From NCBI GenBank assembly GCA_964471165.1, contig CAYYEX010000002.1, positions 124,965 to 188,964 of the forward strand: DNA of 64,000 nucleotides. Reading direction: 5' to 3'. The position numbers and the translations under genes are program-made. Source of the DNA: an uncultured Candidatus Saccharibacteria bacterium. Lineage in GTDB: Bacteria > Patescibacteriota > Minisyncoccia > Phycocordibacterales > UBA2100. Below the pieces are notes generated by a model that did not search any database, was not told the DNA's origin, and saw only the letters and a program-made list of their open reading frames with translations. This document shows positions 1 through 64,000 of the stretch, piece by piece; within the stretch, counting starts at the first letter, position 1, and each line of letters starts with the position of its first letter.

Positions 1-188
1 AGCGATGCTGCCACGGCGATTTCCAAAAGTGCATACCCGCGTGCCACCATGTCGAGCTTTGAAATATTCGCCCACGAGCTGTAGGCAAACATTACCGAGA
101 GTGCGATTCGAATAAAGGTTGCAGCGAAAATGCTTAAGAAAAGAATTTCGTGAATCAGTGCGAAGAGTCGCGGGATATGCTCGAACAT
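1..188 (-). CDS. partial membrane protein (N-terminal part; runs off window edge)
   Basis: reverse strand from ATG (rc of cat at 186-188) reads MFEHIPRLFALIHEILFLSIFAATFIRIALSVMFAYSSWANI..., hydrophobic, no stop before window edge. Confidence 0.3.
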   Translation of the reverse strand, partial: MFEHIPRLFALIHEILFLSIFAATFIRIALSVMFAYSSWANISKLDMVARGYALLEIAVAAS

Positions 189-195
189 TCTGTTT

Positions 196-330
196 AGTAT
201 ACCCCGTGAGATAAAATCGAACAGATTTTAGCGACCCAACTAAGCGACTATCTCATGGGGTATACCCCGTGAGATAAAACCTAAAAGATATTCAGAGGTG
301 GGTTTGAGTCTCTATCTCATGGGGTATACA
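196..330. promoter_or_regulatory. array of four 17-19 bp half-sites in symmetric arrangement (TATACCCCGTGAGATAAAA / CTATCTCATGGGGTATA) in a divergent intergenic region
   Basis: copies at 198-216 (+), 248-264 (-), 261-279 (+, forms a perfect-armed palindrome with the previous copy around a TATA core), 311-329 (-); whole array mirror-symmetric about ~262. Confidence 0.5.
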
Positions 331-346
331 GTGCCCGTAATCACCT

Positions 347-817
347 ATGCAAAAACGCGCCATATTGCTGCACAACATCCGCAGCTCCCATAATGTTGGG
401 TCCATTTTTCGTACTGCTGACGGTGCGGGGGTAACCCAAATTATTCTCTCTGGCTACACACCCACGCCGATCGATAAGTTCGGTCGGCCACAAAAAGATA
501 TTGCAAAAACTGCGCTCGGTGCTGAGCGCACGATTACGTGGTCCTACGTTAAAACACCAATCACTACAATTCGCCGTATGAAAAAAGAGGGGGTACATAT
601 TGTGGGCGTTGAGCAGGATTCGCGTTCAATCGACTACCGCATGTTTACCGAAAGTGGCCCCACATTGTATTTGCTCGGAAACGAAGTCCGAGGGCTTTCA
701 AAGTCGCTGCGCGATACATGCGACACGCTTGTAGAAATTCCTATGTACGGAAAAAAAGAATCACTCAACGTATCCGTTGCCGCGGGAATCGTGTTGTTCT
801 CCACCATCAGTAACTAA
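347..817 (+). CDS. SpoU/TrmH-family RNA 2'-O-methyltransferase (TrmL-sized, 156 aa)
   Basis: motifs LLHNIRSSHNVGSIFRTADGAG, LLGNEVRGLS, IPMYGKKESLNVSVAAGIVLF typical of SPOUT methyltransferases. Confidence 0.8.
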   Translation: MQKRAILLHNIRSSHNVGSIFRTADGAGVTQIILSGYTPTPIDKFGRPQKDIAKTALGAERTITWSYVKTPITTIRRMKKEGVHIVGVEQDSRSIDYRMFTESGPTLYLLGNEVRGLSKSLRDTCDTLVEIPMYGKKESLNVSVAAGIVLFSTISN

Positions 818-1763
818 GTGTTGCAACGGCGCGTCCCTCCTCATCGGTAAGCACTATCGTGTCGCCGGTATTCTCCCATAGCTCGCTGCTTGATGATTCA
901 TATGCGCGCCACGTGCTGAGCATGTTTGTTGTTCCGTATGCACGCACACATCCGCTATATGTAAACGAGTTTGATAGAAATGTGCGGCACGTAGGCGATA
1001 CATCGTTCGGTATGCTTGTTGGGTAGCTGCACTGTGGCAGGTGTTCAACAAAATTCAGACACGACGAACCGTATCGCGCCTCATTCTCACTTGTGCGAGG
1101 CAAGAGGTTTGTTGGTCGCAAGCATGCGTTCGATAGTGGCGGCGAAAACCGTTGTGTTTGTGCCAAATATCCGGTGCATCCCGATTCGCGGAATGAAACG
1201 CCGACAGGAGACACCCCGGAGGAGACAACCACACTCTCACCGGCATTCAATACAATCGGTCGAACTCTGTTCACGGAACCCTGAATAAACGGAGACGCTG
1301 CAAGTGGTACCACGGCACGCGTTCCCGTGCGTGCACTCTGCAGCTTCCATCCCGAAACAGTAATCGGTGTTCCCACAGAAACCGTGGCGCGTATCACTAT
1401 GTATTCGTCGCTCGGACTCGAGCTTTGTGCCGCACCGATTTGCAGCTCCACATACCCCACATACGGAGATGGCCCATCTGAGCGATTTCCGTAATTTACG
1501 TCGTAGAGAGCGTCGGTGGGGTTTTCGTAGTCGGCAGCGCCGTATTCCATTTCGTCTGCGCCAGAAGTTGTGTCTTCTACCTGGAAAAATTCCGGCTGCC
1601 CCGGGAGTTGGTAGAGGTTATCTGAAGTTGATGTTGCATTCAAAGGGTTTGGAATAATTTCGGCGAACTTGGCGATTTTCCAGTACCCACCTTGCCAGAG
1701 CCAGAGTGCAATGAGCGACAAAACCATCGCGACCGCTATCCACTTCAAGATGGTCAGAATCAT
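807..1763 (-). CDS. membrane-anchored lamin-tail-domain (LTD) protein
   Basis: internal ATG at 1761-1763 gives MILTILKWIAVAMVLSLIALWLW TM anchor; LTD signature YVGYVELQIGAA...EYIVIRAT...TVSGWKLQS and C-terminal DTIVLTDEEGRAVATLSY; the longer ORF start would overlap the upstream gene. Confidence 0.65.
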   Translation of the reverse strand: MILTILKWIAVAMVLSLIALWLWQGGYWKIAKFAEIIPNPLNATSTSDNLYQLPGQPEFFQVEDTTSGADEMEYGAADYENPTDALYDVNYGNRSDGPSPYVGYVELQIGAAQSSSPSDEYIVIRATVSVGTPITVSGWKLQSARTGTRAVVPLAASPFIQGSVNRVRPIVLNAGESVVVSSGVSPVGVSFRESGCTGYLAQTQRFSPPLSNACLRPTNLLPRTSENEARYGSSCLNFVEHLPQCSYPTSIPNDVSPTCRTFLSNSFTYSGCVRAYGTTNMLSTWRAYESSSSELWENTGDTIVLTDEEGRAVATLSY

Positions 1764-1770
1764 GCACTCA

Positions 1771-3042
1771 TTATACCGATGCCTGGAGACACTTTGCGAT
1801 TTCTTCGCGTGCGACAGCGGCGTCACTCCACGGCTGGTATGTTCCACCTGGGCCCGCAATGTTCGGGTCAGTTCCTTTTCCTGTTATGAGCACCGCATCT
1901 CCGGTATGCGCAAGTGAAATAGCTTTTGCAATTGCTAAGCGGCGGTCCATGATTATTTCCGGTTTAATCTTCATGCCATCGGCCAGTGCGTGCACTATAT
2001 CTTCTGGTTTTTCATCGTATGGGTCTTCGTTGGTGAGAATCACGTGGTCACAATATTTCTCTGCAACACCTCCCATAACAGGGCGTTTCCATACGTCGCG
2101 TCCACCACCGGTCGAACCAAGCACACACACTAACTTGCGCTTTACCCCTACCGTAGTCGAGGGGATGGAGTAAGCCTTGTAGAGTGCTTCGAGTGAATCC
2201 GGTGTATGTGCGTAGTCCACAATAACCGTAAAATCCTGTCCGGCTTCTATTCTCTGGGCCCGCCCGGGAATAATTGAAACCTTTCCGAGTGCGAGCGCAA
2301 TGGTTGCAGGGGCAACGCCGAGTGCACGAGTCACGAGCGCGGCGGCAATTCCATTTTGCAGAGAAAAGTCTCCAGGAAGTGGGATGGTGACGCGTGTTTG
2401 TTCGAGTGTGAAGTACCCACTGCGGTCGTTGGATTCGCAAGGGGCAAAGTTTTGCTGCGCAAATCCGATAGGGGATTCAACGGGGAGCGCAAGATACCGA
2501 ATACCCTGGGCATCGTTTGCATTTGCAACCATGATACGTGGTCGTTTCGAGGATTGTACGAGCGAGAGACCGAGGGAAAATTTTGCGTCAGCATACGCCT
2601 CATATGAGCCGTGAGACTCAATGTGTTCTGGAGCGAGATTTGTAAACACGAGCGCGTTGAGTGCAATCGCACGGTGGCGATACTGCCGCGCGCCTTCGGA
2701 TGTCATTTCAAGGACAACGGCCGTGCACCCCTTTTTTAGAGCTTCCGCAAGAAAACGCTGGATATACATTCTTCCCGGCATCGACATGCGCATCGTGTTC
2801 GGCTTTGACTCTGCGCCAACCTTGATTCGAATCGAATTTAAAAGCGCGACAGTGTACCCAGCTTCTTCCAGGATAGCGGTAATCATCTCCGTTGTGCTGG
2901 ATTTGCCTTTTGTGCCGGTAACTCCGATAACAATAAGCTTCTGCGAAGGGAATCCGTATAAGAATGCACCGAAGTATGCGAGAAAGAGGTGATAAGCCGG
3001 AAGCAATCCGAGCGAGACAACAATGTTTCTGAGCGAGTCCAT
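1771..3042 (-). CDS. Mur ligase family protein (MurE-like UDP-N-acetylmuramyl-peptide ligase) with short hydrophobic N-terminus
   Basis: P-loop VIGVTGTKGKSST, DYAHTPDSLEA motif, Mur ligase middle and C domains; the N-terminal domain is shorter than canonical MurE so exact paralogue is uncertain. Confidence 0.6.
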   Translation of the reverse strand: MDSLRNIVVSLGLLPAYHLFLAYFGAFLYGFPSQKLIVIGVTGTKGKSSTTEMITAILEEAGYTVALLNSIRIKVGAESKPNTMRMSMPGRMYIQRFLAEALKKGCTAVVLEMTSEGARQYRHRAIALNALVFTNLAPEHIESHGSYEAYADAKFSLGLSLVQSSKRPRIMVANANDAQGIRYLALPVESPIGFAQQNFAPCESNDRSGYFTLEQTRVTIPLPGDFSLQNGIAAALVTRALGVAPATIALALGKVSIIPGRAQRIEAGQDFTVIVDYAHTPDSLEALYKAYSIPSTTVGVKRKLVCVLGSTGGGRDVWKRPVMGGVAEKYCDHVILTNEDPYDEKPEDIVHALADGMKIKPEIIMDRRLAIAKAISLAHTGDAVLITGKGTDPNIAGPGGTYQPWSDAAVAREEIAKCLQASV

Positions 3043-3057
3043 AGGTGCGCAGTCAGG

Positions 3058-3642
3058 TTACTTACCCATGATTTTGAGCGCTTCGCGCAGGCGCTCTGTG
3101 CCGCCTGTGATATCTGAGGGAACTTTACGCAGCGTGTCACGCGCCTCTGCAGCGGAGTAGCCAAGTGCGCGCAGCGCTTCAAGGGCATCTTCGTCGCCCT
3201 TGAGTGAGGCATCAGTTCCAGCAGCGGATACACCAACTTTGTCGCGCAATTCAATAATTATTTTTTCAGCAGTTTTTTTGCCAATTCCCGAAACGTTCGT
3301 AAGGTAGCCGGAGTTCCCGCTACTAATTGCACTGCGTAGTGTTTCGATAGTCGCAATGTCGAGAACCGCGAGCGCGGACTTAGGTCCGATGCCAGAAACA
3401 GAGAGCAGCATCTCAAAAAAACGCATCTCCTCTTCTGTGTGGAATCCATAGAGGTCGAGCACGTCTTCGCGCACAATAAGATGAGTCCAGAGAGCTGCTT
3501 GGGAACCGATAGAAAGGGAGGCGAGCGCCGAGCGCGTTGCAGCAACTTTGTATCCCACGCCACCCGCCGAGATAATCGCGTAGCCTGTGCGGAGTACTTT
3601 CACATCACCTGAGATTGAGCCAATCATAAACGGATAGTGCAA
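3058..3642 (-). CDS. ruvA: Holliday junction DNA helicase RuvA
   Basis: MIGSISGDV start, HhH motifs GIGPKSALAVL / GIGKKTAEKII, C-terminal RuvB-binding domain, 194 aa. Confidence 0.9.
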   Translation of the reverse strand: MHYPFMIGSISGDVKVLRTGYAIISAGGVGYKVAATRSALASLSIGSQAALWTHLIVREDVLDLYGFHTEEEMRFFEMLLSVSGIGPKSALAVLDIATIETLRSAISSGNSGYLTNVSGIGKKTAEKIIIELRDKVGVSAAGTDASLKGDEDALEALRALGYSAAEARDTLRKVPSDITGGTERLREALKIMGK

Positions 3643-3680
3643 TCATAGCGCGGGAAATGTGCCCTGCCGAGTCGAATGAC

Positions 3681-3709
3681 TTGCATTAGAGCGGTTTTTT
3701 GCGTAGTAT
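3681..3709 (+). promoter_or_regulatory. sigma70-like promoter (TTGCAT-17-TAGTAT) for rpsT, likely leaderless
   Basis: -35 TTGCAT 3681-3686, 17-nt spacer, -10 TAGTAT 3704-3709, ATG of rpsT at 3717. Confidence 0.4.
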
Positions 3710-3716
3710 CCCGGGA

Positions 3717-3983
3717 ATGGCAAATACGTCATCAGCAAAAAAGGCAGAACGAGTTTCCGAGCGACGCTACGTGTTCAACGCGCGCCGCAAGAAGACTATG
3801 AAAGACAGCGTGAAAACGACCTCTAAACTCGTTGCTGCAAAGAAAATCAAAGATGCTGAAAAGTCTCTCCCAGCCCTTTTTAAGGCTATCGACAAGGCTG
3901 CAAAAAACGGCACCATCAAGAAAAACACCGCCTCGAGAATGAAGTCACGTCTCTCCAAACAGGTGAACGCTGCGAAGGCATAA
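3717..3983 (+). CDS. rpsT: 30S ribosomal protein S20
   Basis: MANTSSAKKAERVSERRYVFNARRKK... basic helical protein with S20 N-terminal signature; internal ATG chosen because it follows the promoter. Confidence 0.85.
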   Translation: MANTSSAKKAERVSERRYVFNARRKKTMKDSVKTTSKLVAAKKIKDAEKSLPALFKAIDKAAKNGTIKKNTASRMKSRLSKQVNAAKA

Positions 3984-3998
3984 CCCACTTGTCCCCGT

Positions 3999-6900
3999 GT
4001 GCGAATTGCTGATGCGCCCGAGAGGGCGCATCATTGCGTTATGCGCCGTAAGGACATCGGGGATTTTCTTAATGCTGAACGCAAAATTTCTCCACTCACT
4101 GCGTTTTCACTCCTTGTCGTAGCAGGCTTCGTTGCCGGCTCTTTGCAGCTCGTTGCACCGCGCACCACCGACACGATTGCAATCACCGCGACAGCTGTGC
4201 AGGCGCGCGAGTCGATGACTGCGGCAACAGCTGCTGCCCCGGCGACCACAAATTCTCTCAATACCAGTTTTCCGAAAGATTGTGAGACGGCGATTAAAGG
4301 TGCGCTCGGAAAGAGCCAAAGTAACGGTACGTACTCGGTAGACAAAGGGAGTTCGGGGAAAATGGATTCCTGTTTTGCTGCAGTGCTCGCCGACCCAGTT
4401 CGTTCAGTACCGAGCCAAAACCCCGCCGACTATAAATGTGTCGGCCGAAGTGGAAAAGTCACCATTACACCGATACAAGCTTCTTCGGTCATGGACGCGG
4501 ATAAAAGCGTACCGGCGGGCAGCTGCAAGGTGAAGGTTTGTCAGCCGTTTCAGTACATGGAGGGGCAATACATGAAGGTAAATGAAAACTGCAGCGAAGC
4601 GAAACAAATGAAACCGGGCGAGAGTACGACCGGCACACCGGCTATCCCCGAAGGAAAGTTACCGGCCCCATATTCAGTTCCCTCGACACCTACTCCAACA
4701 GGTTCACAAACACCAACACCGAATGCACCGGGAGCTGGAGGAGCGGGCGAAAGTGGGGGAGGTGGTGCACCAGGCTCAACACCCGCAACTCCAGACCCAA
4801 CAAAGCCAAACACCGACGCAGACGAAATTAAAAAAATCCAAATCGGAACTGATGCAGATGGCAAGCCCATTTACGCTGCGGAAGAAGTGGCAAAACCCGA
4901 CGCGGTCGTACCGAAAGGCGATGCAGCAAATATTGGAGCCGGTAGCGGTAGTTGCGAACGCGGCGGCACATGTGCGGGCGACGAGCGCTCACAAACTGCA
5001 CCTGGTACTGCCAGCTGCGAGCGCGGTGGCACCTGCATCGGCGACGAACGTTCTCAAACAAGTACATTCAGCAGCTGCGAACGTGGGGGCACGTGTGCGG
5101 GCGACGACCGCTCACAGCCTGCACCTGCAACGGGCAGCTGCGAACGTGGTGGCACATGCCCTGGTGACGAACGCTCGCAACCTGCCGTGTGGGGCCCTAC
5201 AAATTGCGAACGCGGTGGCACGTGTGCAGGTGACGACCGCTCTGAACCAGCTCGGCTTGAGCCTGCTACACGAGGGTTAAATGGCAGATGGACTAGTGCA
5301 GAAGACGAAATGCGCCAACTCGAAAATCCTACGTTGCGCGACCAACCGACCAATGATGACGATATGCGTCGAGCCGAAAATCCAACACTACGCGATCAAC
5401 CCACAAATGATGATGATATGCGTCGAGCCGAGGATCCGAAATTGCGCGAACCCGCAAAAACAGATGCTCCTTACAGCGATGTAACAGATGCTTCCAATTC
5501 ACCAATTGATTGCGACAGTAAAAGCATGTGCCGCTCCTATCCCAAGGAGCAAAAAGATATTGAGACACTACAGAAGGCGGGATTCACCTGCACAAGCGAC
5601 CAGGGGAGTTCGGCATACTGCTACAAAGATAATTCGAAAGGCCCCGCAGTTACTGATCCAAAAACGAAACCAGGTGGTTGTGAACGCGGCGGCACCTGTC
5701 CAGGCGACGACCGCTCCAAGCCGGCTCCGACGCCAGCACCAGCTCCAGCACCGGCGCCTGGGCCGGGTGGTGGTGGAGGCGGAAGCGGTGGTGGTGGAAC
5801 CGGGGGAGGAGGCTCAGGTGGTGGAGCAGGGGGACTTGGCTCGCTCCTGAGTGGTCTCATGAAGGGCATGGGAGGAGGCTCACCAGCACAGCAGCCACAG
5901 CAACCGGCACAGCAATGCCAAACCGACCCACAGGCATATGCTCGGCAGCAAGAGCAGTACAACTATCAGTTGCAACAGTACAACTACCAGCTCCAGCAAT
6001 ACAACTATCAACAGCAGCAAAATTCTCAGTACGGCCAATCGTCGTATGCAAGCGCACCTGTGCCACCACGACCGTGTTCACAGGGTGGAGCAGGGCAGTG
6101 CCCTGCAATGCCCGCCCAGCCAAATGCGTCGGCCTGTCCGAACGGCACGTGGCGACAAATGACCACCACGCTTGGTTCAGGTTCGGTCTGTCCAGTTTGG
6201 CAGTGTGTAGTCGGAACAACGCCAACAGCACAACTCACGTGTCAGCCGGGAGTCGCAGAAGACGGAACGAAGGTCACACTTACATATTCATGCACAAACT
6301 CGCTTATGAGCACGGGCTACGGATTTGTAACAGGTGGGGCAACATCGGGTTCAACAAGCACGATAATTGTTAATCCACCGGCAAATGCAGGGGGAATAAA
6401 TTATGCGCTCAAGTGTGAGAATGGAAGCGCTTCGGCTGGCGCACAGTGTCAGGTACAAATCGCAAAAGTATCGATTTCCCTAAAGGCCTCACCAGAGGTA
6501 ACGCGAATCGGTGACAAGGCGCTCATTGGGTGGGTAACAACAGGCATGGAATCATGTGTAGTTTCGAGCCCCGACCAGCAAGACTTTACGGACCGCAATG
6601 CCAACAACAAGCGCACATCCGGTATTGCAACCACATCCCCAATCACCAGTACGTCTGACTTCTATCTCAACTGCGTTACCCTCACGGGTAGTACGCGCGA
6701 GGAAATGGTAACAGTGGAGGCGTACCAGCCGGGCACGGTTACCACCTCGATTGAAAACCGTACAAATGTGCAACGGGGACAGGTAGCAACTATTCAGTGG
6801 AGCTTCCCAGATGCTCCTGATGTTTCTGCGGTTGCGCTCTGGCTCTTCAGTGTCGAAGACCAAAAAAGTGTTGCACTCATTGTGGGACACAAAGCAAAGA

Positions 6901-7121
6901 CGGGTAGCTACACCTGGAATCTACCGGAAGAGAGCGAGCCATGTAATTCGTCGTCATCACTTGTTTGCGGAACCGATTTGATTCCAGGACGCACATACCA
7001 AGTTCTTGCGTCGCTCTACACGCCGCCGAATGCCGGACTCGGAGAGTTTGGCGATTCAAGCCTCCCTGCGCCACAGTTTCTGGATAGCCCAACAACGAGG
7101 AGTTTCAAGATTCAGCAGTAA
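3999..7121 (+). CDS. large membrane-anchored/secreted repeat protein (8x Cys-containing CERGGTCxGD[DE]RS repeats, Pro/Gly linkers, Q/N/Y-rich low-complexity segment)
   Basis: N-terminal TM (LTAFSLLVVAGFVAGSLQLVAP); alternative start ATG 4041; tandem 14-aa Cys repeats; 2.5x NPTLRDQPTNDDDMRRAE; GGGGSGGGG linker; QQYNYQLQQYNYQ region; no recognisable enzymatic motif. Confidence 0.7.
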   Translation: MRIADAPERAHHCVMRRKDIGDFLNAERKISPLTAFSLLVVAGFVAGSLQLVAPRTTDTIAITATAVQARESMTAATAAAPATTNSLNTSFPKDCETAIKGALGKSQSNGTYSVDKGSSGKMDSCFAAVLADPVRSVPSQNPADYKCVGRSGKVTITPIQASSVMDADKSVPAGSCKVKVCQPFQYMEGQYMKVNENCSEAKQMKPGESTTGTPAIPEGKLPAPYSVPSTPTPTGSQTPTPNAPGAGGAGESGGGGAPGSTPATPDPTKPNTDADEIKKIQIGTDADGKPIYAAEEVAKPDAVVPKGDAANIGAGSGSCERGGTCAGDERSQTAPGTASCERGGTCIGDERSQTSTFSSCERGGTCAGDDRSQPAPATGSCERGGTCPGDERSQPAVWGPTNCERGGTCAGDDRSEPARLEPATRGLNGRWTSAEDEMRQLENPTLRDQPTNDDDMRRAENPTLRDQPTNDDDMRRAEDPKLREPAKTDAPYSDVTDASNSPIDCDSKSMCRSYPKEQKDIETLQKAGFTCTSDQGSSAYCYKDNSKGPAVTDPKTKPGGCERGGTCPGDDRSKPAPTPAPAPAPAPGPGGGGGGSGGGGTGGGGSGGGAGGLGSLLSGLMKGMGGGSPAQQPQQPAQQCQTDPQAYARQQEQYNYQLQQYNYQLQQYNYQQQQNSQYGQSSYASAPVPPRPCSQGGAGQCPAMPAQPNASACPNGTWRQMTTTLGSGSVCPVWQCVVGTTPTAQLTCQPGVAEDGTKVTLTYSCTNSLMSTGYGFVTGGATSGSTSTIIVNPPANAGGINYALKCENGSASAGAQCQVQIAKVSISLKASPEVTRIGDKALIGWVTTGMESCVVSSPDQQDFTDRNANNKRTSGIATTSPITSTSDFYLNCVTLTGSTREEMVTVEAYQPGTVTTSIENRTNVQRGQVATIQWSFPDAPDVSAVALWLFSVEDQKSVALIVGHKAKTGSYTWNLPEESEPCNSSSSLVCGTDLIPGRTYQVLASLYTPPNAGLGEFGDSSLPAPQFLDSPTTRSFKIQQ
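4945..5460 (+). repeat. intragenic tandem repeats (eight ~57-60 nt units encoding SCERGGTCxGDxRSQ, then 2.5 units of a 54-nt NPTLRDQPTNDDDMRRAE repeat)
   Basis: repeated tgcgaacg(c/t)gg(c/t)ggcac(a/c/g)tg... units visible directly in the DNA. Confidence 0.75.
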
Positions 7122-7168
7122 ACGGCGGCTGGATTTCGATGCGACTCTACGTTAGACTCCATCGCAAC

Positions 7169-7240
7169 GCTCCCGTCGTTCAACGGATAGGATGCATCCT
7201 TGCGGAGGATGTGATGTAGGTTCGATTCCTGCCGGGAGCA
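7169..7240 (+). tRNA. tRNA-Arg (anticodon read as GCG)
   Basis: acceptor GCTCCCG/CGGGAGC, anticodon stem CATCC/GGATG with loop TTGCGGA, T-arm GTAGG-TTCGATT-CCTGC, discriminator A; D-stem weak (two G-U pairs); followed by terminator hairpin CCTGCC-GGAA-GGCAGG TTTT. Confidence 0.55.
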
Positions 7241-7539
7241 CAACGCACGAAACCTGCCGGAAGGCAGGTTTTGTGGTTGTAACTCCCGGAGAGTGAGCGC
7301 GGTGCGCTCACTCGTCAGGAATCGAAAGGCTGCGCGAGGCGTCCGTTTAGCAAAACGGACCGCGCTGCCAGGGTCGAGAAATTTTTTGGCTCGGCGGAGA
7401 CAAAAAATGTTCTTGACAGGTTCCTGCCTCCCTTTTTTGCGACGGCAAAAGTTTAGTCGAGGGAGATTCCTGCCCGAAAAACTGTTCGTATCCCCGTGTG
7501 TGCATTGCGCCGAAGGAGCATCAACGCGATGATACATGT

Positions 7540-8706
7540 ATGAGAGTTCGCCAGTCTGGCACATCGGTACTCGCCGCGCTTGTATTCGTTGCTATTTTTG
7601 TACTGTTTATTTCTGGCTACAAAATTGCGTCGCAGAGCGCAGGTGAACAAGCGGCTGCCGCAGCGTCTGCTTTGAAGCACGCTGTCACCTGTGCGCCTGG
7701 AAGTGTTTACACCGTCGACATGCAGGTCGGCTCCGGCAGCATTACCTCGGCTTCTTGTTTCAAACCAGATTCGCGTGAACCGTCGGGGATGGCTGCCAGC
7801 GTCGACTACGGCACAGCTGCGTGCAACCAGGCCAATATGTCCAAGTGTGTCGTAAATTACTGCCCCCCCTCCTCATATGTGACACAATCGGGAACATGTT
7901 TCGATGTCGCCGTGTGCGACAACGACAGCTGTCTGAAAGCCGCAATCCAAAACGGTTCACAGCCGATGCAAGCGGCGAATATTATTGCCGCTCGAGTACT
8001 CAACGATCGCGGAGCAAAGACTATTCGTTCACCCGGCTCAAGCGAGCCACTCGCACTTGCCGATATGCTCAGCGAGAGCGGCCGTACGTTCGTGGGAAAT
8101 GTTATCGAGCAAACAGCGCAAGCCGCTGCCGCGAATAACTTCGATGAGGATGCAATCAGTGAAATTGCTGACGGGATTCGGGATGCCACTCCAGTAGGTC
8201 CTGCCAGTGGGCCCGCCGCCCAGATTTCATGTCAGCCGAAGATTGCGGAATCCGGAATGAAAGTGGGCATTGCGTTTGGATGTGCAAACTCAGTTTCTAG
8301 TATCGGCGGTGGATTTTCCACCGGGGAAAGATTGTGGGGAGCGACCGAAGAACGAATTGAACCGAATCTTCCAAATGGCACCATGACGTACGAGCTCTCA
8401 TGTTCAGACGGGATACGCTCTGCGAGCGCGTCGTGCTCGGTGGCAGTGATGAAGCCATTTATGTTGCTCACGTCACAATCCGACGAAACAGCAACGTCGT
8501 TTGCATGGGTGACCCGCGGCATGGATGTGTGCGAGCTCTCCGCAGCAGATGATACAGAGCTCTCAGTACAATTTCAAAATCCGATACCGCAGGGCGGCGC
8601 TCTCTCTGTGCCGACTATTACGAAAGATACAAACGTGACACTTATGTGCACCACCGTAGGGGGCACCGTAAAAGAGGTAACGACGACGATACACGCAGTG
8701 CGCTAA
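7540..8706 (+). CDS. secreted Cys-rich hypothetical protein
   Basis: internal start MRVRQSGTSVLAALVFVAIFVLFISG signal anchor, many Cys, no known motif. Confidence 0.6.
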   Translation: MRVRQSGTSVLAALVFVAIFVLFISGYKIASQSAGEQAAAAASALKHAVTCAPGSVYTVDMQVGSGSITSASCFKPDSREPSGMAASVDYGTAACNQANMSKCVVNYCPPSSYVTQSGTCFDVAVCDNDSCLKAAIQNGSQPMQAANIIAARVLNDRGAKTIRSPGSSEPLALADMLSESGRTFVGNVIEQTAQAAAANNFDEDAISEIADGIRDATPVGPASGPAAQISCQPKIAESGMKVGIAFGCANSVSSIGGGFSTGERLWGATEERIEPNLPNGTMTYELSCSDGIRSASASCSVAVMKPFMLLTSQSDETATSFAWVTRGMDVCELSAADDTELSVQFQNPIPQGGALSVPTITKDTNVTLMCTTVGGTVKEVTTTIHAVR

Positions 8707-9203
8707 ATACCGAAGAACTCGAGTACCTTGTGTGCGATAGGTTCTTTCATGTGAACTTCTTCGGCATGCTCTTTCATGTATGCGCGAACGAGTCCAGGTT
8801 CAATATCGTGGATTGGAATAATCAGGTTTGGCGACATAAATTTAATTGTGTCGATGAGGAGGAGTGGATGACCGTCGTGTTCGTCTTCTACCCAGAACGA
8901 AATGATTTCGTGATAGTGGTGCAGTGTTTTGTCCACGCGGACACCTTTGGCAGAGATTTCAAATGTTGATACTTCTGGTGCGTGCCGTGCAAGTAACGCA
9001 ATCGTGAATGCTGCCACTATAATGAGCACTCCAAAAAGTACATCGCTCAGGATTATCGCAGTGAGGGCAGCGCACGCTGCTGCAATTCCAAGTGCCCAAA
9101 ACCACTCAGAGCCACGCTCAATGTGTTCGTGCTCGTAGGCATTCCACCGGAGAACTACAGTGTGGTCCTGCATAGATGAAATTATTGTAGCATCGCGCAA
9201 CAT
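8703..9203 (-). CDS. hypothetical membrane protein
   Basis: two TM helices (WFWALGIAAACAALTAIILSDVLFGVLIIVAAFTIALL); start could also be internal ATG at 9173. Confidence 0.45.
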   Translation of the reverse strand: MLRDATIISSMQDHTVVLRWNAYEHEHIERGSEWFWALGIAAACAALTAIILSDVLFGVLIIVAAFTIALLARHAPEVSTFEISAKGVRVDKTLHHYHEIISFWVEDEHDGHPLLLIDTIKFMSPNLIIPIHDIEPGLVRAYMKEHAEEVHMKEPIAHKVLEFFGI

Positions 9204-9239
9204 GCACGAACGTCATTGTCGTGCTACAACATGCTCTAC

Positions 9240-9324
9240 GGAGGGATGGCAGAGTGGTCTATCGCACCTGTCTTGAAAACAGGAGTGCCGCAAGGTACCG
9301 AGAGTTCGAATCTCTCTCCCTCCG
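9240..9324 (+). tRNA. tRNA-Ser (anticodon TGA)
   Basis: acceptor GGAGGGA/TCCCTCC, anticodon stem CCTGT/ACAGG with loop CTTGAAA, long variable arm, T-arm GAGAG-TTCGAAT-CTCTC, discriminator G. Confidence 0.85.
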
Positions 9325-9378
9325 CAACGAATTCATAGTTCGGACCACACCGAACACGCGCTCACTGCATCAGTTAAG

Positions 9379-9927
9379 ATGTGGTGTATGAGTGTATCCG
9401 CCCAAATGCGCACTGCAGCTATATGGGGAATCTGTGCGATTGCCGCGCAAATCGTGTTTTTAACCATACAGGGTGTTTTACAGGGTTCTTTTAGCCCGAT
9501 GTTTAAATTCTTCTGGTTCGAGCTCGCCGTCTTTCTTACGGCGCTGTCCTTCACAATACATATGTGGGGGTACAGTCATCTCGGACAGAAAGTTCAAAAC
9601 GTGTGGCTAGTCTTCAGTGCGCAGGGGCTCGCATTCTTTTTTGCAGTCATCGGTGGTTTTGTGATGGTCGCAGGAGTTATGAATGGTTTTTTCGCGGGTT
9701 CGGGTATACACCTGCTCAACGGTATACAGGGCATCGTTTTTATCCTCTTCTGCATCCCGGCGCTTACGTTCGTTATTTCGCTTATCTCGACTTATAAAAG
9801 AGTCGGCATTCTATCTGTTCTTTCTGTCGGGGTGGTGGTATTTCCTGTCGCAATGGCAATTCCGTGGCTGCTTATCCTTTTCCTCATTCCGTCCGTGATT
9901 CTTCTGTTTCGCGAGTCAAAGTACTAA
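9379..9927 (+). CDS. hypothetical polytopic membrane protein
   Basis: 5-6 predicted TM helices, no motif recognised. Confidence 0.5.
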   Translation: MWCMSVSAQMRTAAIWGICAIAAQIVFLTIQGVLQGSFSPMFKFFWFELAVFLTALSFTIHMWGYSHLGQKVQNVWLVFSAQGLAFFFAVIGGFVMVAGVMNGFFAGSGIHLLNGIQGIVFILFCIPALTFVISLISTYKRVGILSVLSVGVVVFPVAMAIPWLLILFLIPSVILLFRESKY

Positions 9928-9965
9928 GCAACCGCAAAGACCTCGGAAGTGATAGAGTATTCCAA

Positions 9966-10973
9966 ATGGCAATTTCAAAGACCCGGGGCTTTATGCCGGT
10001 CCTTGCGGCTCTCATTGGGAACGCGCTCGTAACGGTCTTTAAGACGATTGTGGCACTCAGCTCAGGCTCGAGCTCAATGTTTTCCGAAGCAATTCACAGC
10101 TTTGCAGACACTGCGAATCAGGCACTGCTCCTAATCGGCGTTACGCGCTCCCGAAGAAAACCGACAACCGAGTTTGGTTATGGTTTTGGTAACGAGCGCT
10201 TTTTCTGGGCACTCATTTCTGCGTGCGGAATATTTTTCGTTGGGGCAGGAGTTACGATGTATCACGGCATCGAGGCAATCAGGCATCCAGAACCAATTTC
10301 TATTGGCGTTTCAACGTTTGCGGTGCTTATCGCCGCCTTCGTGATTGAGGCGCTCACGCTGTGGGTCGCGTTACGCTCACTCGCAAATCACTACCCCAAG
10401 AAGTCTTGGGCACAGCGTATCGAACTTGCAGACCCGTCGACTCTCGCGGTTTGTTTAGAGGATAGTGTTGCAGTGATTGGCGTTGTGATTGCAGCGATAT
10501 CCATATCCGTTTCGTACATGACGGGCAATCCGGTCTGGGACGCAATTGGCTCAATCATTATTGCGACACTTCTTGGACTCGTTGCGGTCACACTCATTGC
10601 AAAAAATCGCTCCTATCTTATCGGTCGCTCCATTCCGGACGACGACAAAGAAGCAATCATGGATGTGCTTCGTGCGGAGCCTGCAATAGAACGCGTTATC
10701 GACTTCAAGTCGACCGTGCTCGATATTGGCGTGTATCGCGTGAAGTTCGAGGTCGAGTTTAATGGGGCGGCACTCATGAATGAGGCGTACCAGCAGGAAT
10801 CGCTCTTGTCCGAGTTCGACAATATCTCAAACGACTACGAAGCGTTCAAACGCTTCTGTGTTTGGTATGCCGATCGCATCCCGCGCATGATGGGGAAGAA
10901 AATCGATGAAATCGAGTCACGTGTCAGAGATGCATGCCCCGAAGCCCGCTATATCGACATTGAAATCAACTAA
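9966..10973 (+). CDS. cation diffusion facilitator (CDF) family metal efflux transporter
   Basis: FSEAIHSFADTANQALLLIG, six TM helices followed by cytoplasmic C-terminal domain; start at MAISKTRG. Confidence 0.8.
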   Translation: MAISKTRGFMPVLAALIGNALVTVFKTIVALSSGSSSMFSEAIHSFADTANQALLLIGVTRSRRKPTTEFGYGFGNERFFWALISACGIFFVGAGVTMYHGIEAIRHPEPISIGVSTFAVLIAAFVIEALTLWVALRSLANHYPKKSWAQRIELADPSTLAVCLEDSVAVIGVVIAAISISVSYMTGNPVWDAIGSIIIATLLGLVAVTLIAKNRSYLIGRSIPDDDKEAIMDVLRAEPAIERVIDFKSTVLDIGVYRVKFEVEFNGAALMNEAYQQESLLSEFDNISNDYEAFKRFCVWYADRIPRMMGKKIDEIESRVRDACPEARYIDIEIN

Positions 10974-11033
10974 TCGAGTGTCATACAACACGGGCGAGTG
11001 GATGTTTCCCGGACACCCGCGTACACTGTGCCG

Positions 11034-11378
11034 ATGAAGTCTTTTTCTGGCACGGTCATTCGCGGCTCACAACGAGCAGCGTCTCTCGGATATCCCACCA
11101 TCAATCTTGCCGTCGACAACATGAATACCGATGGCATTTTTGCTGCGATGGTTGTTATCGACGGCCGCGAGCGCATGGCGGCAGCCTTTGCCGACCCACT
11201 GCGCGGCCTCCTCGAGGCGTACATTCTTGATGTAACTGAGGATTTTTACGGGAGGGAGGCGAAAATCGTGCTCCACAAGAAAATACGTAGAAACCAACAC
11301 TTCGCTACCGACGAACTCCTCAAAGCGGCAATCGCTTCCGATGTGGAAAATGTTCGGGCATACTTCACACAATTATGA
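11034..11378 (+). CDS. monofunctional riboflavin kinase (flavokinase, bacterial/eukaryotic RFK type)
   Basis: GTVIRGSQRAASLGYPTINL matches the G.V..G...G..LG(F/Y)PTxN flavokinase motif; ~115 aa. Confidence 0.75.
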   Translation: MKSFSGTVIRGSQRAASLGYPTINLAVDNMNTDGIFAAMVVIDGRERMAAAFADPLRGLLEAYILDVTEDFYGREAKIVLHKKIRRNQHFATDELLKAAIASDVENVRAYFTQL

Positions 11379-12337
11379 CGCCGGTAGCTCGCTCGCTCGC
11401 GTTTTTCGGCCCACTCCTTGTGTTTGCTGCCGCAATGCTCTGGGCTACCGACGCCCCGTTCCGTACTCATCTCACAACTGATTTATCATCAAGCTTTATT
11501 GTGCTTGCCGAACACGCCGTGAATCTGTTGTTCGTGATTCCGATTCTTTTCTTCAACTGGCGAGAGCTCGGAAAGTTTACTAAACGTGAGTGGGGAGCAG
11601 TGCTTGTAATTGCAGTCGGCGGCTCCGCCCTTGCTTCCATTGCGTTTACTGAGTCGTTCAAATATGTAAACCCATCGGTTGCGATACTTTTGCAAAAAGT
11701 ACAACCACTTATCGCGATTTCACTTGCAGCACTTCTCCTGAAAGAGACAATGCATAAATATTTCTGGATATGGGCTGCGATTGCTATGGGGGGCGCGTAT
11801 CTCATCAGCTTTCCGTCTATTCGTCCGCAGCTCTACGACGGCGAAGTGTTTAACCCGAACACACTTGGCGTACTCTTCGCGCTCCTGGCCGCAGTACTTT
11901 GGGGTGCTTCGACAGTGCTGGGGAAGTATGCGCTGCGCGTAAGTTCGTTCCAGATGCTCACCGCGCTTCGCTTCGGTATTGCATTTGTATTCTTGTTTTT
12001 TCTCGCCTCCACGCAAGACCAACTGCCACCATTTGCCGCGGTCACGTCTACCGATTGGCTTTTCATCGCTATCGTAGCGGCAGTATCCGGTGTGTTCTCC
12101 CTCTCCCTCTATTACTACGGTCTCCAATACACCAAGGCATCGATTGCCACACTTGCAGAGCTCGGGTTTCCGCTCGCTGCAGTTTTTGTAAACGCATATT
12201 TTATTGCGGGCAACGTACAGCCGGGGACATACTTCGGACTATTCTTAGGTCAATGGCTCGGAACAGCACTGCTTCTTTTCTCGCTCTACATGCTTAGCCG
12301 TGAGAACAGCGCGGAAGCTGCAGTTGCTGTCGCATGA
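11375..12337 (+). CDS. EamA/DMT-superfamily 10-TM transporter
   Basis: two EamA-like halves, 10 TM helices; embedded in flavin gene cluster (RibN-type riboflavin importers belong to this superfamily). Confidence 0.7.
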   Translation: MTPVARSLAFFGPLLVFAAAMLWATDAPFRTHLTTDLSSSFIVLAEHAVNLLFVIPILFFNWRELGKFTKREWGAVLVIAVGGSALASIAFTESFKYVNPSVAILLQKVQPLIAISLAALLLKETMHKYFWIWAAIAMGGAYLISFPSIRPQLYDGEVFNPNTLGVLFALLAAVLWGASTVLGKYALRVSSFQMLTALRFGIAFVFLFFLASTQDQLPPFAAVTSTDWLFIAIVAAVSGVFSLSLYYYGLQYTKASIATLAELGFPLAAVFVNAYFIAGNVQPGTYFGLFLGQWLGTALLLFSLYMLSRENSAEAAVAVA

Positions 12338-13074
12338 AGTTGATTAGTCTGAATCTGTGGTGCGGTGCGGTGAATGGACCGTTGTTGGATTTTCTAAAAA
12401 TACACCAGGACGTGGATTTTTTTCTGTTTCAAGAAATGCTCGACAATGCGACTGCTAAAACAAATTGGGACAACCGCGGAAACCCACACTTGTTTGCCGA
12501 TGTACGCGAGTTACTTGTAAACCATCGTGCATATTTTGCTCCCGCAGAAAGTGGTGAATACGGACTCGCTGGTTTTATTGCAAAAAAACACACGCTCACC
12601 GCAACGGGGGATGTATTCATTCATCGGTATAAGGATGCGATGGAAAATGACGATGCTCGTCTGCTCGGTAGGAACCTTCAGTATTTCGATGTGGTGGTGG
12701 ACGGCCGCCCGGTTTCACTCTTAAACTTTCACGGGCTTTGGACCGGCGTAGACAAACAAGATACCCTCGAGCGAGTTGCACAATCAAAAAAGATTTCTGA
12801 ATTTGTGTCCAAGCAGACAGGGGACTTTATTCTCACGGGAGATTTCAACTTGATGCCCGAGACGGAAAGTGTGCGGGTACTCGAGAGCATGAATGTTCGC
12901 AATTTGATACGGGACTACCACGTGCTGACAACACGTACTTCTTTTTATACAAAACCTGAAAAGTTTGCCGACTACATGTTCGTCTCGCCAGGAGTCACTG
13001 TAAAGGATTTCCGAATACTTCCAGACGAGGTTTCCGATCACGCGGCAATGTATCTAGAATTCGATTTGCAATAG
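12334..13074 (+). CDS. endonuclease/exonuclease/phosphatase (EEP) family protein
   Basis: LTGDFNLMPETE and C-terminal SDHAAMYLEFD motifs. Confidence 0.7.
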   Translation: MKLISLNLWCGAVNGPLLDFLKIHQDVDFFLFQEMLDNATAKTNWDNRGNPHLFADVRELLVNHRAYFAPAESGEYGLAGFIAKKHTLTATGDVFIHRYKDAMENDDARLLGRNLQYFDVVVDGRPVSLLNFHGLWTGVDKQDTLERVAQSKKISEFVSKQTGDFILTGDFNLMPETESVRVLESMNVRNLIRDYHVLTTRTSFYTKPEKFADYMFVSPGVTVKDFRILPDEVSDHAAMYLEFDLQ

Positions 13075-13078
13075 ACCT

Positions 13079-13720
13079 ATGTTCACGGGAATTATTGAAA
13101 AGCTGGCACGTGTGAAAGTGACCAAAAGACAGAACAAGGGGATTCGTGTTCAAATCGAGAAGCCTCGCGGATGGAAGCTCGTCATCGGCCAAAGCATTTC
13201 GGTTGATGGTGTTTGTTCAACTGTTGTTGCGCTGTCCGCAGGAGGCTTCGATGTCGTCTATATGCCCGAGACACTTCTGAAAACAACAGCCCGTTCGATT
13301 GCAAAAGACTCGCGAGTGAATCTTGAACGTTCGTTGGTATATGGAGCGCGTATTGAGGGGCATATTGTGCAAGGACACGTTGACGCGCAGAGTAAAATCA
13401 CGAGCATCGTTCAACAAGGGTCGTCGCGACTCCTCACGTTTCCGATTCCTGTCGCGTATAGGCGGTTTGTAACCCTCCATGGGTCAATCACTGTGCATGG
13501 TGTTTCGTTAACCGTTGCCCGTCTCAAGACGGGATTGTGCACGGTGGCGCTTATTCCGCACACACTCTCGCATACAAATCTCGGTCATCTGGCGAAAGGG
13601 GACGCTGTAAATATCGAGGTCGATTACCTAGCTCGATATGGCATTGCTGCGCCTTGGCAGAGTGGTACAGTACTCCGCAATGCAACGAAAGGAATACAAA
13701 AAAGAGCGCGCAGTCGGTAA
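13079..13720 (+). CDS. ribE: riboflavin synthase (alpha subunit)
   Basis: MFTGIIEKLARV start, two lumazine-binding repeats (GQSISVDGVCSTVV / GSITVHGVSLTV), ~210 aa. Confidence 0.85.
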   Translation: MFTGIIEKLARVKVTKRQNKGIRVQIEKPRGWKLVIGQSISVDGVCSTVVALSAGGFDVVYMPETLLKTTARSIAKDSRVNLERSLVYGARIEGHIVQGHVDAQSKITSIVQQGSSRLLTFPIPVAYRRFVTLHGSITVHGVSLTVARLKTGLCTVALIPHTLSHTNLGHLAKGDAVNIEVDYLARYGIAAPWQSGTVLRNATKGIQKRARSR

Positions 13721-14141
13721 CGGCTCCAAACTCAAAGTCGCACTCGTTGTGTCGCGTTTCAATAGCGACATCACCGACTCCATGCTTGAGGCAGCACGCG
13801 AGACGCTTCGCGCATGGGGAGTGACTGCGCGAAACACCACCACTGTGTTTGTTCCCGGAAGCTTCGAGATTCCCGTCGCCTGCCAAAAAGTAATCGCAAA
13901 AACAAAACCACACGCAATCATTGCACTCGGTTGTATCATTCAGGGTGATACAAAACACGACCACTACATTGCCTCGGCAGTTTCCCATGGACTCATGAGA
14001 CTTTCTCTCGACCACAAAATTCCAATTTCCTTTGGAATATTAACTACCAACAACTTAGCGCAAGCGAAAGCCCGTTCTCGGGGAAAGGAAAATAAAGGCC
14101 ACGAAGCTGCGCTTGCCGTATTGGAAACGGCTCTTTTGTAA
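13680..14141 (+). CDS. ribH: 6,7-dimethyl-8-ribityllumazine synthase
   Basis: KVALVVSRFNSDITDSMLEAA...VFVPGSFEIPVA...AIIALGCIIQGDTKHDHYIA; start assigned to internal ATG 13680 to limit overlap with ribE. Confidence 0.85.
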   Translation: MQRKEYKKERAVGNGSKLKVALVVSRFNSDITDSMLEAARETLRAWGVTARNTTTVFVPGSFEIPVACQKVIAKTKPHAIIALGCIIQGDTKHDHYIASAVSHGLMRLSLDHKIPISFGILTTNNLAQAKARSRGKENKGHEAALAVLETALL

Positions 14142-14146
14142 TAACG

Positions 14147-14560
14147 ATGAAGCGCATAATGGTGTTCGGTACGTTCGATATTCTTCACGAGGGACACCTC
14201 AACTTTTTTAAACAGGCCCGTTCGCTTGCCGCAGACCCGCAACTCATAGTTTCTATTGCGCGCGACGCGTCGGCGGAGCGTATCAAGGGAGACAGTCCGA
14301 AAAATAACGAATTGTTTCGGATGAAAGAAGTGGAAGCATCCCCACTTGTTGACGAGGTCGTGATGGGGGACAGGGACGGGTTTATAAAACACATCATCTT
14401 GGCTCGACCGGATATCATTGCTCTTGGGTACGACCAAAAGAGTGAGTATGTGACAGAGTTGCAGGCGGAGCTTGATAAAGCAGGGCTCCCGACGCGCATT
14501 GTTCGACTCAGGCCGTACAAGCCCCATATCTACAAAACATCGATACTTAAGAACCAATAG
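14147..14560 (+). CDS. archaeal RibL-type FMN adenylyltransferase (FAD synthetase), cytidylyltransferase fold
   Basis: GTFDILHEGH nucleotidyltransferase motif plus IVSIARDASAERIKGDSPKNNELFRMKEVEASPLVDEVVMG and ARPDIIALGYDQ, RIVRLRPYK closely paralleling M. jannaschii RibL; genomic context flavin genes. Confidence 0.7.
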   Translation: MKRIMVFGTFDILHEGHLNFFKQARSLAADPQLIVSIARDASAERIKGDSPKNNELFRMKEVEASPLVDEVVMGDRDGFIKHIILARPDIIALGYDQKSEYVTELQAELDKAGLPTRIVRLRPYKPHIYKTSILKNQ

Positions 14561-14574
14561 GGCATACTGCCAAT

Positions 14575-15216
14575 ATGAAGATTACCAAGTACGGCCATTG
14601 CTGCCTGCTCGTCGAAGAAAAGGGCGTGCGGCTTCTCACCGACCCGGGAGCATTCACGGCCGATACTCACACAAACCTTACGGCCCTTGATGTTATTTTG
14701 TATACACACGAGCACGCCGACCACTTCCATCTCGACTCCCTGAGGCTCCTGCGGCAGAACAATCCTGGCGCAATTGTTATTTGCAACGAAGGTGTGAGCT
14801 CATTTTTGGAAGCAGAGGGAATACCACATACAAAAATCATAAACGATACTCACGAATACAACGGGGTAACCATTACAGGCATTTCGGGCGAGCATGAGGA
14901 AATCTATCCAACAATTCCGCGCATTCAAAACACGGGGTATCTTATTGCACAGAAACTGTGGTACCCGGGAGACTCGTTCGTCAATCCGGGCATGCCCGTA
15001 GATGTGCTTGCGCTCCCTGTTGCTGGTCCGTGGCTAAAACTTTCCGAAGCATTAGATTATGCGGTTATGCTCAAGCCGCAAAAAGTTTTATACGTTCATG
15101 ACTGGATTTTGAGTCCGTCGGGACAGAGTGTGACGGAGCGCGTGGCAAAAAGCATCCTTTCTGCGTATCCTATTTCTTTGTTTAGTCTGACTCTCGGTGA
15201 GACATACGATTTTTAA
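14575..15216 (+). CDS. MBL-fold metallo-hydrolase
   Basis: YTHEHADHFH metal-binding motif. Confidence 0.7.
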   Translation: MKITKYGHCCLLVEEKGVRLLTDPGAFTADTHTNLTALDVILYTHEHADHFHLDSLRLLRQNNPGAIVICNEGVSSFLEAEGIPHTKIINDTHEYNGVTITGISGEHEEIYPTIPRIQNTGYLIAQKLWYPGDSFVNPGMPVDVLALPVAGPWLKLSEALDYAVMLKPQKVLYVHDWILSPSGQSVTERVAKSILSAYPISLFSLTLGETYDF

Positions 15217-15217
15217 A

Positions 15218-15610
15218 ATGAAATTTCTTGGAATAGATTACGGGGCAAAGAATATCGGCATCGCGGTGTCTGACGCCAATGGAACAATTGCATTTCCACG
15301 CGAAACCATTGCGAACATGCGTGGAGTAATTGGTTCTATACAAAAGATAATTGAGGAAGAAAAGATTGGATTCGTAGTTGTGGGGGATACGCGGAGTTAT
15401 GGTGGTATCCCGAACCCAATCACATTAAAGGTAAAAGATTTTGTCGAGGATCTAAAGAAGGTGCTCGATGTGCCAATAGCCTCGTCGTGGGAAGCGGGGA
15501 GCACGATGGAGGCAAATCGATACGACCCTGAGGGCGCTCACAATGATGCTGCCGCGGCGGCCATTATCCTGCAACGCTATTTGGATATCAAAACGGGAAG
15601 TGTAGACTAG
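15218..15610 (+). CDS. ruvX: Holliday junction resolvase-like YqgF/RuvX
   Basis: MKFLGIDYGAKNIGIAVSD RNase H-like N-terminus typical of YqgF. Confidence 0.8.
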   Translation: MKFLGIDYGAKNIGIAVSDANGTIAFPRETIANMRGVIGSIQKIIEEEKIGFVVVGDTRSYGGIPNPITLKVKDFVEDLKKVLDVPIASSWEAGSTMEANRYDPEGAHNDAAAAAIILQRYLDIKTGSVD

Positions 15611-15617
15611 ACGAACT

Positions 15618-15998
15618 ATGAATGAACCAATCGAACCAAAGCCGCTCCCTGAGGTCGCCGTTGAAAACAAAGGGGAAATATCGTACGACGACTTTGCGAA
15701 GCTTGATATCCGTGTTGGCACAGTAATTTCAGTTGAAAAAATCGAAAACGCGGACAAGTTGCTCAAATGCACGATTGATTTTGGTGATTTTGGGCAGCGA
15801 ACAATCGTTTCCGGTATTGCTGAATGGAAAACCCCCGATGATCTGGTTGGTAAACAACTCCCGTACATCGTGAATTTGGCACCACGTATGCTGCGCGGTG
15901 TTGAAAGCCAGGGGATGCTCATAGCGGCGTCAGACGAAAACGGCGTTGCGCTCCTTCATCCTGAGCGTGAAGTCCCGAAAGGCACAAAATTGAAGTAA
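15618..15998 (+). CDS. stand-alone tRNA-binding protein (Trbp111/CsaA-like OB-fold, equivalent to MetRS C-terminal domain)
   Basis: KLDIRVGTVISVEKIENADKLLKCTIDFGDFGQRTIVSGIAEW. Confidence 0.75.
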   Translation: MNEPIEPKPLPEVAVENKGEISYDDFAKLDIRVGTVISVEKIENADKLLKCTIDFGDFGQRTIVSGIAEWKTPDDLVGKQLPYIVNLAPRMLRGVESQGMLIAASDENGVALLHPEREVPKGTKLK

Positions 15999-16104
15999 CG
16001 AGAGGTTTGCTCCTGATATAATCCACAATATGTGGTCGTCGGATTCACCGGCTCTTTCGGGCGTAAAAGAATCGTTCTCGCGCAGACTCGCGCGCTGGTT
16101 TCCA

Positions 16105-17160
16105 ATGCCGAGACTTCTGATGCCGCGCGCGGCAGGTGTGGATATTTCTGACTCATCTATTAAGTGGCTTTCACTCGCTCCCGCTGAACATGGTTTGCGT
16201 GTCGAAACGCATGGGGATTTGCCACTTAAGTCCGGCATCGTTATGAACGGCGTGATTCACGATATCGCGGCGCTTGCCGACGTGTTGCGTTCAGTACGAA
16301 AGGAGCTCGGAGGTGTTACATGTGCGCATGCGGCTCTTCCAGAAGAAGCCGCCTACGTGTTCAGTATGCAGGTTCCTGGCGGGACTCCACGGGCTCAGAT
16401 TCTCGGCATGATTGAGTTTGAATTTGAGGGTCGTGTGCCGATTCCACCGAGCGCCGCCGTGTACGACTACAGCACCATTTCAACCGATGAGACGGGGAGC
16501 GAGGAGATCAGTGTTGTTGTGTTTCCGCGCGACGTTGCACAAGCGTATGTGGACGCATTTGCGACAGCGGGTATTACGCTGCTGTCACTTGAAGTTGAAG
16601 CACGTTCGATTGCCCGCGCCGTTTCATCATCGGATCCGGACGAGCCGATTGTGCTACTCGTGGATTTTGGTCGTGCGCGCACCGGTTTTGCAGTCGTGAA
16701 GCGAGGTGTACCAATTTTTACATCGACCGTTGAAGTAGGAGGGGACCTCATCGATAGAATACTGGTCGAGAAACTTTCTATGTCGCATGAAGCAGCAGAG
16801 CAATTCAAAAATGACGAAGGGCTACTTGCGGCGCGCGGCGGCAAATCACCACAGCTCGACGCAGTGAGTGGCGCAGCAGCAGCGCTCGCCGACGAAGTCG
16901 CGCGCCACTATCACTACTGGGACACTCGTCGCAATGAACACGGAGAACGGATGACGCCGGTAGGACGCGTGATTCTCGTAGGCGGAAACGCAAATCTTCG
17001 CGGGCTCTCGGATTACATCTCTGGCCGCGTGCAGGCAAAGGCGCTCCGCGGAAATGTGTGGAGACATGTGACTAACTTCGACGACTACGTTCCGCCTATT
17101 GATAAACACAACTCCTTGCAATATGCCACTGCAATTGGACTCGCTCTGCGGGGTATCTAA
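16105..17160 (+). CDS. pilM: type IV pilus assembly ATPase-like protein PilM
   Basis: actin-like fold motifs, VDISDSSIKWLSLA N-terminus, LVDFGRARTGFAV, VILVGGNANLRGL. Confidence 0.75.
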   Translation: MPRLLMPRAAGVDISDSSIKWLSLAPAEHGLRVETHGDLPLKSGIVMNGVIHDIAALADVLRSVRKELGGVTCAHAALPEEAAYVFSMQVPGGTPRAQILGMIEFEFEGRVPIPPSAAVYDYSTISTDETGSEEISVVVFPRDVAQAYVDAFATAGITLLSLEVEARSIARAVSSSDPDEPIVLLVDFGRARTGFAVVKRGVPIFTSTVEVGGDLIDRILVEKLSMSHEAAEQFKNDEGLLAARGGKSPQLDAVSGAAAALADEVARHYHYWDTRRNEHGERMTPVGRVILVGGNANLRGLSDYISGRVQAKALRGNVWRHVTNFDDYVPPIDKHNSLQYATAIGLALRGI

Positions 17161-17165
17161 CTCAT

Positions 17166-17675
17166 ATGACAAACGTTTTACCACTCCCGACACAAAAATC
17201 ACTCTGGGCCATGCACCGAGCGCGCTTCGTCAGTATGCTTTCGCTCATGCTCATTGGCCTGGCACTCTTGGCATTCCTCGCGCTGATTCCGAGCTTTGGT
17301 GCGCTCGAGGCAAATACGCTCTCAGATGATGAAATGACCCAGCAGAGTAGCACCGCGGCAGAGAGCCTCAAAAGTATGAAAAAATCTAAAGCACTCATGA
17401 CTGCGGTTCTTCCAATTATCGCAGCGACATCGTCACCGATGGCGGCGATTGAGAAAGCGGTATCGTTGCACCCAAAGGGGGCAACCGTGATACGTGTGCG
17501 ATACGTTGCCTCTGCTCACAATATCCAACTCGGAGGCACTGCAAATCGAGAAGCACTCACTGCGTATCGAACCGCTCTCGAAAACGATGGGGCTTTCACA
17601 TCGGTGTCGGTCCCGGTGGCGGCGCTCGTGGGTTCGAGCGGACAATATTCCATAACACTTGGGGGCGCATTCTGA
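17166..17675 (+). CDS. PilN-like pilus assembly membrane protein
   Basis: single N-terminal TM then periplasmic domain, position after pilM. Confidence 0.45.
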   Translation: MTNVLPLPTQKSLWAMHRARFVSMLSLMLIGLALLAFLALIPSFGALEANTLSDDEMTQQSSTAAESLKSMKKSKALMTAVLPIIAATSSPMAAIEKAVSLHPKGATVIRVRYVASAHNIQLGGTANREALTAYRTALENDGAFTSVSVPVAALVGSSGQYSITLGGAF

Positions 17676-18228
17676 TATGTCGAACAGCATAAAAATCACC
17701 TCGTGGATTCTACTCGTGCTCGCGATTGTTTTGTGGGTAGGAGTTGGGTATGCGGCGCATATGATTACAAGCACGGCCTCACAACGTTCAACAGACACGA
17801 TGCTTGCGCAAACGAAAGTAAATCAAGCGGCGCTCAACCGACGCGTCGAAGCGCTCGCAGAGAATACAAAGGAAAACCGTGAACAGCTGAAAGCGCTTGC
17901 GGGGGCAGACGTAGTTTCAATAATCGATATCATCGATGCTGCAGGAAAGAGTGCGGGAATAGAAGCACGAGTGAGTGACGCCGCGGTTGCCGGGACGCAA
18001 GAACTCGAGAAAAATGGAGACACGCTCAGGGCGGTCGTGTTTAACGTGCAGGGGGCCGGGACGTTCGCACAGGTAATGCATGCGGCACAACTGTACGAGA
18101 AGCTCCCGCTCCTTTCAACGATTGATCAGCTCGATATTGAAAAGGTGCAGTCGACCGACCCAAAGGCACCACCGTGGCGGATAAATGCACGCATTCGTGT
18201 ACAGACGTTAATCTCTGTATCCATATGA
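17659..18228 (+). CDS. PilO-like pilus assembly membrane protein
   Basis: N-terminal TM, coiled-coil segment, position in pilMNO order. Confidence 0.45.
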   Translation: MGAHSDMSNSIKITSWILLVLAIVLWVGVGYAAHMITSTASQRSTDTMLAQTKVNQAALNRRVEALAENTKENREQLKALAGADVVSIIDIIDAAGKSAGIEARVSDAAVAGTQELEKNGDTLRAVVFNVQGAGTFAQVMHAAQLYEKLPLLSTIDQLDIEKVQSTDPKAPPWRINARIRVQTLISVSI

Positions 18229-18551
18229 AAAATCAAACGCAGGATTCGCTCAAACAACTGTACGAAGCGCGGCACGAGCCAGAAAATCTCCGACCGCTCG
18301 CAGAATTATATTGGCGTGGTCTATTGCTACTCACACTCGCGGCAGCGGGCGGTGTTATAGCGTTTGGCATTTGGGAGTTTTCAGTGGTTATGAAAACGAT
18401 GTCTGCCACATCGGCAGACGCTGGGGCACAACAAGCCGCTGCAATCGATAAGACGCAGCTTGAAAACACGCTCATGAAGTTTTCTGAGCGTAAAGCAAAC
18501 TTTGAGCTCAGTAAAAGTATGGGCCCAGCACTCGCCGACCCGAGCAAGTAA
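18225..18551 (+). CDS. hypothetical membrane protein (possible PilP-like pilus module component)
   Basis: start ATGA overlap with upstream stop; single TM LLLLTLAAAGGVIAFGIWEF. Confidence 0.4.
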   Translation: MKNQTQDSLKQLYEARHEPENLRPLAELYWRGLLLLTLAAAGGVIAFGIWEFSVVMKTMSATSADAGAQQAAAIDKTQLENTLMKFSERKANFELSKSMGPALADPSK

Positions 18552-18578
18552 TGGGTTAGAACGAGGTGTTATAATCTT

Positions 18579-18896
18579 TTGATGGGATATAAGAATCGTG
18601 AGGATTTATATGCCGCACAAAAACGTCACCGTGTTCGAGTGCGTGCAGAGCTACTCGAGTATCTTTCAAAGAAGAGATGTATAGATTGTGGTGAGAACGA
18701 TCCTGTTGTTCTGGATTTCGATCATATTGATAGAAAAACAAAAAGTAAGGGTATTGCGAGAATGTTGTCGGGGCATTACGCTTGGGCGACCCTCTTACTA
18801 GAAATAGAAAAATGTGAGATAAGATGCGCTAATTGCCATAGACGAAAGACCTATGTGCAGTTCGGGTCTTGGGGGAGAACAAAGACGTCCCTGTAG
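18579..18896 (+). CDS. HNH endonuclease
   Basis: CIDCGENDPVVLDFDHIDRKTK ... CANCHRRKT zinc-finger/HNH motif; 3' end overlaps tRNA-Arg by 10 nt. Confidence 0.8.
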   Translation: MMGYKNREDLYAAQKRHRVRVRAELLEYLSKKRCIDCGENDPVVLDFDHIDRKTKSKGIARMLSGHYAWATLLLEIEKCEIRCANCHRRKTYVQFGSWGRTKTSL

Positions 18897-18958
18897 TTTA
18901 ATGGATAAAACTCCGGACTTCTAAGCCGGCTATGTAGGTTCGATTCCTACCGGGGACA
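18887..18958 (+). tRNA. tRNA-Arg (anticodon TCT)
   Basis: acceptor GTCCCTG/CGGGGAC, D-arm GTTT-AATGGATA-AAAC, anticodon loop CTTCTAA, T-arm GTAGG-TTCGATT-CCTAC. Confidence 0.8.
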
Positions 18959-18974
18959 CACGTACACTACACAT

Positions 18975-19538
18975 ATGGACGCGGTCTTCAATCCGACAAT
19001 GAAGGGGAGGAAAATCGCCTCAGGCGGCGATAGGAATGTTTATGTGTATGGCCCCGACCACGTGGTCAAGATTTCCTCATTGTCATCCTTTCTCGGTAAA
19101 AAGTTGCATGCAAAGTTGGTGCGGGACCACGCGATATGTAAAAAGTATTTTACGGATTTTGTCGTAGAAACAGTCGACGTTACTCCCGTCTCCGGGGTGC
19201 CACATACCGAAATACAACCGTATATTCAGGGAGAGATGTTGCGTCGGGAGCATCTCCGCAACCCTACGATACGTGCGCAATTCGATAAGGTAGTCGGGGC
19301 AATGATGCAGATGAAAGAAGATGGGTGCCCGCAGATTGATTTGATAGGGAACGGCGGGGTGTTTAAACAGCGACTGAGCAACATAATTATCGATACCAAC
19401 AACGCTCTACACATCATCGATACGACATTGTACGAGGCAAAGTCAGTCGGTCCATTTGGTAGAGTCCTGGAAATACTGATTCCGCTTGCCACAATGCGGC
19501 AAAAGTATCTTTTGTGGAAGTTTTCTAAACAGAATTAG
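18975..19538 (+). CDS. minimal atypical protein-kinase-like protein (Bud32/KdoK/RIO-like)
   Basis: Gly-rich loop IASGGDRNVYVY, VVKI lysine, catalytic-loop-like IDLIGNGGV and IIDT..E metal-binding segment; 187 aa. Confidence 0.45.
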   Translation: MDAVFNPTMKGRKIASGGDRNVYVYGPDHVVKISSLSSFLGKKLHAKLVRDHAICKKYFTDFVVETVDVTPVSGVPHTEIQPYIQGEMLRREHLRNPTIRAQFDKVVGAMMQMKEDGCPQIDLIGNGGVFKQRLSNIIIDTNNALHIIDTTLYEAKSVGPFGRVLEILIPLATMRQKYLLWKFSKQN

Positions 19539-19591
19539 GCCGTCAAACACTAAACCCCGAATGCGATGCATTCGGGGCAAGTGTTTTCGAG

Positions 19592-19664
19592 TGGGCGATA
19601 CAGGACTCGAACCTGTGACCTTCGCTGTGTAAAAGCGTTGCTCTACCAACTGAGCTAATCGCCC
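19592..19664 (-). tRNA. tRNA-Val (anticodon TAC)
   Basis: rc reads GGGCGAT-TA-GCTC-AGTTGGTA-GAGC-A-ACGCT-TTTACAC-AGCGA-AGGTC-ACAGG-TTCGAGT-CCTGT-ATCGCCC-A. Confidence 0.85.
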
Positions 19665-19723
19665 GTGACCTTATGACGCTAGCCCGGACTACGATACCTC
19701 AACGCAAACAAAGGCATCGTCCC

Positions 19724-19740
19724 CTGGAGCTAATCGCCCG
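19724..19740. repeat. partial duplicate of the tRNA-Val 5' region (ctgGagctaatcgcccg vs ctgagctaatcgcccg at 19650-19665)
   Basis: 14 identical nt gagctaatcgcccg 60 bp beyond the tRNA 5' end. Confidence 0.6.
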
Positions 19741-19843
19741 AGAGGCCTATACTAGCGCACTTTTGGGAGAGAGCCAGCTTTTCGGGGCTGCGGGGTTGGC
19801 AATTTGCCCCTGGCGATGACTCATGTTACAGTGCCGCGACGTT

Positions 19844-20293
19844 ATGGCGTTCACAATTTCACCGGTAGACGTGCAAGCACGCAAGACTTTGGACCTCCGT
19901 TCAGGAGACACTGTTCGTGTGCACCAGAAAATCGAAGAAAAGGGTAAGACCCGCATCCAGACATTCGAGGGGCTTGTTCTTGCTCGCAAGCACGGCACCG
20001 AGGCAGGGGGCACCTTTACTGTGCGTCGCGTTTCGAGTGGTGTAGGCGTGGAGAAGATTTTTCCCCTCTACTCACCAATGATTGATAAGATTGAAATTGT
20101 GAAGCGCGCAACCATGCGCCGAGCAAAGCTCTACTTCATCCGTGAAAAGGTTGCCCGTGAGGCACGCCGCATGCTTCGCCGCACTGTACTCGTGAGTAAG
20201 TCTGCAGCACCGGTTGTTGCAGGTATCGAGGAAGAGCCGATTGAAGTGGCTACACCGACTCCAGAAGAGGCAAAGGCAGTCGAGCAAGCATAA
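19844..20293 (+). CDS. rplS: 50S ribosomal protein L19 (with C-terminal extension)
   Basis: [31 protein letters not shown]...[31 protein letters not shown]. Confidence 0.85.
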
Positions 20294-20302
20294 AATTAAA
20301 CT

Positions 20303-20339
20303 CAAAACAAAAACACCCCTCTCGGGGTGTTTTTGTTTA
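20303..20339. terminator. bidirectional intrinsic terminator
   Basis: A-tract, hairpin ACACCCC-TCTC-GGGGTGT, TTTTGTTT. Confidence 0.8.
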
Positions 20340-20341
20340 TG

Positions 20342-20839
20342 CTACTCAGTGTGCTCTTTCAATTCCTCGATTTCCTTCTTGAGTTCTGTCATTTTGAGTT
20401 CTCTATTAGTCATTGCATGCATAAGCTTTTCAAGTTCTGTAATTTTTGCCCTCAAATCATTTTCCAGTTCTTTATACTTCGTCACGTCGGTGCTTATACA
20501 GAGGAGTACTCGTTTTTGATTAACTACAGACGGGGACATGCGACACAAGTAGGTAGCAGTTGTTTGATTCGGCCCAGGTCCCGCTATCTCATACGTGACC
20601 ATTTTGTTCGTTGCAAGACACTCCCGTAAGGATGCTTTTACGGTTTCAACCGACTCAGGTGTCACAAAGGAATACACTGACGCACCAATGACGTCTTCCT
20701 CCTTTAAACCGGCGACAATCCGACTGGCGTACAAAAAGGTTCCGTTCTCGTCAATCATTGAAATGAGTTCAGGTGTTGAACTCAAGATTTGCCTGAGAAT
20801 TTCGGGCGACTCTCCAGGTTGCCCAAGAGAATTGTTCAT
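20342..20839 (-). CDS. PAS-domain protein with C-terminal coiled coil
   Basis: ILRQILSSTPELISMIDENGTFLYASR PAS core; ELENDLRAKITELEKLMHAMTNRELKMTELKKEIEELKEH heptads. Confidence 0.6.
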   Translation of the reverse strand: MNNSLGQPGESPEILRQILSSTPELISMIDENGTFLYASRIVAGLKEEDVIGASVYSFVTPESVETVKASLRECLATNKMVTYEIAGPGPNQTTATYLCRMSPSVVNQKRVLLCISTDVTKYKELENDLRAKITELEKLMHAMTNRELKMTELKKEIEELKEHTE

Positions 20840-20867
20840 ACTTTATATTCTATCACGGGGCTCCCGA

Positions 20868-21129
20868 ACGGAGAGGATTAGGCCAAACGCTAAATACAAA
20901 AAGCCGGAGTGTATTCCGGCTTTTTGTATTCTGTGCGCAGGAGAGGACTCGGCCAAGCGCTCGAAAAATTCTCGTCAGAACTTTTCTCCGCTCGGCCCTG
21001 CTCAGGCATCCCCGTCTACTGACGGGTCCCCAGCCTTCACTTTCTCGCCCTCTCGCTGCTGCCGCAAATGAAAAGACCGGGATATATCCCGGTCTTTTCA
21101 TTTGAGTGCGCAGGAGAGGACTCGAACCT
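20868..21129. repeat. tandem duplication of [terminator hairpin + tRNA-Leu 3' end]: 19-nt gtgcgcaggagaggactcg at 20933-20951 and 21106-21124, degenerate third copy at 20868-20886
   Basis: exact 19-nt repeat; hairpins aaaaagccggagtgtattccggcttttt (20896-20927) and aaaagaccgggatatatcccggtctttt (21071-21100). Confidence 0.7.
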
Positions 21130-21191
21130 CCATGCCCTTAACGGGCGCTACCACCTCAAGGTAGTACGTCTACCAATTTCGCCACCTGCGC
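21107..21191 (-). tRNA. tRNA-Leu (anticodon GAG)
   Basis: rc reads GCGCAGG-TG-GCG-AAATTGGTAGACG-T-ACTACC? with anticodon stem-loop CTACC-TTGAGGT-GGTAG, long variable arm, T-arm GGAGG-TTCGAGT-CCTCT, acceptor GCGCAGG/CCTGCGC. Confidence 0.8.
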
Positions 21192-21514
21192 GTCCGGGCC
21201 ATTCTAGCAGAGCGTAAAAAAATGGCGAGCGATGGCGCATTTTGCTTGACCCCCACTATCTCAGCGTGTATACGAAAGACTGGCGAAACAAAATGGGTTG
21301 TGTCGAATGATAGTCATCAGCGTAATGAGTGGAATTGCGTTATACCTGCTCGTCCGGCGCTTTGTCGTCGATTCGTATCGCAAAATCGCTGCGGTATGCA
21401 GCTTCTGCACCGGCGCAGGTATTGAGATGTGGTTCACACAAGACTTCTTTTCGGTTATCGTCATAAAGCTCGTTCACTAGGTCCCGCTCCGCATTCTCTG
21501 CGGACGGGGCCGTC

Positions 21515-22636
21515 GTGTTTGCTATCATTTCACTCATGATTCGGCGATACCTCCCAAAGAGCACGTCAGAGCTCATTCACTGGTACGAACGATATATTTC
21601 GCCGCTGGCGCTCGTATTAGGATTTCTGCTCGATAATTATGTGTTGCTCGACCGTGTCGACGTTATTTTTGGCAATATCCTCCTCCTCACATACCTGTTG
21701 CTCGCAGGCACCGCGATTGTTCTCTTGAATCTGATTGAATCAGGGCGCACTCAGAATCGTATTGCTTTGCGGATTGTGCCATTTTTGCCGGTTGTGATTC
21801 AGCTCTTTTTCGGCGCGCTGTTTAGTGGGTACCTGAGTCTCTACAGCAGAAGTGCCGGTGTAGCTGTTTCGTGGGTATTTGTGCTTGTGCTCGCATTCCT
21901 GCTTGTCGGTAACGAACGGTTTCGGCATCTATACCAGCGGTTACCGTTCCAACTCTCTATCTACTTTGTTTCGCTCTATTCGTTCCTCATCTTTTTCCTT
22001 CCACTCATTTTCAAGACAATCGGGACATTCATGTTTCTGCTCTCGGGGCTGGTGAGTATTGGCATTATTGCGCTCGTAATGCTCCTGTTGCGCCACCTCA
22101 TCTTTGAGCGCTACATGGAAACAAGACAAACGAGCATCCGCTCGCTCGTGGCCCTCGTGATTATGTTTAATGTGCTCTACTTCTCGAACCTAATTCCACC
22201 GCTTCCGCTGGCTCTCAAGGAAGGTGGCGTGTACCACAGTGTCCAGCGTGTCGAGAACTCGTACATGTTACTCGGAGAAAAAAAATCTCTCGCCGTGCGC
22301 TATCTCGGTACACCGGCGGTATTCCATATTGCTCCCGGAGGAAAAGCGTACGTGTTTGCGGCGGTATTTGCACCATCAGGCCTCACGACCGAGCTGCGGC
22401 ACCAGTGGCAGCGTTACAATGATTCTACAAATACATGGGAAACGCAGAGTGATGTGCAGTTTACGATTCATGGCGGGCGTGATGGCGGGTTCCGAGGTTA
22501 CTCCGAGAAACAAAATCCAGCCGAAGGGTCGTGGCGTGTGAATGTGCTTACTGAGCAAGGTCAGATTATAGGGCGCATCCGTCTGACTATTGTGCGAACT
22601 GTTGAGGCGCCGAATTTCGTTGAAGAAACGCGATAA
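21515..22636 (+). CDS. hypothetical polytopic membrane protein with C-terminal extracytoplasmic domain
   Basis: ~8 TM helices in first 230 aa, soluble C-terminal 140 aa; no motif. Confidence 0.55.
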   Translation: MFAIISLMIRRYLPKSTSELIHWYERYISPLALVLGFLLDNYVLLDRVDVIFGNILLLTYLLLAGTAIVLLNLIESGRTQNRIALRIVPFLPVVIQLFFGALFSGYLSLYSRSAGVAVSWVFVLVLAFLLVGNERFRHLYQRLPFQLSIYFVSLYSFLIFFLPLIFKTIGTFMFLLSGLVSIGIIALVMLLLRHLIFERYMETRQTSIRSLVALVIMFNVLYFSNLIPPLPLALKEGGVYHSVQRVENSYMLLGEKKSLAVRYLGTPAVFHIAPGGKAYVFAAVFAPSGLTTELRHQWQRYNDSTNTWETQSDVQFTIHGGRDGGFRGYSEKQNPAEGSWRVNVLTEQGQIIGRIRLTIVRTVEAPNFVEETR

Positions 22637-22694
22637 TTTTCTTCGCGCTCTCGCGTAGCGGGCGCGATTCTGCTATAACTCGTATGTTCAGTGA

Positions 22695-22767
22695 TGGCGA
22701 CTATGGTGTAACGGTTAACACTGGAGCTTGTGGAGCTCTCGATTCGGGTTCGATTCCCGATAGCCGC
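22695..22767 (+). tRNA. tRNA-His (anticodon GTG) with genomically encoded G-1
   Basis: G-1 then GCGACTA acceptor (one A:C mismatch with TAGCCGC), D-arm GTGT-AACGGTTA-ACAC, anticodon stem GGAGC/GCTCT loop TTGTGGA, T-arm TCGGG-TTCGATT-CCCGA, discriminator C. Confidence 0.65.
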
Positions 22768-22809
22768 CCAATGAGGTTTTATCAAAGAGCCGAACCCGCG
22801 CCGCCCAAC

Positions 22810-23244
22810 ATGAAAAAGGGGATTGATTTTATAGGCGTCACCGTGTCGTACCTGTGTTTTGATCGCGACGGACGAATCCTGCTCGGGAAGCGCAGCAAAA
22901 ATGCTCGCGACGAACACGGTCGGTGGGACAACGGCGGTGGGGGACAGGAATTTGGCGATTCCATAGAAACAACCTTATTTAAGGAGCTCAAGGAAGAATA
23001 TTGCGTCGATCCGCTCGGGTACGAGTTTCTCGGTGTGCACGACGTTTTCCGTGAACACAACGGCATCCCGACGCATTGGGTCTGTGTCATTTATAAAGTC
23101 CTCGTCGACCCAGCGCAGGTACAGAACGGGGAACCGCACAAAATGGACGAGATAGCCTGGTTCACGCTCGATAACTTGCCCGAGCCGTTGCATTCTGACC
23201 TGCCGAATACCCTCGAGCGCTATAAGGCACATCTGCCCGGCTGA
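22810..23244 (+). CDS. NUDIX hydrolase
   Basis: Nudix box GGGGQEFGDSIETTLFKELKEEYC (GX5EX7REUXEEXGU). Confidence 0.85.
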   Translation: MKKGIDFIGVTVSYLCFDRDGRILLGKRSKNARDEHGRWDNGGGGQEFGDSIETTLFKELKEEYCVDPLGYEFLGVHDVFREHNGIPTHWVCVIYKVLVDPAQVQNGEPHKMDEIAWFTLDNLPEPLHSDLPNTLERYKAHLPG

Positions 23245-23256
23245 TATACTCGTCGT

Positions 23257-23457
23257 ATGGACCCTGAACTCAAGAGTCGCCTCGATGCACTCGAAAAAAA
23301 GCTTGAACTCACCTACATTTCTGCCGAAAAAACTCGGAAATACTTCCTCGTAATCATGATTATCTCGGTAGTTTTGTTCGTATTACCCCTTGTCGGACTT
23401 CTGTTCGCTGTTCCCACGTTCATGTCCACCTACGGTGACATGATGATGACGCTGTAA
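23257..23457 (+). CDS. small hypothetical membrane protein (66 aa)
   Basis: single TM YFLVIMIISVVLFVLPLVGLLFAV; short ORF, weak support. Confidence 0.3.
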   Translation: MDPELKSRLDALEKKLELTYISAEKTRKYFLVIMIISVVLFVLPLVGLLFAVPTFMSTYGDMMMTL

Positions 23458-23521
23458 GTACAGCGTAGGTGCTGCGTCAGATGTTATTATGTGCACACAT
23501 TAATCATCATTTCACTTTTTC

Positions 23522-24340
23522 ATGACTCCAACAGAGCAGGATATCGTTCGAACAAATTACTGGATGAAAATTGCAGGAGCGCTTGCGCTCGGTCTTTTGG
23601 CCGTATTCCTGTTTGTTGCTTCTGTGTATGGGCTCAAGAGTCTTCGCTACATCGGTAGTGGAGTTTCCGCGAGCAATACCATCAGCGTTTCAGGTGAGGG
23701 TGAAGTTTTTGCCGTGCCAGATACCGCTACCTTTAGCGTGACGATTCAGGAGAAGGGTAAGGACGTTGCAGCAGCACAGACTGTTGCCACCAAGAAAAAC
23801 AACGATATCGTGGCCTACCTCAAAGAGGCAGGTGTTGATGAGAAAGATATTCAAACCGCCGACTACAACGTAAATCCGCAATACGAATACAGTAATGGTA
23901 TGTGCACGAGCGGATACTGCCAACCAGGCAAACAAACACTCGTTGGATTCGAAGTCACGCAGACGCTGACCGTAAAGGTAAAAGACACCGACAAAGCGGG
24001 TGACTTGCTCTCGGGTGTTGGCTCACGTGGAGCCTCCTCGGTCTCAGGTCTCTCATTCACTATCGACGATCAGGACAAGCTCGAAGCGGATGCTCGCGAC
24101 AAAGCGATTGCGGACGCGAAGGCAAAGGGAGAGAAGCTCGCAGCATCGCTTGGGGTTTCGATTGTGCGCGTTGTTGGATTTAGCGAAAATAGTTACCAGC
24201 CATACGCATACGGTCGCGGTGGCGTGACAATGGATGCTGTGGCTATGAACGAATCAAAAGCAACACCACCTTCACCAGAACTTCCTGTAGGACAGAATAA
24301 GATTACTTCCAACGTGAATATTACGTACGAAATCCGATAA
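23522..24340 (+). CDS. SIMPL/DUF541-family periplasmic protein
   Basis: N-terminal TM anchor then ISVSGEGEVFAVPDTATFSVTIQEKGKDVAAAQ...ADYNVNPQYEY typical of SIMPL. Confidence 0.7.
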   Translation: MTPTEQDIVRTNYWMKIAGALALGLLAVFLFVASVYGLKSLRYIGSGVSASNTISVSGEGEVFAVPDTATFSVTIQEKGKDVAAAQTVATKKNNDIVAYLKEAGVDEKDIQTADYNVNPQYEYSNGMCTSGYCQPGKQTLVGFEVTQTLTVKVKDTDKAGDLLSGVGSRGASSVSGLSFTIDDQDKLEADARDKAIADAKAKGEKLAASLGVSIVRVVGFSENSYQPYAYGRGGVTMDAVAMNESKATPPSPELPVGQNKITSNVNITYEIR

Positions 24341-24344
24341 TTAT

Positions 24345-24635
24345 ATGGGAACCGTTGAACGAAAGCGCGCAGCGCACGCTGCTCGACTATTAAAGCTTGC
24401 AGCAAGCTCCACACGAGCCGCAATTCTCTTCGTGCTCGCAAAACACAAACAACTCGCCGTACAAGACATCGCAAAAGAGCTCGGCATGACACATTCGGCC
24501 GTGAGTCACCAGCTCGCGGTTTTGTCCGGAGCAGACATCGTTACCTCGAAGAAATCCGGACGCATGATGTGCTACGCAGTTTCCAGCAATGCGCAGGCGC
24601 GTGCGCTCGTAAAGTTTCTCACCAGCGTTAAATAA
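24345..24635 (+). CDS. ArsR/SmtB-family transcriptional regulator
   Basis: wHTH ILFVLAKHKQLAVQDIAKELGMTHSAVSHQLAVL. Confidence 0.75.
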   Translation: MGTVERKRAAHAARLLKLAASSTRAAILFVLAKHKQLAVQDIAKELGMTHSAVSHQLAVLSGADIVTSKKSGRMMCYAVSSNAQARALVKFLTSVK

Positions 24636-24717
24636 ACCAGGCATCAACTCCTTACGAGACGAGTTTTCCTCGCTTTCGTAAGGGGTTGACTGGAGGCGCG
24701 CGTCAGGTACTATGTGC

Positions 24718-24748
24718 AACAAGCCCCGGAAGGGGTTTTAAAAATGTC
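24718..24748 (+). terminator. intrinsic terminator after arsR-like gene
   Basis: hairpin GCCCC-GGAA-GGGGT followed by TTTTAAAAA. Confidence 0.6.
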
Positions 24749-24786
24749 TAATTTTTAAGCCATTCTTTAGCCTAATTAATTGCCGT

Positions 24787-25080
24787 ATGTCAGTACTCAG
24801 CTACTTCAAGGAAACCCAGGCAGAACTTCGCCACGTGGCATGGCCAACGCGATTCCAGACCATCGTCTACACGGTGCTCGTTTTCGCTATCTCAATCTTT
24901 ATCTCGATTTATCTTGGCTTGTTCGACTACATCTTCACGACGACCCTTGCGCGACTTGCCGGTGTGCAGCGTGCAGCTCCGATAGAACAGGTTGCCTCCA
25001 CCAATGCCACATCGACCGCAACTACGACCGTAGATTTCACCCTCCCTGGTAGTGGTCAGAGTGAAACTGAGGCTCAGTAA
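24787..25080 (+). CDS. secE: preprotein translocase subunit SecE
   Basis: ETQAELRHVAWPTRFQTIVYTVLVFAISIFISIYLGLFDYIF; located immediately upstream of nusG. Confidence 0.8.
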   Translation: MSVLSYFKETQAELRHVAWPTRFQTIVYTVLVFAISIFISIYLGLFDYIFTTTLARLAGVQRAAPIEQVASTNATSTATTTVDFTLPGSGQSETEAQ

Positions 25081-25104
25081 TATTTATTCGTAATACCTTT
25101 CATC

Positions 25105-25650
25105 ATGGCAAAACAAACATACGGAACGGAGCGCCAGTGGTACGCGGTTCACACCTACTCGGGGTATGAAGATGCGGTCGCACGTAACCTCCGCCAGCGT
25201 GTCGAGTCGTTCGGCATGGCAGACAGAATTTTCAACGTCGTTGTACCGACCGAGAAAAAGATAAAAATTAAGAACGGACGCCGAACCGAGACCAAGGAGA
25301 AAATCTTCCCTGGCTACGTGCTCGTAGACATGGTTGCGACCGACGACGCATGGAGTGTTGTGCGCAACACACCACAAGTAACCGGATTCGTGGGAACCGC
25401 CAACCAGGCAGTTCCGCTCGAACCAGCCGAAGTCGAAAAAATCCTGAAACGAACAGATGGAGATATGGTCCGCCACGCGATTGACCTTGGTGAGGGCGAC
25501 GCGGTAGTTATCATTGACGGTCCGTTCAAGGATTTAGAAGGGAAGGTGGGTGAGATTGACGAAGAGCGCGGAAAGGTTAAGGTATTAGTTCCTATGTTCG
25601 GTCGAGAGACTCCGGTGGAGCTCGAAGCGGACCAGGTTCAGCGAGTCTAA
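25105..25650 (+). CDS. nusG: transcription termination/antitermination factor NusG
   Basis: QWYAVHTYSGYEDAVARNL NGN domain, KOW GDAVVIIDGPFKDLEGKVGEID. Confidence 0.9.
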   Translation: MAKQTYGTERQWYAVHTYSGYEDAVARNLRQRVESFGMADRIFNVVVPTEKKIKIKNGRRTETKEKIFPGYVLVDMVATDDAWSVVRNTPQVTGFVGTANQAVPLEPAEVEKILKRTDGDMVRHAIDLGEGDAVVIIDGPFKDLEGKVGEIDEERGKVKVLVPMFGRETPVELEADQVQRV

Positions 25651-25659
25651 ATAACAAAT

Positions 25660-26088
25660 ATGGCAAAAGAAATAACAAAAATCATTAAATTGCAGATTGC
25701 AGCAGGTGCTGCGACTCCTGCTCCACCAGTTGGTACCGCGCTTGGTCCTGCCGGCGTAAACATTGGTGAGTTCGTAAACCAGTTCAACAACCAGACTCGT
25801 GCCCTCGCTGGGTCAATCCTCCCGGTTGTCATGAACGTATACAAGGACCGAACGTTTACATTCATCATCAAGAAGCCGCCGGCCTCGCGCCTCGTACTCA
25901 AGGCAATCGGTAAGGAAAAGGGAAGCGACAAGCCCCACTCAACCAAAATCGCGAAGCTCTCTCAGAAGCAGCTCGAGGAAATTGCCACCGAAAAGATGGA
26001 AGACCTCAATGCGCTCGACATGGCACACGCAAAGAAGATTATCGCCGGGACCGCACGCTCTATGGGCGTCGACGTCGACACAAAATAA
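25660..26088 (+). CDS. rplK: 50S ribosomal protein L11
   Basis: [38 protein letters not shown]. Confidence 0.9.
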
Positions 26089-26099
26089 TTCGAACCTCT

Positions 26100-26140
26100 C
26101 CAACAACAACCCCTCACACGAGGGGTCGTTGTTTTTTACA
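26100..26140 (+). terminator. intrinsic terminator after rplK
   Basis: hairpin AACAACAACCCCTC-ACAC-GAGGGGTCGTTGTT + TTTTTT. Confidence 0.75.
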
Positions 26141-26282
26141 CGGGTAGCCGAATCCAAGAGTCGTCCTTGGAAACTGATGGCTCATTATTGTGAGCTCTTG
26201 TTTACTCCTGTAATCTATCCAATTGGATGATTTACAGGAGTTCTGTGCAGAGTAATAACCAATTGCAATTTCATTCATAAAT

Positions 26283-26936
26283 GTGAATACTGGCCCCATG
26301 CGAACCAATACCCTTATCGTGTTCGAGGGCATCGACGGCTCCGGCAAGGCTACGCAGGCAAAAAAGCTGGTAGACCGATTGAAAAAGCAGGGCCACCAGG
26401 TAACTGCCACGCATTCGCCCCGCTACGAAAAACCGATTGGGAAGTTGGTGCTCGACGCCCTTCATGGAAAGCATGGCGACTTTCGCAATCTCTCACCCTA
26501 CTTTTCTGGTCTTCCATACTTGCTGGATTTTGCGACCATGAAAGATTCACTCCTCTCTGCACTTAAAATCGGCATGGTGGTAGCCGATCGATATGTGCCC
26601 TCCACGCTCGCATTCCACGGCGCCAAGCTCGAGGGTCCGGCGCGCAATGCATATATAAAGTTCGTACAGGAGCTTATGTACGAAGAGGCGGGGCTTCCAA
26701 AACCGCACCTCATTATTTATTTGAAAATGACAGAGAAGTTGGCAAAGGAGCATCTCGATGATTCCGGTAAACCGCTCGACCAGCACGAGCGCGACACCGA
26801 CTACCAGAGAAAAGTCGCCGAGGTATACGGAAAATTGGCACGCGATAAAAAGGTATGGCGCACGGTGGAGTGCAAAGAGGGGGAGTCGCCAAACGAAATC
26901 CATGAGCGTGTCTGGAACACTATTTCAGCAAGCTAG
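26283..26936 (+). CDS. tmk: thymidylate (dTMP) kinase
   Basis: P-loop LIVFEGIDGSGKATQAKKL, DRY-like DRYVPSTLAF, lid region. Confidence 0.85.
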   Translation: MNTGPMRTNTLIVFEGIDGSGKATQAKKLVDRLKKQGHQVTATHSPRYEKPIGKLVLDALHGKHGDFRNLSPYFSGLPYLLDFATMKDSLLSALKIGMVVADRYVPSTLAFHGAKLEGPARNAYIKFVQELMYEEAGLPKPHLIIYLKMTEKLAKEHLDDSGKPLDQHERDTDYQRKVAEVYGKLARDKKVWRTVECKEGESPNEIHERVWNTISAS

Positions 26937-26950
26937 GTTACAATCCGTCC

Positions 26951-28627
26951 ATGCCGGTTCGAAAACTAATTGAAGAGCGGCTTGTTGCGACGCTCCATGC
27001 CGATGGCAGAGTGCCGCTGAGCCCTACCACTGAATGGAACCGTGGCGATTACGCTACGGGAATCGCCCTCGCACTCGCCAAGAGTGCTGGCATGCCACCG
27101 GTGGAGTACGCTAAACAAATTGTCGAAAAATTGGGCACAATCCCCGGTGTAGCAAAGATTGAAGTCGCACCCCCCGGATTTATCAACTTTACGCTCGCAG
27201 ACGACGTCCTCGCTCAAACAATACGCGACGCTGTATCAGAGTCGTGGGGAAGGGGCGACTCAATGAATCAGCGAATGTTGTTTGAATACACAGACCCAAA
27301 CCCATTCAAAGAGTTCCATATCGGCCACTTGATGAGTAACTCAATTGGAGAGGCGATTGTGCGTTTGTCGCAGTTTGCCGGGGCAGATGTGAAGCGTGCA
27401 AACTACCAGGGCGATGTTGGACTGCATGTAGCTAAGTCTATTTGGGGCAAAATGCAGCAGCCGGAGCTCGAGTGGGGGCAAGCGTATGCGTTTGGTTCAA
27501 AGAACTACGAAGAGAACAAAGCGGCAATCGACGACATTAATAAAAAGGTCTACACCCGAGAAGATGCTGCGATAAACAACTTCTATAAAGACGGACTGAT
27601 TTCTTCGCAGGCGCAATTTGAAAAAATATACGAACGCCTCGGAATGCAGAAAATTGGTACCCACACAGGGAGTGAAGATTTTTTCGATTTCTATTTCTAC
27701 GAGAGTATGTGTTGGTGGATTGGGAAGGTGCTCGTGGAGGAGAATATGGGCACCGTGTTCACGCAGAGCGATGGCGCAATTGTGTTCAAGGGAGAAGAGG
27801 TGGATCCGAAGCTCCATACACGCGTTTTCATCACGTCGCAGGGACTGCCCACGTACGAGGCAAAGGACCTCGGGCTCTTTAAATCAAAAAGCGACATTTT
27901 TGGATGGAGTCCGGATGTATCGGTTACCATCACAGCCAGTGAACAAAAGGATTACTTCCGCGTTGTTCGTGCAGCAGCACTGCGCATAAAGGAAGTTTCA
28001 GAAATTGCCGAAAAAACAAAACATATTACCCACGGGATGATGCGTCTGCCGACCGGAAAGATGTCGTCGCGAACGGGCGATGTTATTACAGGGGAGGGAC
28101 TCTTAAACGAACTCACCGAGGCAGCAAAATCGCGTGCCTCTGAAAGCCGGGCCGACGACAAAGAACAACTTGCACGCGACGTTGCGGTTGCGGCAATAAA
28201 ATTCCAGATTCTCAAGCAGGCAAGTGGGAAGGATATTATTTTTGACCGAGAACGCGCGCTTTCGCTCGAAGGTGACTCTGGGCCATACCTGCAATACGCG
28301 CACGCACGCGCGCATCAAATTGTTGCGCGCGCACGGTCAGAGGGGATACAGCCACAGGTAAACGAATCCGTTGCATCTTCTGTTGTCGTGCGCCTCGTGC
28401 ACCGCTTCCCAGAAGTTGTGGAACAGGCGGCGTCACTCCTCGAGCCGCATATTGTTACGACATATCTCACTGAGCTCGCGAGCACCTACAACAGCTGGTA
28501 CGCACAGGAGCAGATTCTCGATGGCACACCTGCTGCTGCGCACAAGGTGGCGGTTGTCGATGCTGTGCGAAATACACTCAAAAACGGACTCTGGATACTC
28601 GGGATTCCTGCCCCCGAAAAGATGTAG
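26951..28627 (+). CDS. argS: arginyl-tRNA synthetase
   Basis: class I HIGH motif EFHIGHLMSNSIGEA, DALR anticodon-binding C-terminal domain, 558 aa. Confidence 0.9.
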   Translation: MPVRKLIEERLVATLHADGRVPLSPTTEWNRGDYATGIALALAKSAGMPPVEYAKQIVEKLGTIPGVAKIEVAPPGFINFTLADDVLAQTIRDAVSESWGRGDSMNQRMLFEYTDPNPFKEFHIGHLMSNSIGEAIVRLSQFAGADVKRANYQGDVGLHVAKSIWGKMQQPELEWGQAYAFGSKNYEENKAAIDDINKKVYTREDAAINNFYKDGLISSQAQFEKIYERLGMQKIGTHTGSEDFFDFYFYESMCWWIGKVLVEENMGTVFTQSDGAIVFKGEEVDPKLHTRVFITSQGLPTYEAKDLGLFKSKSDIFGWSPDVSVTITASEQKDYFRVVRAAALRIKEVSEIAEKTKHITHGMMRLPTGKMSSRTGDVITGEGLLNELTEAAKSRASESRADDKEQLARDVAVAAIKFQILKQASGKDIIFDRERALSLEGDSGPYLQYAHARAHQIVARARSEGIQPQVNESVASSVVVRLVHRFPEVVEQAASLLEPHIVTTYLTELASTYNSWYAQEQILDGTPAAAHKVAVVDAVRNTLKNGLWILGIPAPEKM

Positions 28628-28629
28628 TG

Positions 28630-29559
28630 CTATTCAACGCGGGCAATTTCTGACTGGAACTTCAGCAGGATTTCTTTGAATACATCTTTTGTACTTTCGT
28701 TCCAGGAGGTAGTAGGGAGTTTTTCGAGCGATTTTTCAATACACATAAGCAGGTGTTCCCGCAGTTCTACCGCGACACCTTTTTCCTTGAGCGCGGTCTG
28801 AGATATCAGAACCGAGAGCGCATCTGACCATTTTTTGTCCAAGTGTTCGGCGGAAATATCCACAATCCAATCAGCCGGGCCGAAACCCTCCCCCGGGCTT
28901 CGCCACAATCCTGCATCGTCTACCTGCATATATGCTTGTAACCGATTTGTCTTCTGAAATTGTGCATACGCTGAAAGCAGTGACGTGTCGATATCGCTCG
29001 CGCAATGCGAAAGAGCTGCGATAATCTCATCGATGTTCTCAATAACACTTTGAGTGGAAGGCGAAGGATGTTCCGGGTCAGATTCTTTGATTTGTCGTTC
29101 AACGGATTTAACCAGCTCGACGAATGCCGCCTTTGTCTCAGTACTTTCGATAGTGCCCTTGAGTGATTGCAGATAGCGAATGAAGGGGCGTGCGTCGGTA
29201 ACACGCAAGGCAAGAGGGCCCGACGGGAGCCCGTAGCGTAAGCTCTCGCTTGCTGAATGATTCAGTGTGAGGCCGAATCGCGCCAGAACCGCCTCGTACT
29301 TTGTCGTGAGTTCTCCGAGGTTCGTACGCGCAGCCTGCGCCGACTCAAGAGCCGTATCAGCCTGACTTTTCCCGATATTAAAACTATCCTCGCCATTTTC
29401 GATAAGGGAACCGAATGCCCGCGCGAGTGATTTACCCATCTGAGCGCCCGGTCCGTGGTCGTGATTGTGGTTAGCGAGCTCCGCTATGAGCTGGGTCAGC
29501 TGCTCAGATGAGTTTTTTCTGAAATCAGAGAGACTTGTTACCTTCTCGCGACTGTTCAT
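28630..29559 (-). CDS. hypothetical cytoplasmic alpha-helical protein
   Basis: convergent with argS, internal ATG at 29557-29559 chosen (longer ORF would overlap ileS leader); no motif recognised. Confidence 0.5.
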   Translation of the reverse strand: MNSREKVTSLSDFRKNSSEQLTQLIAELANHNHDHGPGAQMGKSLARAFGSLIENGEDSFNIGKSQADTALESAQAARTNLGELTTKYEAVLARFGLTLNHSASESLRYGLPSGPLALRVTDARPFIRYLQSLKGTIESTETKAAFVELVKSVERQIKESDPEHPSPSTQSVIENIDEIIAALSHCASDIDTSLLSAYAQFQKTNRLQAYMQVDDAGLWRSPGEGFGPADWIVDISAEHLDKKWSDALSVLISQTALKEKGVAVELREHLLMCIEKSLEKLPTTSWNESTKDVFKEILLKFQSEIARVE

Positions 29560-29624
29560 GCGAAAAGCATAGCACCCGGTCATCACTCGTCCACTCCATG
29601 TTCGTTTGGTACGATGAGCCGAAT

Positions 29625-32510
29625 ATGGCCGAAAACGGGGCAAAAACCGATGTTGCAAAGCGCGAGGAGGAAATCCTGGCTTTTTGGAATGAAAACAAGA
29701 TTTTCGAAAAATCGCTCGCGCAGGATTCGCCCAAGGGTGAGTATGTGTTTTACGATGGTCCTCCGTTTGCCACCGGATTGCCGCACTACGGGCACATCGT
29801 CGCCTCGGTTATCAAAGACGTCGTTCCACGCTACTGGACGATGCGTGGCTACCATGTGCCGCGCAAATGGGGATGGGACTGTCACGGACTCCCGATTGAA
29901 AACATCATTGAAAAAGAACTTGGTTTCAAACACAAGAAAGAAATCAAAGAATACGGCATTGCGAAGTTCAATGAGCGATGTCGAGAGATGGTTCTTACCT
30001 ATGCGGGGGAATGGGAAAAAATAATTCCGCGCATCGGTAGATGGGCAGATATGGAACATTCGTATCGCACGATGGACAAGGACTTTATGGAGAGCGTGTG
30101 GTGGGTATTCAAAACCATCTACGATAAAGGGTTGGTATACGAAGACTACCGCTCAATGCACATCTGTCCGCGCTGCGAAACCACGCTTTCACAAACAGAG
30201 GTTTCCGAAGGCTACAAGGATGTTAAAGACATTTCGGTGACAGTTGAGTTTAAACGTGCTGACGATCCGTCGACATCGTTTCTTGCCTGGACGACTACTC
30301 CCTGGACGCTCCCGGGCAACGTAGCTCTTGCTGTTGGCGCGGATGTCGACTACGTAACTGTCGAAAAGAAAGACGAAGGGACGGGAGAGCCCGTGCGCTT
30401 TATTCTGGCTAAGGCGCAGCTCGAGAAAATATTTGGTGGGCAGGAATACAAGATTGTTGCAAAACAAAAGGGGGGTGAGCTCGTTGGTATTTCGTACATA
30501 CCGCCGTTCGACTACTACATCAAGGACGAAACGCTGAAAAACCGCGAGAACGGATGGAAAGTTTACGCTGCAGATTTTGTTAATGCCGAAAGCGGAACAG
30601 GTATTGCACACGAGGCTCCGGCGTTTGGTGCTGATGACTGGGAGCTCTTGAAGCAGGTGAATCTGCCGTTTGTGCAGCACGTGAACTACGACGGGACCAT
30701 GAAGCCCGAGGTCACTGCGTTTGCTGGGATGGAAGTAAAACCAAACTCCGACGACGACAAGGTTCGGCTCGGCACCGACATCGCAGTACTGAAGTATTTG
30801 CAAGACAACGGCACCTTCTTCTCAAAGGAAAACATTGTGCACCCATATCCGCATTGCTGGCGTTGCGACACGCCGCTGCTTAACTACGCGACATCGTCGT
30901 GGTTTGTAAGTGTTACCGGCATCAAGCCGAACCTTCTCGCTAACGCACAGAATGTTTCGTGGTCTCCGGAGCACATCAAGGAAGGCCGTTTTGGCATGTG
31001 GCTCGAGGGAGCACGTGACTGGTCTATCAGTCGTCAGCGATTTTGGGCGAGCGTGATGCCAATTTGGGTATGTACGGACTGCAAAGAGAAACGAGTGTTC
31101 GGCAGCGCGGGCGAACTGGAGGAGGCGAGCGGTAAAAAGGTAGACGACTTGCATAAGCACATCGTCGACGAGATTACGGTCCCGTGCGTGTGCGGCAGCG
31201 ATATGAAGCGCGTCCCGGATGTACTCGACACATGGTTTGATTCAGGCTCCATGCCGTACGGCGAGCGTCACTATCCGTTCGAGAATAAGGAGCGCTTCGA
31301 TGCCGCGTTTCCTGCACAGTTTATCGCCGAGGGTCTCGACCAGACGCGTGCGTGGTTCTACTACCTGCACGTGCTCGGCGGGGCTCTCTTCGAGAAGAAC
31401 GCGTTTCAGAATGTGATAGTAAACGGCATTGTGCTCGCTGAAGACGGCAAGAAGATGTCGAAAAAACTCAAAAACTATCCTGACCCGATGGAGGTGGTGC
31501 ACACATACGGCGCCGATGCACTTCGTTTGTACCTCCTTACATCCCCGGTGATGCAGGCGGAAAACTTACTCTTTTCTGAAAAAGGAGTTGATGAGATTGT
31601 AAAAAAGAATATCGGCCGCCTCAACAACGTGCTCGAGTTCTACAAACTCTATGCCGATGGAACCGTGCGTGATTTCAAGAGTGCGCACGTGCTCGACCGT
31701 TGGGTTGTGGCGCGCGTGAACGCCCTCGTTGGGGAAACTACCTCGGGCTACGACACGTACGAGCTTGATACCGCAACCCGACCGCTAGCGCAGTTTATCG
31801 ACGATCTTTCCGTGTGGTATCTGCGTCGCTCTCGTGAACGTTTTAAGAACGAGGATGACGATAAAAAGAACGCCCTTGCTACGTTGCGCTACGTGCTTCA
31901 CACACTTTCCCGCGTCATGGCTCCGGCGATGCCGTTCTACGCCGAATACCTCTTTCAGGCTGTGCGCGAAACAGAAGACGAAGAGAGTGTGCACCTGACG
32001 CTCTGGCCTGAAGTACTTCCGCACGATACGAATTCTGCGCAGGAGCTCACCCGCATGTTTGCGACGCGCCTCATCGTTTCAAATGCCTTGAAAGAGAGAG
32101 AGGAGAAGAAACTCAACGTTCGTCAGCCGCTTGCGAAGCTATTCATCGGACACACCGACTTATACCGCGCAGATACCCCAGGCATCAGCGAGCACCTCGA
32201 ACTGATTAAAGACGAAGTAAATGTGAAAGATGTTGTTTTTATGGATGAGCTCGGTGTTCGGCTCGACACAGTTGTTACCGAAGAATTAATGGAGGAAGGT
32301 CTCGTGCGCGAAGTCCGCCGCCTGCTTCAGGGCGCCCGCAAGGACTCTGAGCTTGCTCCAAGTGATGTTGTTGCTGAGGCATTGATAGAGGCACGACCCG
32401 AAGAGATTGTGATTTTAAAGAAATACGCCGACGAGTTGCAGGGAACAACCCGTATAACCACACTTCGATTTATCGAGGCCGAAAAGAAGCGTGTTACTTT
32501 GGAAGTCTGA
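29625..32510 (+). CDS. ileS: isoleucyl-tRNA synthetase
   Basis: HIGH motif PFATGLPHYGHIV, KMSKS motif KMSKKLKN, CP1 editing domain, Zn-binding CxxC pairs. Confidence 0.95.
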   Translation: MAENGAKTDVAKREEEILAFWNENKIFEKSLAQDSPKGEYVFYDGPPFATGLPHYGHIVASVIKDVVPRYWTMRGYHVPRKWGWDCHGLPIENIIEKELGFKHKKEIKEYGIAKFNERCREMVLTYAGEWEKIIPRIGRWADMEHSYRTMDKDFMESVWWVFKTIYDKGLVYEDYRSMHICPRCETTLSQTEVSEGYKDVKDISVTVEFKRADDPSTSFLAWTTTPWTLPGNVALAVGADVDYVTVEKKDEGTGEPVRFILAKAQLEKIFGGQEYKIVAKQKGGELVGISYIPPFDYYIKDETLKNRENGWKVYAADFVNAESGTGIAHEAPAFGADDWELLKQVNLPFVQHVNYDGTMKPEVTAFAGMEVKPNSDDDKVRLGTDIAVLKYLQDNGTFFSKENIVHPYPHCWRCDTPLLNYATSSWFVSVTGIKPNLLANAQNVSWSPEHIKEGRFGMWLEGARDWSISRQRFWASVMPIWVCTDCKEKRVFGSAGELEEASGKKVDDLHKHIVDEITVPCVCGSDMKRVPDVLDTWFDSGSMPYGERHYPFENKERFDAAFPAQFIAEGLDQTRAWFYYLHVLGGALFEKNAFQNVIVNGIVLAEDGKKMSKKLKNYPDPMEVVHTYGADALRLYLLTSPVMQAENLLFSEKGVDEIVKKNIGRLNNVLEFYKLYADGTVRDFKSAHVLDRWVVARVNALVGETTSGYDTYELDTATRPLAQFIDDLSVWYLRRSRERFKNEDDDKKNALATLRYVLHTLSRVMAPAMPFYAEYLFQAVRETEDEESVHLTLWPEVLPHDTNSAQELTRMFATRLIVSNALKEREEKKLNVRQPLAKLFIGHTDLYRADTPGISEHLELIKDEVNVKDVVFMDELGVRLDTVVTEELMEEGLVREVRRLLQGARKDSELAPSDVVAEALIEARPEEIVILKKYADELQGTTRITTLRFIEAEKKRVTLEV

Positions 32511-32623
32511 CATTCAGACTGCGATGTATCCCATTAGAGAAACACGTCAGAGAACATTTGTATCCCTAGAGTATGTGCATCGAATAGAAAGCGCTGAAAA
32601 TATTATTCTTATTCTCTAACGGG

Positions 32624-33196
32624 ATGTACCAGAAATATCACACAGAAGCGATTGTGCTCGGCAGCACCGAACGCGGCGAGGCTGACCGCACGATTGCGCT
32701 CATGACGCATGATTTCGGATTGGTGCGCGCCCGCGCAAGTGCGGTGCGTTCCGAGCACTCAAAAATGCGCTACGCATCACAGAACTACAGCCGTTCTGTG
32801 GTTTCGCTCGTAAAAGGTAAGCGTGGTTGGCGACTCGCTGGCGCGAGCGCCCGAACGCTTCCCACAGGTTCCGTTGCGGGGGTTTCAGCGTTTGTGCGTA
32901 TCGCGGAGCTCACGCTCCGGCTTGTTGCCGGTGAAGAGAAAAATGAATACCTATTCGATGTCCTCGCCGAATCACACCGCGTGCTCATGGATACGCGCGT
33001 CGAAGCAGTTCCCACAATAGAGATTGTTTCGGTTGCACGCGTACTCTACGCGCTGGGCTACATCTCAGCCGAGGCGCTCCAAACAACGTTATTTACGCAT
33101 ACGCAGTACGGTAGCGAAGACATGCAAGAGGCAGAGGTGCTCAAAGAAACGATGCTCAAGTCGATTAACCGTGCGATTGCAGAGACACATCTGTAG
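32624..33196 (+). CDS. recO: DNA repair protein RecO
   Basis: N-terminal OB fold YHTEAIVLGSTERGEADRTIALMTHDFGLVRARA. Confidence 0.7.
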   Translation: MYQKYHTEAIVLGSTERGEADRTIALMTHDFGLVRARASAVRSEHSKMRYASQNYSRSVVSLVKGKRGWRLAGASARTLPTGSVAGVSAFVRIAELTLRLVAGEEKNEYLFDVLAESHRVLMDTRVEAVPTIEIVSVARVLYALGYISAEALQTTLFTHTQYGSEDMQEAEVLKETMLKSINRAIAETHL

Positions 33197-33211
33197 CGGT
33201 AGTCTCTCACC

Positions 33212-33817
33212 ATGGTGCCACTTCCCGCGATATATGAACGAGCCAAAATTGGCTCGATACAGTCGAAAAACGGTGAATCGTTCGATATTGTGATAGGGCT
33301 CGATACAGCACTTGTTGATCAGCTTATTGCATACTCAGTCGATGCAAGCGACGTTGATTTACAAAACAACACGTCAGACCGAAAGCGCTTTGGTGAGGGC
33401 TCATACGAAGAATGGTTCAACAAAGAGCGCACGCCATATGCATTGGTCAGTAATGACGGAACACTCGCCGCGCTCGCATGGTTCGGGCCAAAGCCAATCG
33501 GTCGCAAGTCATTGCGCTATCTGAGCGAGGCGGAGCTAAGAGAAGAGTATTCGCAGGCCAAAGGGGATGCCCATACAATTGTGTATCGGTCGTATAATCC
33601 ATTTCGAGGCCAGGGACTTATGTCGGGGTTCATGCGCTTCGCAATAGACGACTATCGAGCACGACATCCTGGCGCGAAGCTCTGGGCGGGAGTGAGCACG
33701 CACAATCAAGCGAGTGTCGCGCTGGCTACCAAGCTGGGATTTGTATATTCAGAGGAATACTCCGATCCGGAACAAGACTGGGCACTTATGTTTGAAAATG
33801 ATGTATGGCGCGCGTAA
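33212..33817 (+). CDS. GNAT-family N-acetyltransferase (tentative)
   Basis: C-terminal acetyl-CoA-binding-like RGQGLMSGFMRFAIDD...LWAGVSTHNQASVALATKLGF. Confidence 0.4.
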   Translation: MVPLPAIYERAKIGSIQSKNGESFDIVIGLDTALVDQLIAYSVDASDVDLQNNTSDRKRFGEGSYEEWFNKERTPYALVSNDGTLAALAWFGPKPIGRKSLRYLSEAELREEYSQAKGDAHTIVYRSYNPFRGQGLMSGFMRFAIDDYRARHPGAKLWAGVSTHNQASVALATKLGFVYSEEYSDPEQDWALMFENDVWRA

Positions 33818-34956
33818 AACTTAGCGAATATTCAGCAAAGAAGATTCTACTCGGGGACACCTACACTGGTGTGAGCCTGCGCTCCGGCGCTCTTTCGATT
33901 CCGGCAGGACGATGGGTTGCAAAAGTGGACCAGGGCGTGAAAAAGCGTTTCAAGCAAGGCTTGGTCGTCGTGGATAAAAGTGAAAGTGAAATCAAGCAAG
34001 CGATTGAACAGTGGGAGCAGAAAGGTTTCTCCCAATTTATTCTTGATCCGCTCGTCGCACATGATTCAAAAGATGCCCGGTATATTTCATTTGAACGCGT
34101 GCGTGAGGGGATTCGTGTTTTGTTTTCGAGAGATGGAGGTATTGATATAGAAGAGCACCCCGAAGCGGTCACGCAGTATTTGATGAAAGTTGAGAGCGAT
34201 ATAGCCCACGTGGCTTCCGAAACTGGTGTTCCTGAATCGTTTCTCTCGCGTGTGTACCGCGCGTTTCAAAAAGAATTTTTTGCCTTTCTCGAAATCAATC
34301 CGCTCCTCGTTATAAACGGTACTGCAGAGTTATTGGACGCTGCCGCATTGGTTGACAGCGCAGGAGAGTTCTTCGTGCGAGATTCCTGGACGGGGGATGA
34401 TGTCATCAAACAGAGAGCGAAACATCCCGCCGAAACGAGAGTTGAAAAACTTGCTGCAACTACCCCCGCATCTCTCAAGCTTTCGGTTATCAATCCAGAT
34501 GGAGCGCTTTTTTTTCTGCTCTCCGGCGGTGGAGGCTCCATCGTGATTGCTGACGAAGTTCAGCTCCGAGGTGCGGGGGCGCTTTTGGCAAACTATGGCG
34601 AATATAGCGGGGGGCCGACACGCGAGGAAACCTATTTGTACGCAAAAGAAATTCTTGGACTCCTCATTGATTCCTCGGCAAAGAAAAAAGCACTGGTAAT
34701 CGCGGGTGGGGTGGCGAACTTTACCGATGTTAAAAAAACATTTCTCGGCATCATTGACGCGCTTGCCGAGGTGGCACCCAAGCTGCGCGCAGCTGGTGTG
34801 CGCGTGTTCGTGCGACGCGGTGGTCCCAACGAAGCCGCTGGCCTCAAACTCATGCAGGACTTTCTCGAAAAAGAAGCCCTCCAGGGTGCTGTGTATGGTT
34901 CGGACACCGTTATTACGCGCGCAGTGGAAGACGCGATTACATTTATACAGGTATGA
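33805..34956 (+). CDS. aclB: ATP-citrate lyase beta subunit (ATP-grasp, SucC-like)
   Basis: near-collinear matches to human ACLY N-terminal half: FAFLEINPLLV, ASLKLSVINPDGALFFLLSGGGGSIVIADE, ANYGEYSGGPTREETYLYAKEILGLL, LVIAGGVANFTDVKKTF, VFVRRGGPNEAAGLKLM. Confidence 0.9.
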   Translation: MARVKLSEYSAKKILLGDTYTGVSLRSGALSIPAGRWVAKVDQGVKKRFKQGLVVVDKSESEIKQAIEQWEQKGFSQFILDPLVAHDSKDARYISFERVREGIRVLFSRDGGIDIEEHPEAVTQYLMKVESDIAHVASETGVPESFLSRVYRAFQKEFFAFLEINPLLVINGTAELLDAAALVDSAGEFFVRDSWTGDDVIKQRAKHPAETRVEKLAATTPASLKLSVINPDGALFFLLSGGGGSIVIADEVQLRGAGALLANYGEYSGGPTREETYLYAKEILGLLIDSSAKKKALVIAGGVANFTDVKKTFLGIIDALAEVAPKLRAAGVRVFVRRGGPNEAAGLKLMQDFLEKEALQGAVYGSDTVITRAVEDAITFIQV

Positions 34957-36743
34957 CGATTCTTGAACGCATTCGAAACGGAGAGGACGGCATCCTCGTC
35001 ATAGGGAATCACCCAGGTATTGTGCAATCAATTCTCGATTTTGATGCCCTCTCTGGGAAGGGGCGCGCATCTGTCGTTGGCATTATTGCAGGCACGCGAA
35101 AAGCCCAAAAGTTTTTCTTTGGGGGCACAGAAGTGTTGATTCCGTGTTTTTCTAACGTCGCAAAGATTCCGAAAGACGTTGGCGGGAGAGTTAAGTGGAT
35201 GCTCAACGCGCAGTCGGGGCGTCGCTCATTCTCCTCGACGGTGGGATTTTTTGAAGCATTTCCCGATGCGCTTGGCGGGCACCTGTTTGCAGAAAACATA
35301 CCCGAAAGTCATGCAACGGAACTCATTGCACGTTTCGGTAACCGCTACCTGATTGCAGGGCCATCTGGGGTGGGATTGCTTGTGTCTCATTGTCTAAAAC
35401 TTGGCGCTATTGGCGGAACCGATGTTGCACAGATTATGGCGGGAAAGCTCGCTACGGAGGGTTCTGTGGCAGTTGTGTCCACCTCAGGTGGTATGACCAA
35501 CGAGCTCATCCGCGCCGTGTCACTTGCAGGCAAGCGGGTCTCATTTTCACTCTCAATAGGCGGAGACCGATTTCCTATCACGTCGCTCTCGCAGGTGCTC
35601 TCGCTTGCCGAAGAAGACGCAGCCACGAAAGCAATCGTGTATTTCGGCGAGCTCGGCGGGTCAGATGAGTACGAGATTGTTGAGCTTCTCAAAGCGGGAA
35701 AACTGACCAAGCCGATTATTTGTTACGTCGCAGGGGTAATCGACGAGGCGTTCGACGAACGAATGCAGTTCGGTCATGCCAAGGCGCTGGTTGCCCATAA
35801 AGATGAAAGTGCGCGCGCCAAACGTGAAGCGCTCAACGCCGCTGGTGCAATTGCGCCGGAATCATTCCCGCTTTTTCTCAATGCGCTAGCTGACCTGCCG
35901 CTGCCAGAGATTCGTGATACCGTCATTGATACAAAAGCATTTATGGACAGAAAGCCAAGTATTCTCTCATCACGAAAAATTGTCGACCTCGATACGGTTC
36001 CCGTATTTGTGAAGGACGGGGTACTTGTTACTCAGCCACAAAATGCATTTGCAGCTGCAGCGCTCAAGGCATTGCTGGGGCGCGAAGTTTCCGCCGAGAC
36101 TGCTGCGTTTGTCGAAAACATTTTTGAACTCCTCATCGACCACGGTGGTCACGTCTCCGGTGCCGTAAACACCATGGTCACCGCACGCGCGGGCAAAGAC
36201 ATGGTCTCATCCCTCGCCGCAGGGCTCCTCACGGTAGGTCCCCGTTTCGGGGGAGCGGTGAACGAAGCTGCGCGAACTTGGCATGATGGCGTAGTCTCAG
36301 GTGTTGAAGCATCGGTCTATGTGGAGGCGCAGAACAAAGCAGGGAAGCTCCTCGCGGGCATCGGGCATCGCAAGTATCGTGTTGGCATTCCTGACCCGCG
36401 CGTGTCCGCGCTTTCTGAGTTTGCGGCGCTGCTTACAAAACACCCACATTACGACTTTGCGCGAAGCATTGAACTGGTCACAACAGCAAAGAATGGAAAT
36501 CTCATTTTAAATGTGGATGGCATTATGGCCGCGCTCTTGCTCGATTTCCTCGCTGAAAAGGATGGCCTCAGTAGTCAGGAGATTACAGAGCTCCTGGATG
36601 CGGAGTTTTTCAATGCGTTGTTTATCATCCCGCGCTCAGTTGGATTCATTGCACACTTCATCGAACAAAAAAGAAACGACGAAGGACTGTTCCGTTTACC
36701 AGACGATTTACTGTTTGAACGTGATAACGAAGCAGGGGAATAA
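34953..36743 (+). CDS. aclA: ATP-citrate lyase alpha subunit (CoA-binding, phosphohistidine and citrate-synthase-like domains)
   Basis: STSGGMTNELIRAV, catalytic His motif FGHAKAL, ELLIDHGGHVSGAVNTMVTARAGKDMVSSLAAGLLTVGPRFGGA, GIGHRKYRVGIPDPRVSAL, LILNVDGIMAALLLDFL, GFIAHFIEQKR matching ACLY/AclA. Confidence 0.9.
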   Translation: MTILERIRNGEDGILVIGNHPGIVQSILDFDALSGKGRASVVGIIAGTRKAQKFFFGGTEVLIPCFSNVAKIPKDVGGRVKWMLNAQSGRRSFSSTVGFFEAFPDALGGHLFAENIPESHATELIARFGNRYLIAGPSGVGLLVSHCLKLGAIGGTDVAQIMAGKLATEGSVAVVSTSGGMTNELIRAVSLAGKRVSFSLSIGGDRFPITSLSQVLSLAEEDAATKAIVYFGELGGSDEYEIVELLKAGKLTKPIICYVAGVIDEAFDERMQFGHAKALVAHKDESARAKREALNAAGAIAPESFPLFLNALADLPLPEIRDTVIDTKAFMDRKPSILSSRKIVDLDTVPVFVKDGVLVTQPQNAFAAAALKALLGREVSAETAAFVENIFELLIDHGGHVSGAVNTMVTARAGKDMVSSLAAGLLTVGPRFGGAVNEAARTWHDGVVSGVEASVYVEAQNKAGKLLAGIGHRKYRVGIPDPRVSALSEFAALLTKHPHYDFARSIELVTTAKNGNLILNVDGIMAALLLDFLAEKDGLSSQEITELLDAEFFNALFIIPRSVGFIAHFIEQKRNDEGLFRLPDDLLFERDNEAGE

Positions 36744-36793
36744 ATGAAGGAGGCTACCCGCGAACGCGCGGGTAGCCTGCCATGTTCTCTGGT

Positions 36794-37039
36794 TCATGCC
36801 GCAGCGGCATGCCACTGAGATTTCAAAGCATCGAAATCGGCGTCGTCGATGTAGACGGTGAACACCGGATTGCCCGGGTCACTCTCGTCGACATCTTCAA
36901 CAATCGCCAAGATGGTTGTCGTCAATTCGATTTGCGAATCGAGTCCGGTTCCATCGGGCACTTCGATGATGCGCTCGAGTGGGTCACCATCGACGGGGTC
37001 AGTCACGCGTTTGATTACCACACGTACTTTCATGGGCAT
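36794..37039 (-). CDS. small acidic hypothetical protein (81 aa)
   Basis: ORF MPMKVRVVIKRVTDPVDGDPLERIIEVPDGTGLDSQIE... on the opposite strand of the non-coding-looking 5' extension of the next large ORF; weak support. Confidence 0.3.
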   Translation of the reverse strand: MPMKVRVVIKRVTDPVDGDPLERIIEVPDGTGLDSQIELTTTILAIVEDVDESDPGNPVFTVYIDDADFDALKSQWHAAAA

Positions 37040-37117
37040 CCCTCCATTTTCAGCCGTTCGAATTCGCTCCAGTCATCATCAAAACGCCGGATTGAGTGCG
37101 AGTCAAGTGAATGCCGG

Positions 37118-39151
37118 ATGATAGAATGGTCGATAATGGACCCTTCGGAGCACGAGCAGGAACGAATAGAACAACTGCGACGCGCGATGTACTCGCGCAA
37201 ACTTTCGGGACAAATTCATGAACGCCCTCGTCGCGAGCTCGAACACGACCGCGAAATAGTGGGCGAAGATTGGAAAATGGCCGAGCCGGAGCTAAATAAA
37301 ATGCGCGTTGCGCCGAGATTCATTGGTACGACTCGTGCAATATTGAAATGGTTCTTGGTCATGTCGGTTGTTTTCTTTGTTGCGGCAGCAGGATTTTTTG
37401 GCTTCTACTTCCTGTTCGGTGGGGGTAGTCACCCGGCGAGTCCCGGCAATATCGACATTTCGGTTTCTGGTCCTCCGCAGGTTGCGGGTGGCGAGCCCGT
37501 CGAATTGCAGATTACCGTCGTGAACCGAAACCGCGTTCCGCTAGAACTCGCAGACCTGCTTGTCACATTCCCGTCCGGTACGCGCTCAGTCGCTGACTTT
37601 GCGACCGACCTCCCGAGCCTTCGACAATCGCTCGGTACAATCGAGCCAGGTGGTCGACGACAGGGCACCATTTCCGCGGTATTTTCTGGGGCAGGTGGGC
37701 AGACAGGCAATGTAAAGGTAGAGCTTGAATACCGAGTACAAGGGTCGAGTGCAATTTTTGTCGCGAATCATAATTACGCCCTTACCTTTACGTCCTCTCC
37801 ACTTTCAATTTCTGTAGACGGTAATACCCAAACAACATCGGGGCAGAATGTGCAGTTCACTGTCAGCGTTGCATCAAATGCGAGTGCTCCATTGCGTGAC
37901 GTTGTGCTCGACATGACATATCCATTCGGATTTAAGTTTACGAGCGCATCTCCTGCTCCCGTGAAGGGCAGCTCATGGGCACTCGGGGACTTTTCGCCGG
38001 GTCAGCGTAAATCAATCCTTGTGCAAGGAACACTTGCTGGAGAGCAGGGAGATAAACGAGTGTTCCGGATTTCAGCGGGAACCCGAAATGCGACATCAAC
38101 GGGGGTTACAACAAAACTTGCCGACAACACGTATGAGATGAAAATCGCAGCAGCGTTTCTTGGGCTCACCATTAATACCAACACAAGTCAGGCGGCTGAA
38201 AAACCGAATGACTTTGAATCACAGCCGAAAATTGGATTACCGATTGCAGCCCCGGGCTCCACTGTTACGGTCACCATCGACTATCAGAACAACCTCTCGG
38301 TCGACATCAGCGATGCGGTTATCGTTGCGCGTCTTTCAGGACTTGCAGTGAACGGAGAGAGTGTGCGTGTAAACGATGGATTCTATCGCTCGTCCGACGA
38401 CACTGTCATTTGGGATAAAAGTACGACGAGGGGAGACCTTGCGAGTCTTTCTCCGGGGAAGCGCGGCACGGTCTCGTTCTCATTCATTATGCCTGCGCCG
38501 AAAACCGCTACGGGGGACCCAAAAATCGACATCAGTGTGAACGCGGCAGGTAAGCGACTGTCTGAAACCGGAGTTCCGCAGAGCCTGCAATCTACCGCTA
38601 AGGCACAGGTGCGTCTCGCAAGCGATTTACAACTCGCCGCTCAAGCGCTCTATACGCAGAACCCGTTTGGAGTTGCCGGTCCGATGCCGCCCAAAGCTGG
38701 CACCGAAACAGAGTATGCCCTCGTGTTCACAATCACGAATACAACCAGCAACCTTACCGGGGCAAAGGTTACGGCAAAACTTCCGTCGTACGTGCGATGG
38801 ATTGGGTCGCATGCGCCGCGCACCGAAAACCTTACCTTCAACCAATTCGACGGCACGTTTACCTGGGAGATTGGCAATATTGCACCGGGCACGGGAGTAA
38901 ATGGCACCCAGCCGCGCCAGATTGCTATTTCAATCGGTCTCACGCCGTCGACAAGCCAGATAGGCGAGCAGCCGGTGCTTGTGCAGAACGTAACGCTCAC
39001 CGGTACCGATGAGTCGACGGGTACAGCAGTGACTCGCAAGGCAGAGCCGGATGTAACGACCAACCTCGGACAAATCGGTAAAACGTCGACCGGCTTTACG
39101 GTGAACCCAGATTCCGGCTTCCTCCCCGCCAATGCGACAGTTGTGAAATAG
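37118..39151 (+). CDS. large membrane-anchored extracellular protein (beta-rich, DUF11-like repeats)
   Basis: start at MIEWSIMDPSEHEQ; cytoplasmic ~80 aa, TM ILKWFLVMSVVFFVAAAGFFGFYFLF, ~580-aa Thr/Ser/Val-rich ectodomain. Confidence 0.65.
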   Translation: MIEWSIMDPSEHEQERIEQLRRAMYSRKLSGQIHERPRRELEHDREIVGEDWKMAEPELNKMRVAPRFIGTTRAILKWFLVMSVVFFVAAAGFFGFYFLFGGGSHPASPGNIDISVSGPPQVAGGEPVELQITVVNRNRVPLELADLLVTFPSGTRSVADFATDLPSLRQSLGTIEPGGRRQGTISAVFSGAGGQTGNVKVELEYRVQGSSAIFVANHNYALTFTSSPLSISVDGNTQTTSGQNVQFTVSVASNASAPLRDVVLDMTYPFGFKFTSASPAPVKGSSWALGDFSPGQRKSILVQGTLAGEQGDKRVFRISAGTRNATSTGVTTKLADNTYEMKIAAAFLGLTINTNTSQAAEKPNDFESQPKIGLPIAAPGSTVTVTIDYQNNLSVDISDAVIVARLSGLAVNGESVRVNDGFYRSSDDTVIWDKSTTRGDLASLSPGKRGTVSFSFIMPAPKTATGDPKIDISVNAAGKRLSETGVPQSLQSTAKAQVRLASDLQLAAQALYTQNPFGVAGPMPPKAGTETEYALVFTITNTTSNLTGAKVTAKLPSYVRWIGSHAPRTENLTFNQFDGTFTWEIGNIAPGTGVNGTQPRQIAISIGLTPSTSQIGEQPVLVQNVTLTGTDESTGTAVTRKAEPDVTTNLGQIGKTSTGFTVNPDSGFLPANATVVK

Positions 39152-39176
39152 CGTTGAATCGGTACACTCCTCTGAT

Positions 39177-40550
39177 ATGTCTGATGTTTCGATGGAGAAA
39201 ATCATTTCGCTCTGCAAACGCAAGGGATTCATATATCAGGGCTCCGAAATCTACGGTGGCTTGGCCGGCACGTGGGACTATGGCCCGCTCGGTGTTGCAC
39301 TCAAGAGAAATATAGAAAACCTCTGGTGGCGAAAATTTGTTCTCGACCGTGAAGACATGTACGGACTCGATGCAGCCATTCTCATGAACCAGGAAGTGTG
39401 GAAGGCATCCGGCCACGTGGGTGGGTTTAATGACCCACTCGTCGAGGACGTTAAAACAAAGCGTCGCTTCCGGGCGGACCACCTTCTCGAAGATGCAGGT
39501 GTTGACCCAAAGGGTATGAATCTCTCGCAGATGGATGCGGCAATCAAAGAAAAAGGACTCAAGAGTCCCGACGGTAACTCACTCGGTGAGGTCCGACAGT
39601 TCAACATGATGTTCAAAACGCATGTTGGCGCAACAGAAGACGAGGGTTCGGTATCATACTTGCGTCCCGAGACCGCGCAGGGAATATTCGTAAACTTCAA
39701 AAACGTGGTTGATTCGTTCCATCCGAAACTCCCATTCGGTATCGCACAGATTGGTAAAGCGTTTCGCAACGAAATCGCACCGCGCGACTTTATTTTCCGC
39801 GTGCGTGAGCTTGAGCAGATGGAAATCGAGTATTTCGTTCGACCCGAAGATTGGGAAGCGCACTTCAAAGCATTCGAGGAGGAACAAATTAAGTTTTTGA
39901 CAGAAGACCTCGGTCTTTCTCGCGAGAAGATTCACCCGGTAGACGTCCCAGCAGAAGACCGTGCGCATTATTCAAAACACAGCGTCGACACCGAATTTGA
40001 TTTTCCGTTCGGTCAGAAGGAACTCCTCGGTCTGGCATACCGCACGGACTACGATCTTGGTGCACATTCCGCCGCTTCTGGTGTTGAGCTCGCATATTTA
40101 GACGAAGAATCAAAGAGCCGATTTATTCCGCACGTTATCGAGCCAACCTTTGGTGTGGGGCGTCTTGTACTTGCAGTGCTCTCGGACGCGTATGCCGAAG
40201 ACGAGCAGAACGGAGAAACGCGTGTATTTCTCAAGTTCAACAAAGCGGTTGCTCCGGTGAAGGCTGCGGTCTTTCCGCTCCTCAAGAACAAGCCGGAACT
40301 CGTGGCGAAGGCCCGCGAAGTGTTCACAATGCTCAAAAAGGATATTCCGCAGATTATGTGGGACGACAATGGCAATATTGGCAAACGTTACCGACGCCAG
40401 GATGAAATTGGCACCCCGCACTGCATAACCATCGATTTCGACACACTAGGCGAGAATCCCGAATTGCTCGATACCGTAACCGTGCGCGACCGCGATACGG
40501 GGGCGCAAGAGCGCGTTTCCATCGCTGATTTGAAGGCAAAAATCTCCTAA
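39177..40550 (+). CDS. glyQS: glycyl-tRNA synthetase (alpha2 dimeric type)
   Basis: KRKGFIYQGSEIYGGLAGTWDYGPLG class II motif 1 region, motifs 2/3 and C-terminal anticodon-binding domain, 457 aa. Confidence 0.9.
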   Translation: MSDVSMEKIISLCKRKGFIYQGSEIYGGLAGTWDYGPLGVALKRNIENLWWRKFVLDREDMYGLDAAILMNQEVWKASGHVGGFNDPLVEDVKTKRRFRADHLLEDAGVDPKGMNLSQMDAAIKEKGLKSPDGNSLGEVRQFNMMFKTHVGATEDEGSVSYLRPETAQGIFVNFKNVVDSFHPKLPFGIAQIGKAFRNEIAPRDFIFRVRELEQMEIEYFVRPEDWEAHFKAFEEEQIKFLTEDLGLSREKIHPVDVPAEDRAHYSKHSVDTEFDFPFGQKELLGLAYRTDYDLGAHSAASGVELAYLDEESKSRFIPHVIEPTFGVGRLVLAVLSDAYAEDEQNGETRVFLKFNKAVAPVKAAVFPLLKNKPELVAKAREVFTMLKKDIPQIMWDDNGNIGKRYRRQDEIGTPHCITIDFDTLGENPELLDTVTVRDRDTGAQERVSIADLKAKIS

Positions 40551-40580
40551 GCACAGGCCCTCCCGTGATAGGATGCGGGC

Positions 40581-41645
40581 ATGGAAGGCCGCAATCTCCA
40601 TGTTTCCATTACGACCGGTACGCTGGTAAAAACGATTGTCGTCCTCATGCTCTCGTGGCTGTTGTTTATGCTGCGAGACGTTGTGCTTATTGTGCTTACT
40701 GCGGTGGTTATTTCCTCGGCAGTCGAGCCCGGGGTGCGCTTCATGACAAAACGTCGTTTGCCCCGCGTGGTAGCCGTACTCGTACTCTATTTGGTGATGT
40801 TTAGCCTGTTTTTTCTCCTGTTCTACTTCTTCTTTCCGTCATTGTTGAAAGACTTCGGCACATTCGCAGCGTCACTGCCGCAGTATCTCGACACATTCAC
40901 ACAGTCGAGCGCGTATACCGCGTATTCCAGCATTCTGGGGTTGCCGTCGTCGGCAGAACTTTCTGGTAGCGACGTTCTTGCAAGTTTCCGAGGCGCATTC
41001 GACCTGGGGGACGCAAGTAATACACTCAACGCCGCATCAAAGATATTCGGAGGGTTGTTTTCCTTTGTCTTGATTATTGTCTTTTCGTTCTACTTTGCGG
41101 TGGTGGAAACTGGTGTCGACGACTTTATTCGCATCGTGACGCCTCGTTCGCATCGTGCGTACTTGCAGGACCTCTGGAAGCGCTCCCAGCATAAAATCGG
41201 TCTCTGGATGCAAGGACAGCTCATCCTCGGCATCTTGATTGGTGTGCTCGTTTATCTATCGCTTCTTATTTTCCAGGTGCCGCACGCGCTCATTCTTGCC
41301 GTGATTACGGCATTCTTTGAGCTCATTCCGGTGTTCGGTCCGATATTGGCGGCAATGCCAGCAGTGATGATTGGGTTTGTTTCCGGAGGACCGGTTCTTG
41401 GTATCACGGTGGTGATTATTTACGTGGTGATTCAGCAATTTGAAAACCATCTAATCTATCCACAGGTTGTAACCCGCGTTGTGGGGGTGCCTCCCTTACT
41501 CGTTATTCTCGCACTTATCATTGGCGCGGAACTTGCCGGGTTCCTCGGTGTTATCCTTTCGGTTCCGGTTGCCGCTACACTCCAAGAGTTTGTAAAAGAC
41601 ATCGAAACGGGCCGTCTTGCGGAGCACGTGAAGAATGCGGCATAG
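40581..41645 (+). CDS. AI-2E family transporter (PerM/UPF0118)
   Basis: 8 TM helices and conserved VIQQFENHLIYPQVV...VPPLLVILALIIGAELAGFLGVILSVP. Confidence 0.8.
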   Translation: MEGRNLHVSITTGTLVKTIVVLMLSWLLFMLRDVVLIVLTAVVISSAVEPGVRFMTKRRLPRVVAVLVLYLVMFSLFFLLFYFFFPSLLKDFGTFAASLPQYLDTFTQSSAYTAYSSILGLPSSAELSGSDVLASFRGAFDLGDASNTLNAASKIFGGLFSFVLIIVFSFYFAVVETGVDDFIRIVTPRSHRAYLQDLWKRSQHKIGLWMQGQLILGILIGVLVYLSLLIFQVPHALILAVITAFFELIPVFGPILAAMPAVMIGFVSGGPVLGITVVIIYVVIQQFENHLIYPQVVTRVVGVPPLLVILALIIGAELAGFLGVILSVPVAATLQEFVKDIETGRLAEHVKNAA

Positions 41646-43088
41646 TTGGCTGGTATGGGAAAGAATTTTTATCTAACGACTACGCTACCGTATGTGAATG
41701 CAGACCCGCATATTGGCTTTGCGCTTGAGTGCGTGCAGGCAGATGCGATTGTTCGCTACCGACGCCTTGTAGGAGACACGGTCTTTTTCTCCACAGGGAC
41801 CGACGAGCACGGACAAAAGATTTTCCAGAAAGCCAAAGAAGAAGGCCGTGATGTACAAGAATACGTTGATTACTTTGCCGGGCAATTTCGCAAATTGCAG
41901 CGTTCACTCAATCTCTCGTACGATGCATTCATTCGTACAACCGATGAGCGGCATGTGCATGCGGCACAAGAGCTGTGGAAACGATGTGCCGAAGCGGGCG
42001 ACATTTATAAAAAGAAATACAAAGGACTCTACTGTGTGGGCGACGAGGCCTATGTGAAAGATGCTGATTTGGTCGACGGCAAATGCCCAAATCATCCAAA
42101 CATGGAGCTTGTAGAAATAGAGGAGGAGAACTATTTCTTTCGGTTGAGTGCATATCAAGAGAAAATACTCGCGTACTTGAATCAAGCGGGGGTCATTGTG
42201 CCTGAATGGCGCCGCGCAGAAGCCATCAAGTTTGTGGAGGGCGGACTGGAGGATTTCAGTATTTCTCGCGAAACGTCCCGCATGAGCTGGGGAATACCGG
42301 TACCAGGCGACGACGCACAGGTTATGTATGTATGGTTCGATGCGCTTACCAACTACATCTCTACGCTTGGCTGGCCAGATGACACCGAAGGATTCTATAA
42401 AACATTCTGGGAAAACGGCGAAACGCTTCAGGTTGCAGGCAAGGACCAGGTACGGTTCCAGTCGATTATGTGGCAGGCGATGCTTATGTCGGGAGGACTC
42501 ACGACAACCGGGCGCGTGCTCTACCACGGGTTCATTACGAGCGGGGGACAGAAGATGTCGAAAAGCCTCGGCAATGTCATTGAACCGTACGCGCTTATCG
42601 ATGAGTACGGCACCGATGCGGTGCGCTACTTTCTGCTGCGCCACATCCACCCATTCGATGACAGCGACTTCACGCTGGAGCGTTTCAAAGAAGCCTACAA
42701 TGCCGACCTCGCCAATGGTATTGGCAATGTGACCGCGCGCATCATGACGCTTGCCGAAAAGAATTTGGACGCAGCAGTTGCCCGACCCGAGGCAGTAGGG
42801 TTTGCCCCTGAATACACTACAGCGCTTGAGGCGTACGATTTCAATCGAGTATGCAGCTACATTATGGAGCGTGTCCAGACTCTAGACCGGAAGATTTCTG
42901 AAACTGAGCCGTTTAAACTCGTGAAGACCGACCCTGAAGCGGGGAAAGCACTCATTTCAGAGCTCGCGACCGAGTTGTATGGTATCGCTCGACTATTGAA
43001 TCCAATTATGCCGACCACGTGCGACGCGATAAAAGCTGCGATTCTCGCAAACAAAAAGCCCGAGAACCTATTTGCACGCAAGGAATAA
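41646..43088 (+). CDS. metG: methionyl-tRNA synthetase (short form lacking C-terminal tRNA-binding domain)
   Basis: HIGH motif PYVNADPHIGFAL, KMSKS motif KMSKSLGNV, Zn knuckle CVGDEAY...CPNH. Confidence 0.9.
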   Translation: MAGMGKNFYLTTTLPYVNADPHIGFALECVQADAIVRYRRLVGDTVFFSTGTDEHGQKIFQKAKEEGRDVQEYVDYFAGQFRKLQRSLNLSYDAFIRTTDERHVHAAQELWKRCAEAGDIYKKKYKGLYCVGDEAYVKDADLVDGKCPNHPNMELVEIEEENYFFRLSAYQEKILAYLNQAGVIVPEWRRAEAIKFVEGGLEDFSISRETSRMSWGIPVPGDDAQVMYVWFDALTNYISTLGWPDDTEGFYKTFWENGETLQVAGKDQVRFQSIMWQAMLMSGGLTTTGRVLYHGFITSGGQKMSKSLGNVIEPYALIDEYGTDAVRYFLLRHIHPFDDSDFTLERFKEAYNADLANGIGNVTARIMTLAEKNLDAAVARPEAVGFAPEYTTALEAYDFNRVCSYIMERVQTLDRKISETEPFKLVKTDPEAGKALISELATELYGIARLLNPIMPTTCDAIKAAILANKKPENLFARKE

Positions 43089-43114
43089 GGGGTCACAGGT
43101 GCTAACATTTTCCT

Positions 43115-45910
43115 ATGTCCTCTGGACCGGAAGGGAAGTTCAAGAAGCAGAGTCGCAACAGGCTCACCCTAAAATCTGCCATCGCAGCACTTGCGATTAT
43201 TGGTGCGCAACCCGCAGAGGCGCAGTATACGAAGGAGCAAGACACACAATCCCAAACTTTGCGCGACGTTCCGAAGGCGAATATCGACCAATCGGGGGCT
43301 CGTATTCGAGAATCATTTGCGCAGCACAAGAGGGGTATCGAGAGACTTCGTAAGTATTTTGGCGCCGATGATCCTATCGTGAAGGAAGAGATGCATACGC
43401 TGGAGCTCACGGAGCCGCTATTGCAAGACGGGCGATATATACAGGGCGTGATAGAGATTGAACGCAAAGGTGGAAAACTGCATCAAATCGTCGGCTCTAC
43501 ACACCCGGACGTAGTGATGGACGCGCCAAGGCTCGCGAAGATTCTTGAGCGTATACCGGATGAGATAGTCGGACATTACAGAATGAACGGCTCTGATTTG
43601 AGTGAAGATGCGAGATACTCCTACCATCGGACGGGAGTCGTCGAGCTCGCACAGAGCCTTTCTGAACGCGGGATTATTCTCTCTGGCGAAGAATTGAATC
43701 GAGTGCTGGACATCAGGGTTGATGTACCTGACATTTCCGAGACGTTGACGCGCCTGCAATCAGAGGGGGGTCAGTTTCTGAGCATCACCGAAGTACTGAA
43801 AAAGATACGGGATAAATATTTCGATCCAAGTGCTCTGAGTGACCCTGAATTTGTTCAGGGCCTCATTGACCTCGGCAAATCAGATATCTCTTTAGGTGAG
43901 CTCAGCAGCGCACCTGATGAGAAGTTTAAGTCTCGGATCGTCGAAGCGGTACGTGATCCGGTGTTCGTAAAAACCTTGATTGAGTTGAGGAAAATGAAAA
44001 TGCCGATGTGGAGCTCAGACATGCTCTCAGTTGCGCCAGAAGTCTATCGCAGCCCTTCGTATCTCGGCAATATGCGCATCGCATTGGAAAAGAAAGTTAG
44101 TTTTCTCAGTGCTCGCATGAATGAGCCAGCCATGGCACAGGAGGGTCTTGCGACCCTTCTTTTGTCAGCGGATAAGGACCATGCGAGCGATGTTTTCGAT
44201 GCTGCGAGAAAGTACGGCAGTGATCCGGTTGTGTGGCAGCGTGCCATAGAGTCAGCTTCGAAGCACAAAGACGACGCGCGCTACATGACACTGTTCTACC
44301 AACTGGATTCGGATCGCATAAGGAACGATGAGTACATGGCGCGTGTGGATGCTCACATGCGCGACCCGGAAAACCGCAAGACGTTTGATAAGTACTTGGC
44401 GCGGTTCGAGATAGACACCATATACGCCCGAGAAATCGGAGGTATCAATCCGAAGGATGCGCACATCAACGAATATCGCAGGGCGCTGGAGCGACATCAA
44501 AGTGACCCCGTGATGATGCAGATACTGTCGCTGTACCATTTTCGAATACTTCGCGGACCGATTTTGCGAATGAACGAATTGCACGACGGTCGACCTGAAC
44601 TGCGTCTCGAGCAGCTGAAAGATATCGATACTAAAACGCTACTCGACGTCATGGTGGTGGGGGGAGCAGATGCCTATCTATCAACGTTTCGATTGATCTA
44701 TAACGGCAACGGGCATACGGGAAGTGCGCTGAAGCATACTTTCCTTTCTAAGGTTCGCACCGAGTACGGCTCGTTGCATTCATTTTTTCGTGAAACGAAG
44801 CCCAGTGAAAAGACTTTCGGATCGCTGCTGGAGCTCCTGTCGCAAAATAATCTAATAGACACTTTTTTGTCCGACATCGGTACCCTTGAGCAACAGCAAC
44901 AAGTGCTGAGGGAATTCCTTTTTGATTCCTCAAAAGGAATGTCGGAGACCCAAGCGCTCGCGCTCGACGACTTGTTGCACTCGACTAAGAACGAGTCAGT
45001 GAGGAATTTCGTATTTAATTCTGTCCGTGATTTGCGCGACAAAAGCATGAATAATCGCCCAAAGTATATTGCGGACTTGTTAATTGCAGAATACTTCAGA
45101 GATATACGCAGCGTGCCTTTGTGGGCGAAGGAGAGTATCGAACGATACGGTGCTCTATTCCCAGATGTTAGACAGATTGAGGAAGGGTCCGTATTTCGAG
45201 TCGAGAATGGAGTATCTACAAATACACAACTTCATTTCTTCTATGACGACAGAGGTCCGAGTAAACCCGAACATACGTGGGACGGACACATGTCATTTAG
45301 GAATTTTATCCAAAGTTTGGGAGGTTCGGTCACGTGGGACGCTGCGGGAGTGATTCAAAGTATTGTCTCTGGAAAAGGAATTAAGATAACTGACGAAGGG
45401 GATTACGTAAAAATACAGAAGACTGATACGAAATCGAAAAAGGAAGTCGTTATGTTTGCAAATAAGCCGGATCGCAAGGATGAGAATGTGGCAAAGATTC
45501 AGTCAGACCTCATGACGCAATTTAAGCCGCAGACAGTCGTTCACAGGGGGCACAGTTACCATGCCCCGAAAACCATTATGTTGCTCAATGGTGATATCGC
45601 ACTGGTGAACCTTGGTTCGTGCGGTGGCGCTAAGAATATTTCTGACGTGCTCGAAAAAGCGCCGTCGGCACAAGTCATGGCGACTAAGGGTGTGGGGACA
45701 ATGCTTGTTAACGACACGCTTATAACCGCCATCGATAAGACGCTCATGTCGCAAGGTCGGGTCAATTGGGATACGCTGCGTGGGCAGCTTGATTCAGAGT
45801 TCAAAAGGCGCGGTGGTGATGCGAATGAGCGATGGGGGCACTACCAACTCCCGCATCAGAATAGGACCGCGCATTTGATTGCTGCATTAAAGAAACTACC
45901 TAAGGACTAG
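43115..45910 (+). CDS. large secreted alpha-helical hypothetical protein (931 aa)
   Basis: signal peptide LTLKSAIAALAIIGAQPAEAQ; no recognisable catalytic motif. Confidence 0.65.
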   Translation: MSSGPEGKFKKQSRNRLTLKSAIAALAIIGAQPAEAQYTKEQDTQSQTLRDVPKANIDQSGARIRESFAQHKRGIERLRKYFGADDPIVKEEMHTLELTEPLLQDGRYIQGVIEIERKGGKLHQIVGSTHPDVVMDAPRLAKILERIPDEIVGHYRMNGSDLSEDARYSYHRTGVVELAQSLSERGIILSGEELNRVLDIRVDVPDISETLTRLQSEGGQFLSITEVLKKIRDKYFDPSALSDPEFVQGLIDLGKSDISLGELSSAPDEKFKSRIVEAVRDPVFVKTLIELRKMKMPMWSSDMLSVAPEVYRSPSYLGNMRIALEKKVSFLSARMNEPAMAQEGLATLLLSADKDHASDVFDAARKYGSDPVVWQRAIESASKHKDDARYMTLFYQLDSDRIRNDEYMARVDAHMRDPENRKTFDKYLARFEIDTIYAREIGGINPKDAHINEYRRALERHQSDPVMMQILSLYHFRILRGPILRMNELHDGRPELRLEQLKDIDTKTLLDVMVVGGADAYLSTFRLIYNGNGHTGSALKHTFLSKVRTEYGSLHSFFRETKPSEKTFGSLLELLSQNNLIDTFLSDIGTLEQQQQVLREFLFDSSKGMSETQALALDDLLHSTKNESVRNFVFNSVRDLRDKSMNNRPKYIADLLIAEYFRDIRSVPLWAKESIERYGALFPDVRQIEEGSVFRVENGVSTNTQLHFFYDDRGPSKPEHTWDGHMSFRNFIQSLGGSVTWDAAGVIQSIVSGKGIKITDEGDYVKIQKTDTKSKKEVVMFANKPDRKDENVAKIQSDLMTQFKPQTVVHRGHSYHAPKTIMLLNGDIALVNLGSCGGAKNISDVLEKAPSAQVMATKGVGTMLVNDTLITAIDKTLMSQGRVNWDTLRGQLDSEFKRRGGDANERWGHYQLPHQNRTAHLIAALKKLPKD

Positions 45911-45911
45911 T

Positions 45912-46727
45912 ATGAAATATTTTGATGCACACACGCACGTGAACTTTGTTGCGTACAAAGACGACCGCGACGAAGTCATTCAGCGCGCTCTGGAGCAGGG
46001 GGTTGGCATGAATGTGGTTGGGACCCAGATTGATACGTCACGCGAAGCCGTGGCGCTTGCAGAGGCCCACAGTCACATCTGGGCAACCATCGGGCTCCAC
46101 CCGGTGCACACCGCAAAGTCGTACCATGACGAAAAGGAACTGGGTGAGGGCGGTAAGGAGTTCACGTCACGCGGCGAACAGTTTGATGCTGTTGCGTACG
46201 AAGCGCTTGGCAAATCAGAGCGTGTTATTGCAATCGGGGAGTGCGGGCTCGATTACTACCGCGTCGAGGAGAACACGAAAGACACTCAAATTAAAGCGTT
46301 TATCGAGCACATTGAACTTGCGAACAAATTGCAAAAGCCCCTCATGCTACATATTCGAAATGCCTACGAAGATGCGCTCGAAGTTTTGAAAGCGCACACC
46401 AAAGTGCAGGGTGACGTGCATTTCTTTGCTGGCGACTGGGAAACGGCAAAAAAGTTTCTCGACATCGGATTTACGCTTTCGTTTACGGGCGTTGTTACGT
46501 TTACTCATGACTACGACGAAGTAGTAAAAAACACCCCACTCGACATGATGCTCTCGGAAACCGATGCACCATACATTACGCCGGTACCGTTTCGCGGTAA
46601 GAGAAACGAGTCGTCATACGTTCCGTATATTGTGAAAGCAATCGCTGGCATCCGTGGAGAAGACGAGGAGTTAGTGCGTGCACAACTCCTTGCAAATGCC
46701 GCGCGGGTCTTTAGTATTCAGCTATGA
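45912..46727 (+). CDS. tatD: TatD-family metal-dependent DNase/hydrolase
   Basis: MKYFDAHTHVNF start, GECGLDYYR, HIRNAYED, LSETDAPY TIM-barrel motifs. Confidence 0.85.
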   Translation: MKYFDAHTHVNFVAYKDDRDEVIQRALEQGVGMNVVGTQIDTSREAVALAEAHSHIWATIGLHPVHTAKSYHDEKELGEGGKEFTSRGEQFDAVAYEALGKSERVIAIGECGLDYYRVEENTKDTQIKAFIEHIELANKLQKPLMLHIRNAYEDALEVLKAHTKVQGDVHFFAGDWETAKKFLDIGFTLSFTGVVTFTHDYDEVVKNTPLDMMLSETDAPYITPVPFRGKRNESSYVPYIVKAIAGIRGEDEELVRAQLLANAARVFSIQL

Positions 46728-47215
46728 ACAAAAATCTTGGTATTGCGCTCGTATTCATTATTCTCGCTGGAGGCGTGTATTACTGGTACGGCCACAAGGC
46801 AACACCTGCGCTCCAGGAAACCCAGCAGGCAAATGAAACTACCGGCACGCAATCGACCGGAGAAACGCCGACCGCGCCGGAGGGAATTGGTAAACATTCG
46901 GTCAAATGGGAATTTAAGCAGGTGAGTGAAGACAAAACGACAGGGGCAGTAAAGACCAAGGTCACAGTCACCTGGGATGGAACAAGTCACGATGCGGGAA
47001 CCTACGAGGGAACCTGTGCAGAAGTCGACGGCAGCAACGGCACTTTGAAAGAAGGAGAGGTTTCCGGAGTGCTCTGTTGGTATGCGGGTGCTGGGGACGA
47101 AATCGGTGTTTTCAGCGAAAATGGAAAGTTTGTGCTTAAGCACGGCGAGCAGCAGGAGCCAAGTGGAGAGGGGGCGGGGTTCAGGGGCAACTTTAAGACG
47201 ATTATTGCCCTCTAG
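46724..47215 (+). CDS. small secreted hypothetical protein
   Basis: signal anchor MNKNLGIALVFIILAGGVYYW; ATGA start overlap with tatD stop. Confidence 0.5.
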   Translation: MNKNLGIALVFIILAGGVYYWYGHKATPALQETQQANETTGTQSTGETPTAPEGIGKHSVKWEFKQVSEDKTTGAVKTKVTVTWDGTSHDAGTYEGTCAEVDGSNGTLKEGEVSGVLCWYAGAGDEIGVFSENGKFVLKHGEQQEPSGEGAGFRGNFKTIIAL

Positions 47216-47283
47216 GGCATAAACGAGGGCCGTATTCTTGCCTCGCAAGGGGGGCTGTGTTAGAGTGCCCCCACAAACGCGAT

Positions 47284-47799
47284 ATGGCAGAGCAAACATC
47301 ACAGGTACTCGATACAACCGCAGAAGATGCGGTAACGACTCGTATTTACGAGGTTGGTTACCATATCCTCCCATCAGTTGCAGAAGAGAACGTGGACAAG
47401 GTAGTCGGTGAAATTCGTTCTGTTATCGAGGCTGCAGGAGGCTCTTTCATCGCAGAAGGTGCACCTGTCCTCACCAAGCTTTCCTACGACATGAACTCTC
47501 GCGAGGGAGACAAGTGGGCCTCTCAGGACCGCGGTTACTTCGGCTGGATTAAATTCGAAGCCGTTGTGGGCGCAGCAGCAACTCTCGAAGACGCACTCAA
47601 GGCAAACAAGAATATTCTCCGCCACATCGTATTTCGCACCGTGCGAGAAGAAACTCGTGCTCGCTTGAAGACCCCAACCTTGCGAGAAGTGAAGCGCACC
47701 GATGTCATCAAAACAACAGCAAAGCGCCCCGACGAGGAGAGCGCCCCTGTTTCCGAAGAGGATCTTGATAAGGCACTCTCGGACATCACCACCGACTAA
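47284..47799 (+). CDS. rpsF: 30S ribosomal protein S6 (with acidic C-terminal extension)
   Basis: RIYEVGYHILPSVAEENVDKVVGEIRSVIEAAGG...; first gene of rpsF-ssb-rpsR cluster. Confidence 0.8.
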   Translation: MAEQTSQVLDTTAEDAVTTRIYEVGYHILPSVAEENVDKVVGEIRSVIEAAGGSFIAEGAPVLTKLSYDMNSREGDKWASQDRGYFGWIKFEAVVGAAATLEDALKANKNILRHIVFRTVREETRARLKTPTLREVKRTDVIKTTAKRPDEESAPVSEEDLDKALSDITTD

Positions 47800-47801
47800 C
47801 T

Positions 47802-48254
47802 ATGTACCTCAATAAGGCAATGTTGTTCGGCAATTTGACGCGCGATCCTGAATTGCGCGCGCTTCCGAGCGGCATGAACGTCTGCAATTTCTCTGTTGCA
47901 ACGAATCGCACCTACAAAGACCGCGATGGAAAAAAGCAGGAGCAGACGGATTTTCACAATGTCGTTGTTTTCGGCCGCACGGCCGACACGGTCAACCAGT
48001 ACCTTAAGAAGGGGAGCTCGGTGTACGTCGAAGGCCGCATGCAGACACGAAGCTGGGAACAGAATGGCGAAAAGAAATACCGAACTGAAGTTATTGCAGA
48101 TACGGTACAATTTGGTCCGCGTTCATCCGGTGGTGGTGCAGGGGCAGCGAGTTCACGCCAGCAGCCAGATGATATGCAGGACGCCCCGCCGCCCGCAGGA
48201 CCCGGCATTGATTACCCGAAAGACGATATTAACCCGGACGATATTCCGTTCTAA
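47802..48254 (+). CDS. ssb: single-stranded DNA-binding protein
   Basis: MYLNKAMLFGNLTRDPELR OB fold, Gly-rich tail ending DDIPF. Confidence 0.9.
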   Translation: MYLNKAMLFGNLTRDPELRALPSGMNVCNFSVATNRTYKDRDGKKQEQTDFHNVVVFGRTADTVNQYLKKGSSVYVEGRMQTRSWEQNGEKKYRTEVIADTVQFGPRSSGGGAGAASSRQQPDDMQDAPPPAGPGIDYPKDDINPDDIPF

Positions 48255-48264
48255 ATAAAAAAGT

Positions 48265-48468
48265 ATGAGCCAGACAAACATTTTGACGCAGAATGACATC
48301 CAGCACGTGGACTATAAGGACATCGACCTGCTCAAGCAGTTCGTAAATCCGCACGGTCGCGTAATGGGACGCAAGCGAACCGGCCTCACCGCAAAGCAGC
48401 AGCGTGCTGTAGAAGCGGCGGTCAAACGCGCACGATTCATGGGGCTTCTGCCTTACATCCAAAAGTAA
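48265..48468 (+). CDS. rpsR: 30S ribosomal protein S18
   Basis: DYKDIDLLKQFVNPHGRVMGRKRTGLTAKQQRAVEAAVKRARFMGLLPY. Confidence 0.9.
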   Translation: MSQTNILTQNDIQHVDYKDIDLLKQFVNPHGRVMGRKRTGLTAKQQRAVEAAVKRARFMGLLPYIQK

Positions 48469-48480
48469 AACTTCAAAACA

Positions 48481-48514
48481 AAAAGCCCAGGGGAAACCCG
48501 GGGCTTTTTGTTTA
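48481..48514. terminator. bidirectional intrinsic terminator between rpsR and efp
   Basis: AAAAGCCCAGGGG-AAA-CCCGGGGCTTTTTG. Confidence 0.8.
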
Positions 48515-48520
48515 AGAGAT

Positions 48521-49093
48521 TTACTTACCTACGCGTTCCACGTAATCGCCGGTCTGAGTATTGATGCGGATGATGTCGCCGGTCTCCACGAACATTGGCA
48601 CTGTAATCGCAGCACCTGTTTCAAGCTGCACGAGCTTGTTGCCGCCCTGTGCGGTGTTGCCACGTGTATTTGGGGGAGCATCAGTCACTTTAAGGTCTAC
48701 TTTAATCGGCATAGTCACTTGGATTGGCTTTTCGTCGAACCATTTCACTTCGACTTCAGTATTCGGCTTGAGCCATTTGCTCTCGTCGCCGATACGCTCC
48801 GCTGTAAGAGTAAAGCGTTTCGACTTATCTTTGGTTTCGTGGAAGAACCACTCGCCATTTCGTTCGTAGATGAACATCGCGGTGCGATTCTCGATATCCG
48901 CTTCTTCTACTTTGTCGGAGACATGGAATGTGTGTTCCGCCATTCCGCCGGACTTAAGATTGCGAAGCTTTACCTGGTTCACCGGCTTGCGCTGCTGCTT
49001 GCGGAATACCCATGCAGAGAGCACTTCGTACGGTTCGTCGTCGATGAGGATAATCCTCTTTGGGAGGACTTCGTTGTATGCGAGCATTGCCAT
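48521..49093 (-). CDS. efp: elongation factor P
   Basis: three OB/KOW-like domains, 190 aa, N-terminal loop KQQRKP region. Confidence 0.85.
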   Translation of the reverse strand: MAMLAYNEVLPKRIILIDDEPYEVLSAWVFRKQQRKPVNQVKLRNLKSGGMAEHTFHVSDKVEEADIENRTAMFIYERNGEWFFHETKDKSKRFTLTAERIGDESKWLKPNTEVEVKWFDEKPIQVTMPIKVDLKVTDAPPNTRGNTAQGGNKLVQLETGAAITVPMFVETGDIIRINTQTGDYVERVGK

Positions 49094-49168
49094 AGTTCGA
49101 GCATTGTAGCCAAAAAATAAACCTTGTCCATCAGATTATGACCCGCTGAATTAAAGTTTGTCGGGCTG

Positions 49169-50239
49169 TTATTCGTCTGCAGAGCCACCCGAACTCTTTG
49201 AGCTCATGCCGGTTTCTGCCAATTGTTTCTTGATGTCTTTGAGCAGCTGATTGATGACTGGCTTGTTCTCTCGCAGGAACGTGCGTGCCGCATCGTACCC
49301 TCGGCCAAGTTTCATATCCCCGATAGTGTAGGAACCGCCGGAAGATTTTTGCACGAGTCCGAGCTTCTCACCGAGTGCGAGCGCCTCACCTTCGCGAGAG
49401 ATTCCTTCGCCGTACATCATGTCGAACTCAACTGCGCGGAATGGTGCAGCAACTTTATTCTTTACGATTTTCACTCGGTGGCGGCCACCCATTGTTTCGT
49501 CTCCCTTTTTAATTTGTGCAATTCGTCGAATATCGATACGAACCGACGTGTAGAACTTAAGCGCCTTACCGCCAGTCGTAGTTTCAGGGTTTCCAAACAT
49601 GACGCCGATTTGCATGCGAATCTGGTTAATGAAAATGACCACGGTTTTCGTTTTACTCACGATTGCAGTCAATTTGCGAAGCGCCTGCGACATAAGGCGC
49701 GCCTGCTTGCCTACATGCGACTGGCCCATGTCTCCCTCGATTTCGTCTTTTGGTGTGAGTGCTGCCACGGAGTCGATTACGATAATGTCGATTTTGCCGG
49801 AACGCACGAGACTCTCCACGATTTCGAGGGCCTGTTCACCAGTGTCTGGTTGCGAGACGAGGAGTGTTGCAATATCGACACCGATTTTTTTGGCATATTC
49901 AGGGTCGAGCGCATGCTCGGCGTCGATGAACGCGCAGATACCACCTTTCTTTTGTGCTTCTGCAATGGCATGGAGTGAGAGTGTTGTTTTGCCCGACGAC
50001 TCAGGCCCGAAGATTTCGATGATGCGTCCGCGGGGGATACCACCAATACCAAGTGCCCAATCCACGCCGATTGACCCGGTAGGAATCGCATTCACGTCCA
50101 CCTTCGGGGTGGCACCCAACATCATTATTGAATCGTCACCAAACTTCGTCTTAATGTCAGACAATGCCCGCTCGATGTCTTTGTCAGTGCCGGTGCCTGT
50201 TTCCTTGAGTACTTTCGTCTTTTTCGCTCCGAATGCCAT
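49169..50239 (-). CDS. recA: recombinase RecA
   Basis: Walker [11 protein letters not shown]1/L2 loop region and C-terminal domain; 356 aa. Confidence 0.95.
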
Positions 50240-50278
50240 ATCGTTGTCGTTCTATCAGGATAATGAGGAAAGTATACC

Positions 50279-50701
50279 TTACGGGGTTTGAGAGCTTGTG
50301 GATGAGGTATCTGGGCTCGAAGTGGCGGTAGGAGCCACGCGTTTGGGAGCATTGGGGTCCGGCGTGTAAACGATTTCAACGATTTGCTGCGTTTTTCTAC
50401 CGTAGCGGTCGGTTGCGTCGAGCATGATGCGGTTGAGTCCGGGGGAGAGGAGGTAGGGTTCGTTATATGCTCCGTCCTCAGTAACCGAAATCGGTCTGCC
50501 ATTCATTGATAGCTCGGCGATTCGCTCGGCCTTTCCCTGTATGGCTATGTATGGGTCGGTAACAACAGTCTGACCCGAGACTACCTGTATGTTTGGGCCG
50601 TAGAGCACGCCGCGGGCTTCGAAATAGGCGTAGCCAACAATCAGCAGAAAGAAAAGTATGATGGCTACACGGGTGATTCTGCTATCTCGGTAGGGCAACA
50701 T
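50279..50701 (-). CDS. membrane-anchored hypothetical protein (140 aa)
   Basis: internal ATG 4 nt after ftsK stop; TM VAIILFFLLIVGYAYF. Confidence 0.5.
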   Translation of the reverse strand: MLPYRDSRITRVAIILFFLLIVGYAYFEARGVLYGPNIQVVSGQTVVTDPYIAIQGKAERIAELSMNGRPISVTEDGAYNEPYLLSPGLNRIMLDATDRYGRKTQQIVEIVYTPDPNAPKRVAPTATSSPDTSSTSSQTP

Positions 50702-50705
50702 AACC

Positions 50706-52955
50706 CTAGTTCTCGCGCGGGTCGTCCACAAACACTTCCTCGCCTTCAATCGGTTCCTTCGCGAGTTCGTCTGCGTTGCCTGCTCCAATGATTTCTCGCG
50801 GCTTCGCACCATCTGCCGGACCGATAACACCGCGCTCCTCAAGGATGTCCATAAGTTTAGCGGCGCGCGCGTAGCCTACACCAAGTTTTCGCTGCAGATA
50901 CGATGTTGATGCCTTGCCCGCCTCAATAACAGTGCGTTTGGCGTCTTGGTAGAGCTCGTCATCATCCTCTTCGCTATCGTGCCCAATCATCGACGAGAAT
51001 ATAGCATCTGTGCCACCTGCAACTTTGTCCGCCATATCAATTGTGGTGGCGAGCGTTGGTTCATTGTGCTTGGCGATGTAGGCAACAATGTTCTTTACCT
51101 CTGCTTCAGAAATATACGGCGCCTGCACACGGTTTGGTTTCGACATTTCTCCGGAGAGGAACAGCATATCGCCGGCTCCAAGGAGGGACTCGGCACCGCC
51201 CATATCCAAAATGGTGCGTGAATCGATTTGCGACGACACTTGCAGTGCGATGCGAGCCGGGATATTTGCCTTAATCAAGCCCGTAATCACTTTCACCGAT
51301 GGCCGCTGAGTAGAAAGTATCAGGTGAATACCCACAGCACGGCTCATTTGTGCAAGGCGCACAATGCCGCCTTCGAGCTCGCGCGGGTATGCGGTCATAA
51401 TATCGGCGAGTTCGTCGATAATAAGCACAATATAGGGCATTGCTTCCGGCATGGGCAATCCATCCTGTGGCCCTTTTTCAAGTGCCGGTTTCAAAATGGT
51501 GTCGTGATACGAACCGATGTCGCGCACGCGTTCCGCTTCGAGAATGTTGTAGCGCCGTTCCATTTCCTTTGCGAGCCACTTGAGTGCAAGAATCGCTTTT
51601 TTTGCATCTGTGATAACCGGTGTGAGGAGGTGGGGGATAGGGTTATAGAGGGTGAGTTCCACCCGCTTCGGATCCACCATGATAAAGCGGAGTCGCTCCG
51701 GTCCGCAGCGATACAAAAGCGAAACCACGATGTCGTGAATGGTAACCGACTTACCGGCTCCGGTGGTGCCCGCAACAAGCATGTGTGGCATGCGTGCCAA
51801 ATCGGCGTACTGGGGCGCGCCCGTAATGGTGCGCCCGAGTGCTATCAAAAGTGATTTGTCGGAGCTCGTGAAGCCTTCGTCGGAAACAAGCGGGCCCATG
51901 CCGAGCGTTGTGCGAGAAATATTTGGCACTTCGATGCCAACGAGCGACTTGCCTGGAATTGGTGCCTCAATGCGAACAGGGGATGCGGCGAGTGCGAGCT
52001 CGAGGTTGCTCTGTAGGGCAACAATCTTCGCGAGTCGCACACCTTCTGCCGGTTTCATTGAGTAGCGTGTAACGGTAGGGCCAATATTTGCCTCATCCAT
52101 TTCCACTTGAATACCAAAGTTCAAGAGCGTGCGCTTGATGATGTTCATGTTGGCTTTCACATCGCCAACTTCTGGCTTGCCTTTGTTTTTTGCAAGCAGG
52201 GATGCTGGCGGCGGTGTATAGGTGCTGCCAGTTGCCGCAATAATAGGGAAGCCACCTTCGTCGTTCACTTTGTCGGAGAACTTTTTGATTTCGGGCTCCT
52301 TCTCTTTTTTCACTGCCGCCTCCGGCATTGTTGCTGGCTCATCGTGATCTGGTTCCACAGTCATGCCGGTAACAGGCACGTCATCGAGTGCTACGGGCAC
52401 GAGCGCACCGTCGTATTCAGGGACTGTAAGCAATCCTTTGAACCAGCGTACAACTTCGCCCAAGTGAATATCAAATGCAATGACGAGCGCCATAATCACA
52501 AACGCGAGAAGGAATATAACCGTCGCAATCGTATCCACCGCAGCTACAATCGGGGCCGAAACCGCGTCTCCCAAAATGCCGCCCGCCATCGGGTAGGCCA
52601 ACGCAATGAGTCCCAAACCTGAAAGAAGAAATATCGCCATCGAAACCACATGCACCCACGAAACACTTCGTTCTAGTGAGCGAAAAATCAACACAGCGAG
52701 CATGACCATTGAAAGTGGAAGTAATAGATACCCCACGCCGAATAGCCACGAGAGCCCGTTGTAAAGCGCTGCTCCTGCCGTGCCTCCTACCCCGATGAGA
52801 GCAAGTAGCAGGAACCCGGAAATCGCAAACAAGAAAATGGCAATCACCCCACGGAGTGCCTCGCTACTAATGACACGCATTGGGGCCTCGGAATCGTCAC
52901 CCTTTTTCTTTCCATTCTTTCGGGGCTTATCTTTGCCGCGATCTTTCATGGGCAC
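50706..52955 (-). CDS. ftsK: DNA translocase FtsK/SpoIIIE
   Basis: 4 N-terminal TM helices, Walker A VAGTTGAGKSV, Walker B IVLIIDELAD, C-terminal winged-helix gamma domain. Confidence 0.9.
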   Translation of the reverse strand: MPMKDRGKDKPRKNGKKKGDDSEAPMRVISSEALRGVIAIFLFAISGFLLLALIGVGGTAGAALYNGLSWLFGVGYLLLPLSMVMLAVLIFRSLERSVSWVHVVSMAIFLLSGLGLIALAYPMAGGILGDAVSAPIVAAVDTIATVIFLLAFVIMALVIAFDIHLGEVVRWFKGLLTVPEYDGALVPVALDDVPVTGMTVEPDHDEPATMPEAAVKKEKEPEIKKFSDKVNDEGGFPIIAATGSTYTPPPASLLAKNKGKPEVGDVKANMNIIKRTLLNFGIQVEMDEANIGPTVTRYSMKPAEGVRLAKIVALQSNLELALAASPVRIEAPIPGKSLVGIEVPNISRTTLGMGPLVSDEGFTSSDKSLLIALGRTITGAPQYADLARMPHMLVAGTTGAGKSVTIHDIVVSLLYRCGPERLRFIMVDPKRVELTLYNPIPHLLTPVITDAKKAILALKWLAKEMERRYNILEAERVRDIGSYHDTILKPALEKGPQDGLPMPEAMPYIVLIIDELADIMTAYPRELEGGIVRLAQMSRAVGIHLILSTQRPSVKVITGLIKANIPARIALQVSSQIDSRTILDMGGAESLLGAGDMLFLSGEMSKPNRVQAPYISEAEVKNIVAYIAKHNEPTLATTIDMADKVAGGTDAIFSSMIGHDSEEDDDELYQDAKRTVIEAGKASTSYLQRKLGVGYARAAKLMDILEERGVIGPADGAKPREIIGAGNADELAKEPIEGEEVFVDDPREN

Positions 52956-53135
52956 ATCATATCACGCGCTGCTGTACGTAAGACAGAAAAAAGCGAGCGA
53001 TTGAGCCATGCAAACGGCATCGGACAAACCCCGTGCAGGAGTGAGTGCGTCAAAGTTTGCGTTTTCACCCGTCCTTTATATAATCGCCATGCGTTTCAGA
53101 TGTCCAATATCTATATAGGACATTAGAATCCCAAA

Positions 53136-53915
53136 ATGGACGACCAAAAAGACATACAAAAGACAGAAAACCTTGGAAAGTTTTTCGACTCACAAAATGT
53201 CCGTGTGAGTCCTTTTGGTGACAACCGCGCGGCCGATAGAGCATACCGTCGTGCAGAACGAATCGCCGCTGCGGTCCACTTGCTCACGAATCATATCGAT
53301 GAAAACGAACCCGTCCGTCATGCGGCGCGAAAGGAATCGATGAGCCTCCTTGCGGCAATGCTCGGTGTTCGCGATGATATGCGCGCATCAAACTCCAGCG
53401 GCGTTGTTTCCGTTATATCCTCGATTCGTCACAACATATCCCTTGTCCGAATGCTTGCGATTTCTGGATTTGCGTCAACACAAAATGTGAACGCTATTGT
53501 GGAAGCTCTTGATGAGCTTGGTAACTTTATGCAGGCATCGCAACGCACAAATTTCTCGGAAAGTGTTGTTATTACCCGTGACGAGCTGCTCGACGTGGGG
53601 GCATCAACGGTTCGGGGAGCGACCGTTATAGTAAAAGACGTAAAAGACAATCGGCCTGTGCAACAGGAGTCACGCGCAAGCGGTGTCGTTTCTGAGGCTA
53701 TGAGACCGCAGAACACAAATGGACAAACGAGTGTTCGCACACAGAGCATATTGGAAATACTCAAATCGACCGGTTCCATGGGAATTAAGGACATTTGTTC
53801 AAACTTGCCCGAATATAGCGAGAAAATGATACAGCGTGAGCTTCTGACCCTGGTTTCAGATGGCAGGGTAGTGAAAACCGGCCTCAAGCGCTGGTCACGC
53901 TACAGCGTGGCCTAA
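53136..53915 (+). CDS. hypothetical protein with C-terminal winged-helix DNA-binding domain
   Basis: ILEILKSTGSMGIKDICSNLPEYSEKMIQRELLTLVSDGRVVKTG. Confidence 0.5.
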   Translation: MDDQKDIQKTENLGKFFDSQNVRVSPFGDNRAADRAYRRAERIAAAVHLLTNHIDENEPVRHAARKESMSLLAAMLGVRDDMRASNSSGVVSVISSIRHNISLVRMLAISGFASTQNVNAIVEALDELGNFMQASQRTNFSESVVITRDELLDVGASTVRGATVIVKDVKDNRPVQQESRASGVVSEAMRPQNTNGQTSVRTQSILEILKSTGSMGIKDICSNLPEYSEKMIQRELLTLVSDGRVVKTGLKRWSRYSVA

Positions 53916-54520
53916 TAGTGGTCCATATTCCAACATGAAATGAATGGGGTGGACAAACGTCATCTCAATTGACTCCCAGGGGTCAGTGAAGTATTCTGCC
54001 CCGGTAACTTGGGCTATGGATTTCGGCTTGAAATGAGGCCGCAATTCAGACAAAAGTAGTCACAAGTTATCCACAAAACGGAGTTTTGCTCAGACAGGCG
54101 TATTCAGGCTTCCAGTATATAATTGTGCGGACGCATATTCCATGCGTCGCACAGGGAAGCGAAAGCGCTCGCTGTGTCGCTCTTTGACATTTAAATATTG
54201 AATACAAATTCTGGTGATCGCATCACCACCTTTCGTGACGCCTGAATATATGTACGGGTGCTCATGAATTTCGAATTTCGTCGTTACTGATTCTCCCGAC
54301 AGGATTGAAACGCTGTACGACACTTCCTTCTCGCTGCTACTCTCTTGGCTCCGCGTCGACTAATTAGCAAGGGGCTTAGAGTTAGCAAATACATTATTAG
54401 TGGACACTCTATTAATAGAGGGTTCGCAAAAAAACGTACGGGTATTCACGTCGAATGAATACGTGTACGGTTCCGTCCATTCTTTTTGGATGCGCGGAAT
54501 ACAAAGGTCAAACAATAACT

Positions 54521-57500
54521 ATGAGTAAAGCATTAGCAACAAAGAATGTTGCGGCAGTGCTCTTGGGCATCGGTATGATCCTTTCGGTTTTCGCTTTCGC
54601 TACACCAGCTAAGGCAGACACCGCATCGGACCTCCAGGCTCAGATCAACGCATTGCTCGCACAAATCTCTGCACTTCAGGGCGGCGCTTCAAGCGCAGCT
54701 TGCTTCACGTTCACTCAGAACCTCAAATTGGGTTCTAAGGGAGCAGAAGTAATGAACTTGCAGAAATTCCTTAACAGCATGTCCGACACCAAGGTATCCG
54801 TAAGCGGAGCTGGCTCACCGGGCAACGAGACATCGACATTCGGTCCGGCTACGAAAGCAGCTGTGATCAAGTTCCAGAACAAGTATGCAGCTGACATCCT
54901 CACTCCGAACGGACTCACTGCAGGTAATGGTAACTTCTTCGCATCGTCACGCGCTAAGGCAAACAGCCTCTGCGTAACGACACCGACAACGCCGACGACT
55001 CCGGGTACAACCCCAGGCACCCTCGCGGTGACTGCAGGTTCACAGCCGGCTAACTCGCTCGCACCAGCAGGTTCTGCTCGTGTCCCATTCACTAACTTCA
55101 CACTCACGAACACTTCGGGGTCTGCAGTTACAGTGACTGGTGTCACAGTAACCCGCACGGGTCTCGCAGCTGATGGCGCATTCGCAGGTGTAGTTCTTCT
55201 CGATCAGAACGGTCTCCAGATTGGAACACCGCGCACGTTCGACACGAACCACATGGCGACAATTGGCGAAACGATGACACTTCAGGCTGGTCAGTCAATG
55301 ACCTTCACTGTTGCTGGAAACATGGCTACTCCTCTCACCAGCTACGCTGGTCAGGTAGCTGCTCTCCAGGTCACCGCAATCCAGACGTCGAGCACAATCT
55401 CCGGTTCTCTCCCAATCTCGGGTGCTAACCAGACGATCAACTCTTCGCTCGCTATCGGTACGGCAACAGTTATGACATCGTCGTTCGACCCTGATTCCAA
55501 TCAGACGAAGAACATCGGTGACACAGCTGTGAAGTTCTCAGGTGTCCGCATCACTGCGGGTTCAGCTGAAGACGTCCGCCTCTTCTCAGTTCGATGGCGC
55601 CTGAACGGCTCCGCGAGCTCGGGAGACATCTCCAACGTTATGACAGTCATCAACGGCACGAGCTACCCAACGGTTCTCTCTGCTGATGGCCGCTACTACA
55701 CGACTACGGTCTCAGGTGGCGTTCTCATGACGAAGGGCAACTCTGCCGATGTATACGTACAGGGTGACATCACGGGTACGAACTCGAACTCTCGAGTAAT
55801 CGAATTCGACATTGATCGTCAGTCAGACATCTACATCGTCGGTCAGACATACGGCTACGGCATCACGCCAACCGCGTCTGAAACACTTACGGCAGCAGCT
55901 ACGGGCAACCACGGCTCTACGTTCGTAGGTTCTGGCAGCGTTTCTTCGCAGCCGTTCTTCCAGGGCTCAACCGTTAACGTAATCGGTTCGTCGGTAACGA
56001 CAATCGCTCGCGCAACGGAAGTTCCTGCAGCGAACATTGCAATCAACGTCCCAGGCCAGGTACTCGGCGGCTTCGTAGCAGACATCAAGGGTGAAGCACT
56101 CACGATTCAAACTCTGAGCGTTTACGCTGTCGGTGTTGCTACAGGAACAACCAACCAGCTCACAAACGTCACCCTCGTCAACGACGCAGGTGTCGTAGTA
56201 GCAGGTCCGGTTGACGCATCTGCAGGCTTGATCACGTTCAACAACTCGATCACGCTCTCGTCAGGTCGTCATGTCTACACCATCAAGGGAACTGTCCCAA
56301 CAGGTACGTCTAACGGCGGTACCTTCACCCTCAACACGACTCCGTCGGGTTGGACAGGTGTAACGGGTCAAACAACAGGAAACACAGTAACGATTTCGCA
56401 GGGGAACTTCACCATGAACACGATGACTGTTCGCGGTGCACGACTCAACATCACAGCAGCAGCTCAGCCTGCAGCTCAGACAATCGTTGCCGGTGGTTCT
56501 GCAGTCCTTCTTGCGAACATCCAGCTCGACGCATCGCAGTCGGGTGAAGACATCCGCATGAACCAGCTTCCGGTCAACTTCACGAACGTCACAGGCGCAA
56601 GCTCGTGCCAGCTCTGGAATGGATCGACAGCAATCAACACCGGTTCCAACACCGTTAACCCGGCTGGTACTGGTATCACGAACTTCACGTTCGATAACTC
56701 ACTCACAATTCCTAAGGGAACTGTTGTGACGTTGTCACTGAAGTGCAACCTCTCGTCGTCAGCAACCGGTACATACATCACCGGTGTTATCACGAGCGGC
56801 ACACAGACGTACACCGCAACCGGCGTACAGTCTGGCAACTCGTTGACTAACAACACCACTCTCACTGCAACTACCTCGAATAGCGGTACGCAGACGATTG
56901 GTACGAGCTCGCTCGCAGTTACCACATCTCCGTCATCTCCTTCATACGCATATGCGTCTGGTGGTACTACGAATGTGACAATCGGCGCGCTCCAGCTCCG
57001 AGCATCTGGTGAAGACCAGACACTCACTGAGCTTGGTCTCGTTGGCTCTGCTTCAATCGACTCAGACGTCCTCCAGGCTACAATCTGGAACGGCGCAACT
57101 CAGGTTGGAACAGTTACCTTCGTTTCTGGCACCACAGCCGCAACGTCGACACTCTCGACACCGGTAGCGCTTGCTAAGGACACGGATGTTACCCTCACAA
57201 TCAAGGTCAACGTTGCTAACGTTGGTGTTGGTCAGTCAGGAACTCCGGGTGACCTCGTTCAGGTTAACTTCCAGGGCGCTAAGTCCACGGGTGTAAACTC
57301 TGGCAACACGATCTACGCAACCGGCAGCTCGTCTGTCGCCGGCGTACGCATCGAACGCTCTTACCCAACGCTCGCTCTCGTAAGCCTCGGCTCAACGGGT
57401 GCAGCAGACGGTAAGCTCATCCGCTTCTCTGTCACTGCAAACGCAGCTGGCACGATCGGCGTTGAGCAGTTCGCCTTCTCGATCGCAAGCTCGACAGGCG

Positions 57501-57913
57501 TAACGGTCAACAACATCATTCTCTACGCTTACACAGATTCTGGCTTCTCAAGCCCAGTATCAAGCGCAGCTTCTGGTCAGTTGAACGCAACAGGTATGTT
57601 TGCTAGCGGCTCGGTTAAGATCACCACGGACAACGTCACGGGTGGTGTTCTCCAGGTTCCAGCTGGTCAGACCTACTACTTCGAACTCCGCGCTACTGTA
57701 GCGGGTATCCAGACAGGCTCGTCAATCACGACGACTCTCCTCGGCGACTCTGCTTACCAGCGCGCAGCGACAAGCACCCTCAACTCTGCACGTAACTTCG
57801 TATGGTCGCCAAACTCGACGACCACTACATCGTTCGCTGGCTCTGACTTCTCGTCAGGCTTCGGAGTCCCAGGCCTCCCAGCTTCGGGTCTCACGCAGAC
57901 GCGAAACCAGTAA
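54521..57913 (+). CDS. giant Thr/Ser/Gly-rich cell-surface protein with N-terminal peptidoglycan-binding domain (S-layer/adhesin-like)
   Basis: signal anchor MSKALATKNVAAVLLGIGMILSVFAFATPAKA; PG_binding_1-like GSKGAEVMNLQKFL...FGPATKAAVIKFQ...GLTAGNG; >1000 aa beta-rich low-complexity ectodomain. Confidence 0.7.
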   Translation: MSKALATKNVAAVLLGIGMILSVFAFATPAKADTASDLQAQINALLAQISALQGGASSAACFTFTQNLKLGSKGAEVMNLQKFLNSMSDTKVSVSGAGSPGNETSTFGPATKAAVIKFQNKYAADILTPNGLTAGNGNFFASSRAKANSLCVTTPTTPTTPGTTPGTLAVTAGSQPANSLAPAGSARVPFTNFTLTNTSGSAVTVTGVTVTRTGLAADGAFAGVVLLDQNGLQIGTPRTFDTNHMATIGETMTLQAGQSMTFTVAGNMATPLTSYAGQVAALQVTAIQTSSTISGSLPISGANQTINSSLAIGTATVMTSSFDPDSNQTKNIGDTAVKFSGVRITAGSAEDVRLFSVRWRLNGSASSGDISNVMTVINGTSYPTVLSADGRYYTTTVSGGVLMTKGNSADVYVQGDITGTNSNSRVIEFDIDRQSDIYIVGQTYGYGITPTASETLTAAATGNHGSTFVGSGSVSSQPFFQGSTVNVIGSSVTTIARATEVPAANIAINVPGQVLGGFVADIKGEALTIQTLSVYAVGVATGTTNQLTNVTLVNDAGVVVAGPVDASAGLITFNNSITLSSGRHVYTIKGTVPTGTSNGGTFTLNTTPSGWTGVTGQTTGNTVTISQGNFTMNTMTVRGARLNITAAAQPAAQTIVAGGSAVLLANIQLDASQSGEDIRMNQLPVNFTNVTGASSCQLWNGSTAINTGSNTVNPAGTGITNFTFDNSLTIPKGTVVTLSLKCNLSSSATGTYITGVITSGTQTYTATGVQSGNSLTNNTTLTATTSNSGTQTIGTSSLAVTTSPSSPSYAYASGGTTNVTIGALQLRASGEDQTLTELGLVGSASIDSDVLQATIWNGATQVGTVTFVSGTTAATSTLSTPVALAKDTDVTLTIKVNVANVGVGQSGTPGDLVQVNFQGAKSTGVNSGNTIYATGSSSVAGVRIERSYPTLALVSLGSTGAADGKLIRFSVTANAAGTIGVEQFAFSIASSTGVTVNNIILYAYTDSGFSSPVSSAASGQLNATGMFASGSVKITTDNVTGGVLQVPAGQTYYFELRATVAGIQTGSSITTTLLGDSAYQRAATSTLNSARNFVWSPNSTTTTSFAGSDFSSGFGVPGLPASGLTQTRNQ

Positions 57914-57967
57914 TTCCTCTAGGAATTACCTGATATGACTTCACCGAGCTTCGGCTCGCGGTCATAG

Positions 57968-58006
57968 ACAAAGCCCCCTCTCCGCAAGGAGAGGGGGCTT
58001 TTGTTA
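57968..58006 (+). terminator. strong intrinsic terminator after surface-protein gene
   Basis: AAAGCCCCCTCTCC-GCAA-GGAGAGGGGGCTTTTGTT. Confidence 0.9.
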
Positions 58007-58055
58007 TGGCGATTTGTCAGCACAGTAAGGGCTGCAAAACCATTCCGTCTCATGT

Positions 58056-58895
58056 ATGATGGCCCGCATGAACCGAACCACACTTTCAGCAACTGCATTT
58101 CTGGTGCTCGCCGTTGCAATTATCGCTGCAGGCTACCTGTATCAAAATCGCTCCGACTTACTTGCTCGAATATCGGCCCCAGTGGAAGCCGTTGCCACAT
58201 CCTCACAAAATGCAGCATTCGCAATCACGGGGCAGAATGCCGCAGATGAACGCGGCTCCACCAGCATCATTCCGCTCGCGAGCACCGACGCTTCGATACA
58301 GATGCCGGACTACAAGCGCCCGCTCACGTTTCCAAAAAGCACCACACTCAACGCCGAGGCACAGGCAGCGCTTTTGAAAAGTTATGCAAAAACGCAGGCG
58401 GTCGTTATCAAAGACCCAATGCAGTTCAACGAATGGATTTTCCTCGGCAACGACCATCTCATTGCAGGGAACTTCACAATCGCACAGGAGTACTGGGAAT
58501 ACGCATCACTCCGCTGGCCAACGAACCAGGCATCGTTCAACAACTTGGGCGACCTCTATATGAATTACCTCAAGGACTACCCAAAGGCCGAAAAGAATTG
58601 GTTGCAGGGAATGAAAAACAAATCGAATGACCCCGGTGTATACGCCAACCTCTTCTCGCTCTACTCCAACACTTCGTACAAACCATCAAACACCGCAGCT
58701 GAAGACATTCTCAAAAAGGGAATAGTAGCCAACCCGCGCGCAGTCGACTTGCAGTACTTGCTCGCGCAGTACTACAAAAAGCTCGGCCGCACCGCGGACG
58801 CGCAGGCTATGTTCACAGCAGCCGCGGACAACGCAACGCGCCAAGGTCAGACCGCCCTCGCCGTCCAAATCAAACTCGACGCCGCCAAGAAGTAG
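58056..58895 (+). CDS. membrane-anchored TPR-repeat protein
   Basis: N-terminal TM ATAFLVLAVAIIAAGYLY; TPR-like helical repeats (AQEYWEYASLRWPTNQASFNNLGDLYMNYLKDY...). Confidence 0.6.
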   Translation: MMARMNRTTLSATAFLVLAVAIIAAGYLYQNRSDLLARISAPVEAVATSSQNAAFAITGQNAADERGSTSIIPLASTDASIQMPDYKRPLTFPKSTTLNAEAQAALLKSYAKTQAVVIKDPMQFNEWIFLGNDHLIAGNFTIAQEYWEYASLRWPTNQASFNNLGDLYMNYLKDYPKAEKNWLQGMKNKSNDPGVYANLFSLYSNTSYKPSNTAAEDILKKGIVANPRAVDLQYLLAQYYKKLGRTADAQAMFTAAADNATRQGQTALAVQIKLDAAKK

Positions 58896-58925
58896 GGAAG
58901 TATTAGGGAAGGGCCTGTCCCAACC

Positions 58926-58960
58926 AAAGCAAAAGTCGCCCTTTGGGCGACTTTTGCTTT
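58926..58960. terminator. terminator-like hairpin after TPR gene
   Basis: AGCAAAAGTCGCCC-TTTG-GGCGACTTTTGCTTT. Confidence 0.6.
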
Positions 58961-59023
58961 ACAAGCGTTTACACGTCCACTTCGTACATTCACAGATGCC
59001 TTTACGCACTCTGTGTTCACTCA

Positions 59024-59058
59024 CATATTAAGATAACGGTAGTTATATTAATATGTAT
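59024..59058. repeat. 35-bp site R1: CATATTAAGATAAC-N10-TTAATATGTAT (8-bp inverted arms CATATTAA/TTAATATG)
   Basis: direct-repeat partner of 59623-59657; ends 2 nt before the stop codon of the 59061-59624 gene. Confidence 0.7.
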
Positions 59059-59060
59059 TC

Positions 59061-59624
59061 CTACTTGAGACTGAATTTCGTTCGAAGGTGAGAATCTCTC
59101 TCGATCGTATCAGCAATTATGTACAGAACCTCTTTCCCCAAGCCGTAGTCGACTTTTAACAAGGTAATCAATTCTTCACAGTCATATGGAAAAACCCAAA
59201 CCGAATCCTGCAATCTTTCGAAACCAATTTCCACGAGAGTTTTTCTGAGAAGGTGTCGGTGGCCCTTTCTCGCTTCAGCGATGTCGAAAATCACCATTCG
59301 CCACCTTCCATCCCATTTGGCCGGCTTACGTACCACAAAGCTTTTCCGGACTAGGAAAGCACTCCCTTTCGGTGTAATTCGTAAACGCCTTCCGCTGGCA
59401 CCCTCTTCGTAAGAAATCAGGCCCTTCTTCAATAATCGCTGCGAGGCAGTCTCGATAGATTCTTTAGACCTATTTGAATACCGTTTACCGAGGAGTTGAA
59501 GCACGTTTGGCGCTAAGATGGCCAGAGTGAGGACTCCTCCAAGCTCAAGAGAGGAGAGAATCGCATTCTGAAGTTTGGTACGCCTTTCACGCCTCTTCAG
59601 ATTACCCTCCATTGTGGTTCCCAT
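59061..59624 (-). CDS. winged-helix DNA-binding domain fused to a Cas2/VapD-like C-terminal domain (possible PaaX-like regulator)
   Basis: N-terminal wHTH (LLKKGLISYEEGASGRRLRITPKGSAFL); C-terminal WRMVIFDIAEARKGHRHLLRKTLVEIGFERLQDSVWVFPYD parallels the Cas2 signature LVLVTYDIS...RRLAKLLLEYGYRIQQSVFEC. Confidence 0.6.
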   Translation of the reverse strand: MGTTMEGNLKRRERRTKLQNAILSSLELGGVLTLAILAPNVLQLLGKRYSNRSKESIETASQRLLKKGLISYEEGASGRRLRITPKGSAFLVRKSFVVRKPAKWDGRWRMVIFDIAEARKGHRHLLRKTLVEIGFERLQDSVWVFPYDCEELITLLKVDYGLGKEVLYIIADTIERDSHLRTKFSLK

Positions 59625-59657
59625 ATTAAGATAACTATAGCACTGTTAATATGTATC
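59623..59657. repeat. 35-bp site R2: CATATTAAGATAAC-N10-TTAATATGTAT
   Basis: identical 14-nt and 11-nt flanks to R1 with a different 10-nt centre; begins at the start codon of the wHTH gene and lies ~50 bp upstream of the divergent LCAT-like gene. Confidence 0.7.
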
Positions 59658-59708
59658 GGGAGGGGATAGCTTGATGAAGGGCTCATGTGTTGGCATACTG
59701 TCCGGGAT

Positions 59709-62700
59709 ATGACTTCTGCACGCTTTGTGCTCGTCTCTCTCCTCGGCGCACTCCTGGTTCCGTATGCTGCATCTGCTGCGACATATGGTGATATTGGTCA
59801 CGACATCTCGTTCCCGGGAAGTGGCTCTATGGCAGCGATGCAGAACCTGGGCAATGGCAACTTTACCCACGGGGCCGCAGTAACCGGCATGGATGTGCGC
59901 ATTTCCACCGCCGCAGGACAAATGATTAAGGCGTTTATTGTTGAATACGCAATTGATGGTGGACAAACCGCACAATACGGGCCTGTTGATTACGTCACGA
60001 CAGTTGACGGGGAACAGGTATATCACTTTGAACTGCCAGCTCCGTTTACGCCTCGCGCCGACCGATGTTACAACCTCCTGTTCTACCAGTTCCTCGATCC
60101 CTCGGGGACAACGTTCTATGGGTGGTCGAATGAAAAATATGTGGCTTCACACGCAGGGTGCGCATTTGGGCGAAACTCAGATGATGTTGCTTACCTAAAC
60201 CAAAACCCTTCACTCAATTATCCCGGGCTTGTCGATTATTCGTTTGTAATTCATGACGACGGTTTTATTCCGCCCCCACAAGAGCCGGTTGTTCCTCTGG
60301 GCAAAACATACGGAAGTCTCGATGCGGATTTTACTTTTGGGGCACAGGGAACGATGGCCGCGGTGCAGAATCTCGGAAACGGAACGTTTTCTGAGGGAAA
60401 TACAGTAACGGGTGTTGATGTGCGTGTGGCGGCAGTGCCGGGTAATATCATCAAAGCTTCGGTTCGTGAGTTTGACTCTGTGGGCAATCAACTAAACGAG
60501 TACTTCCCGCCCGATTATCTGCCAACGGTAGAGGGTGACCACGTGTACAATTTTGATTTTTCAACTACGTTTACTCCCGACCCATCTCATTGCTACCAGC
60601 TGTATTCCTATCAGGCTAACCTTTCGCCATACAGCAGTACGTACTACGGACATTCGAATGATGTGTATGTGGCTTCAAGTACCGGCTGTGTATTTGGACA
60701 GAATAATGATGACCGGGCACATCTCACCCAAAACCCCAGCTTGAACGCTGACGGATATATTGACTACGCATTCCGCATCCACACAAACGGAGCAACCTCT
60801 ACGCCCCCTGCAACCACGACTCCTGCGTGCACGGAGAATTGCTATTCCAACGTGCTGTTCCTGCCCGGTATCAAAGCGAGTCGTCTGTACCATCCACGCG
60901 GACCGAGCTGTGCGGTCGGCGACTGCGAGGATCAGGTGTGGATACCGAACGCGAACAGTGACGTTGAAGACATGTTCCTAAATCCAGATGGCACAAGCGT
61001 GCGACGAGACATTTATACAAAAGATATTCTCGACAAATATCCGGGAGGAGATGTTTACGACTCTTTCTCAAAGTTTATGAATCAAATGGTTGCTTCGAGC
61101 ACCATAAATAAATGGGATTCTGTGCCATACGACTGGCGACTCGATCTTGAGCATGTGGTGAATAATGGCACCTCCATCGACGGACATATTTCATACGTAG
61201 ACAATGCAACATCTTCGTACGTGATTAACAAACTCGTACAGCTCGCGGAAAGTTCAAAAACAGAGAAGGTGACAATTGTTGCCCATTCAAATGGAGGATT
61301 ATTCGCTAAGGTATTGATGAAGAAACTCGACGAGATGGGAAAGGGCGACCTTGTAGATAAAGTCGTATTTGTTGGGGTGCCGCAGTTGGGGACGCCAAAA
61401 GCGATTGCGACATTCCTGCACGGATACGATGAATCCATCCTGCGCGGGGCGGTGCTCAATGAAGCGACCGCGCGAACGTTCGCTGAAAACGCTGCGGGTG
61501 CGTACACGCTTCTGCCATCTAATGCGTACGTCGCAAAAGTCTCGACGCCGACGGTTGAGTTTTCCTCAACTTCAACAGCAGCCCAGACGCTCTTCAGTCA
61601 ATATGGTGCGTCTATTCAGTCGTACCAGACACTGCGGGCATTTCTGCTTGGTTTTGATGGCCGACAGAAGCCCGCGACGAGCGACGTAGATTCACCAAAC
61701 ATTCTGAACTTTGAACTTCTTAACCGAGCGGAGCAACTTCACAGTGAACTTGATTCATGGACACCACCTGCGGGAGTGAAGTTGTATGAGGTGGCGGGGG
61801 TAGGACTGGAAACGCCTTCAGGGATTAAGTACATTGATAGCTGCAAGTTCCATTGCATGTTTGGGGGGCCCAGTCTTTCATATGAGCCAAGCGTTGTATT
61901 TGAGGGCGACGGAACGGTCGTTGAAGCAAGTGCCCACTCGGGAGATGGTGATCAATACTATTTCAATATTAATCGGTACAACGATACAAATGGTGACCTG
62001 CCGTCGGTCGAGCACGGCACAATCATGAGCCCCCACGCAGTCCTCGATTTTGTCGACTGGGTAATTCGTAATGAGCCGATTCGTCCACTCTCAAATACTA
62101 TTTCTCCGACCGCGCCCAGCTTCGCTGGCCAGAAGCGTATTGCACTTCGCATTCACTCACCGGTCTCTCTCGATTTGTACGATGGCCAGGGGCGGCACAC
62201 GGGGGTGGTCCATGCTGCGCTGCCAGACGGCACCCCGATACGATATGTTGAAAACAATATTCCTGGTGCTCACTACGATGAGTTTGGAGAAGTAAAGTAC
62301 GCATTTACGGACGGTTCGATTCCCGTGCATGTTGTGCTTGATGGGCAGGCATCCGGTTTCGTTACCTACGACATTGACGAAATGGTTGGCAACGATGTGA
62401 TAACGACAACATCATTCGTGAATATCCCAGTCGCAACAAGTTCTGTTATTACGATGGACATTACTGATAATATTTCCACAGCGTCTGACCTCCATATCGA
62501 CGAGGATGGTGACGGCCACGCGGAAGCAATTCTAGAACCGGGCGGGATAGTGTTGTTCGATGTAACCGCGCCCACAACCATAGCTTCTACGACAGGACCA
62601 CTCGGTGCTCATAACTGGTATCTTGGTACAACAACCGTTCAGTTGAGTGCGACTGATAATGACGGAGGCTCGGGAGTAAGTGGTACAGTCTTTTCTCTCG

Positions 62701-63293
62701 ACGGTTCACCACTTCAAACGTATTCAAGCCCAATCGTAGTAACTACCGAAGGACTGCATACTTTGCAGTATTATTCGATTGATAACTCGGACAATCGGGA
62801 GGCAACGAGTACTCTTGCGATTAAGATAGACTCGACGGCGCCAGAGGCAAAGCTCTCGGTGAGCATCTCAACAAAAGACCTGCTGGTAGTGGGAGCGGGC
62901 GGAATGGGAACGACCACTGTGACCAAAGATGTGAACGGAAATTACACAGTCACGGACGATGCAGGGCATTCGACAAAACTCTTCTTTACGAAAACGTACA
63001 GCGGAAAAATACTCACATATGCAAAACTCACCGCCGTGCAATACGACAACGCTGCAAAACTCACACTCCCGTCGTCCTCGTTCCTATATGCGTGGGACTC
63101 CACATCGGCGCTCTTGAGCCAAACCATAGCCGCGGACAAGACCTATGCAATTCAGGCGCTCTTCGACAAAAAGAAGAATAAGACGACGGTGGTACTCCTA
63201 AAGAAAGGTCTTTCCATACAGACCCAGGTATTCACAGGATTGCGTATCGTGAAGCTTACGACGGCAAAAGGGGTGGTAGGGTATGAGATATGA
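59709..63293 (+). CDS. giant secreted LCAT/PGAP1-like alpha/beta-hydrolase (phospholipase/acyltransferase) with duplicated N-terminal domains and C-terminal Ig-like domains
   Basis: signal peptide MTSARFVLVSLLGALLVPYAASAA; two ~190-aa tandem homologous domains (…MAAMQNLGNGNFTHGAAVTGMDVR… / …MAAVQNLGNGTFSEGNTVTGVDVR…); LCAT-family YDWR motif (VPYDWRLDLEH) and nucleophile elbow VTIVAHSNGGL; C-terminal Big/Ig-like segment (LSATDNDGGSGVSGTVFSLDGS…). Confidence 0.7.
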   Translation: MTSARFVLVSLLGALLVPYAASAATYGDIGHDISFPGSGSMAAMQNLGNGNFTHGAAVTGMDVRISTAAGQMIKAFIVEYAIDGGQTAQYGPVDYVTTVDGEQVYHFELPAPFTPRADRCYNLLFYQFLDPSGTTFYGWSNEKYVASHAGCAFGRNSDDVAYLNQNPSLNYPGLVDYSFVIHDDGFIPPPQEPVVPLGKTYGSLDADFTFGAQGTMAAVQNLGNGTFSEGNTVTGVDVRVAAVPGNIIKASVREFDSVGNQLNEYFPPDYLPTVEGDHVYNFDFSTTFTPDPSHCYQLYSYQANLSPYSSTYYGHSNDVYVASSTGCVFGQNNDDRAHLTQNPSLNADGYIDYAFRIHTNGATSTPPATTTPACTENCYSNVLFLPGIKASRLYHPRGPSCAVGDCEDQVWIPNANSDVEDMFLNPDGTSVRRDIYTKDILDKYPGGDVYDSFSKFMNQMVASSTINKWDSVPYDWRLDLEHVVNNGTSIDGHISYVDNATSSYVINKLVQLAESSKTEKVTIVAHSNGGLFAKVLMKKLDEMGKGDLVDKVVFVGVPQLGTPKAIATFLHGYDESILRGAVLNEATARTFAENAAGAYTLLPSNAYVAKVSTPTVEFSSTSTAAQTLFSQYGASIQSYQTLRAFLLGFDGRQKPATSDVDSPNILNFELLNRAEQLHSELDSWTPPAGVKLYEVAGVGLETPSGIKYIDSCKFHCMFGGPSLSYEPSVVFEGDGTVVEASAHSGDGDQYYFNINRYNDTNGDLPSVEHGTIMSPHAVLDFVDWVIRNEPIRPLSNTISPTAPSFAGQKRIALRIHSPVSLDLYDGQGRHTGVVHAALPDGTPIRYVENNIPGAHYDEFGEVKYAFTDGSIPVHVVLDGQASGFVTYDIDEMVGNDVITTTSFVNIPVATSSVITMDITDNISTASDLHIDEDGDGHAEAILEPGGIVLFDVTAPTTIASTTGPLGAHNWYLGTTTVQLSATDNDGGSGVSGTVFSLDGSPLQTYSSPIVVTTEGLHTLQYYSIDNSDNREATSTLAIKIDSTAPEAKLSVSISTKDLLVVGAGGMGTTTVTKDVNGNYTVTDDAGHSTKLFFTKTYSGKILTYAKLTAVQYDNAAKLTLPSSSFLYAWDSTSALLSQTIAADKTYAIQALFDKKKNKTTVVLLKKGLSIQTQVFTGLRIVKLTTAKGVVGYEI

Positions 63294-63742
63294 GAGCCTT
63301 CGTTCAGGCGAACTTCTGGAGAGCGCTGCCAGTAGTGGCCGCTGTTGTGGTGTGGGGAATAGGATATATATACATGCATCCGTTGCTTTTTGGACTTTGC
63401 TCTGCGCCGTACGCCGAGGTTGGGTACACAGGTTGTTTGGATTCCACTTTTAGAACCGTTGGGGAACCTGCGGTGGTTTTTGGCAAATGGCTGCTTGCTG
63501 TCGGTGTAATTATGTTTTTTGTTCGGATTCAGATACTCAAGCGCTGGGCAATATTTGCAGCGTTGTTTCTGATTGTCGCTACCGTCCTAATACATACTAG
63601 CCCCACCACATCGGGGTTACCCGGATTGAACGAAAAGTTACTTATGGCTAACGCGCTCGGCATTTTTCTTCTCGTGATTACTCTTGTTTGGATGATTGTC
63701 CACACAGTCATACTCAAACGGAAGACCCGCGTCTCGAAGTGA
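63290..63742 (+). CDS. hypothetical membrane protein (4 TM)
   Basis: ATGA overlap with upstream stop; hydrophobic helices. Confidence 0.5.
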   Translation: MRAFVQANFWRALPVVAAVVVWGIGYIYMHPLLFGLCSAPYAEVGYTGCLDSTFRTVGEPAVVFGKWLLAVGVIMFFVRIQILKRWAIFAALFLIVATVLIHTSPTTSGLPGLNEKLLMANALGIFLLVITLVWMIVHTVILKRKTRVSK

Positions 63743-63811
63743 CAACGTGTTTATAAGGTGCCCGACACCATTTACAAAAAAGAGTTAATAGGGACAGAAA
63801 CGATTAAAACG

Positions 63812-64000
63812 ATGTCGAACAGCAAAAAGAGGAGTGATTCTACGAGAATCTCAACTGCGCCGCGATGGGCGGCGTACGGTGTTATATCAGCATCAATTCT
63901 GTTTATTGCTAGTTATGTTTGTAGAGAATCACTTACTACCTTTGCTTGCGCAAACGATTTGTACACGAGCGGCTACTCTGCATGTCGTAGTAGTGTCGAG
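63812..64000 (+). CDS. partial hypothetical membrane protein (runs off window)
   Basis: MSNSKKRSDSTRISTAPRWAAYGVISASILFIASYV..., no stop before edge. Confidence 0.35.
   Translation, partial: MSNSKKRSDSTRISTAPRWAAYGVISASILFIASYVCRESLTTFACANDLYTSGYSACRSSVE

Follow-up and report, generated by a model that had tools for sequence, protein, structure and literature searches.

The six genes from riboflavin kinase (RFK) to RibL in Table 1 raise two questions: which proteins would make FMN and FAD here in place of the bifunctional RibF, and where their flavin would come from. They lie in a 64-kb window, the whole stretch of DNA that was analysed, on a 298-kb contig of an uncultured, ultra-small CPR bacterium belonging to a Kaiserbacteria/Paceibacteria-like lineage. 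All six were recovered on the plus strand where the preliminary description had placed them, in the families it had named, and each reaches the curated family threshold where one exists. Adjoining genes share ATGA overlaps, as the EamA gene does with RFK on one side and the EEP gene on the other, or are separated by 1-14 nt, and they therefore form a single tightly packed operon; RibH begins 41 nt before RibE ends. The operon extends past RibL into the MBL, RuvX and tRNA_bind genes. RuvX and the tRNA-binding protein are a downstream synteny anchor outside flavin function, and the MBL hydrolase, which comes after RibL in just 9 of 80 relatives, is probably unrelated to flavins. A search for an FMN riboswitch found none.

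Table 1. Genes of the operon and those that follow it, with coordinates in the window.
Gene product	Coordinates	Strand	Length	Family, score
RFK, monofunctional riboflavin kinase	11034..11378	+	114 aa	PF01687
EamA/DMT-superfamily membrane transporter	11375..12337	+	320 aa	PF00892 (two EamA domains)
EEP-family hydrolase	12334..13074	+	246 aa	PF03372
RibE, riboflavin synthase	13079..13720	+	213 aa	NF006767, TIGR00187
RibH, 6,7-dimethyl-8-ribityllumazine synthase	13680..14141	+	153 aa	TIGR00114, PF00885
RibL-type FMN adenylyltransferase / FAD synthase (putative)	14147..14560	+	137 aa	PF01467
MBL-fold hydrolase, first gene after RibL	14575..15216	+	213 aa	PF13483, 85.6 bits
RuvX and free-standing tRNA-binding domain protein	15218..15998	+		PF03652, PF01588

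We consider this to be, probably, a flavin-cofactor operon of CPR bacteria of the Kaiserbacteria/Paceibacteria lineage, in which RFK and RibL at the two ends replace RibF and enclose a variable slot. The stand-alone ATP-type RFK would convert riboflavin to FMN, and the RibL-type nucleotidyltransferase would join FMN and ATP to give FAD. Within the slot the EamA/DMT permease may bring in riboflavin or a close flavin for RFK, RibH and RibE would form riboflavin from 5-amino-6-ribitylaminouracil and 3,4-dihydroxy-2-butanone 4-phosphate, and the EEP hydrolase would be a passenger. These activities are predicted from family membership and gene context.

RFK scores 80.3 bits against PF01687 (cut-off 19.6) in a Pfam profile search and carries the motifs GSQRAASLGYPTIN, LEAYILD and DFYG. 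The gene call starts it at 11034, with an in-frame GTG upstream at 10998. It had been described as a monofunctional flavokinase with a PTAN motif; the former holds, and the motif is in fact PTIN (GYPTINL). When the protein is aligned to the RibF models and to E. coli RibF, only their C-terminal kinase half is covered, and the RFK reading frame is the sole match of E. coli RibF in the six-frame translation of the 64-kb window. RFK belongs to the ATP-type flavokinase fold and not to the archaeal CTP-dependent RibK.

The RibL-like protein contains the HxGH motif FGTFDILHEGH and no cysteine, and its 137-residue start at 14147 agrees with most homologs. A Methanocaldococcus RibL ortholog shares 40% identity with it across 131 aa (E 3e-25), and the closest PDB entry over the full length, by sequence and by fold, is the Thermoplasma RibL homolog 3glv (TM 0.80/0.89). 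An archaeal RibL HMM gives it 96 bits vs 71 for E. coli HldE, a gap of just 25 bits; reciprocally, a CPR profile gives archaeal RibLs 73-103 bits, E. coli HldE 42.5 and RibF 7. In a tree rooted on HldE the CPR proteins form a single monophyletic clade (100/100) that joins the archaeal RibLs. Relatives are encoded in 326 GTDB species, and database entries for homologs already carry the name "FAD synthase". That this is instead a small nucleotidyltransferase of some other kind, for example a glycerol-3-phosphate cytidylyltransferase or heptose-1-phosphate adenylyltransferase, lying beside the kinase by mere synteny, is very improbable. Such a reading could draw on the top NCBIfam scores, which belong to rfaE_dom_II (60 bits) and the generic cyt_tran_rel domain, on a fold common to TagD, HldC and CCT, and on the unrelated genes kept downstream of RibL, where adjacency can be non-functional. 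Yet the equivalog cut-offs for HldE and TagD are both missed widely (60 vs 181.5 and 34 vs 165.4 bits); TagD, HldC and CCT align mainly in the N-terminal half and with lower scores, while similarity that includes the family-specific C-terminal half is seen only with RibL and 3glv; and the RibL gene overlaps RFK by 4 bp in the complete Kaiserbacteria genome CP066682 and is elsewhere fused to the operon's transporter. The RibL-type call made earlier withstands this comparison because the protein falls outside the glycerol-3-phosphate cytidylyltransferase cluster, and we favour it because identity, PDB match, reciprocal HMMs, tree and a similarity on the level of a validated eukaryotic enzyme (below) are independent results.

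Kinase and FMN adenylyltransferase are likewise two proteins in the archaeal RibK and RibL route, as in Methanocaldococcus jannaschii, and the CPR adenylyltransferase, like archaeal RibL, is an HxGH nucleotidyltransferase of about 140 aa, homologous over its full length. Unlike that route, the host is a bacterium, RFK and RibL genes frame an operon, and the kinase has the ATP-type fold (PF01687) known from bacteria and eukaryotes, whereas archaeal RibK is CTP-dependent. Two cysteines conserved in archaeal RibL, which are linked to its air sensitivity, are missing from the CPR proteins: 118 of 120 CPR homologs have 0-1 Cys, vs mostly 2-3 in the archaeal proteins. Another parallel is EhFADS of Entamoeba histolytica, a biochemically validated FAD synthase of archaeal type with 41% identity to MjRibL, whose gene is ascribed to acquisition from archaea.(PMC11423594) It too combines a conventional riboflavin kinase with a RibL-type enzyme devoid of the cysteine pair, and its similarity to archaeal RibL is about that of the CPR protein; unlike EhFADS, the CPR family is a monophyletic clade of its own in more than 300 bacterial species and sits in an operon that includes a transporter gene. 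Bacterial RibF (FMNAT and RFK) has the same net chemistry, and the CPR kinase is homologous to its C-terminal module; the CPR adenylyltransferase, however, belongs to a different family of the same superfamily and is separately encoded, and a RibF-type N-terminal FAD_syn domain is missing (PF06574 scores 18.9 bits, under its cut-off of 27).

The module is a lineage-wide layout, not peculiar to this genome. We compared 80 related species, 55 of whose loci were informative in having enough upstream DNA, and the conserved order is RFK, a variable slot, RibL, RuvX, tRNA_bind and PilM. RFK shares a block with RibL in 39 of the 55 informative loci and is not near it in 16; RuvX follows RibL in 73/80 loci and tRNA_bind in 57/80. 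The substitution of RibF by a monofunctional kinase and a separate RibL-type FMN adenylyltransferase, as originally suggested, is supported, and this pairing is kept in many related species. The slot may hold EamA, RibE and RibH, both, neither, or unrelated genes such as methyltransferases, a TrmB-like regulator and an IMPase-family gene; EamA occurs in 36% of loci, RibE with RibH in 33% (18/55), and EEP in 2%.

EamA matches PF00892 in two stretches (127 bits) and is present in 20 of the 55 informative loci, in two different gene orders. Its top 120 homologs are all at least 64% identical and all from CPR bacteria. No other gene of the module is as well conserved: its mean identity is 70.6%, vs 60.8% when RibL is compared in the same set of loci. 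In one lineage (P0303) EamA forms a natural in-frame fusion with RibL, identical in two assemblies (JGI and Logan). Adjacency alone is weak evidence, because compact-genome synteny also links RibL, RuvX, tRNA_bind and PilM, which are clearly unrelated; high conservation, retention through slot rearrangements and the RibL fusion nevertheless make EamA a credible candidate importer of riboflavin or a close flavin, and to this circumstantial extent the earlier proposal of a flavin transporter stands. EamA is about equally frequent in loci with RibE/RibH (9/18) and without (11/21), which fits import of the RFK substrate rather than of a RibH/RibE substrate. The DMT-superfamily riboflavin transporters RibN and ImpX are likewise secondary transporters with two EamA domains and genetic ties to flavin genes. 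Reports of RibN come from Proteobacteria alone, and ImpX is accompanied by an FMN riboswitch.(PMC4418817) Compared with them by description, the CPR EamA proteins are a tight subfamily of their own, and this operon has no riboswitch.

RibE has two Lum_binding domains and scores 201 bits against NF006767 (cut-off 155) and 162 bits against TIGR00187 (156.6); RibH scores 146.5 bits against TIGR00114 (84.6) and 167 bits against PF00885. As in the classical Bacillus subtilis rib operon (ribDG-E-AB-H-T), the two genes are adjacent, reach equivalog thresholds and are predicted to be co-transcribed; unlike that operon, this one has neither an FMN riboswitch nor the deaminase/reductase and GTP cyclohydrolase II/DHBP synthase genes. 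That only the last two synthesis enzymes lie in the window was correctly noted: E. coli RibA, RibB and RibD found nothing better than E = 0.28 in its six-frame translation, and in each of the 22 GTDB species with RibE and RibH the flanking ±10 kb likewise contain no homolog of these three enzymes. It is a realistic possibility, close to an even chance, that ribA/ribB (or ribBA) and ribD are elsewhere in the genome, completing a de novo pathway whose late steps the operon groups with cofactor conversion. The search covered the 64-kb window, out of 298 kb of contig, and ±10 kb around the loci of the relatives. RibH substrates are pathway-specific and labile, and we know of no organism that salvages them, nor of a transporter for the RibH/RibE intermediates. 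RibE/RibH identity rises and falls with that of RibL, from 70-82% among the nearest relatives to some 50-55% in remote ones, a pattern that suggests working enzymes kept by vertical descent over a long time, and other CPR groups such as Gracilibacteria are reported to have full pathways.(PMC9166423) Against this, no early genes lie nearby although the genomes are strongly operonic, the pair is patchy among the closest relatives (in L010 and L014, absent in L009, L011-L013 and L005), and Parcubacteria examined in earlier surveys were without riboflavin genes.(PMC4508563) The same local absence in all examined loci would agree with loss of the early steps and uptake from a host of lumazine (6,7-dimethyl-8-ribityllumazine), or of aminoribitylaminouracil (5-amino-6-ribitylaminouracil) or its phosphate with dihydroxybutanone phosphate, RibH and RibE finishing riboflavin, EamA acting as importer and EEP as phosphatase. 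A transporter does share the operon with RibE/RibH, CPR bacteria are believed to depend on hosts and to have few biosynthetic routes,(PMC4508563) and genes of riboflavin biosynthesis appear on a list of genes whose exchange is confined to Patescibacteria.(PMC12455944) We find such salvage doubtful: EamA is no commoner with RibE/RibH than without and so shows no sign of being a partner dedicated to them, and EEP is no more constant a companion. Early genes elsewhere in the genome are somewhat more likely than intermediates from a host.

The EEP protein had been proposed as the missing phosphatase for aminoribitylaminouracil phosphate, a role we judge improbable. As a non-HAD answer to the 5-amino-6-ribitylaminouracil 5'-phosphate step it has some attractions, since EEP enzymes can act as sugar-phosphate or cofactor phosphatases. 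The protein (PF03372, 45 bits; no signal peptide) has intact catalytic residues: an alignment with 30 relatives shows little or no variation at N7, E34, H133, D170, N172, D235 and H236. A single-protein query found no sequence match in the PDB, and a profile gave only weak matches, among them mannosyl-6-phosphatase 4c1r and nocturnin. Slot EEPs occur solely alongside RibE/RibH (this window, L014, L007/L008), in two gene orders and from two divergent lineages 41% identical to each other. However, 21 of the 22 RibE/RibH-bearing species have no EEP in the slot, L014 being the sole exception; RFK, RibE, RibH and RibL adjoin EEP relatives in none of 40 metagenomic loci (28-64% identity); and the slot accumulates unrelated genes. 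EEP relatives are common CPR genes, and the closest (60-64%) equal in similarity the EEP of the L014 cluster. Known phosphatases of this step are HAD proteins (E. coli, B. subtilis, plants) and, in Aquifex, a histidine-family phosphatase and an IMPase.(PMC12051542) Like them, EEP is a predicted phosphoesterase, here encoded beside RibE/RibH; unlike them, it has the EEP fold and no consistent co-occurrence with rib genes. We regard it as probably a passenger gene for a predicted hydrolase.

Every enzyme of the operon belongs to an already known family; with its highly conserved transporter and just the two final riboflavin-synthesis genes, the operon suggests how reduced CPR bacteria obtain flavins.

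The window lies within a metagenomic contig of 298,281 bp (ENA ERZ27247837, k141_321895), with window position 1 at approximately contig position 230,863. The proteins of the window have their nearest relatives in MAGs that carry the labels Candidatus Kaiserbacteria, Paceibacterota, Parcubacteria or Nomurabacteria; the organism is therefore a CPR/Patescibacteria bacterium. Outside the flavin operon, the window carries CPR-typical housekeeping genes, including those for aminoacyl-tRNA synthetases, RecA, FtsK, ribosomal proteins, type IV pili and large surface proteins. An ATP-citrate-lyase-like pair, an unusual find in a CPR genome of reduced metabolism, is located at 33805-34956 (Citrate_bind plus ATP-grasp) and 34953-36743 (CoA-ligase plus citrate-synthase C-terminal domain), preceded by a GNAT gene (33212-33817). 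A small PaaX central/Cas2-like domain protein (59061-59624, minus strand; PF20803, 75 bits) is flanked by two very large predicted surface proteins (54455-57913 and 59685-63293). A 1040-aa ORF without a Pfam match (3999-7121) occupies a region of strong AT skew (0.23), and a large ORF is also present at the syntenic position in relatives.

The six flavin-related genes named in the preliminary description were all recovered where it had placed them, as judged by gene calls and by Pfam and NCBIfam scores. ATGA overlaps mark the RFK/EamA and EamA/EEP junctions, RibE and RibH overlap by 41 nt, and the other spacers measure 1-14 nt. Beyond RibL the unit continues with genes for an MBL-fold hydrolase, for RuvX and for a free tRNA-binding protein. 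Scans for promoters and terminators gave no signal exceeding shuffled expectation. A NUDIX hydrolase gene is located about 8 kb downstream of the operon (22810-23244); FAD hydrolysis is an activity of some NUDIX enzymes.

Genes of the flavin operon, with their positions in the window and the matches on which each was called
Gene	Position	Strand	Match
RFK, riboflavin kinase	11034-11378	+	PF01687, 80.3 bits (cut-off 19.6)
EamA transporter	11375-12337	+	PF00892, two stretches; 320 aa
EEP hydrolase	12334-13074	+	EEP fold
RibE, riboflavin synthase	13079-13720	+	NF006767, 201.1 bits (cut-off 155); PF00677 matched twice
RibH, lumazine synthase	13680-14141	+	TIGR00114, 146.5 bits (cut-off 84.6)
Cytidylyltransferase-like protein (RibL)	14147-14560	+	PF01467, 50 bits; 137 aa; FGTFDILHEGH

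The identification of the last of these products as a RibL-type enzyme, predicted from its sequence to be an FAD synthase (FMN + ATP → FAD + PPi), is well supported. Its HxGH-type motif is shared without change by 31 homologs. Over 131 residues it is 40% identical to a RibL ortholog from Methanocaldococcus (P0123; E 3e-25); P0123 was retrieved with what we take to be the M. jannaschii RibL sequence, a query which matched Methanocaldococcus proteins named FAD synthetase at 96-97%. An HMM of archaeal RibLs gives the window protein 96 bits, while in the reverse direction an HMM of the CPR family gives archaeal RibLs 73-103 bits, E. coli HldE 42.5 and RibF 7. By sequence and by profile the best solved relative is 3glv from Thermoplasma volcanium, which aligns from end to end (residues 1-135) and scores 160 bits with the archaeal RibL HMM, and is therefore a member of that family. 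Against the PDB the profile gave 95.7 bits for 3glv, 43-46 for TagD and 39-45 for CCT. The AlphaFold model (pLDDT 89) likewise has 3glv as its top structural match (E 4.8e-13, TM 0.80/0.89, rmsd 2.0 Å, 38% identity), followed by TagD, Fom1, HldC and CCT at about 1e-8. The ortholog, 3glv by sequence and by fold, and the reciprocal HMMs thus all agree. Several homologs are annotated as "FAD synthetase" or "FAD synthase" by JGI and UniProt/NCBI.

Two other members of the nucleotidyltransferase superfamily were considered and rejected, namely the glycerol-3-phosphate cytidylyltransferase TagD/TarD (TIGR01518, 34 bits against a cut-off of 165.4) and the heptose-1-phosphate adenylyltransferase HldE domain II/HldC (TIGR02199, 60.3 bits against 181.5). 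Both cut-offs were missed widely and the similarity to RibL is full-length, whereas TagD, HldC, ECT and CCT align, at lower scores, mostly to the N-terminal nucleotide-binding half. A neighbor-joining tree with HldE as its root recovers the CPR proteins as a single clade (100/100) and places them with the archaeal RibLs; the latter are monophyletic in 46 of 100 bootstraps, in a sample drawn from outside the DPANN, Asgard and TACK archaea. The CPR clade may be sister to the sampled archaeal RibLs or nested within them, and the transfer may have gone in either direction.

The two cysteines typical of archaeal RibLs are missing from the window protein, which has no cysteine at all, and 118 of 120 CPR homologs have none or one. 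In M. jannaschii RibL this cysteine pair is tied to redox and air sensitivity. The pair is not needed for catalysis, because the biochemically validated Entamoeba enzyme is active without it; that enzyme is 41% identical to M. jannaschii RibL (PMC11423594), a level like the 40% between the window protein and P0123. The lack of the cysteines predicts an air-tolerant enzyme, and Entamoeba provides a characterized precedent for combining a conventional RFK with a cysteine-free FAD synthase of archaeal type.

Relatives of RibL were found in 326 species when one genome per GTDB species was scanned with a RibL-like profile. The best 80 of these, all CPR bacteria, were analyzed together with loci obtained by exact-protein look-ups; among the 80 listed loci, from which the window's own MAG is absent, the best match to the window RibL is 72% identical. 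The conserved layout is RFK-[variable slot]-RibL-[MBL]-RuvX-tRNA_bind-PilM. In 55 loci the sequence extends 3.5 kb or more upstream of RibL, and of these the block contains RFK in 39, EamA in 20, RibE and RibH in 18, MBL in four and EEP in one. Since the block also keeps the functionally unrelated RuvX, tRNA-binding protein and PilM beside RibL, and since the slot varies, position alone is weak evidence of function. Some slot ORFs tried as divergent EEPs proved instead to be SAM-dependent methyltransferases or a TrmB-like regulator (loci L066:766-1551, L083:2513-3292, L039:8779-9924 and L072/L074:9249-10004), from which we conclude that the slot acts as an insertion hot spot. Another such ORF, in a species without RibE/RibH, is an inositol-monophosphatase-family gene (WIMDPIDGT) between RFK and RibL (L035:8783-9562). 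An Aquifex IMPase is able to dephosphorylate a riboflavin intermediate (PMC12051542), and the presence of the gene here may or may not be a coincidence. In the closest relatives a Vut_1 gene (PF02592, "vitamin uptake transporter"/YhhQ-like; L005:5096-5785, also in L010 and L014) is divergent to RFK, where the window has a CDF cation-efflux gene (9966-10973). The free tRNA-binding protein, which follows RibL/RuvX in 57 of the 80 species and directly follows RuvX in the window (15618-15998), is a free-standing homolog of the MetRS C-terminal domain (metG_C_term, 117.6 bits); the methionyl-tRNA synthetase encoded at 41646-43088 (480 aa) is without such a tRNA-binding domain.

The kinase was described at the outset as a monofunctional flavokinase with a PTAN motif. 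The first part holds; the motif reads PTIN, a variant of PTAN, and this was the sole factual slip in that description. LEAYILD and DFYG align with RibF kinase modules, and the protein (114 aa) aligns only to positions of about 170-320 of the RibF models. It has no fused N-terminal FAD_syn domain (PF06574) as a bifunctional RibF would, and a search of the six-frame translation of the window with E. coli RibF returned the kinase ORF as the only match. CP066682, a closed Kaiserbacteria genome of 859 kb, has nothing in the slot, and its RFK and RibL genes share 4 bp. Such constant pairing of a kinase with a nucleotidyltransferase is what a split replacement for RibF would look like: an ATP-type kinase and a cysteine-free RibL-type FAD synthase would between them produce FMN and FAD. 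There is good support for this reading of RFK and RibL, and it applies generally to a large CPR lineage.

Of all genes in the module EamA is conserved best: mean identity to the window protein is 70.6%, whereas it is 60.8% in the case of RibL and about 49% in that of RFK. EamA reaches 85-87% in genomes whose RibL is 66-74% identical. It is kept in the slot under two gene orders, RFK-EamA-RibE-RibH-RibL and RFK-RibE-RibH-EamA-RibL, and one lineage carries it as an in-frame fusion with RibL, a protein of 448 aa (P0303) in the context RFK-RibE-RibH-[EamA~RibL] (L134:6001-7347 and L135:5503-6849). A JGI metagenome and, independently, a Logan assembly yielded this fusion with one and the same sequence, and the fusion implies that the C-terminus of EamA is cytoplasmic. 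EamA occurs as often with RibE/RibH (9 of 18) as without them (11 of 21), and riboflavin, the substrate of the kinase, therefore fits better as its cargo than a substrate of RibH or RibE. The DMT-family riboflavin importers RibN and ImpX are known (PMC4418817); proteins of this type have two EamA domains and about 10 TM helices, and with two PF00892 matches the window protein falls in the class. NCBIfam gave generic DMT matches only, under their cut-offs. An FMN riboswitch, such as accompanies ImpX, was not found: the gathering threshold of RF00050 was not reached anywhere in the window, and in 9000-15500 the model had no match at E<=1. The suggestion that EamA acts in flavin transport thus gains from its conservation, its retention in the slot and the RibL fusion, and loses from the missing riboswitch. 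The support is real, though indirect, and the best reading of this predicted role, towards which we lean slightly, is that of a candidate flavin importer.

By the curated thresholds, RibE and RibH are bona fide. Their identity to the window proteins declines in step with that of RibL, from 70-82% in the nearest species to 50-55% in remote species, a pattern suggesting that the genes have long been maintained and repeatedly lost. In loci L046 and L053, where RibE is normal, the only RibH-like match (32-34% identical) comes from the opposite strand; it may represent a paralog that has diverged, or the ORF may be spurious. The absence of ribBA and ribD from the window, as first described, was borne out: searched at full sensitivity against all stop-to-stop segments in six frames of the 64-kb window, E. 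coli RibA, RibB and RibD gave a best E of 0.28, and Pfam scans of the less obvious ORFs revealed no rib domain. Nor did any of the 80 species loci have RibA, RibB or RibD homologs (E <= 1e-5) within ±10 kb. When ORFs upstream of RFK were clustered as possible non-orthologous early enzymes, none was specific to the RibE/RibH-bearing genomes.

Where, then, do the substrates of RibH and RibE come from? A complete riboflavin pathway, with the early genes elsewhere in the genome, has a little under an even chance of being the answer; although none of these genes is nearby, the substrates in question are labile and specific to this pathway, and we know of no precedent for their salvage. The same properties bear on salvage of precursors, as the preliminary description had proposed, which we regard as rather unlikely; what likelihood these two leave falls to other possibilities. 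We can offer as a speculation, to be held with little confidence, that RibH/RibE-bearing Kaiserbacteria-type CPR without ribA, ribB and ribD finish intermediates of the host or a neighbor (equally speculatively, dimethylribityllumazine, or aminoribitylaminouracil plus dihydroxybutanone phosphate), with EamA as importer of flavin or intermediate. If true, this would be the first riboflavin-intermediate salvage and a defined metabolic hand-off linking episymbiont to host.

The EEP hydrolase had been put forward as the missing phosphatase of the pathway. Its catalytic residues are conserved, and it is for this reason probably an active phosphoesterase; its profile matches solved structures weakly and without discrimination (nucleases, sphingomyelinases, mannosyl-6-phosphatase, nocturnin). 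The families known to supply a 5-amino-6-ribitylaminouracil-phosphate phosphatase include HAD and histidine phosphatases, whereas this protein has the EEP fold. It does adjoin RibE/RibH, in two gene orders and with copies that have diverged (41% identity to that of locus L007), but its relatives do not consistently accompany genes of riboflavin synthesis. When JGI metagenome contigs were scanned with the window EEP, 40 loci with relatives (28-64% identity) were obtained, none of which has RFK, RibE, RibH or RibL alongside; the neighbors are RecA, MetRS/TatD and others. Only one of 22 RibE/RibH-bearing GTDB species has EEP in the slot (L014), and the window protein is as similar to unlinked copies (60-64%) as to this sole other copy in a cluster of the window type (63%). 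The proposal found no comparative support, and that EEP is the missing pyrimidine-phosphate phosphatase seems very unlikely.

Nelson and Stegen (2015) reported that the Parcubacteria genomes they examined are without riboflavin synthesis genes, ribK/ribL, ribF and a riboflavin transporter, yet encode flavoenzymes such as MurB and TrxB, and the origin of the FMN and FAD was left open (PMC4508563). Complete riboflavin pathways have been mentioned for Gracilibacteria (PMC9166423), and riboflavin genes are among those exchanged only within Patescibacteria (PMC12455944). In the literature on riboflavin in CPR, Patescibacteria, Parcubacteria and Kaiserbacteria we found no description of the RFK/RibL operon or its transporter, nor of the orphan RibE/RibH pair of Kaiserbacteria-type genomes. 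All enzymes of the operon belong to known families. RibH and RibE, present in about a third of the species with the early genes not nearby, pose the one real puzzle. For a single large lineage (326 GTDB species have relatives) the operon gives a concrete answer on FMN and FAD supply, and it nominates an unusually conserved DMT permease, backed by a natural fusion to RibL, as the missing importer.

Follow-up and report, generated by a model that had tools for sequence, protein, structure and literature searches.

A predicted two-subunit ATP-citrate lyase of the eukaryotic and archaeal type encoded beside an acetyltransferase in Patescibacteria

In the genome of a Kaiserbacteria/Paceibacteria-type member of the Patescibacteria (CPR), an organism that is probably tiny and symbiotic, we confirmed two plus-strand genes as encoding a predicted two-subunit ATP-citrate lyase (ACL; EC 2.3.3.8) with all ACL domains present: aclB for the small subunit (33805..34956; 383 aa) and aclA for the large subunit (34953..36743; 596 aa). 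We consider it likely that the pair forms a functional enzyme that cleaves citrate, and that the acetyl-CoA produced feeds a GNAT acetyltransferase encoded upstream. This would represent a concrete and testable metabolic dependence for an uncultivated CPR lineage, with citrate entering the cell and acetyl-CoA (plus oxaloacetate) resulting from it, and otherwise no TCA cycle seen. The near-universal acetyltransferase neighbour, with subfamilies swapped in place, points to the purpose of the acetyl-CoA. Below, the window refers to the whole 64-kb stretch of DNA analysed.

Coordinates and sizes of both open reading frames matched exactly those given in a preliminary description of this DNA. The aclB stop and aclA start overlap as ATGA, showing the genes to be translationally coupled as predicted from this arrangement. 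In AclB, Pfam searches retrieved the Citrate_synth_N ATP-grasp domain (PF24948, 99.4 bits, cutoff 83), bearing out the ATP-grasp assignment made earlier, and the Citrate_bind domain (PF16114, 175.5 bits, cutoff 26.8, E 1e-51). AclA comprised a CoA-binding, SCS-alpha-like part (Ligase_CoA and Succ_CoA_lig matches, PF00549 and PF13607), the phosphohistidine H275 and a fused C-terminal citryl-CoA-lyase module (residues 361-581, Citrate_synt PF00285, E 8e-25); the citrate-synthase-like domain, on whose presence the earlier assignment had hinged, was therefore found fused to the large subunit. Alignment with human ACLY, previously described as almost collinear, ran nearly end to end for both aclB (E 5e-54; 3mwd_A, 4.9e-54) and aclA (E 1.3e-94), as did alignment with the Methanothrix (Methanosaeta) concilii ACLY-A/B subunits (6hxi_A, E 1.7e-55 for aclB; 6hxi_B, E 4.8e-85 for aclA), while aclA matched the Chlorobium protein 6hxj_B at E 2.6e-54. 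PDB bit scores were 183-321 for ACLY and 118 and 188 for Chlorobium ACL, compared to 54-65 for citryl-CoA synthetase (CCS), 53 for citryl-CoA lyase (CCL), 30-75 for succinyl-CoA synthetase (SCS) and at most 41 for citrate synthase. These matches support a heteromeric ACL of the eukaryotic/archaeal ACLY type, as judged by sequence.

It is scarcely credible that the pair represents a CCS or SCS paralogue instead. The best NCBIfam matches of the two subunits were SCS subunits and CCL, along with citrate synthase, but all were far below threshold and, given that NCBIfam has no ACL model, uninformative. Annotation in public records likewise could suggest another enzyme, as homologues are named 'citrate/2-methylcitrate synthase' or 'hypothetical protein' by NCBI, while JGI names them 'ATP citrate (pro-S)-lyase', so that the CPR clade is inconsistently annotated across the two resources. 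Against a paralogue, the alpha-like subunit carries the lyase module as a fusion, both ACL-specific domains (Citrate_bind and Citrate_synth_N) score above their Pfam cutoffs, and ACLY structures score 3 to 6 times higher than CCS, CCL or SCS, which agrees with the earlier preference for ACL over SCS or citryl-CoA synthetase. The location of the lyase module within the 596-aa AclA led us to reject the paralogue reading on architecture.

The sequence motifs named in the preliminary description were all recovered in AclA, namely QFGHA at the phosphohistidine (H275), GIGHR (H472) and DPR (R483). In alignment with human ACLY, H275 corresponded to H760 and E114 to E599, H397, H472 and D522 to H900, H975 and D1026, and R483, R561 and R581 to R986, R1065 and R1085. 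Equivalents of human E599, H760, H975, D1026, R1065 and R1085 were invariant across large-subunit homologues (120/120), and that of H900 was kept in 117 of the 120; in AclB, equivalents of human K58, R66, N203, D216, G309, N346, T348 and R379 were invariant in 32/32 orthologues. These invariant positions correspond to catalytic, citrate-binding and Mg-ATP residues of human ACLY, and strong purifying conservation of aclBA is apparent from the alignments. The Kaiserbacteria-type clade carries GHAKA at the phosphohistidine, where GHAGA is canonical.

The best sequence matches of aclBA, M. concilii ACLY-A/B (6hxi, 6znw) and the single-chain human ACLY (6hxh, 6poe), have the same domain order and have the catalytic, citrate-binding and Mg-ATP residues in common with it, and the M. 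concilii enzyme is split into subunits at the same point. However, aclBA is only ~35% identical to both, has shorter subunits than M. concilii (383 vs 421 aa and 596 vs 631 aa), and differs in its GHAKA motif, its CPR host and the GNAT partner encoded alongside; P0139, a representative of the M. concilii/human-type group, scored ~690 bits to both structures, unlike aclBA. The Chlorobium limicola AclB/AclA (6hxj), an rTCA cycle ACL from green sulfur bacteria, resembles aclBA in its two subunits, aclB-aclA gene order, similar sizes and chemistry, but is clearly more distant by the bit scores above and acts in a complete rTCA cycle, none of which was seen around aclBA. Hydrogenobacter thermophilus achieves the same overall conversion in two enzymes, CCS and CCL (6hxq, 6hxp), made of homologous modules; its lyase is a separate protein, whereas in aclBA it is fused to AclA, and its sequences match far less well (E 1e-13 to 3e-17).

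ACL has been reported before in other CPR lineages. A two-subunit enzyme was described in a Gracilibacterium (BD1-5) genome, where citrate scavenging was proposed and ACL was called 'rarely detected in CPR' (PMC6851277), and aclAB enrichment was noted in Saccharimonadia MAGs (PMC12577380). Those cases and ours share a TCA-poor CPR background and a proposed conversion of external citrate to acetyl-CoA and oxaloacetate, but aclBA originates from another CPR lineage (Kaiserbacteria/Paceibacteria-type), in which it is a lineage-wide syntenic pair. Our literature search on ACL in Kaiserbacteria, Parcubacteria and Patescibacteria found no paper on the ACL of this lineage, with most using ACL merely as an rTCA marker, and no mention of a GNAT-ACL linkage, an operon association that is possibly new.

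Full-length AclA homologues at least 67% identical to AclA fell into at least 120 clusters when grouped at 90% identity, and 34 species-level genome loci were obtained, nearly all from Patescibacteria. In a neighbor-joining tree built on Kimura-corrected distances, in which bootstrapping supports clades and not the deep order among ACLY-type clades, both the clade of aclBA and the wider CPR group received 100% bootstrap. The enzyme belongs to a CPR clade with strong support, which branches divergently within the archaeal/eukaryotic ACLY type and shares only ~35% identity with ACLY of archaea or eukaryotes. Together with Saccharibacteria-like and DPANN-like sisters, this clade would extend the ACLY-type tree by a deep branch of relevance to the origin of eukaryotic ACLY.

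The gene order IleRS-RecO-GNAT-aclB-aclA-surface protein-GlyRS was kept in ~17 related genomes, down to 63% AclA identity, and GC, GC3 and codon usage of aclBA equalled the window average. Given this native composition and conserved synteny, aclBA is not a recent import: our results show vertical inheritance within the CPR clade, and any transfer is ancient. The preliminary description had raised horizontal acquisition, which stands as an ancient event only, and had proposed a compositional comparison with flanking genes, by which aclBA did not appear foreign. Recent horizontal transfer, or archaeal or eukaryotic DNA present through mis-binning or contamination, would be in keeping with archaeal and human ACLY as top PDB matches, with the lateral transfer from archaea suggested in 2019 for the Gracilibacterium ACL (PMC6851277), and with a homologous locus (L023) labelled Gemmatimonadetes and having 66% GC. 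We nevertheless regard it as very improbable, as aclBA is embedded in a 298-kb contig with bacterial housekeeping genes on either side and its clade is monophyletic and distant from archaeal and eukaryotic ACLY. Synteny, composition and clade monophyly effectively refute a recent transfer.

The pair is flanked by RecO_N and GNAT genes upstream and a gene for a DUF11 surface-type protein downstream, as described before, and the reported lack of other TCA genes extends ~14 kb past the window ends. Across these ~78 kb of the same contig, we detected housekeeping genes only, and neither there nor around aclBA in other contexts did we find 2-oxoglutarate:ferredoxin oxidoreductase, fumarate reductase, PFOR or any of the remaining TCA or rTCA enzymes. 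No recognisable citrate transporter was in view within the window and flanks, and in the Kaiserbacteria-type clade no transporter, MDH, PEPCK or aminotransferase gene was located near aclBA in a survey of the window, the adjoining flanks and the gene families that flank aclBA in other contexts. Scanning the window for Rfam families and tRNAs yielded six tRNAs only, none near aclBA.

The gene directly upstream of aclB (33212..33817, plus strand), whose 3' end runs 13 nt into aclB, encodes a 201-aa GNAT-fold acetyltransferase of a subfamily that we term GNAT200. It had Pfam matches to Acetyltransf_1 (2e-7) and Acetyltransf_3 (3e-6), carried 'FRGQGLMSGF', the acetyl-CoA-binding motif A (R/Q-x-x-G-x-G/A), and its AlphaFold2 model had a GNAT fold (pLDDT 91.4) similar by Foldseek to many generic GNATs (probability 1.00, TM 0.5-0.62). 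Searches for its acceptor by PDB sequence, profiles, NCBIfam, AlphaFold2 and Foldseek returned generic GNAT matches only. The family is lineage-restricted, with ~230 homologues that often share a contig with AclA. The preliminary description listed GNAT as a flank only, and the conserved partnership was absent from it.

In 29 of the 32 loci that could be assessed, aclB was directly preceded by a GNAT gene, with gaps of -13 to +12 nt, and the GNAT-aclB-aclA trio occurred in at least five different neighbourhoods. This gene belonged to one of two unrelated subfamilies, GNAT200 and GNAT142, that have only the acetyl-CoA motif in common and that alternated in place, within the same outer neighbourhood, in three contexts. 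GNAT142 matched diamine/polyamine and GlcN-6-P N-acetyltransferases about equally. In a Saccharibacteria-like relative, aclBA was preceded by an unrelated hexapeptide acetyltransferase and a DegT aminotransferase/GFO oxidoreductase inside a glycan cluster. Sister-clade loci L043 and L044 had no acetyltransferase neighbour, and neighbours in L042 and L043 did not match either GNAT HMM. Among ACL homologues of odd length, we found no GNAT-ACL domain fusions, and these sequences were fragments or fused-ACLY variants.

By homology to ACLY, the AclB ATP-grasp domain with Mg-ATP would phosphorylate AclA His275, from which the phosphate would pass to citrate held in the AclB citrate-binding domain; attack by CoA would then form citryl-CoA, to be split by the citrate-synthase-like C-terminal module of AclA into acetyl-CoA and oxaloacetate. 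We propose that, in an organism apparently without a TCA cycle, the enzyme works towards cleavage and draws its citrate from a host or the environment, and that acetyl-CoA would be used by the GNAT encoded in the same operon, possibly to acetylate an amine, an amino sugar or a protein N-terminus, while the by-product oxaloacetate could go to aspartate. The near-constant acetyltransferase adjacency suggests that scavenged citrate is split for acetylation and not for carbon fixation. Citrate-to-acetyl-CoA salvage in a reduced organism, one of the options offered in the preliminary description, fits the CPR host, the lack of TCA genes in view and the adjacent acetyl-CoA-using enzyme. Gene adjacency reflects co-selection, and metabolite channelling does not follow from it.

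More tentatively, and with less than even confidence, we hypothesize that ACL, rather than being left over from central metabolism, serves as the acetyl-CoA generator of a dedicated GNAT-aclB-aclA operon for citrate-powered acetylation, in which host-derived citrate would sustain one specific and essential N-acetylation by an acetyltransferase exchangeable between unrelated subfamilies. The acetylated target could be an amino sugar or cell-envelope precursor, a polyamine or a protein. If true, this operon would parallel, in bacteria, the ACLY-dependent acetylation of eukaryotes, and would pin down one way in which these episymbionts depend metabolically on their hosts.

Other roles for the enzyme were considered. 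The enzyme could operate backwards as a citrate synthase that forms ATP (acetyl-CoA + oxaloacetate + ADP + Pi -> citrate + CoA + ATP), conserving thioester energy by substrate-level phosphorylation. Desulfobacter postgatei is reported to use the reaction in this direction. ACL catalysis operates near equilibrium and can be reversed, CPR bacteria as a rule live by fermentation and rely on substrate-level phosphorylation, and sequence features leave the direction unfixed. However, no citrate sink and no oxaloacetate- or acetyl-CoA-producing genes were found in the window and flanks, and given that the constant neighbour consumes acetyl-CoA, acetyl-CoA production is the better fit; we consider net citrate synthesis quite unlikely. 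Oxaloacetate might instead be the product that matters, for aspartate, asparagine or nucleotide synthesis, with acetyl-CoA of secondary importance and the GNAT as an operon hitch-hiker. In a DPANN archaeal relative, aclBA indeed lies beside an Aminotran_1_2 aminotransferase, a Lyase_1 enzyme and an OTCase-family carbamoyltransferase. In the Kaiserbacteria-type clade, no oxaloacetate-using gene was linked to aclBA, and hitch-hiking does not explain the retention of a GNAT through at least five rearranged contexts and its replacement by another subfamily. This role alone seems unlikely, although roles for oxaloacetate and acetyl-CoA are not mutually exclusive.

As ACL is the usual rTCA marker gene and is employed as such in metagenomic surveys (PMC12930757, PMC9386943), its presence could also be taken as a sign of autotrophic CO2 fixation via the reductive TCA cycle. 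Such a role is highly improbable in a small-genome CPR bacterium with no other TCA or rTCA gene in the regions searched, and the enzyme is of the ACLY type, not of the Chlorobium type structurally characterised from an rTCA autotroph. With aclA and aclB in routine use as rTCA markers, an abundant CPR clade carrying them would yield false calls of autotrophy in metagenomes.

Scanning for sigma-70 promoter and terminator consensus sequences revealed no enrichment over shuffled sequences, and only the hairpin after aclA stood out. This perfect 12-bp GC-rich hairpin (36751..36778, plus strand) lies 8 nt after the aclA stop and has no U-tract; its minimum free energy was -28.3 kcal/mol (z = -4.67), with 0 of 200 shuffles equally stable. 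The gene downstream of aclA probably starts only at ~37118-37136. The hairpin is likely the 3' end or a stabiliser of the GNAT-aclB-aclA transcript, and GC-rich hairpins were present at the same place in the close relatives L001-L005, L008 and L026.

The ORFs aclB (33805-34956, plus strand; 383 aa) and aclA (34953-36743, plus strand; 596 aa), whose coordinates and sizes were given exactly in the preliminary description, encode the small and large subunits of a two-subunit ATP-citrate lyase (ACL), with the aclB stop overlapping the aclA start in an ATGA. AclB matched the ACL-specific ATP-grasp family PF24948 (99 bits; cutoff 83) and the ACL citrate-binding family PF16114 (E = 1e-51), and AclA contained PF00549 and PF13607 (succinyl-CoA synthetase alpha CoA-ligase, flavodoxin-like) followed by the citrate-synthase C-terminal domain PF00285 (E = 8e-25). 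When both subunits were compared against all PDB sequences, AclB and AclA matched M. concilii ACLY-A/B (6hxi; E = 1.7e-55 and 4.8e-85, respectively) and human ACLY (5e-54 and 1.3e-94) ahead of Chlorobium limicola ACL (6hxj; 3.9e-33 and 2.6e-54), citryl-CoA synthetase (6hxq; 1e-13 and 3e-17), succinyl-CoA synthetase (1e-6 and 1e-20), and, for AclA, citryl-CoA lyase (6hxp; 2e-13). Given these domains and this ranking, the pair was confirmed as ACL, as had been proposed. A paralogue of citryl- or succinyl-CoA synthetase is effectively excluded by the data, in which the scores favour ACLY over these enzymes and citryl-CoA lyase; we observed neither placement with the synthetases nor a missing lyase module. 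Homologues were named inconsistently, as "hypothetical protein" or "citrate/2-methylcitrate synthase" at NCBI and "ATP citrate (pro-S)-lyase" at JGI, and a scan of both subunits against NCBIfam yielded no model capturing these proteins.

In HMMER alignments to human ACLY (native number = 6hxh construct number + 60), AclA E114, H275, H397, H472, and R473 paired with E599, H760 (the phosphohistidine), H900, H975, and R976, and R483, D522, R561, and R581 with R986, D1026, R1065, and R1085. Likewise, AclB K40, R48, N165, and D178 paired with human K58, R66, N203, and D216, and G269, N305, T307, and R338 with G309, N346, T348, and R379. These residues presumably have the roles in Mg-ATP and citrate binding described in the ACLY structural literature. 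Equivalents of E599, H760, H975, D1026, R1065, and R1085 were present in all 120 full-length AclA homologues considered (67–85% identical), those of H900 and R986 in 117 and 119 of the 120, respectively, and the R976 position was variable; the eight AclB positions were invariant in 32 orthologues. The phosphohistidine motif of AclA is QFGHAKAL, in which K277 replaces human Gly762 of the canonical GHAGA. Of 120 clade members, 119 had GHAKA, as did the nearest representatives from CPR (Patescibacteria), and GHAGA was kept by the Saccharibacteria-like and DPANN-like sister ACLs.

Only 127 of 1.84 billion 50%-identity representatives matched with E < 1e-30. Identity fell in steps, from at least 58% within the Kaiserbacteria-type clade, to which the window ACL belongs, to 42–49% for a handful of representatives, including a Dojkabacteria protein, and at most 37% for all others. 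In a neighbor-joining (NJ) tree, bootstrap values were 100% for this clade and 100% for the wider CPR group, which the groups containing Saccharibacteria and DPANN (a Norongarragalinales archaeon) joined at only 59–67%. Two labelled representatives outside these groups were of the M. concilii/human type. Together, these results indicate that the CPR ACL belongs, as a divergent lineage, to the archaeal/eukaryotic ACLY type and not to the Chlorobium type.

A GNAT acetyltransferase gene (33212-33817) lies upstream of aclB, its stop overlapping the aclB start by 13 nt. Across homologous loci, a GNAT gene was found immediately 5' of aclB in 29 of the 32 with an assessable upstream region, at a distance of −13 to +12 nt (median 2). 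This slot was occupied by two subfamilies whose similarity is limited to the acetyl-CoA-binding motif (51 columns in hhalign): GNAT200 (~200 aa), the type in the window, at 14 loci, and the classical GNAT142 (~142 aa) at 15 loci, with both in tandem at L029. GNAT200 is a lineage-restricted family of ~230 proteins, often encoded on the same contigs as AclA. The outer context of the GNAT-aclB-aclA trio varied, with at least five found: IleRS-RecO ... DUF11-GlyRS, PdxT-YceG-PRPP synthetase ... NUDIX-AtpB, SLOG-L20-IF3 ... CMAS-LexA-like, UvrB ... UvrA-UvrC, and two further contexts, each unique. The first three each held both GNAT types, even among genomes with AclA ~82% identical to that of the window. 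Since all flanking families were housekeeping, GNAT was the sole constant neighbour of aclBA, and our results thus show a conserved acetyltransferase partner for ACL. The exceptions were L013, with GNAT ~1.6 kb away, L016, with GNAT142 downstream of aclA, and L023. The last (SHZT01000021.1, labelled Gemmatimonadetes) has a 58%-identical aclBA on a 66%-GC contig with GNAT absent upstream; either the pair was transferred from the CPR clade to another lineage, or the contig was mis-binned or mislabelled.

The predicted GNAT200 structure was confident (pLDDT 91.4), with generic structural neighbours (TM 0.5–0.62), many of them protein N-acetyltransferases (RimJ, RimL, PAT, NatD); sequence and profile searches extended to the cofactor motif only. 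The nearest profile matches of GNAT142 were diamine acetyltransferase 6yug (3e-17) and a T. brucei enzyme (3fb3; 1e-16), titled "N-acetyltransferase" in the PDB, which we take to be GNA1-like; Arabidopsis GNA1 (3t90) also matched (5e-12). Candidate acetyl acceptors are therefore of three kinds: small amines, amino sugars, and protein N-termini. In the Saccharibacteria-like sister locus L039 (4040-10839), aclBA sits inside a glycan-synthesis cluster ordered as a DegT-aminotransferase/GFO-oxidoreductase fusion, a hexapeptide-repeat acetyltransferase, aclB, aclA, and a GDP-mannose-dehydratase-like enzyme; genes for glycosyltransferases, methyltransferases, and a flippase lie around this set. The slot before aclB is thus filled here by an acetyltransferase of a third family, unrelated to the two GNAT types. 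Among the other sister-clade loci, L042 has an NAD-dependent epimerase 3' of aclA, and an acetyltransferase link to ACL was absent from L043 and L044.

With 15 nt separating the end of recO from GNAT, recO may be co-transcribed with it. At the other end, the aclA stop is followed at a distance of 8 nt by a GC-rich hairpin with a perfect 12-bp stem and no U-tract (36751-36778; −28.3 kcal/mol, z −4.7), and the close relatives L001-L005, L008, and L026 have GC-rich hairpins of other sequence at the equivalent position. The following ORF encodes a DUF11/NEW3-type surface protein (36782-39151). We judged its listed start over-extended because similarity to 18 orthologues begins only at residues 105-123; from the alignments, the true start is probably M113 or M119 (~37118-37136), which leaves ~375 nt non-coding after aclA.

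At the sequence level, these results establish the window pair as a bona fide, conserved, natively inherited, translationally coupled heteromeric ACL in a CPR lineage. The named sequences among the best 120 AclA homologues were Kaiserbacteria, Paceibacteria/Paceibacterota, or Parcubacteria, and nearly all of the 34 species-representative genome loci recovered were from Patescibacteria MAGs. The preliminary description had raised horizontal acquisition; as a recent event, this is effectively excluded, given that aclBA matches the window in GC (0.51–0.525), GC3, and codon usage, and that the order IleRS-RecO-GNAT-aclB-aclA-DUF11 protein-GlyRS-AI-2E transporter-MetRS-TatD is kept in ~17 genomes with AclA identity down to 63%. 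Rather, aclBA is inherited vertically within a clade. A reading of ACL as a marker of the reductive TCA cycle is very unlikely on the sequence covered: as had been noted, no TCA gene other than ACL is in view, either in the 64-kb window or in its extra flanks, read on a 298,281-bp ENA metagenome contig with identical AclA (window at ~230.9–294.9 kb).

We propose that ACL cleaves imported citrate and that the acetyl-CoA so formed feeds the partner acetyltransferase; oxaloacetate would be a by-product that could be put to use. Rival explanations are that ACL runs in reverse, in ATP-forming citrate synthesis, or that its role is centred on oxaloacetate. At locus L040 of a DPANN archaeon (GCA_035291125.1, 3250-13325), the neighbours of aclBA are an aspartate-type aminotransferase, a Lyase_1 enzyme, and an OTCase-family protein, and use of oxaloacetate for aspartate is possible there; upstream, this locus also has a divergent ORF that resembles GNAT below the threshold (E = 3e-4). 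ACL in CPR is already known. A preprint (10.1101/2022.10.25.513756) has drawn attention to citrate-cleavage enzymes that are mis-annotated in CPR and DPANN, and the JGI annotation of the homologues found here already reads as ACL. The Kaiserbacteria-type ACL clade, its lineage-wide synteny, and the GNAT linkage were not found in the literature searched, and the ACL-GNAT operon association may be the part that is new.

The remaining window genes were typical of CPR housekeeping, including aminoacyl-tRNA synthetases, RecA, FtsK, NusG, L11, L19, Mur ligase, PilM, riboflavin kinase and synthase, and a few transporters. The riboflavin kinase and lumazine-binding (riboflavin synthase alpha-like) genes are near each other (10998-11378 and 13079-13720), with an EamA transporter (11375-12337) between them. 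This arrangement may point to partial salvage or synthesis of flavins by an organism with a reduced genome. Four very large ORFs (931–1202 aa; 3999-7121, 43115-45910, 54455-57913, and 59685-63293) may encode proteins that the CPR cell displays on its surface or uses in host interaction; two had no Pfam match, one had a weak peptidoglycan-binding domain only, and one had an LCAT/PGAP1-like lipase domain.

What the first reader, a model, noticed from the sequence alone, without database searches (positions are those of the whole stretch)
59024..59657. wHTH/Cas2-VapD-like fusion gene exactly bracketed by two 35-bp palindrome-armed direct repeats
The 187-aa minus-strand gene (59061-59624) combines an N-terminal winged helix with a C-terminal segment carrying the Cas2/VapD endoribonuclease signature (hydrophobic-VIFDI with Asp, then RxxLRKxLxxxGFxRLQxSVW). 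The same 35-bp sequence, CATATTAAGATAAC-N10-TTAATATGTAT, has 8-bp inverted arms and sits 2 nt after the stop codon and again exactly at the start codon. The two copies differ only in the central 10 nt. Gene plus one site is a 599-bp unit, consistent with an inserted cassette or a regulator flanked by its own operators. There is no cas1 or CRISPR array. The upstream site also lies in the promoter of the divergent giant LCAT-like gene, suggesting a regulator/effector pair or an addiction-type module.
Basis: partly seen in the sequence, partly recalled or inferred. Interest (0 to 1): 0.78.

Follow-up and report, generated by a model that had tools for sequence, protein, structure and literature searches.

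The report
Mini-PaaX repressor bracketed by its operators
A small DNA-binding protein gene of an ultra-small (Patescibacteria/CPR) bacterium is flanked on both sides by copies of a 36-bp symmetric site that is very probably its own binding site, and the same layout recurs in dozens of distant relatives, each with its own site sequence.

Summary
Two 35-38-bp direct repeats lie 598 bp apart: one 2 nt past the stop codon, one over the ATG of a 187-aa minus-strand gene. There is no other copy in 64 kb.

The protein is a winged helix fused to the Cas2-like PaaX_M domain (Pfam E=5e-21). It has no PaaX C-terminal domain and scores below the Cas2 cut-offs. This "mini-PaaX" family is large and, where sources name the organism, from Patescibacteria.

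The repeats are not cassette boundaries. Orthologous loci keep the synteny. In 64 of 76 homologous loci the upstream flank matches its own downstream flank, against 8 of 380 cross-locus controls.

The sites share one anatomy:
- a family-wide core, C-K-R-Y-M-G, on the dyad;
- an A/T block at positions 10-12;
- a locus-specific 6-bp half-site at positions 13-18, close to E. coli PaaX's TGATTC-N27-GAATCA.

The upstream site overlaps a promoter that looks leaderless. Arm sequence covaries with the recognition helix and wing rather than with the Cas2-like domain.

Best reading: an autorepressor with two cognate operators bracketing its gene. The cassette, addiction-module and LCAT-effector ideas are not supported. 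The role of the downstream operator is unknown. I rate it a new variant of a known kind, of moderate interest.

The parts
59061..59624 (-). [quoted passage not shown] No PaaX C-terminal domain.
   Evidence: ORF. Pfam PF20803 E=5e-21; Cas2 PF09827 scores 18.5 bits, below the 23.8 cut-off. TIGR02277 scores 34 bits against a cut-off of 264. PDB 8A39 PaaX: E=1.8e-4 by profile and top Foldseek hit. AF2 model mean pLDDT 74.7, with block means of 86-92 over the C-terminal domain. The Met-Gly start is conserved.
59620..59655 (.). A 36-bp dyad with its axis at 59637|59638 and core CTATAG at 59635-59640. The specific half-sites at positions 13-18 are TATGGG and TATGTA; the left half-site contains the start codon.
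   Evidence: Family-wide site anatomy. In the largest group of homologous loci (24 of 64) the dyad axis lies 10-19 nt before the ATG, as it does here.
59022..59057 (.). A 36-bp near-perfect palindrome with its axis at 59039|59040 and core CTACCG on the gene strand (59037-59042). Half-sites are TATGTG and TATGTA. It begins 3-4 nt after the stop codon.
   Evidence: Folds as a hairpin: RNA -11.1 kcal/mol, z -2.3; DNA z -4.1. A matching downstream site is present in 64 of 76 homologous loci, whatever the orientation of the next gene.
59634..59639 (-). Candidate -10 box TATAGT on the gene strand, 9 nt before the ATG and at the centre of the upstream operator. It implies a leaderless or nearly leaderless mRNA.
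   Evidence: Read from the sequence. In the family, a TATAAT-like hexamer ends 4-9 nt before the ATG in 49 of 76 loci (background 23 %), with a peak at 6 nt. A Shine-Dalgarno-like motif occurs in only 5 of 76. The generic promoter scan did not call this box, so it is an inference.
58929..58957 (.). G+C-rich hairpin GCAAAAGTCGCCC-TTT-GGGCGACTTTTGC between the convergent TPR-like gene (ends 58895) and the focal gene. It looks like a bidirectional terminator and would place the downstream operator inside the 3' UTR.
   Evidence: Read from the sequence. The terminator scan did not call it because the T tract is short, so it is an inference.
59671..59699 (+). Context, not part of the unit. A promoter-like element TTGATG-17 nt-CATACT for the divergent LCAT-like gene, whose likely true start is the ATG at 59709. 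It starts 15 bp beyond the end of R2.
   Evidence: Conserved, apart from spacer substitutions, between the window and L003. The element is below the threshold of the consensus scan, so it is an inference.

Best explanation
The gene encodes a two-domain relative of the repressor PaaX: a winged helix plus a Cas2-fold dimerisation domain, without the C-terminal effector domain.

Proposed mechanism (inferred unless marked otherwise):
1. The protein forms a dimer through the Cas2-like domain.
2. The dimer binds a roughly 36-bp dyad. Its two recognition helices and wings read a lineage-specific 6-bp half-site 13-18 bp either side of the dyad (TATGTR in this genome).
3. Conserved parts of the protein contact a family-wide central core (C-K-R-Y-M-G) and an A/T block at positions 10-12.
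4. One operator (R2) lies on the gene's own promoter and start codon, where the mRNA is probably leaderless. Binding there would shut off transcription, giving negative autoregulation as PaaX does at its Px promoter.
5. A second, more perfect copy (R1) lies just past the stop codon. Its role is the least certain step. The likeliest options are an auxiliary operator that cooperates with R2, for example through a loop of about 600 bp, or a bound roadblock that insulates the unit from neighbouring transcription.

What is shown here: the domain assignment, the site anatomy, its pairing at nearly every homologous locus, its overlap with promoter-like elements, and covariation between site and wHTH. 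What is inferred: that binding occurs, the stoichiometry, repression, and the function of the downstream site.
For: Protein:
- PaaX_M E=5e-21.
- PaaX 8A39 is the only significant solved relative by sequence (E=1.8e-4) and the top fold match.
- Secondary structure is H-H-H-beta-hairpin followed by beta-alpha-beta-beta-alpha-beta.

Sites:
- Only two copies in the window, 0 expected by chance.
- Orthologues L003 and L007 have their own upstream and downstream pairs in conserved synteny.
- The own-locus upstream/downstream match reaches score 15 or more in 64 of 76 loci, against 8 of 380 cross-locus pairs.

Anatomy:
- Dyad complementarity is 0.91-0.95 at positions 2-4, 0.5-0.8 at 5-9 and 0.8-1.0 at 10-17.
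- Positions 13-18 have family-wide information of only 0.16-0.42 bits, but the four half-sites of one locus agree at 0.89-0.98.
- This segmented pattern, and the fact that R2 does not fold (z -0.5), fit duplex recognition by a symmetric protein rather than a stem-loop.

Geometry: it resembles the E. coli PaaX operator TGATTC-N27-GAATCA, and PaaX represses its own Px promoter by steric hindrance (PMC9493321).

Promoter overlap:
- A -10-like box ends 4-9 nt before the ATG in 49 of 76 loci, and a Shine-Dalgarno-like motif occurs in 5 of 76.
- The upstream dyad axis lies mostly 15-19 nt or 35-49 nt before the ATG.

Covariation: arm similarity correlates with the recognition helix and wing (partial Spearman 0.255 controlling for the Cas2-like domain; 0 of 500 permutations reach it). 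The reverse partial correlation is only 0.087.
Against: - No binding, expression or structural data exist for any member, so every functional step is inferred.
- The covariation test is confounded by shared ancestry.
- The generic promoter scan did not call the proposed -10 box in the window.
- The U-D distance shows no helical phasing: 470 of 2000 jittered nulls reach the observed value. This gives no support to phased looping.
- The protein lacks an obvious effector domain, so what would relieve repression is unknown.
- A regulator whose only detectable targets flank its own gene has no obvious physiological output. Extra sites exist within 3 kb in only 4 of 64 loci.
- The source genome could not be scanned as a whole.
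- About a dozen invariant polar residues in the Cas2-like domain suggest that it does more than dimerise.
Confidence: 0.65

Rival explanations
1. The two repeats are the boundaries of a mobile or recently inserted cassette: recombination or transposition ends, analogous to attC, dif-module or IS200/IS605 hairpin ends. The Cas2-like domain might act as the nuclease.
For: The gene plus its sites forms a self-contained unit found in many different contexts; no neighbour family recurs in more than 7 of 76 loci. The sites are palindromic with a conserved central core, which superficially resembles a crossover region. The Cas2-type Asp and other polar residues are invariant.
Against: Synteny is conserved between loci whose proteins are only 55-60 % identical, and both sites are present in each. 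Subfamilies also share neighbours. The window holds a single copy and no paralog. No recombinase or transposase Pfam hit is on record in the flanking roughly 7.8-10 kb. In many loci the upstream site has been remodelled to carry the gene's own -10 box, as expected of a resident regulatory site. No empty site or target-site duplication was seen.
Confidence: 0.06
2. The repeats act as nucleic-acid hairpins, as a terminator, an mRNA-stabilising 3' stem-loop or a cruciform, rather than as binding sites for a sequence-specific protein. Their similarity within a locus would then be incidental or due to gene conversion.
For: Downstream copies are often perfect palindromes of 32-52 bp. The window's R1 folds better than shuffled controls: RNA -11.1 kcal/mol, z -2.3; DNA z -4.1. 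G.T mismatches slightly outnumber A.C ones, 90 to 64.
Against: Symmetry is segmented: positions 5-9 next to the would-be loop are the least complementary, which is the opposite of a stem. R2 and many other upstream copies do not fold (z -0.5). The G.T excess is the same in the upstream copies (86 to 66), which in the leaderless layout lie in promoter DNA. Hairpin function does not require the two copies of a locus to share sequence, yet 64 of 76 do. The core and the A/T block are conserved in sequence across the family, not merely in pairing. A 3' hairpin role for R1 in addition to protein binding is not excluded.
Confidence: 0.1
3. The sites are operators, but for a different, unlinked DNA-binding protein. 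The mini-PaaX gene would then be merely the regulated or insulated target.
For: No binding data exist. The central core is conserved across very divergent lineages and could be read by a conserved host factor. In four loci a third copy lies next to other genes.
Against: The sites accompany this gene family in nearly all loci despite changing neighbours. The site geometry is that of the family's characterised member, PaaX. The locus-specific half-sites covary with this protein's recognition helix and wing.
Confidence: 0.1
4. A single-chain toxin-antitoxin-like or addiction module: the wHTH acts as an autoregulating antitoxin-like domain fused to a VapD/Cas2-like endoribonuclease.
For: The Cas2/VapD fold. 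Weak hits to the first part of Cas2 profiles. Invariant Asp and basic residues. Palindromic autoregulatory operators are typical of type II TA loci (general knowledge).
Against: No partner gene and no conserved neighbour. Stable synteny. The best match by far is the non-catalytic PaaX_M domain. VapD is a weaker structural match than PaaX or Cas2. There is no defence-system match beyond partial Cas2 hits.
Confidence: 0.05

Closest known systems
PaaX, the phenylacetyl-CoA-responsive repressor of E. coli and Pseudomonas (PDB 8A39; Pfam PaaX / PaaX_M / PaaX_C; TIGR02277)
   Same: An N-terminal winged helix followed by the Cas2-like middle domain. The operator is built from two 6-bp inverted half-sites separated by a very long spacer: N27 in E. 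coli and 24 bp here. PaaX autorepresses by occluding its own promoter; here this is inferred from the site's position.
   Different: It is about 190 aa rather than about 310 aa and has no C-terminal effector-binding domain. It scores far below the PaaX equivalog cut-off. No paa genes are nearby. It keeps Cas2-type motif residues that E. coli PaaX has lost, namely the FDI Asp and LQxSVW. It has an extra conserved central core in the operator, and a second operator just past its own stop codon.
Cas2 (CRISPR adaptation) and VapD (toxin)
   Same: The ferredoxin-like fold of the C-terminal domain. An Asp at the end of the first strand and a Q-x-S-V-(W/F) motif. Partial profile matches.
   Different: It scores below the curated cut-offs of both Cas2 models. 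It is fused to a DNA-binding domain. There is no cas1, no CRISPR array and no antitoxin partner. Many members are nevertheless named 'CRISPR-associated endonuclease Cas2' in public annotation.
Repressors with an auxiliary operator inside or beyond the regulated gene (lac O1/O2, gal OE/OI; general knowledge, not tested here)
   Same: A primary operator at the promoter plus a second cognate site a few hundred base pairs downstream.
   Different: Here the second site brackets the regulator's own monocistronic gene, is usually the better palindrome, and shows no helical phasing with the first. Looping is only a hypothesis.

Membership tests
PaaX family (Pfam PaaX_M-containing regulators) | Central Cas2-like domain PF20803 scoring above the gathering threshold | tested here: met
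   75 bits against a cut-off of 24, E=5e-21, residues 102-176. All 120 listed homologues carry PF20803.
PaaX family (Pfam PaaX_M-containing regulators) | [quoted passage not shown] | tested here: met
   The profile match to PaaX 8A39 spans the recognition helix, the wing and the middle domain. The model has three helices plus a beta-hairpin. Foldseek's top hit is 8A39. The Pfam N-terminal PaaX model itself gave no hit.
PaaX proper (TIGR02277 equivalog) | C-terminal helical effector domain (PaaX_C) and a score above the equivalog cut-off | tested here: not met
   No PaaX_C hit at E<=1, and the protein ends 11 residues after the PaaX_M match. TIGR02277 scores 34 bits against a cut-off of 264.55.
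PaaX proper (TIGR02277 equivalog) | Linkage to paa (phenylacetate catabolism) genes and response to phenylacetyl-CoA | tested here: not met
   The neighbours are an LCAT-like gene, a TPR-like gene, large secreted proteins, FtsK and RecA, with no paa genes. No conserved neighbour exists across 76 loci. The ligand response cannot be tested with these tools.
PaaX proper (TIGR02277 equivalog) | Operator of two 6-bp inverted half-sites with a spacer of about 27 bp, and autorepression at its own promoter | tested here: inconclusive
   The geometry is analogous: 6-bp locus-specific half-sites at positions 13-18 from the dyad, 24 bp apart, against TGATTC-N27-GAATCA. The site overlaps promoter-like elements. 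Binding and repression were not tested.
Cas2 (PF09827 / TIGR01573) | Profile score above the curated cut-off | tested here: not met
   PF09827 scores 18.5 bits against 23.8. TIGR01573 scores 21.8 bits against 24.5. Only the first ~40 profile positions match.
Cas2 (PF09827 / TIGR01573) | Genomic association with cas1 and a CRISPR array | tested here: not met
   No regularly spaced repeat array in the 64-kb window. No Cas Pfam hits among the genes called in the L001 locus, about 7.8 kb on one side and 10 kb on the other.
Cas2 (PF09827 / TIGR01573) | Ferredoxin-like fold with a conserved Asp at the end of strand 1 | tested here: met
   A beta-alpha-beta-beta-alpha-beta pattern over residues 108-171. 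Cas2 structures are hit at probability 0.8-0.99. D114 in the VIFDI motif is invariant in 43 sequences. Catalytic activity was not tested.
VapD-type toxin-antitoxin module | An adjacent cognate antitoxin gene in a two-gene operon | tested here: not met
   The gene is monocistronic and bracketed by the two sites. No recurrent neighbour exists.
Mobile gene cassette (integron attC-, dif-module- or IS200/IS605-like) | Variable presence or position among close relatives, multiple copies, and an associated recombinase | tested here: not met
   The position and both sites are conserved in L001, L003 and L007. The window holds a single copy. No recombinase Pfam hit is on record for the genes called in L001, roughly 8-10 kb each side. 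The whole genome could not be examined.

The most novel reading that the evidence does not exclude
The Cas2-like domain is not just a dimerisation scaffold. The family keeps the Cas2-type Asp and about a dozen invariant polar residues, and the operator has a family-wide central core (C-K-R-Y-M-G) on the dyad, where a Cas2-like dimer interface with its paired Asp residues might sit if the dimer is centred on the site as assumed here. The protein could therefore be a site-specific DNA-processing or metal- or ligand-sensing factor that acts at the two sites bracketing its own gene. That would make it a minimal self-delimiting genetic unit, and a living intermediate between Cas2/VapD nucleases and PaaX-type repressors.
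Probability: 0.08. Interest if true: 0.85.

Novelty: new variant of a known kind. Interest (0 to 1): 0.55.

Why it matters
Transcriptional regulation in Patescibacteria (CPR) is almost unexplored experimentally, to my knowledge. This analysis gives a widespread family a concrete and testable operator model: 639 clusters at 50 % identity score E<=1e-30, and many members are mis-named 'Cas2'.

- Each lineage supplies a matched protein and site pair. Dozens of natural specificity variants could be used to derive a recognition code for the PaaX-type winged helix, and to explain how PaaX-type dimers span operators of about 36-39 bp.
- Keeping a second operator just past the stop codon, whatever the neighbouring genes, is to my knowledge an unusual regulatory layout whose purpose is unknown.
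- The family retains Cas2 motif residues that PaaX has lost. That makes it informative about how a nuclease fold was recruited into transcription factors.
- In practical terms, annotation pipelines should stop calling these proteins Cas2.

Tried and rejected
1. Whole-genome search for further copies of the window's site. The pattern ATACATATTAA-N16-TTAATATG was scanned against genome contigs and returned 20 single matches in unrelated taxa, none from Patescibacteria. The source genome is evidently not in that collection, so the regulon question stays open.
2. Exact-sequence look-up of the 187-aa protein failed because the database call starts at the second ATG. It worked through P0001.
3. A plain X-drop palindrome score under-detected the sites because their inner arms are degenerate. 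It was replaced by the upstream-versus-downstream match and by dyad profiles.
4. RNA-hairpin reading. The G.T versus A.C mismatch asymmetry is weak and equal in both copies, and R2 does not fold. Rejected as the common property of the two sites.
5. The downstream site as operator of the next gene. Rejected because the next gene is convergent in 31 loci and co-directional in 29.
6. A conserved operon or effector partner, including the LCAT-like gene. None found.
7. Helical phasing of the two sites, as a looping signature. None found.
8. Defence and phage libraries gave only weak partial Cas2 hits and generic regulator hits.
9. Literature searches for PaaX / Cas2-like / Patescibacteria, and for CPR / leaderless / palindrome, found no description of this arrangement. 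The library does not cover all journals, so absence is not proof.
10. The generic promoter and terminator scan did not call the elements I propose. They rest on cross-locus conservation and family statistics.
Full report
**1. The observation**

- R1 is 59024-59058 and R2 is 59622-59656. They share CATATTAAGATAAC and TTAATATGTAT around a 10-nt centre in which 4 positions also agree.
- With up to three mismatches allowed in the 25 specified positions, these are the only sites in the 64-kb window apart from R1's own reverse-strand image. No shuffle produced any match.
- The general repeat finder recovers the pair independently: D10, 38 nt, 82 % identity, spacing 598.
- The minus-strand ORF 59061-59624 encodes 187 aa. 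R1 ends 2 nt before its stop codon, and R2 starts with the complement of its first ATG.
- The public gene call (P0001, 183 aa) uses the second ATG.

**2. The protein**

- Pfam places residues 102-176 in PaaX_M, 'PaaX protein central Cas2-like domain', at 75 bits and E=5e-21. True Cas2 models score below their cut-offs: PF09827 18.5 against 23.8, and TIGR01573 21.8 against 24.5. The PaaX equivalog scores 34 against 264.
- A profile of 43 family members finds one significant solved relative, E. coli PaaX 8A39 (E=1.8e-4), aligned from the recognition helix through the wing into the middle domain.
- The AlphaFold model has mean pLDDT 74.7, with block means of 86-92 over the C-terminal domain. It shows three helices and a beta-hairpin, then a beta-alpha-beta-beta-alpha-beta unit.
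- Foldseek ranks PaaX first, then Rv0674, then many Cas2 structures and VapD.
- The protein stops 11 residues after PaaX_M, so the PaaX C-terminal effector domain is absent.
- Unlike E. coli PaaX, the family keeps Cas2-type motif residues as invariant columns: D114 in VIFDI, R123, Q139, S141, and several more.
- The family is large. There are 661 hits in the word-indexed search, and every hit that a source names by organism is from a Patescibacteria/CPR lineage. Among 50 %-identity representatives, 639 clusters score E<=1e-30, and the best 150 are near-full-length matches in proteins of about 155-260 aa, mostly about 190.
- Public names are inconsistent: 'CRISPR-associated endonuclease Cas2', 'PaaX', or 'hypothetical'.

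**3. The repeats are a property of the family, not of this locus**

The source contig is a 298-kb metagenome assembly (L001).

In the two nearest orthologous loci, L003 (55 % identity) and L007 (60 %), the gene has the same convergent neighbours: a TPR-like gene and a protein of about 1140 aa. Each locus also has its own palindromic site immediately before the ATG and immediately after the stop. The divergent LCAT-like gene is present in L003-L006 but not in L007.

I then fetched 80 further loci from metagenomes (39-52 % identity) and compared flanks.
- In 64 of 76 non-redundant loci, the 100 nt upstream match the region around and after the stop of the same locus with an ungapped score of 15 or more. 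Only 8 of 380 cross-locus pairings do.
- Several of the 12 remaining loci show weaker or more distant pairs.
- The site sequences differ widely between loci but match within a locus.

**4. Anatomy of the site**

Dyad profiles, by distance from the axis:

| Position | Property |
|---|---|
| 1-4 | Conserved across the whole family (Y-M-G-S outward, giving the core C-K-R-Y-M-G). CTATAG in about half the loci; otherwise mostly CGGTCG, CGACCG, CGGCCG or CGATCG |
| 5-9 | Neither conserved nor strongly symmetric |
| 10-12 | A/T only |
| 13-18 | Almost no family-wide conservation (0.16-0.42 bits), but the highest agreement among the four half-sites of one locus (0.89-0.98) |
| 19 and beyond | All signal fades |

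In the window, the specific half-sites are TATGTG and TATGTA in R1, and TATGGG and TATGTA in R2. The odd one out contains the start codon. The cores are CTACCG in R1 and CTATAG in R2.

The site is therefore a dyad of about 36 bp with two 6-bp specificity elements 24 bp apart. The characterised family member, E. coli PaaX, binds TGATTC-N27-GAATCA and represses its own promoter by steric hindrance (PMC9493321).

**5. Relation to the promoter**

- A TATAAT-like hexamer ends 4-9 nt before the ATG in 49 of 76 loci (background 23 %), with a sharp peak at 6 nt. A Shine-Dalgarno-like motif is present in only 5 of 76. The mRNA is therefore probably leaderless.
- The upstream dyad axis is mostly either 15-19 nt before the ATG, so that the site spans roughly -35 to +2, or 35-49 nt before it, so that the site covers the -35 region.
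- In the first layout, the inner right arm of the upstream copy is often replaced by the -10 box (for example L059, L013, L077 and L083). This explains why the upstream copy is usually the poorer palindrome.
- The window belongs to this layout. Its candidate -10 is TATAGT at 59639-59634, 9 nt before the ATG. The generic scan did not call it, so it is an inference.

**6. Protein-bound duplex or hairpin?**

- R1 can fold (RNA -11.1 kcal/mol, z -2.3). R2 cannot (z -0.5).
- Symmetry is lowest next to the centre, where a stem would need it most.
- G.T mismatches exceed A.C ones only slightly, and equally in both copies.
- The core and the A/T block are conserved as sequence, not just as pairing.

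These points favour recognition of duplex DNA by a symmetric protein. An additional 3' hairpin role for the downstream copy is not excluded.

**7. Is the encoded protein the binder?**

Indirect evidence:
- The sites follow the gene through unrelated contexts. No neighbour family occurs in more than 7 of 76 loci.
- The geometry matches PaaX.
- Arm similarity between loci correlates with similarity of the recognition helix and wing segment (Spearman 0.30; partial 0.255 after controlling for the Cas2-like domain; 0 of 500 permutations reach it). The Cas2-like domain adds little (partial 0.087).
- Groups with the same half-site share recognition-helix motifs. For example, ATACGTTA goes with EY(I/V)SSSASKL, and ATACATCA goes with E(I/V)VSSSAS(K/R)L.
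- Shared ancestry confounds this test, so I treat it as supportive only.

**8. The downstream site**

- It is present whether the next gene is convergent (31 loci) or co-directional (29). It is therefore not simply that gene's operator.
- In a 201-aa subfamily it overlaps the last codons and the stop.
- The distance between the two axes has a median of 640 bp and shows no helical phasing.
- Four of 64 loci have a third copy 0.3-1.3 kb upstream, bracketing another ORF or a tRNA or lying in a divergent promoter region. Additional targets are therefore possible.
- The window has none in 64 kb, and the complete source genome was not available.

I consider an auxiliary operator (cooperative binding or looping) or a protein roadblock/insulator the likeliest roles. 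This is the weakest part of the model.

**9. Alternatives**

- A mobile cassette is disfavoured by conserved synteny, the single copy, the absence of a recombinase in the flanking roughly 8-10 kb, and the integration of the promoter into the site.
- A toxin-antitoxin or addiction module is disfavoured because there is no partner gene and because the dominant match is to PaaX_M.
- A regulator/effector pairing with the LCAT-like gene is not general. R2 also ends 15 bp short of the conserved TTGATG-17-CATACT element of that gene (59671-59699).
- The many invariant polar residues of the Cas2-like domain, and the conserved core on the dyad, leave room for a more unusual activity. I give that a probability of about 0.08.

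**10. Verdict**

The cassette, addiction-module and LCAT-effector ideas are not.

The locus is one member of a large Patescibacteria family of two-domain PaaX relatives whose genes are bracketed by two cognate operators, each with lineage-specific half-sites. I found no description of this arrangement in the searchable literature. I rate it a new variant of a known kind, with interest 0.55.

Noticed in passing
window 26204-26241: A 38-nt palindrome, ACTCCTGTAATCTATCCAATTGGATGATTTACAGGAGT (88 % complementary, I9), lies about 40 nt upstream of ORF 26283-26936(+). It looks like the operator of another regulator.
   Followed up: no
window 4950-5730 (inside ORF 3999-7121): Tandem coding repeats with periods of 54 to about 66 nt (D1-D3) lie inside a 1040-aa ORF. 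The encoded protein was not examined.
   Followed up: no
window 59685-59711: The mechanical start of the LCAT-like ORF (59685) lies inside a promoter-like element, TTGATG-17-CATACT at 59671-59699, that is conserved in L003. The likely true start is the ATG at 59709 (MTSARFVLVSLL..., which looks like a signal peptide), only 9 nt after the -10 box. This gene may therefore also be leaderless.
   Followed up: partly
window 59610-59624; P0001: The public gene call for the focal gene starts at the second ATG (183 aa). The conserved Met-Gly start indicates the first ATG (187 aa), which lies inside the operator half-site.
   Followed up: yes
one search hit list (P0006, P0012, P0039, P0057, P0059, P0110, P0111 and others): NCBI and JGI name many family members 'CRISPR-associated endonuclease Cas2', although they are wHTH-PaaX_M proteins. 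The focal protein scores below the Cas2 cut-offs and has no cas1 or CRISPR array nearby. This looks like a systematic mis-annotation.
   Followed up: partly
L032 1939-1975; L044 1000-1039; L079 1672-1699; L070 1989-2024: These loci carry a third copy of their locus-specific site 0.3-1.3 kb upstream of the gene. In L032 it lies between smpB(-) and a 216-aa ORF(+). In L044 a tRNA-Leu lies between it and the upstream site. In L079 it precedes a 292-aa ORF. This hints at small local regulons in some lineages.
   Followed up: partly
L016-L020, L023, L029, L035, L043, L073 (201-aa subfamily): The downstream site overlaps the last ~10 codons and the TAG stop. The C-terminal peptide ...NLPNSNGRKS is therefore encoded by the palindrome itself, so the same bases serve as both coding sequence and operator.
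   Followed up: partly
window 58929-58957: A G+C-rich hairpin, GCAAAAGTCGCCC-TTT-GGGCGACTTTTGC, lies between the convergent TPR-like gene and the focal gene. It looks like a bidirectional terminator, but the consensus scan did not call it.
   Followed up: no
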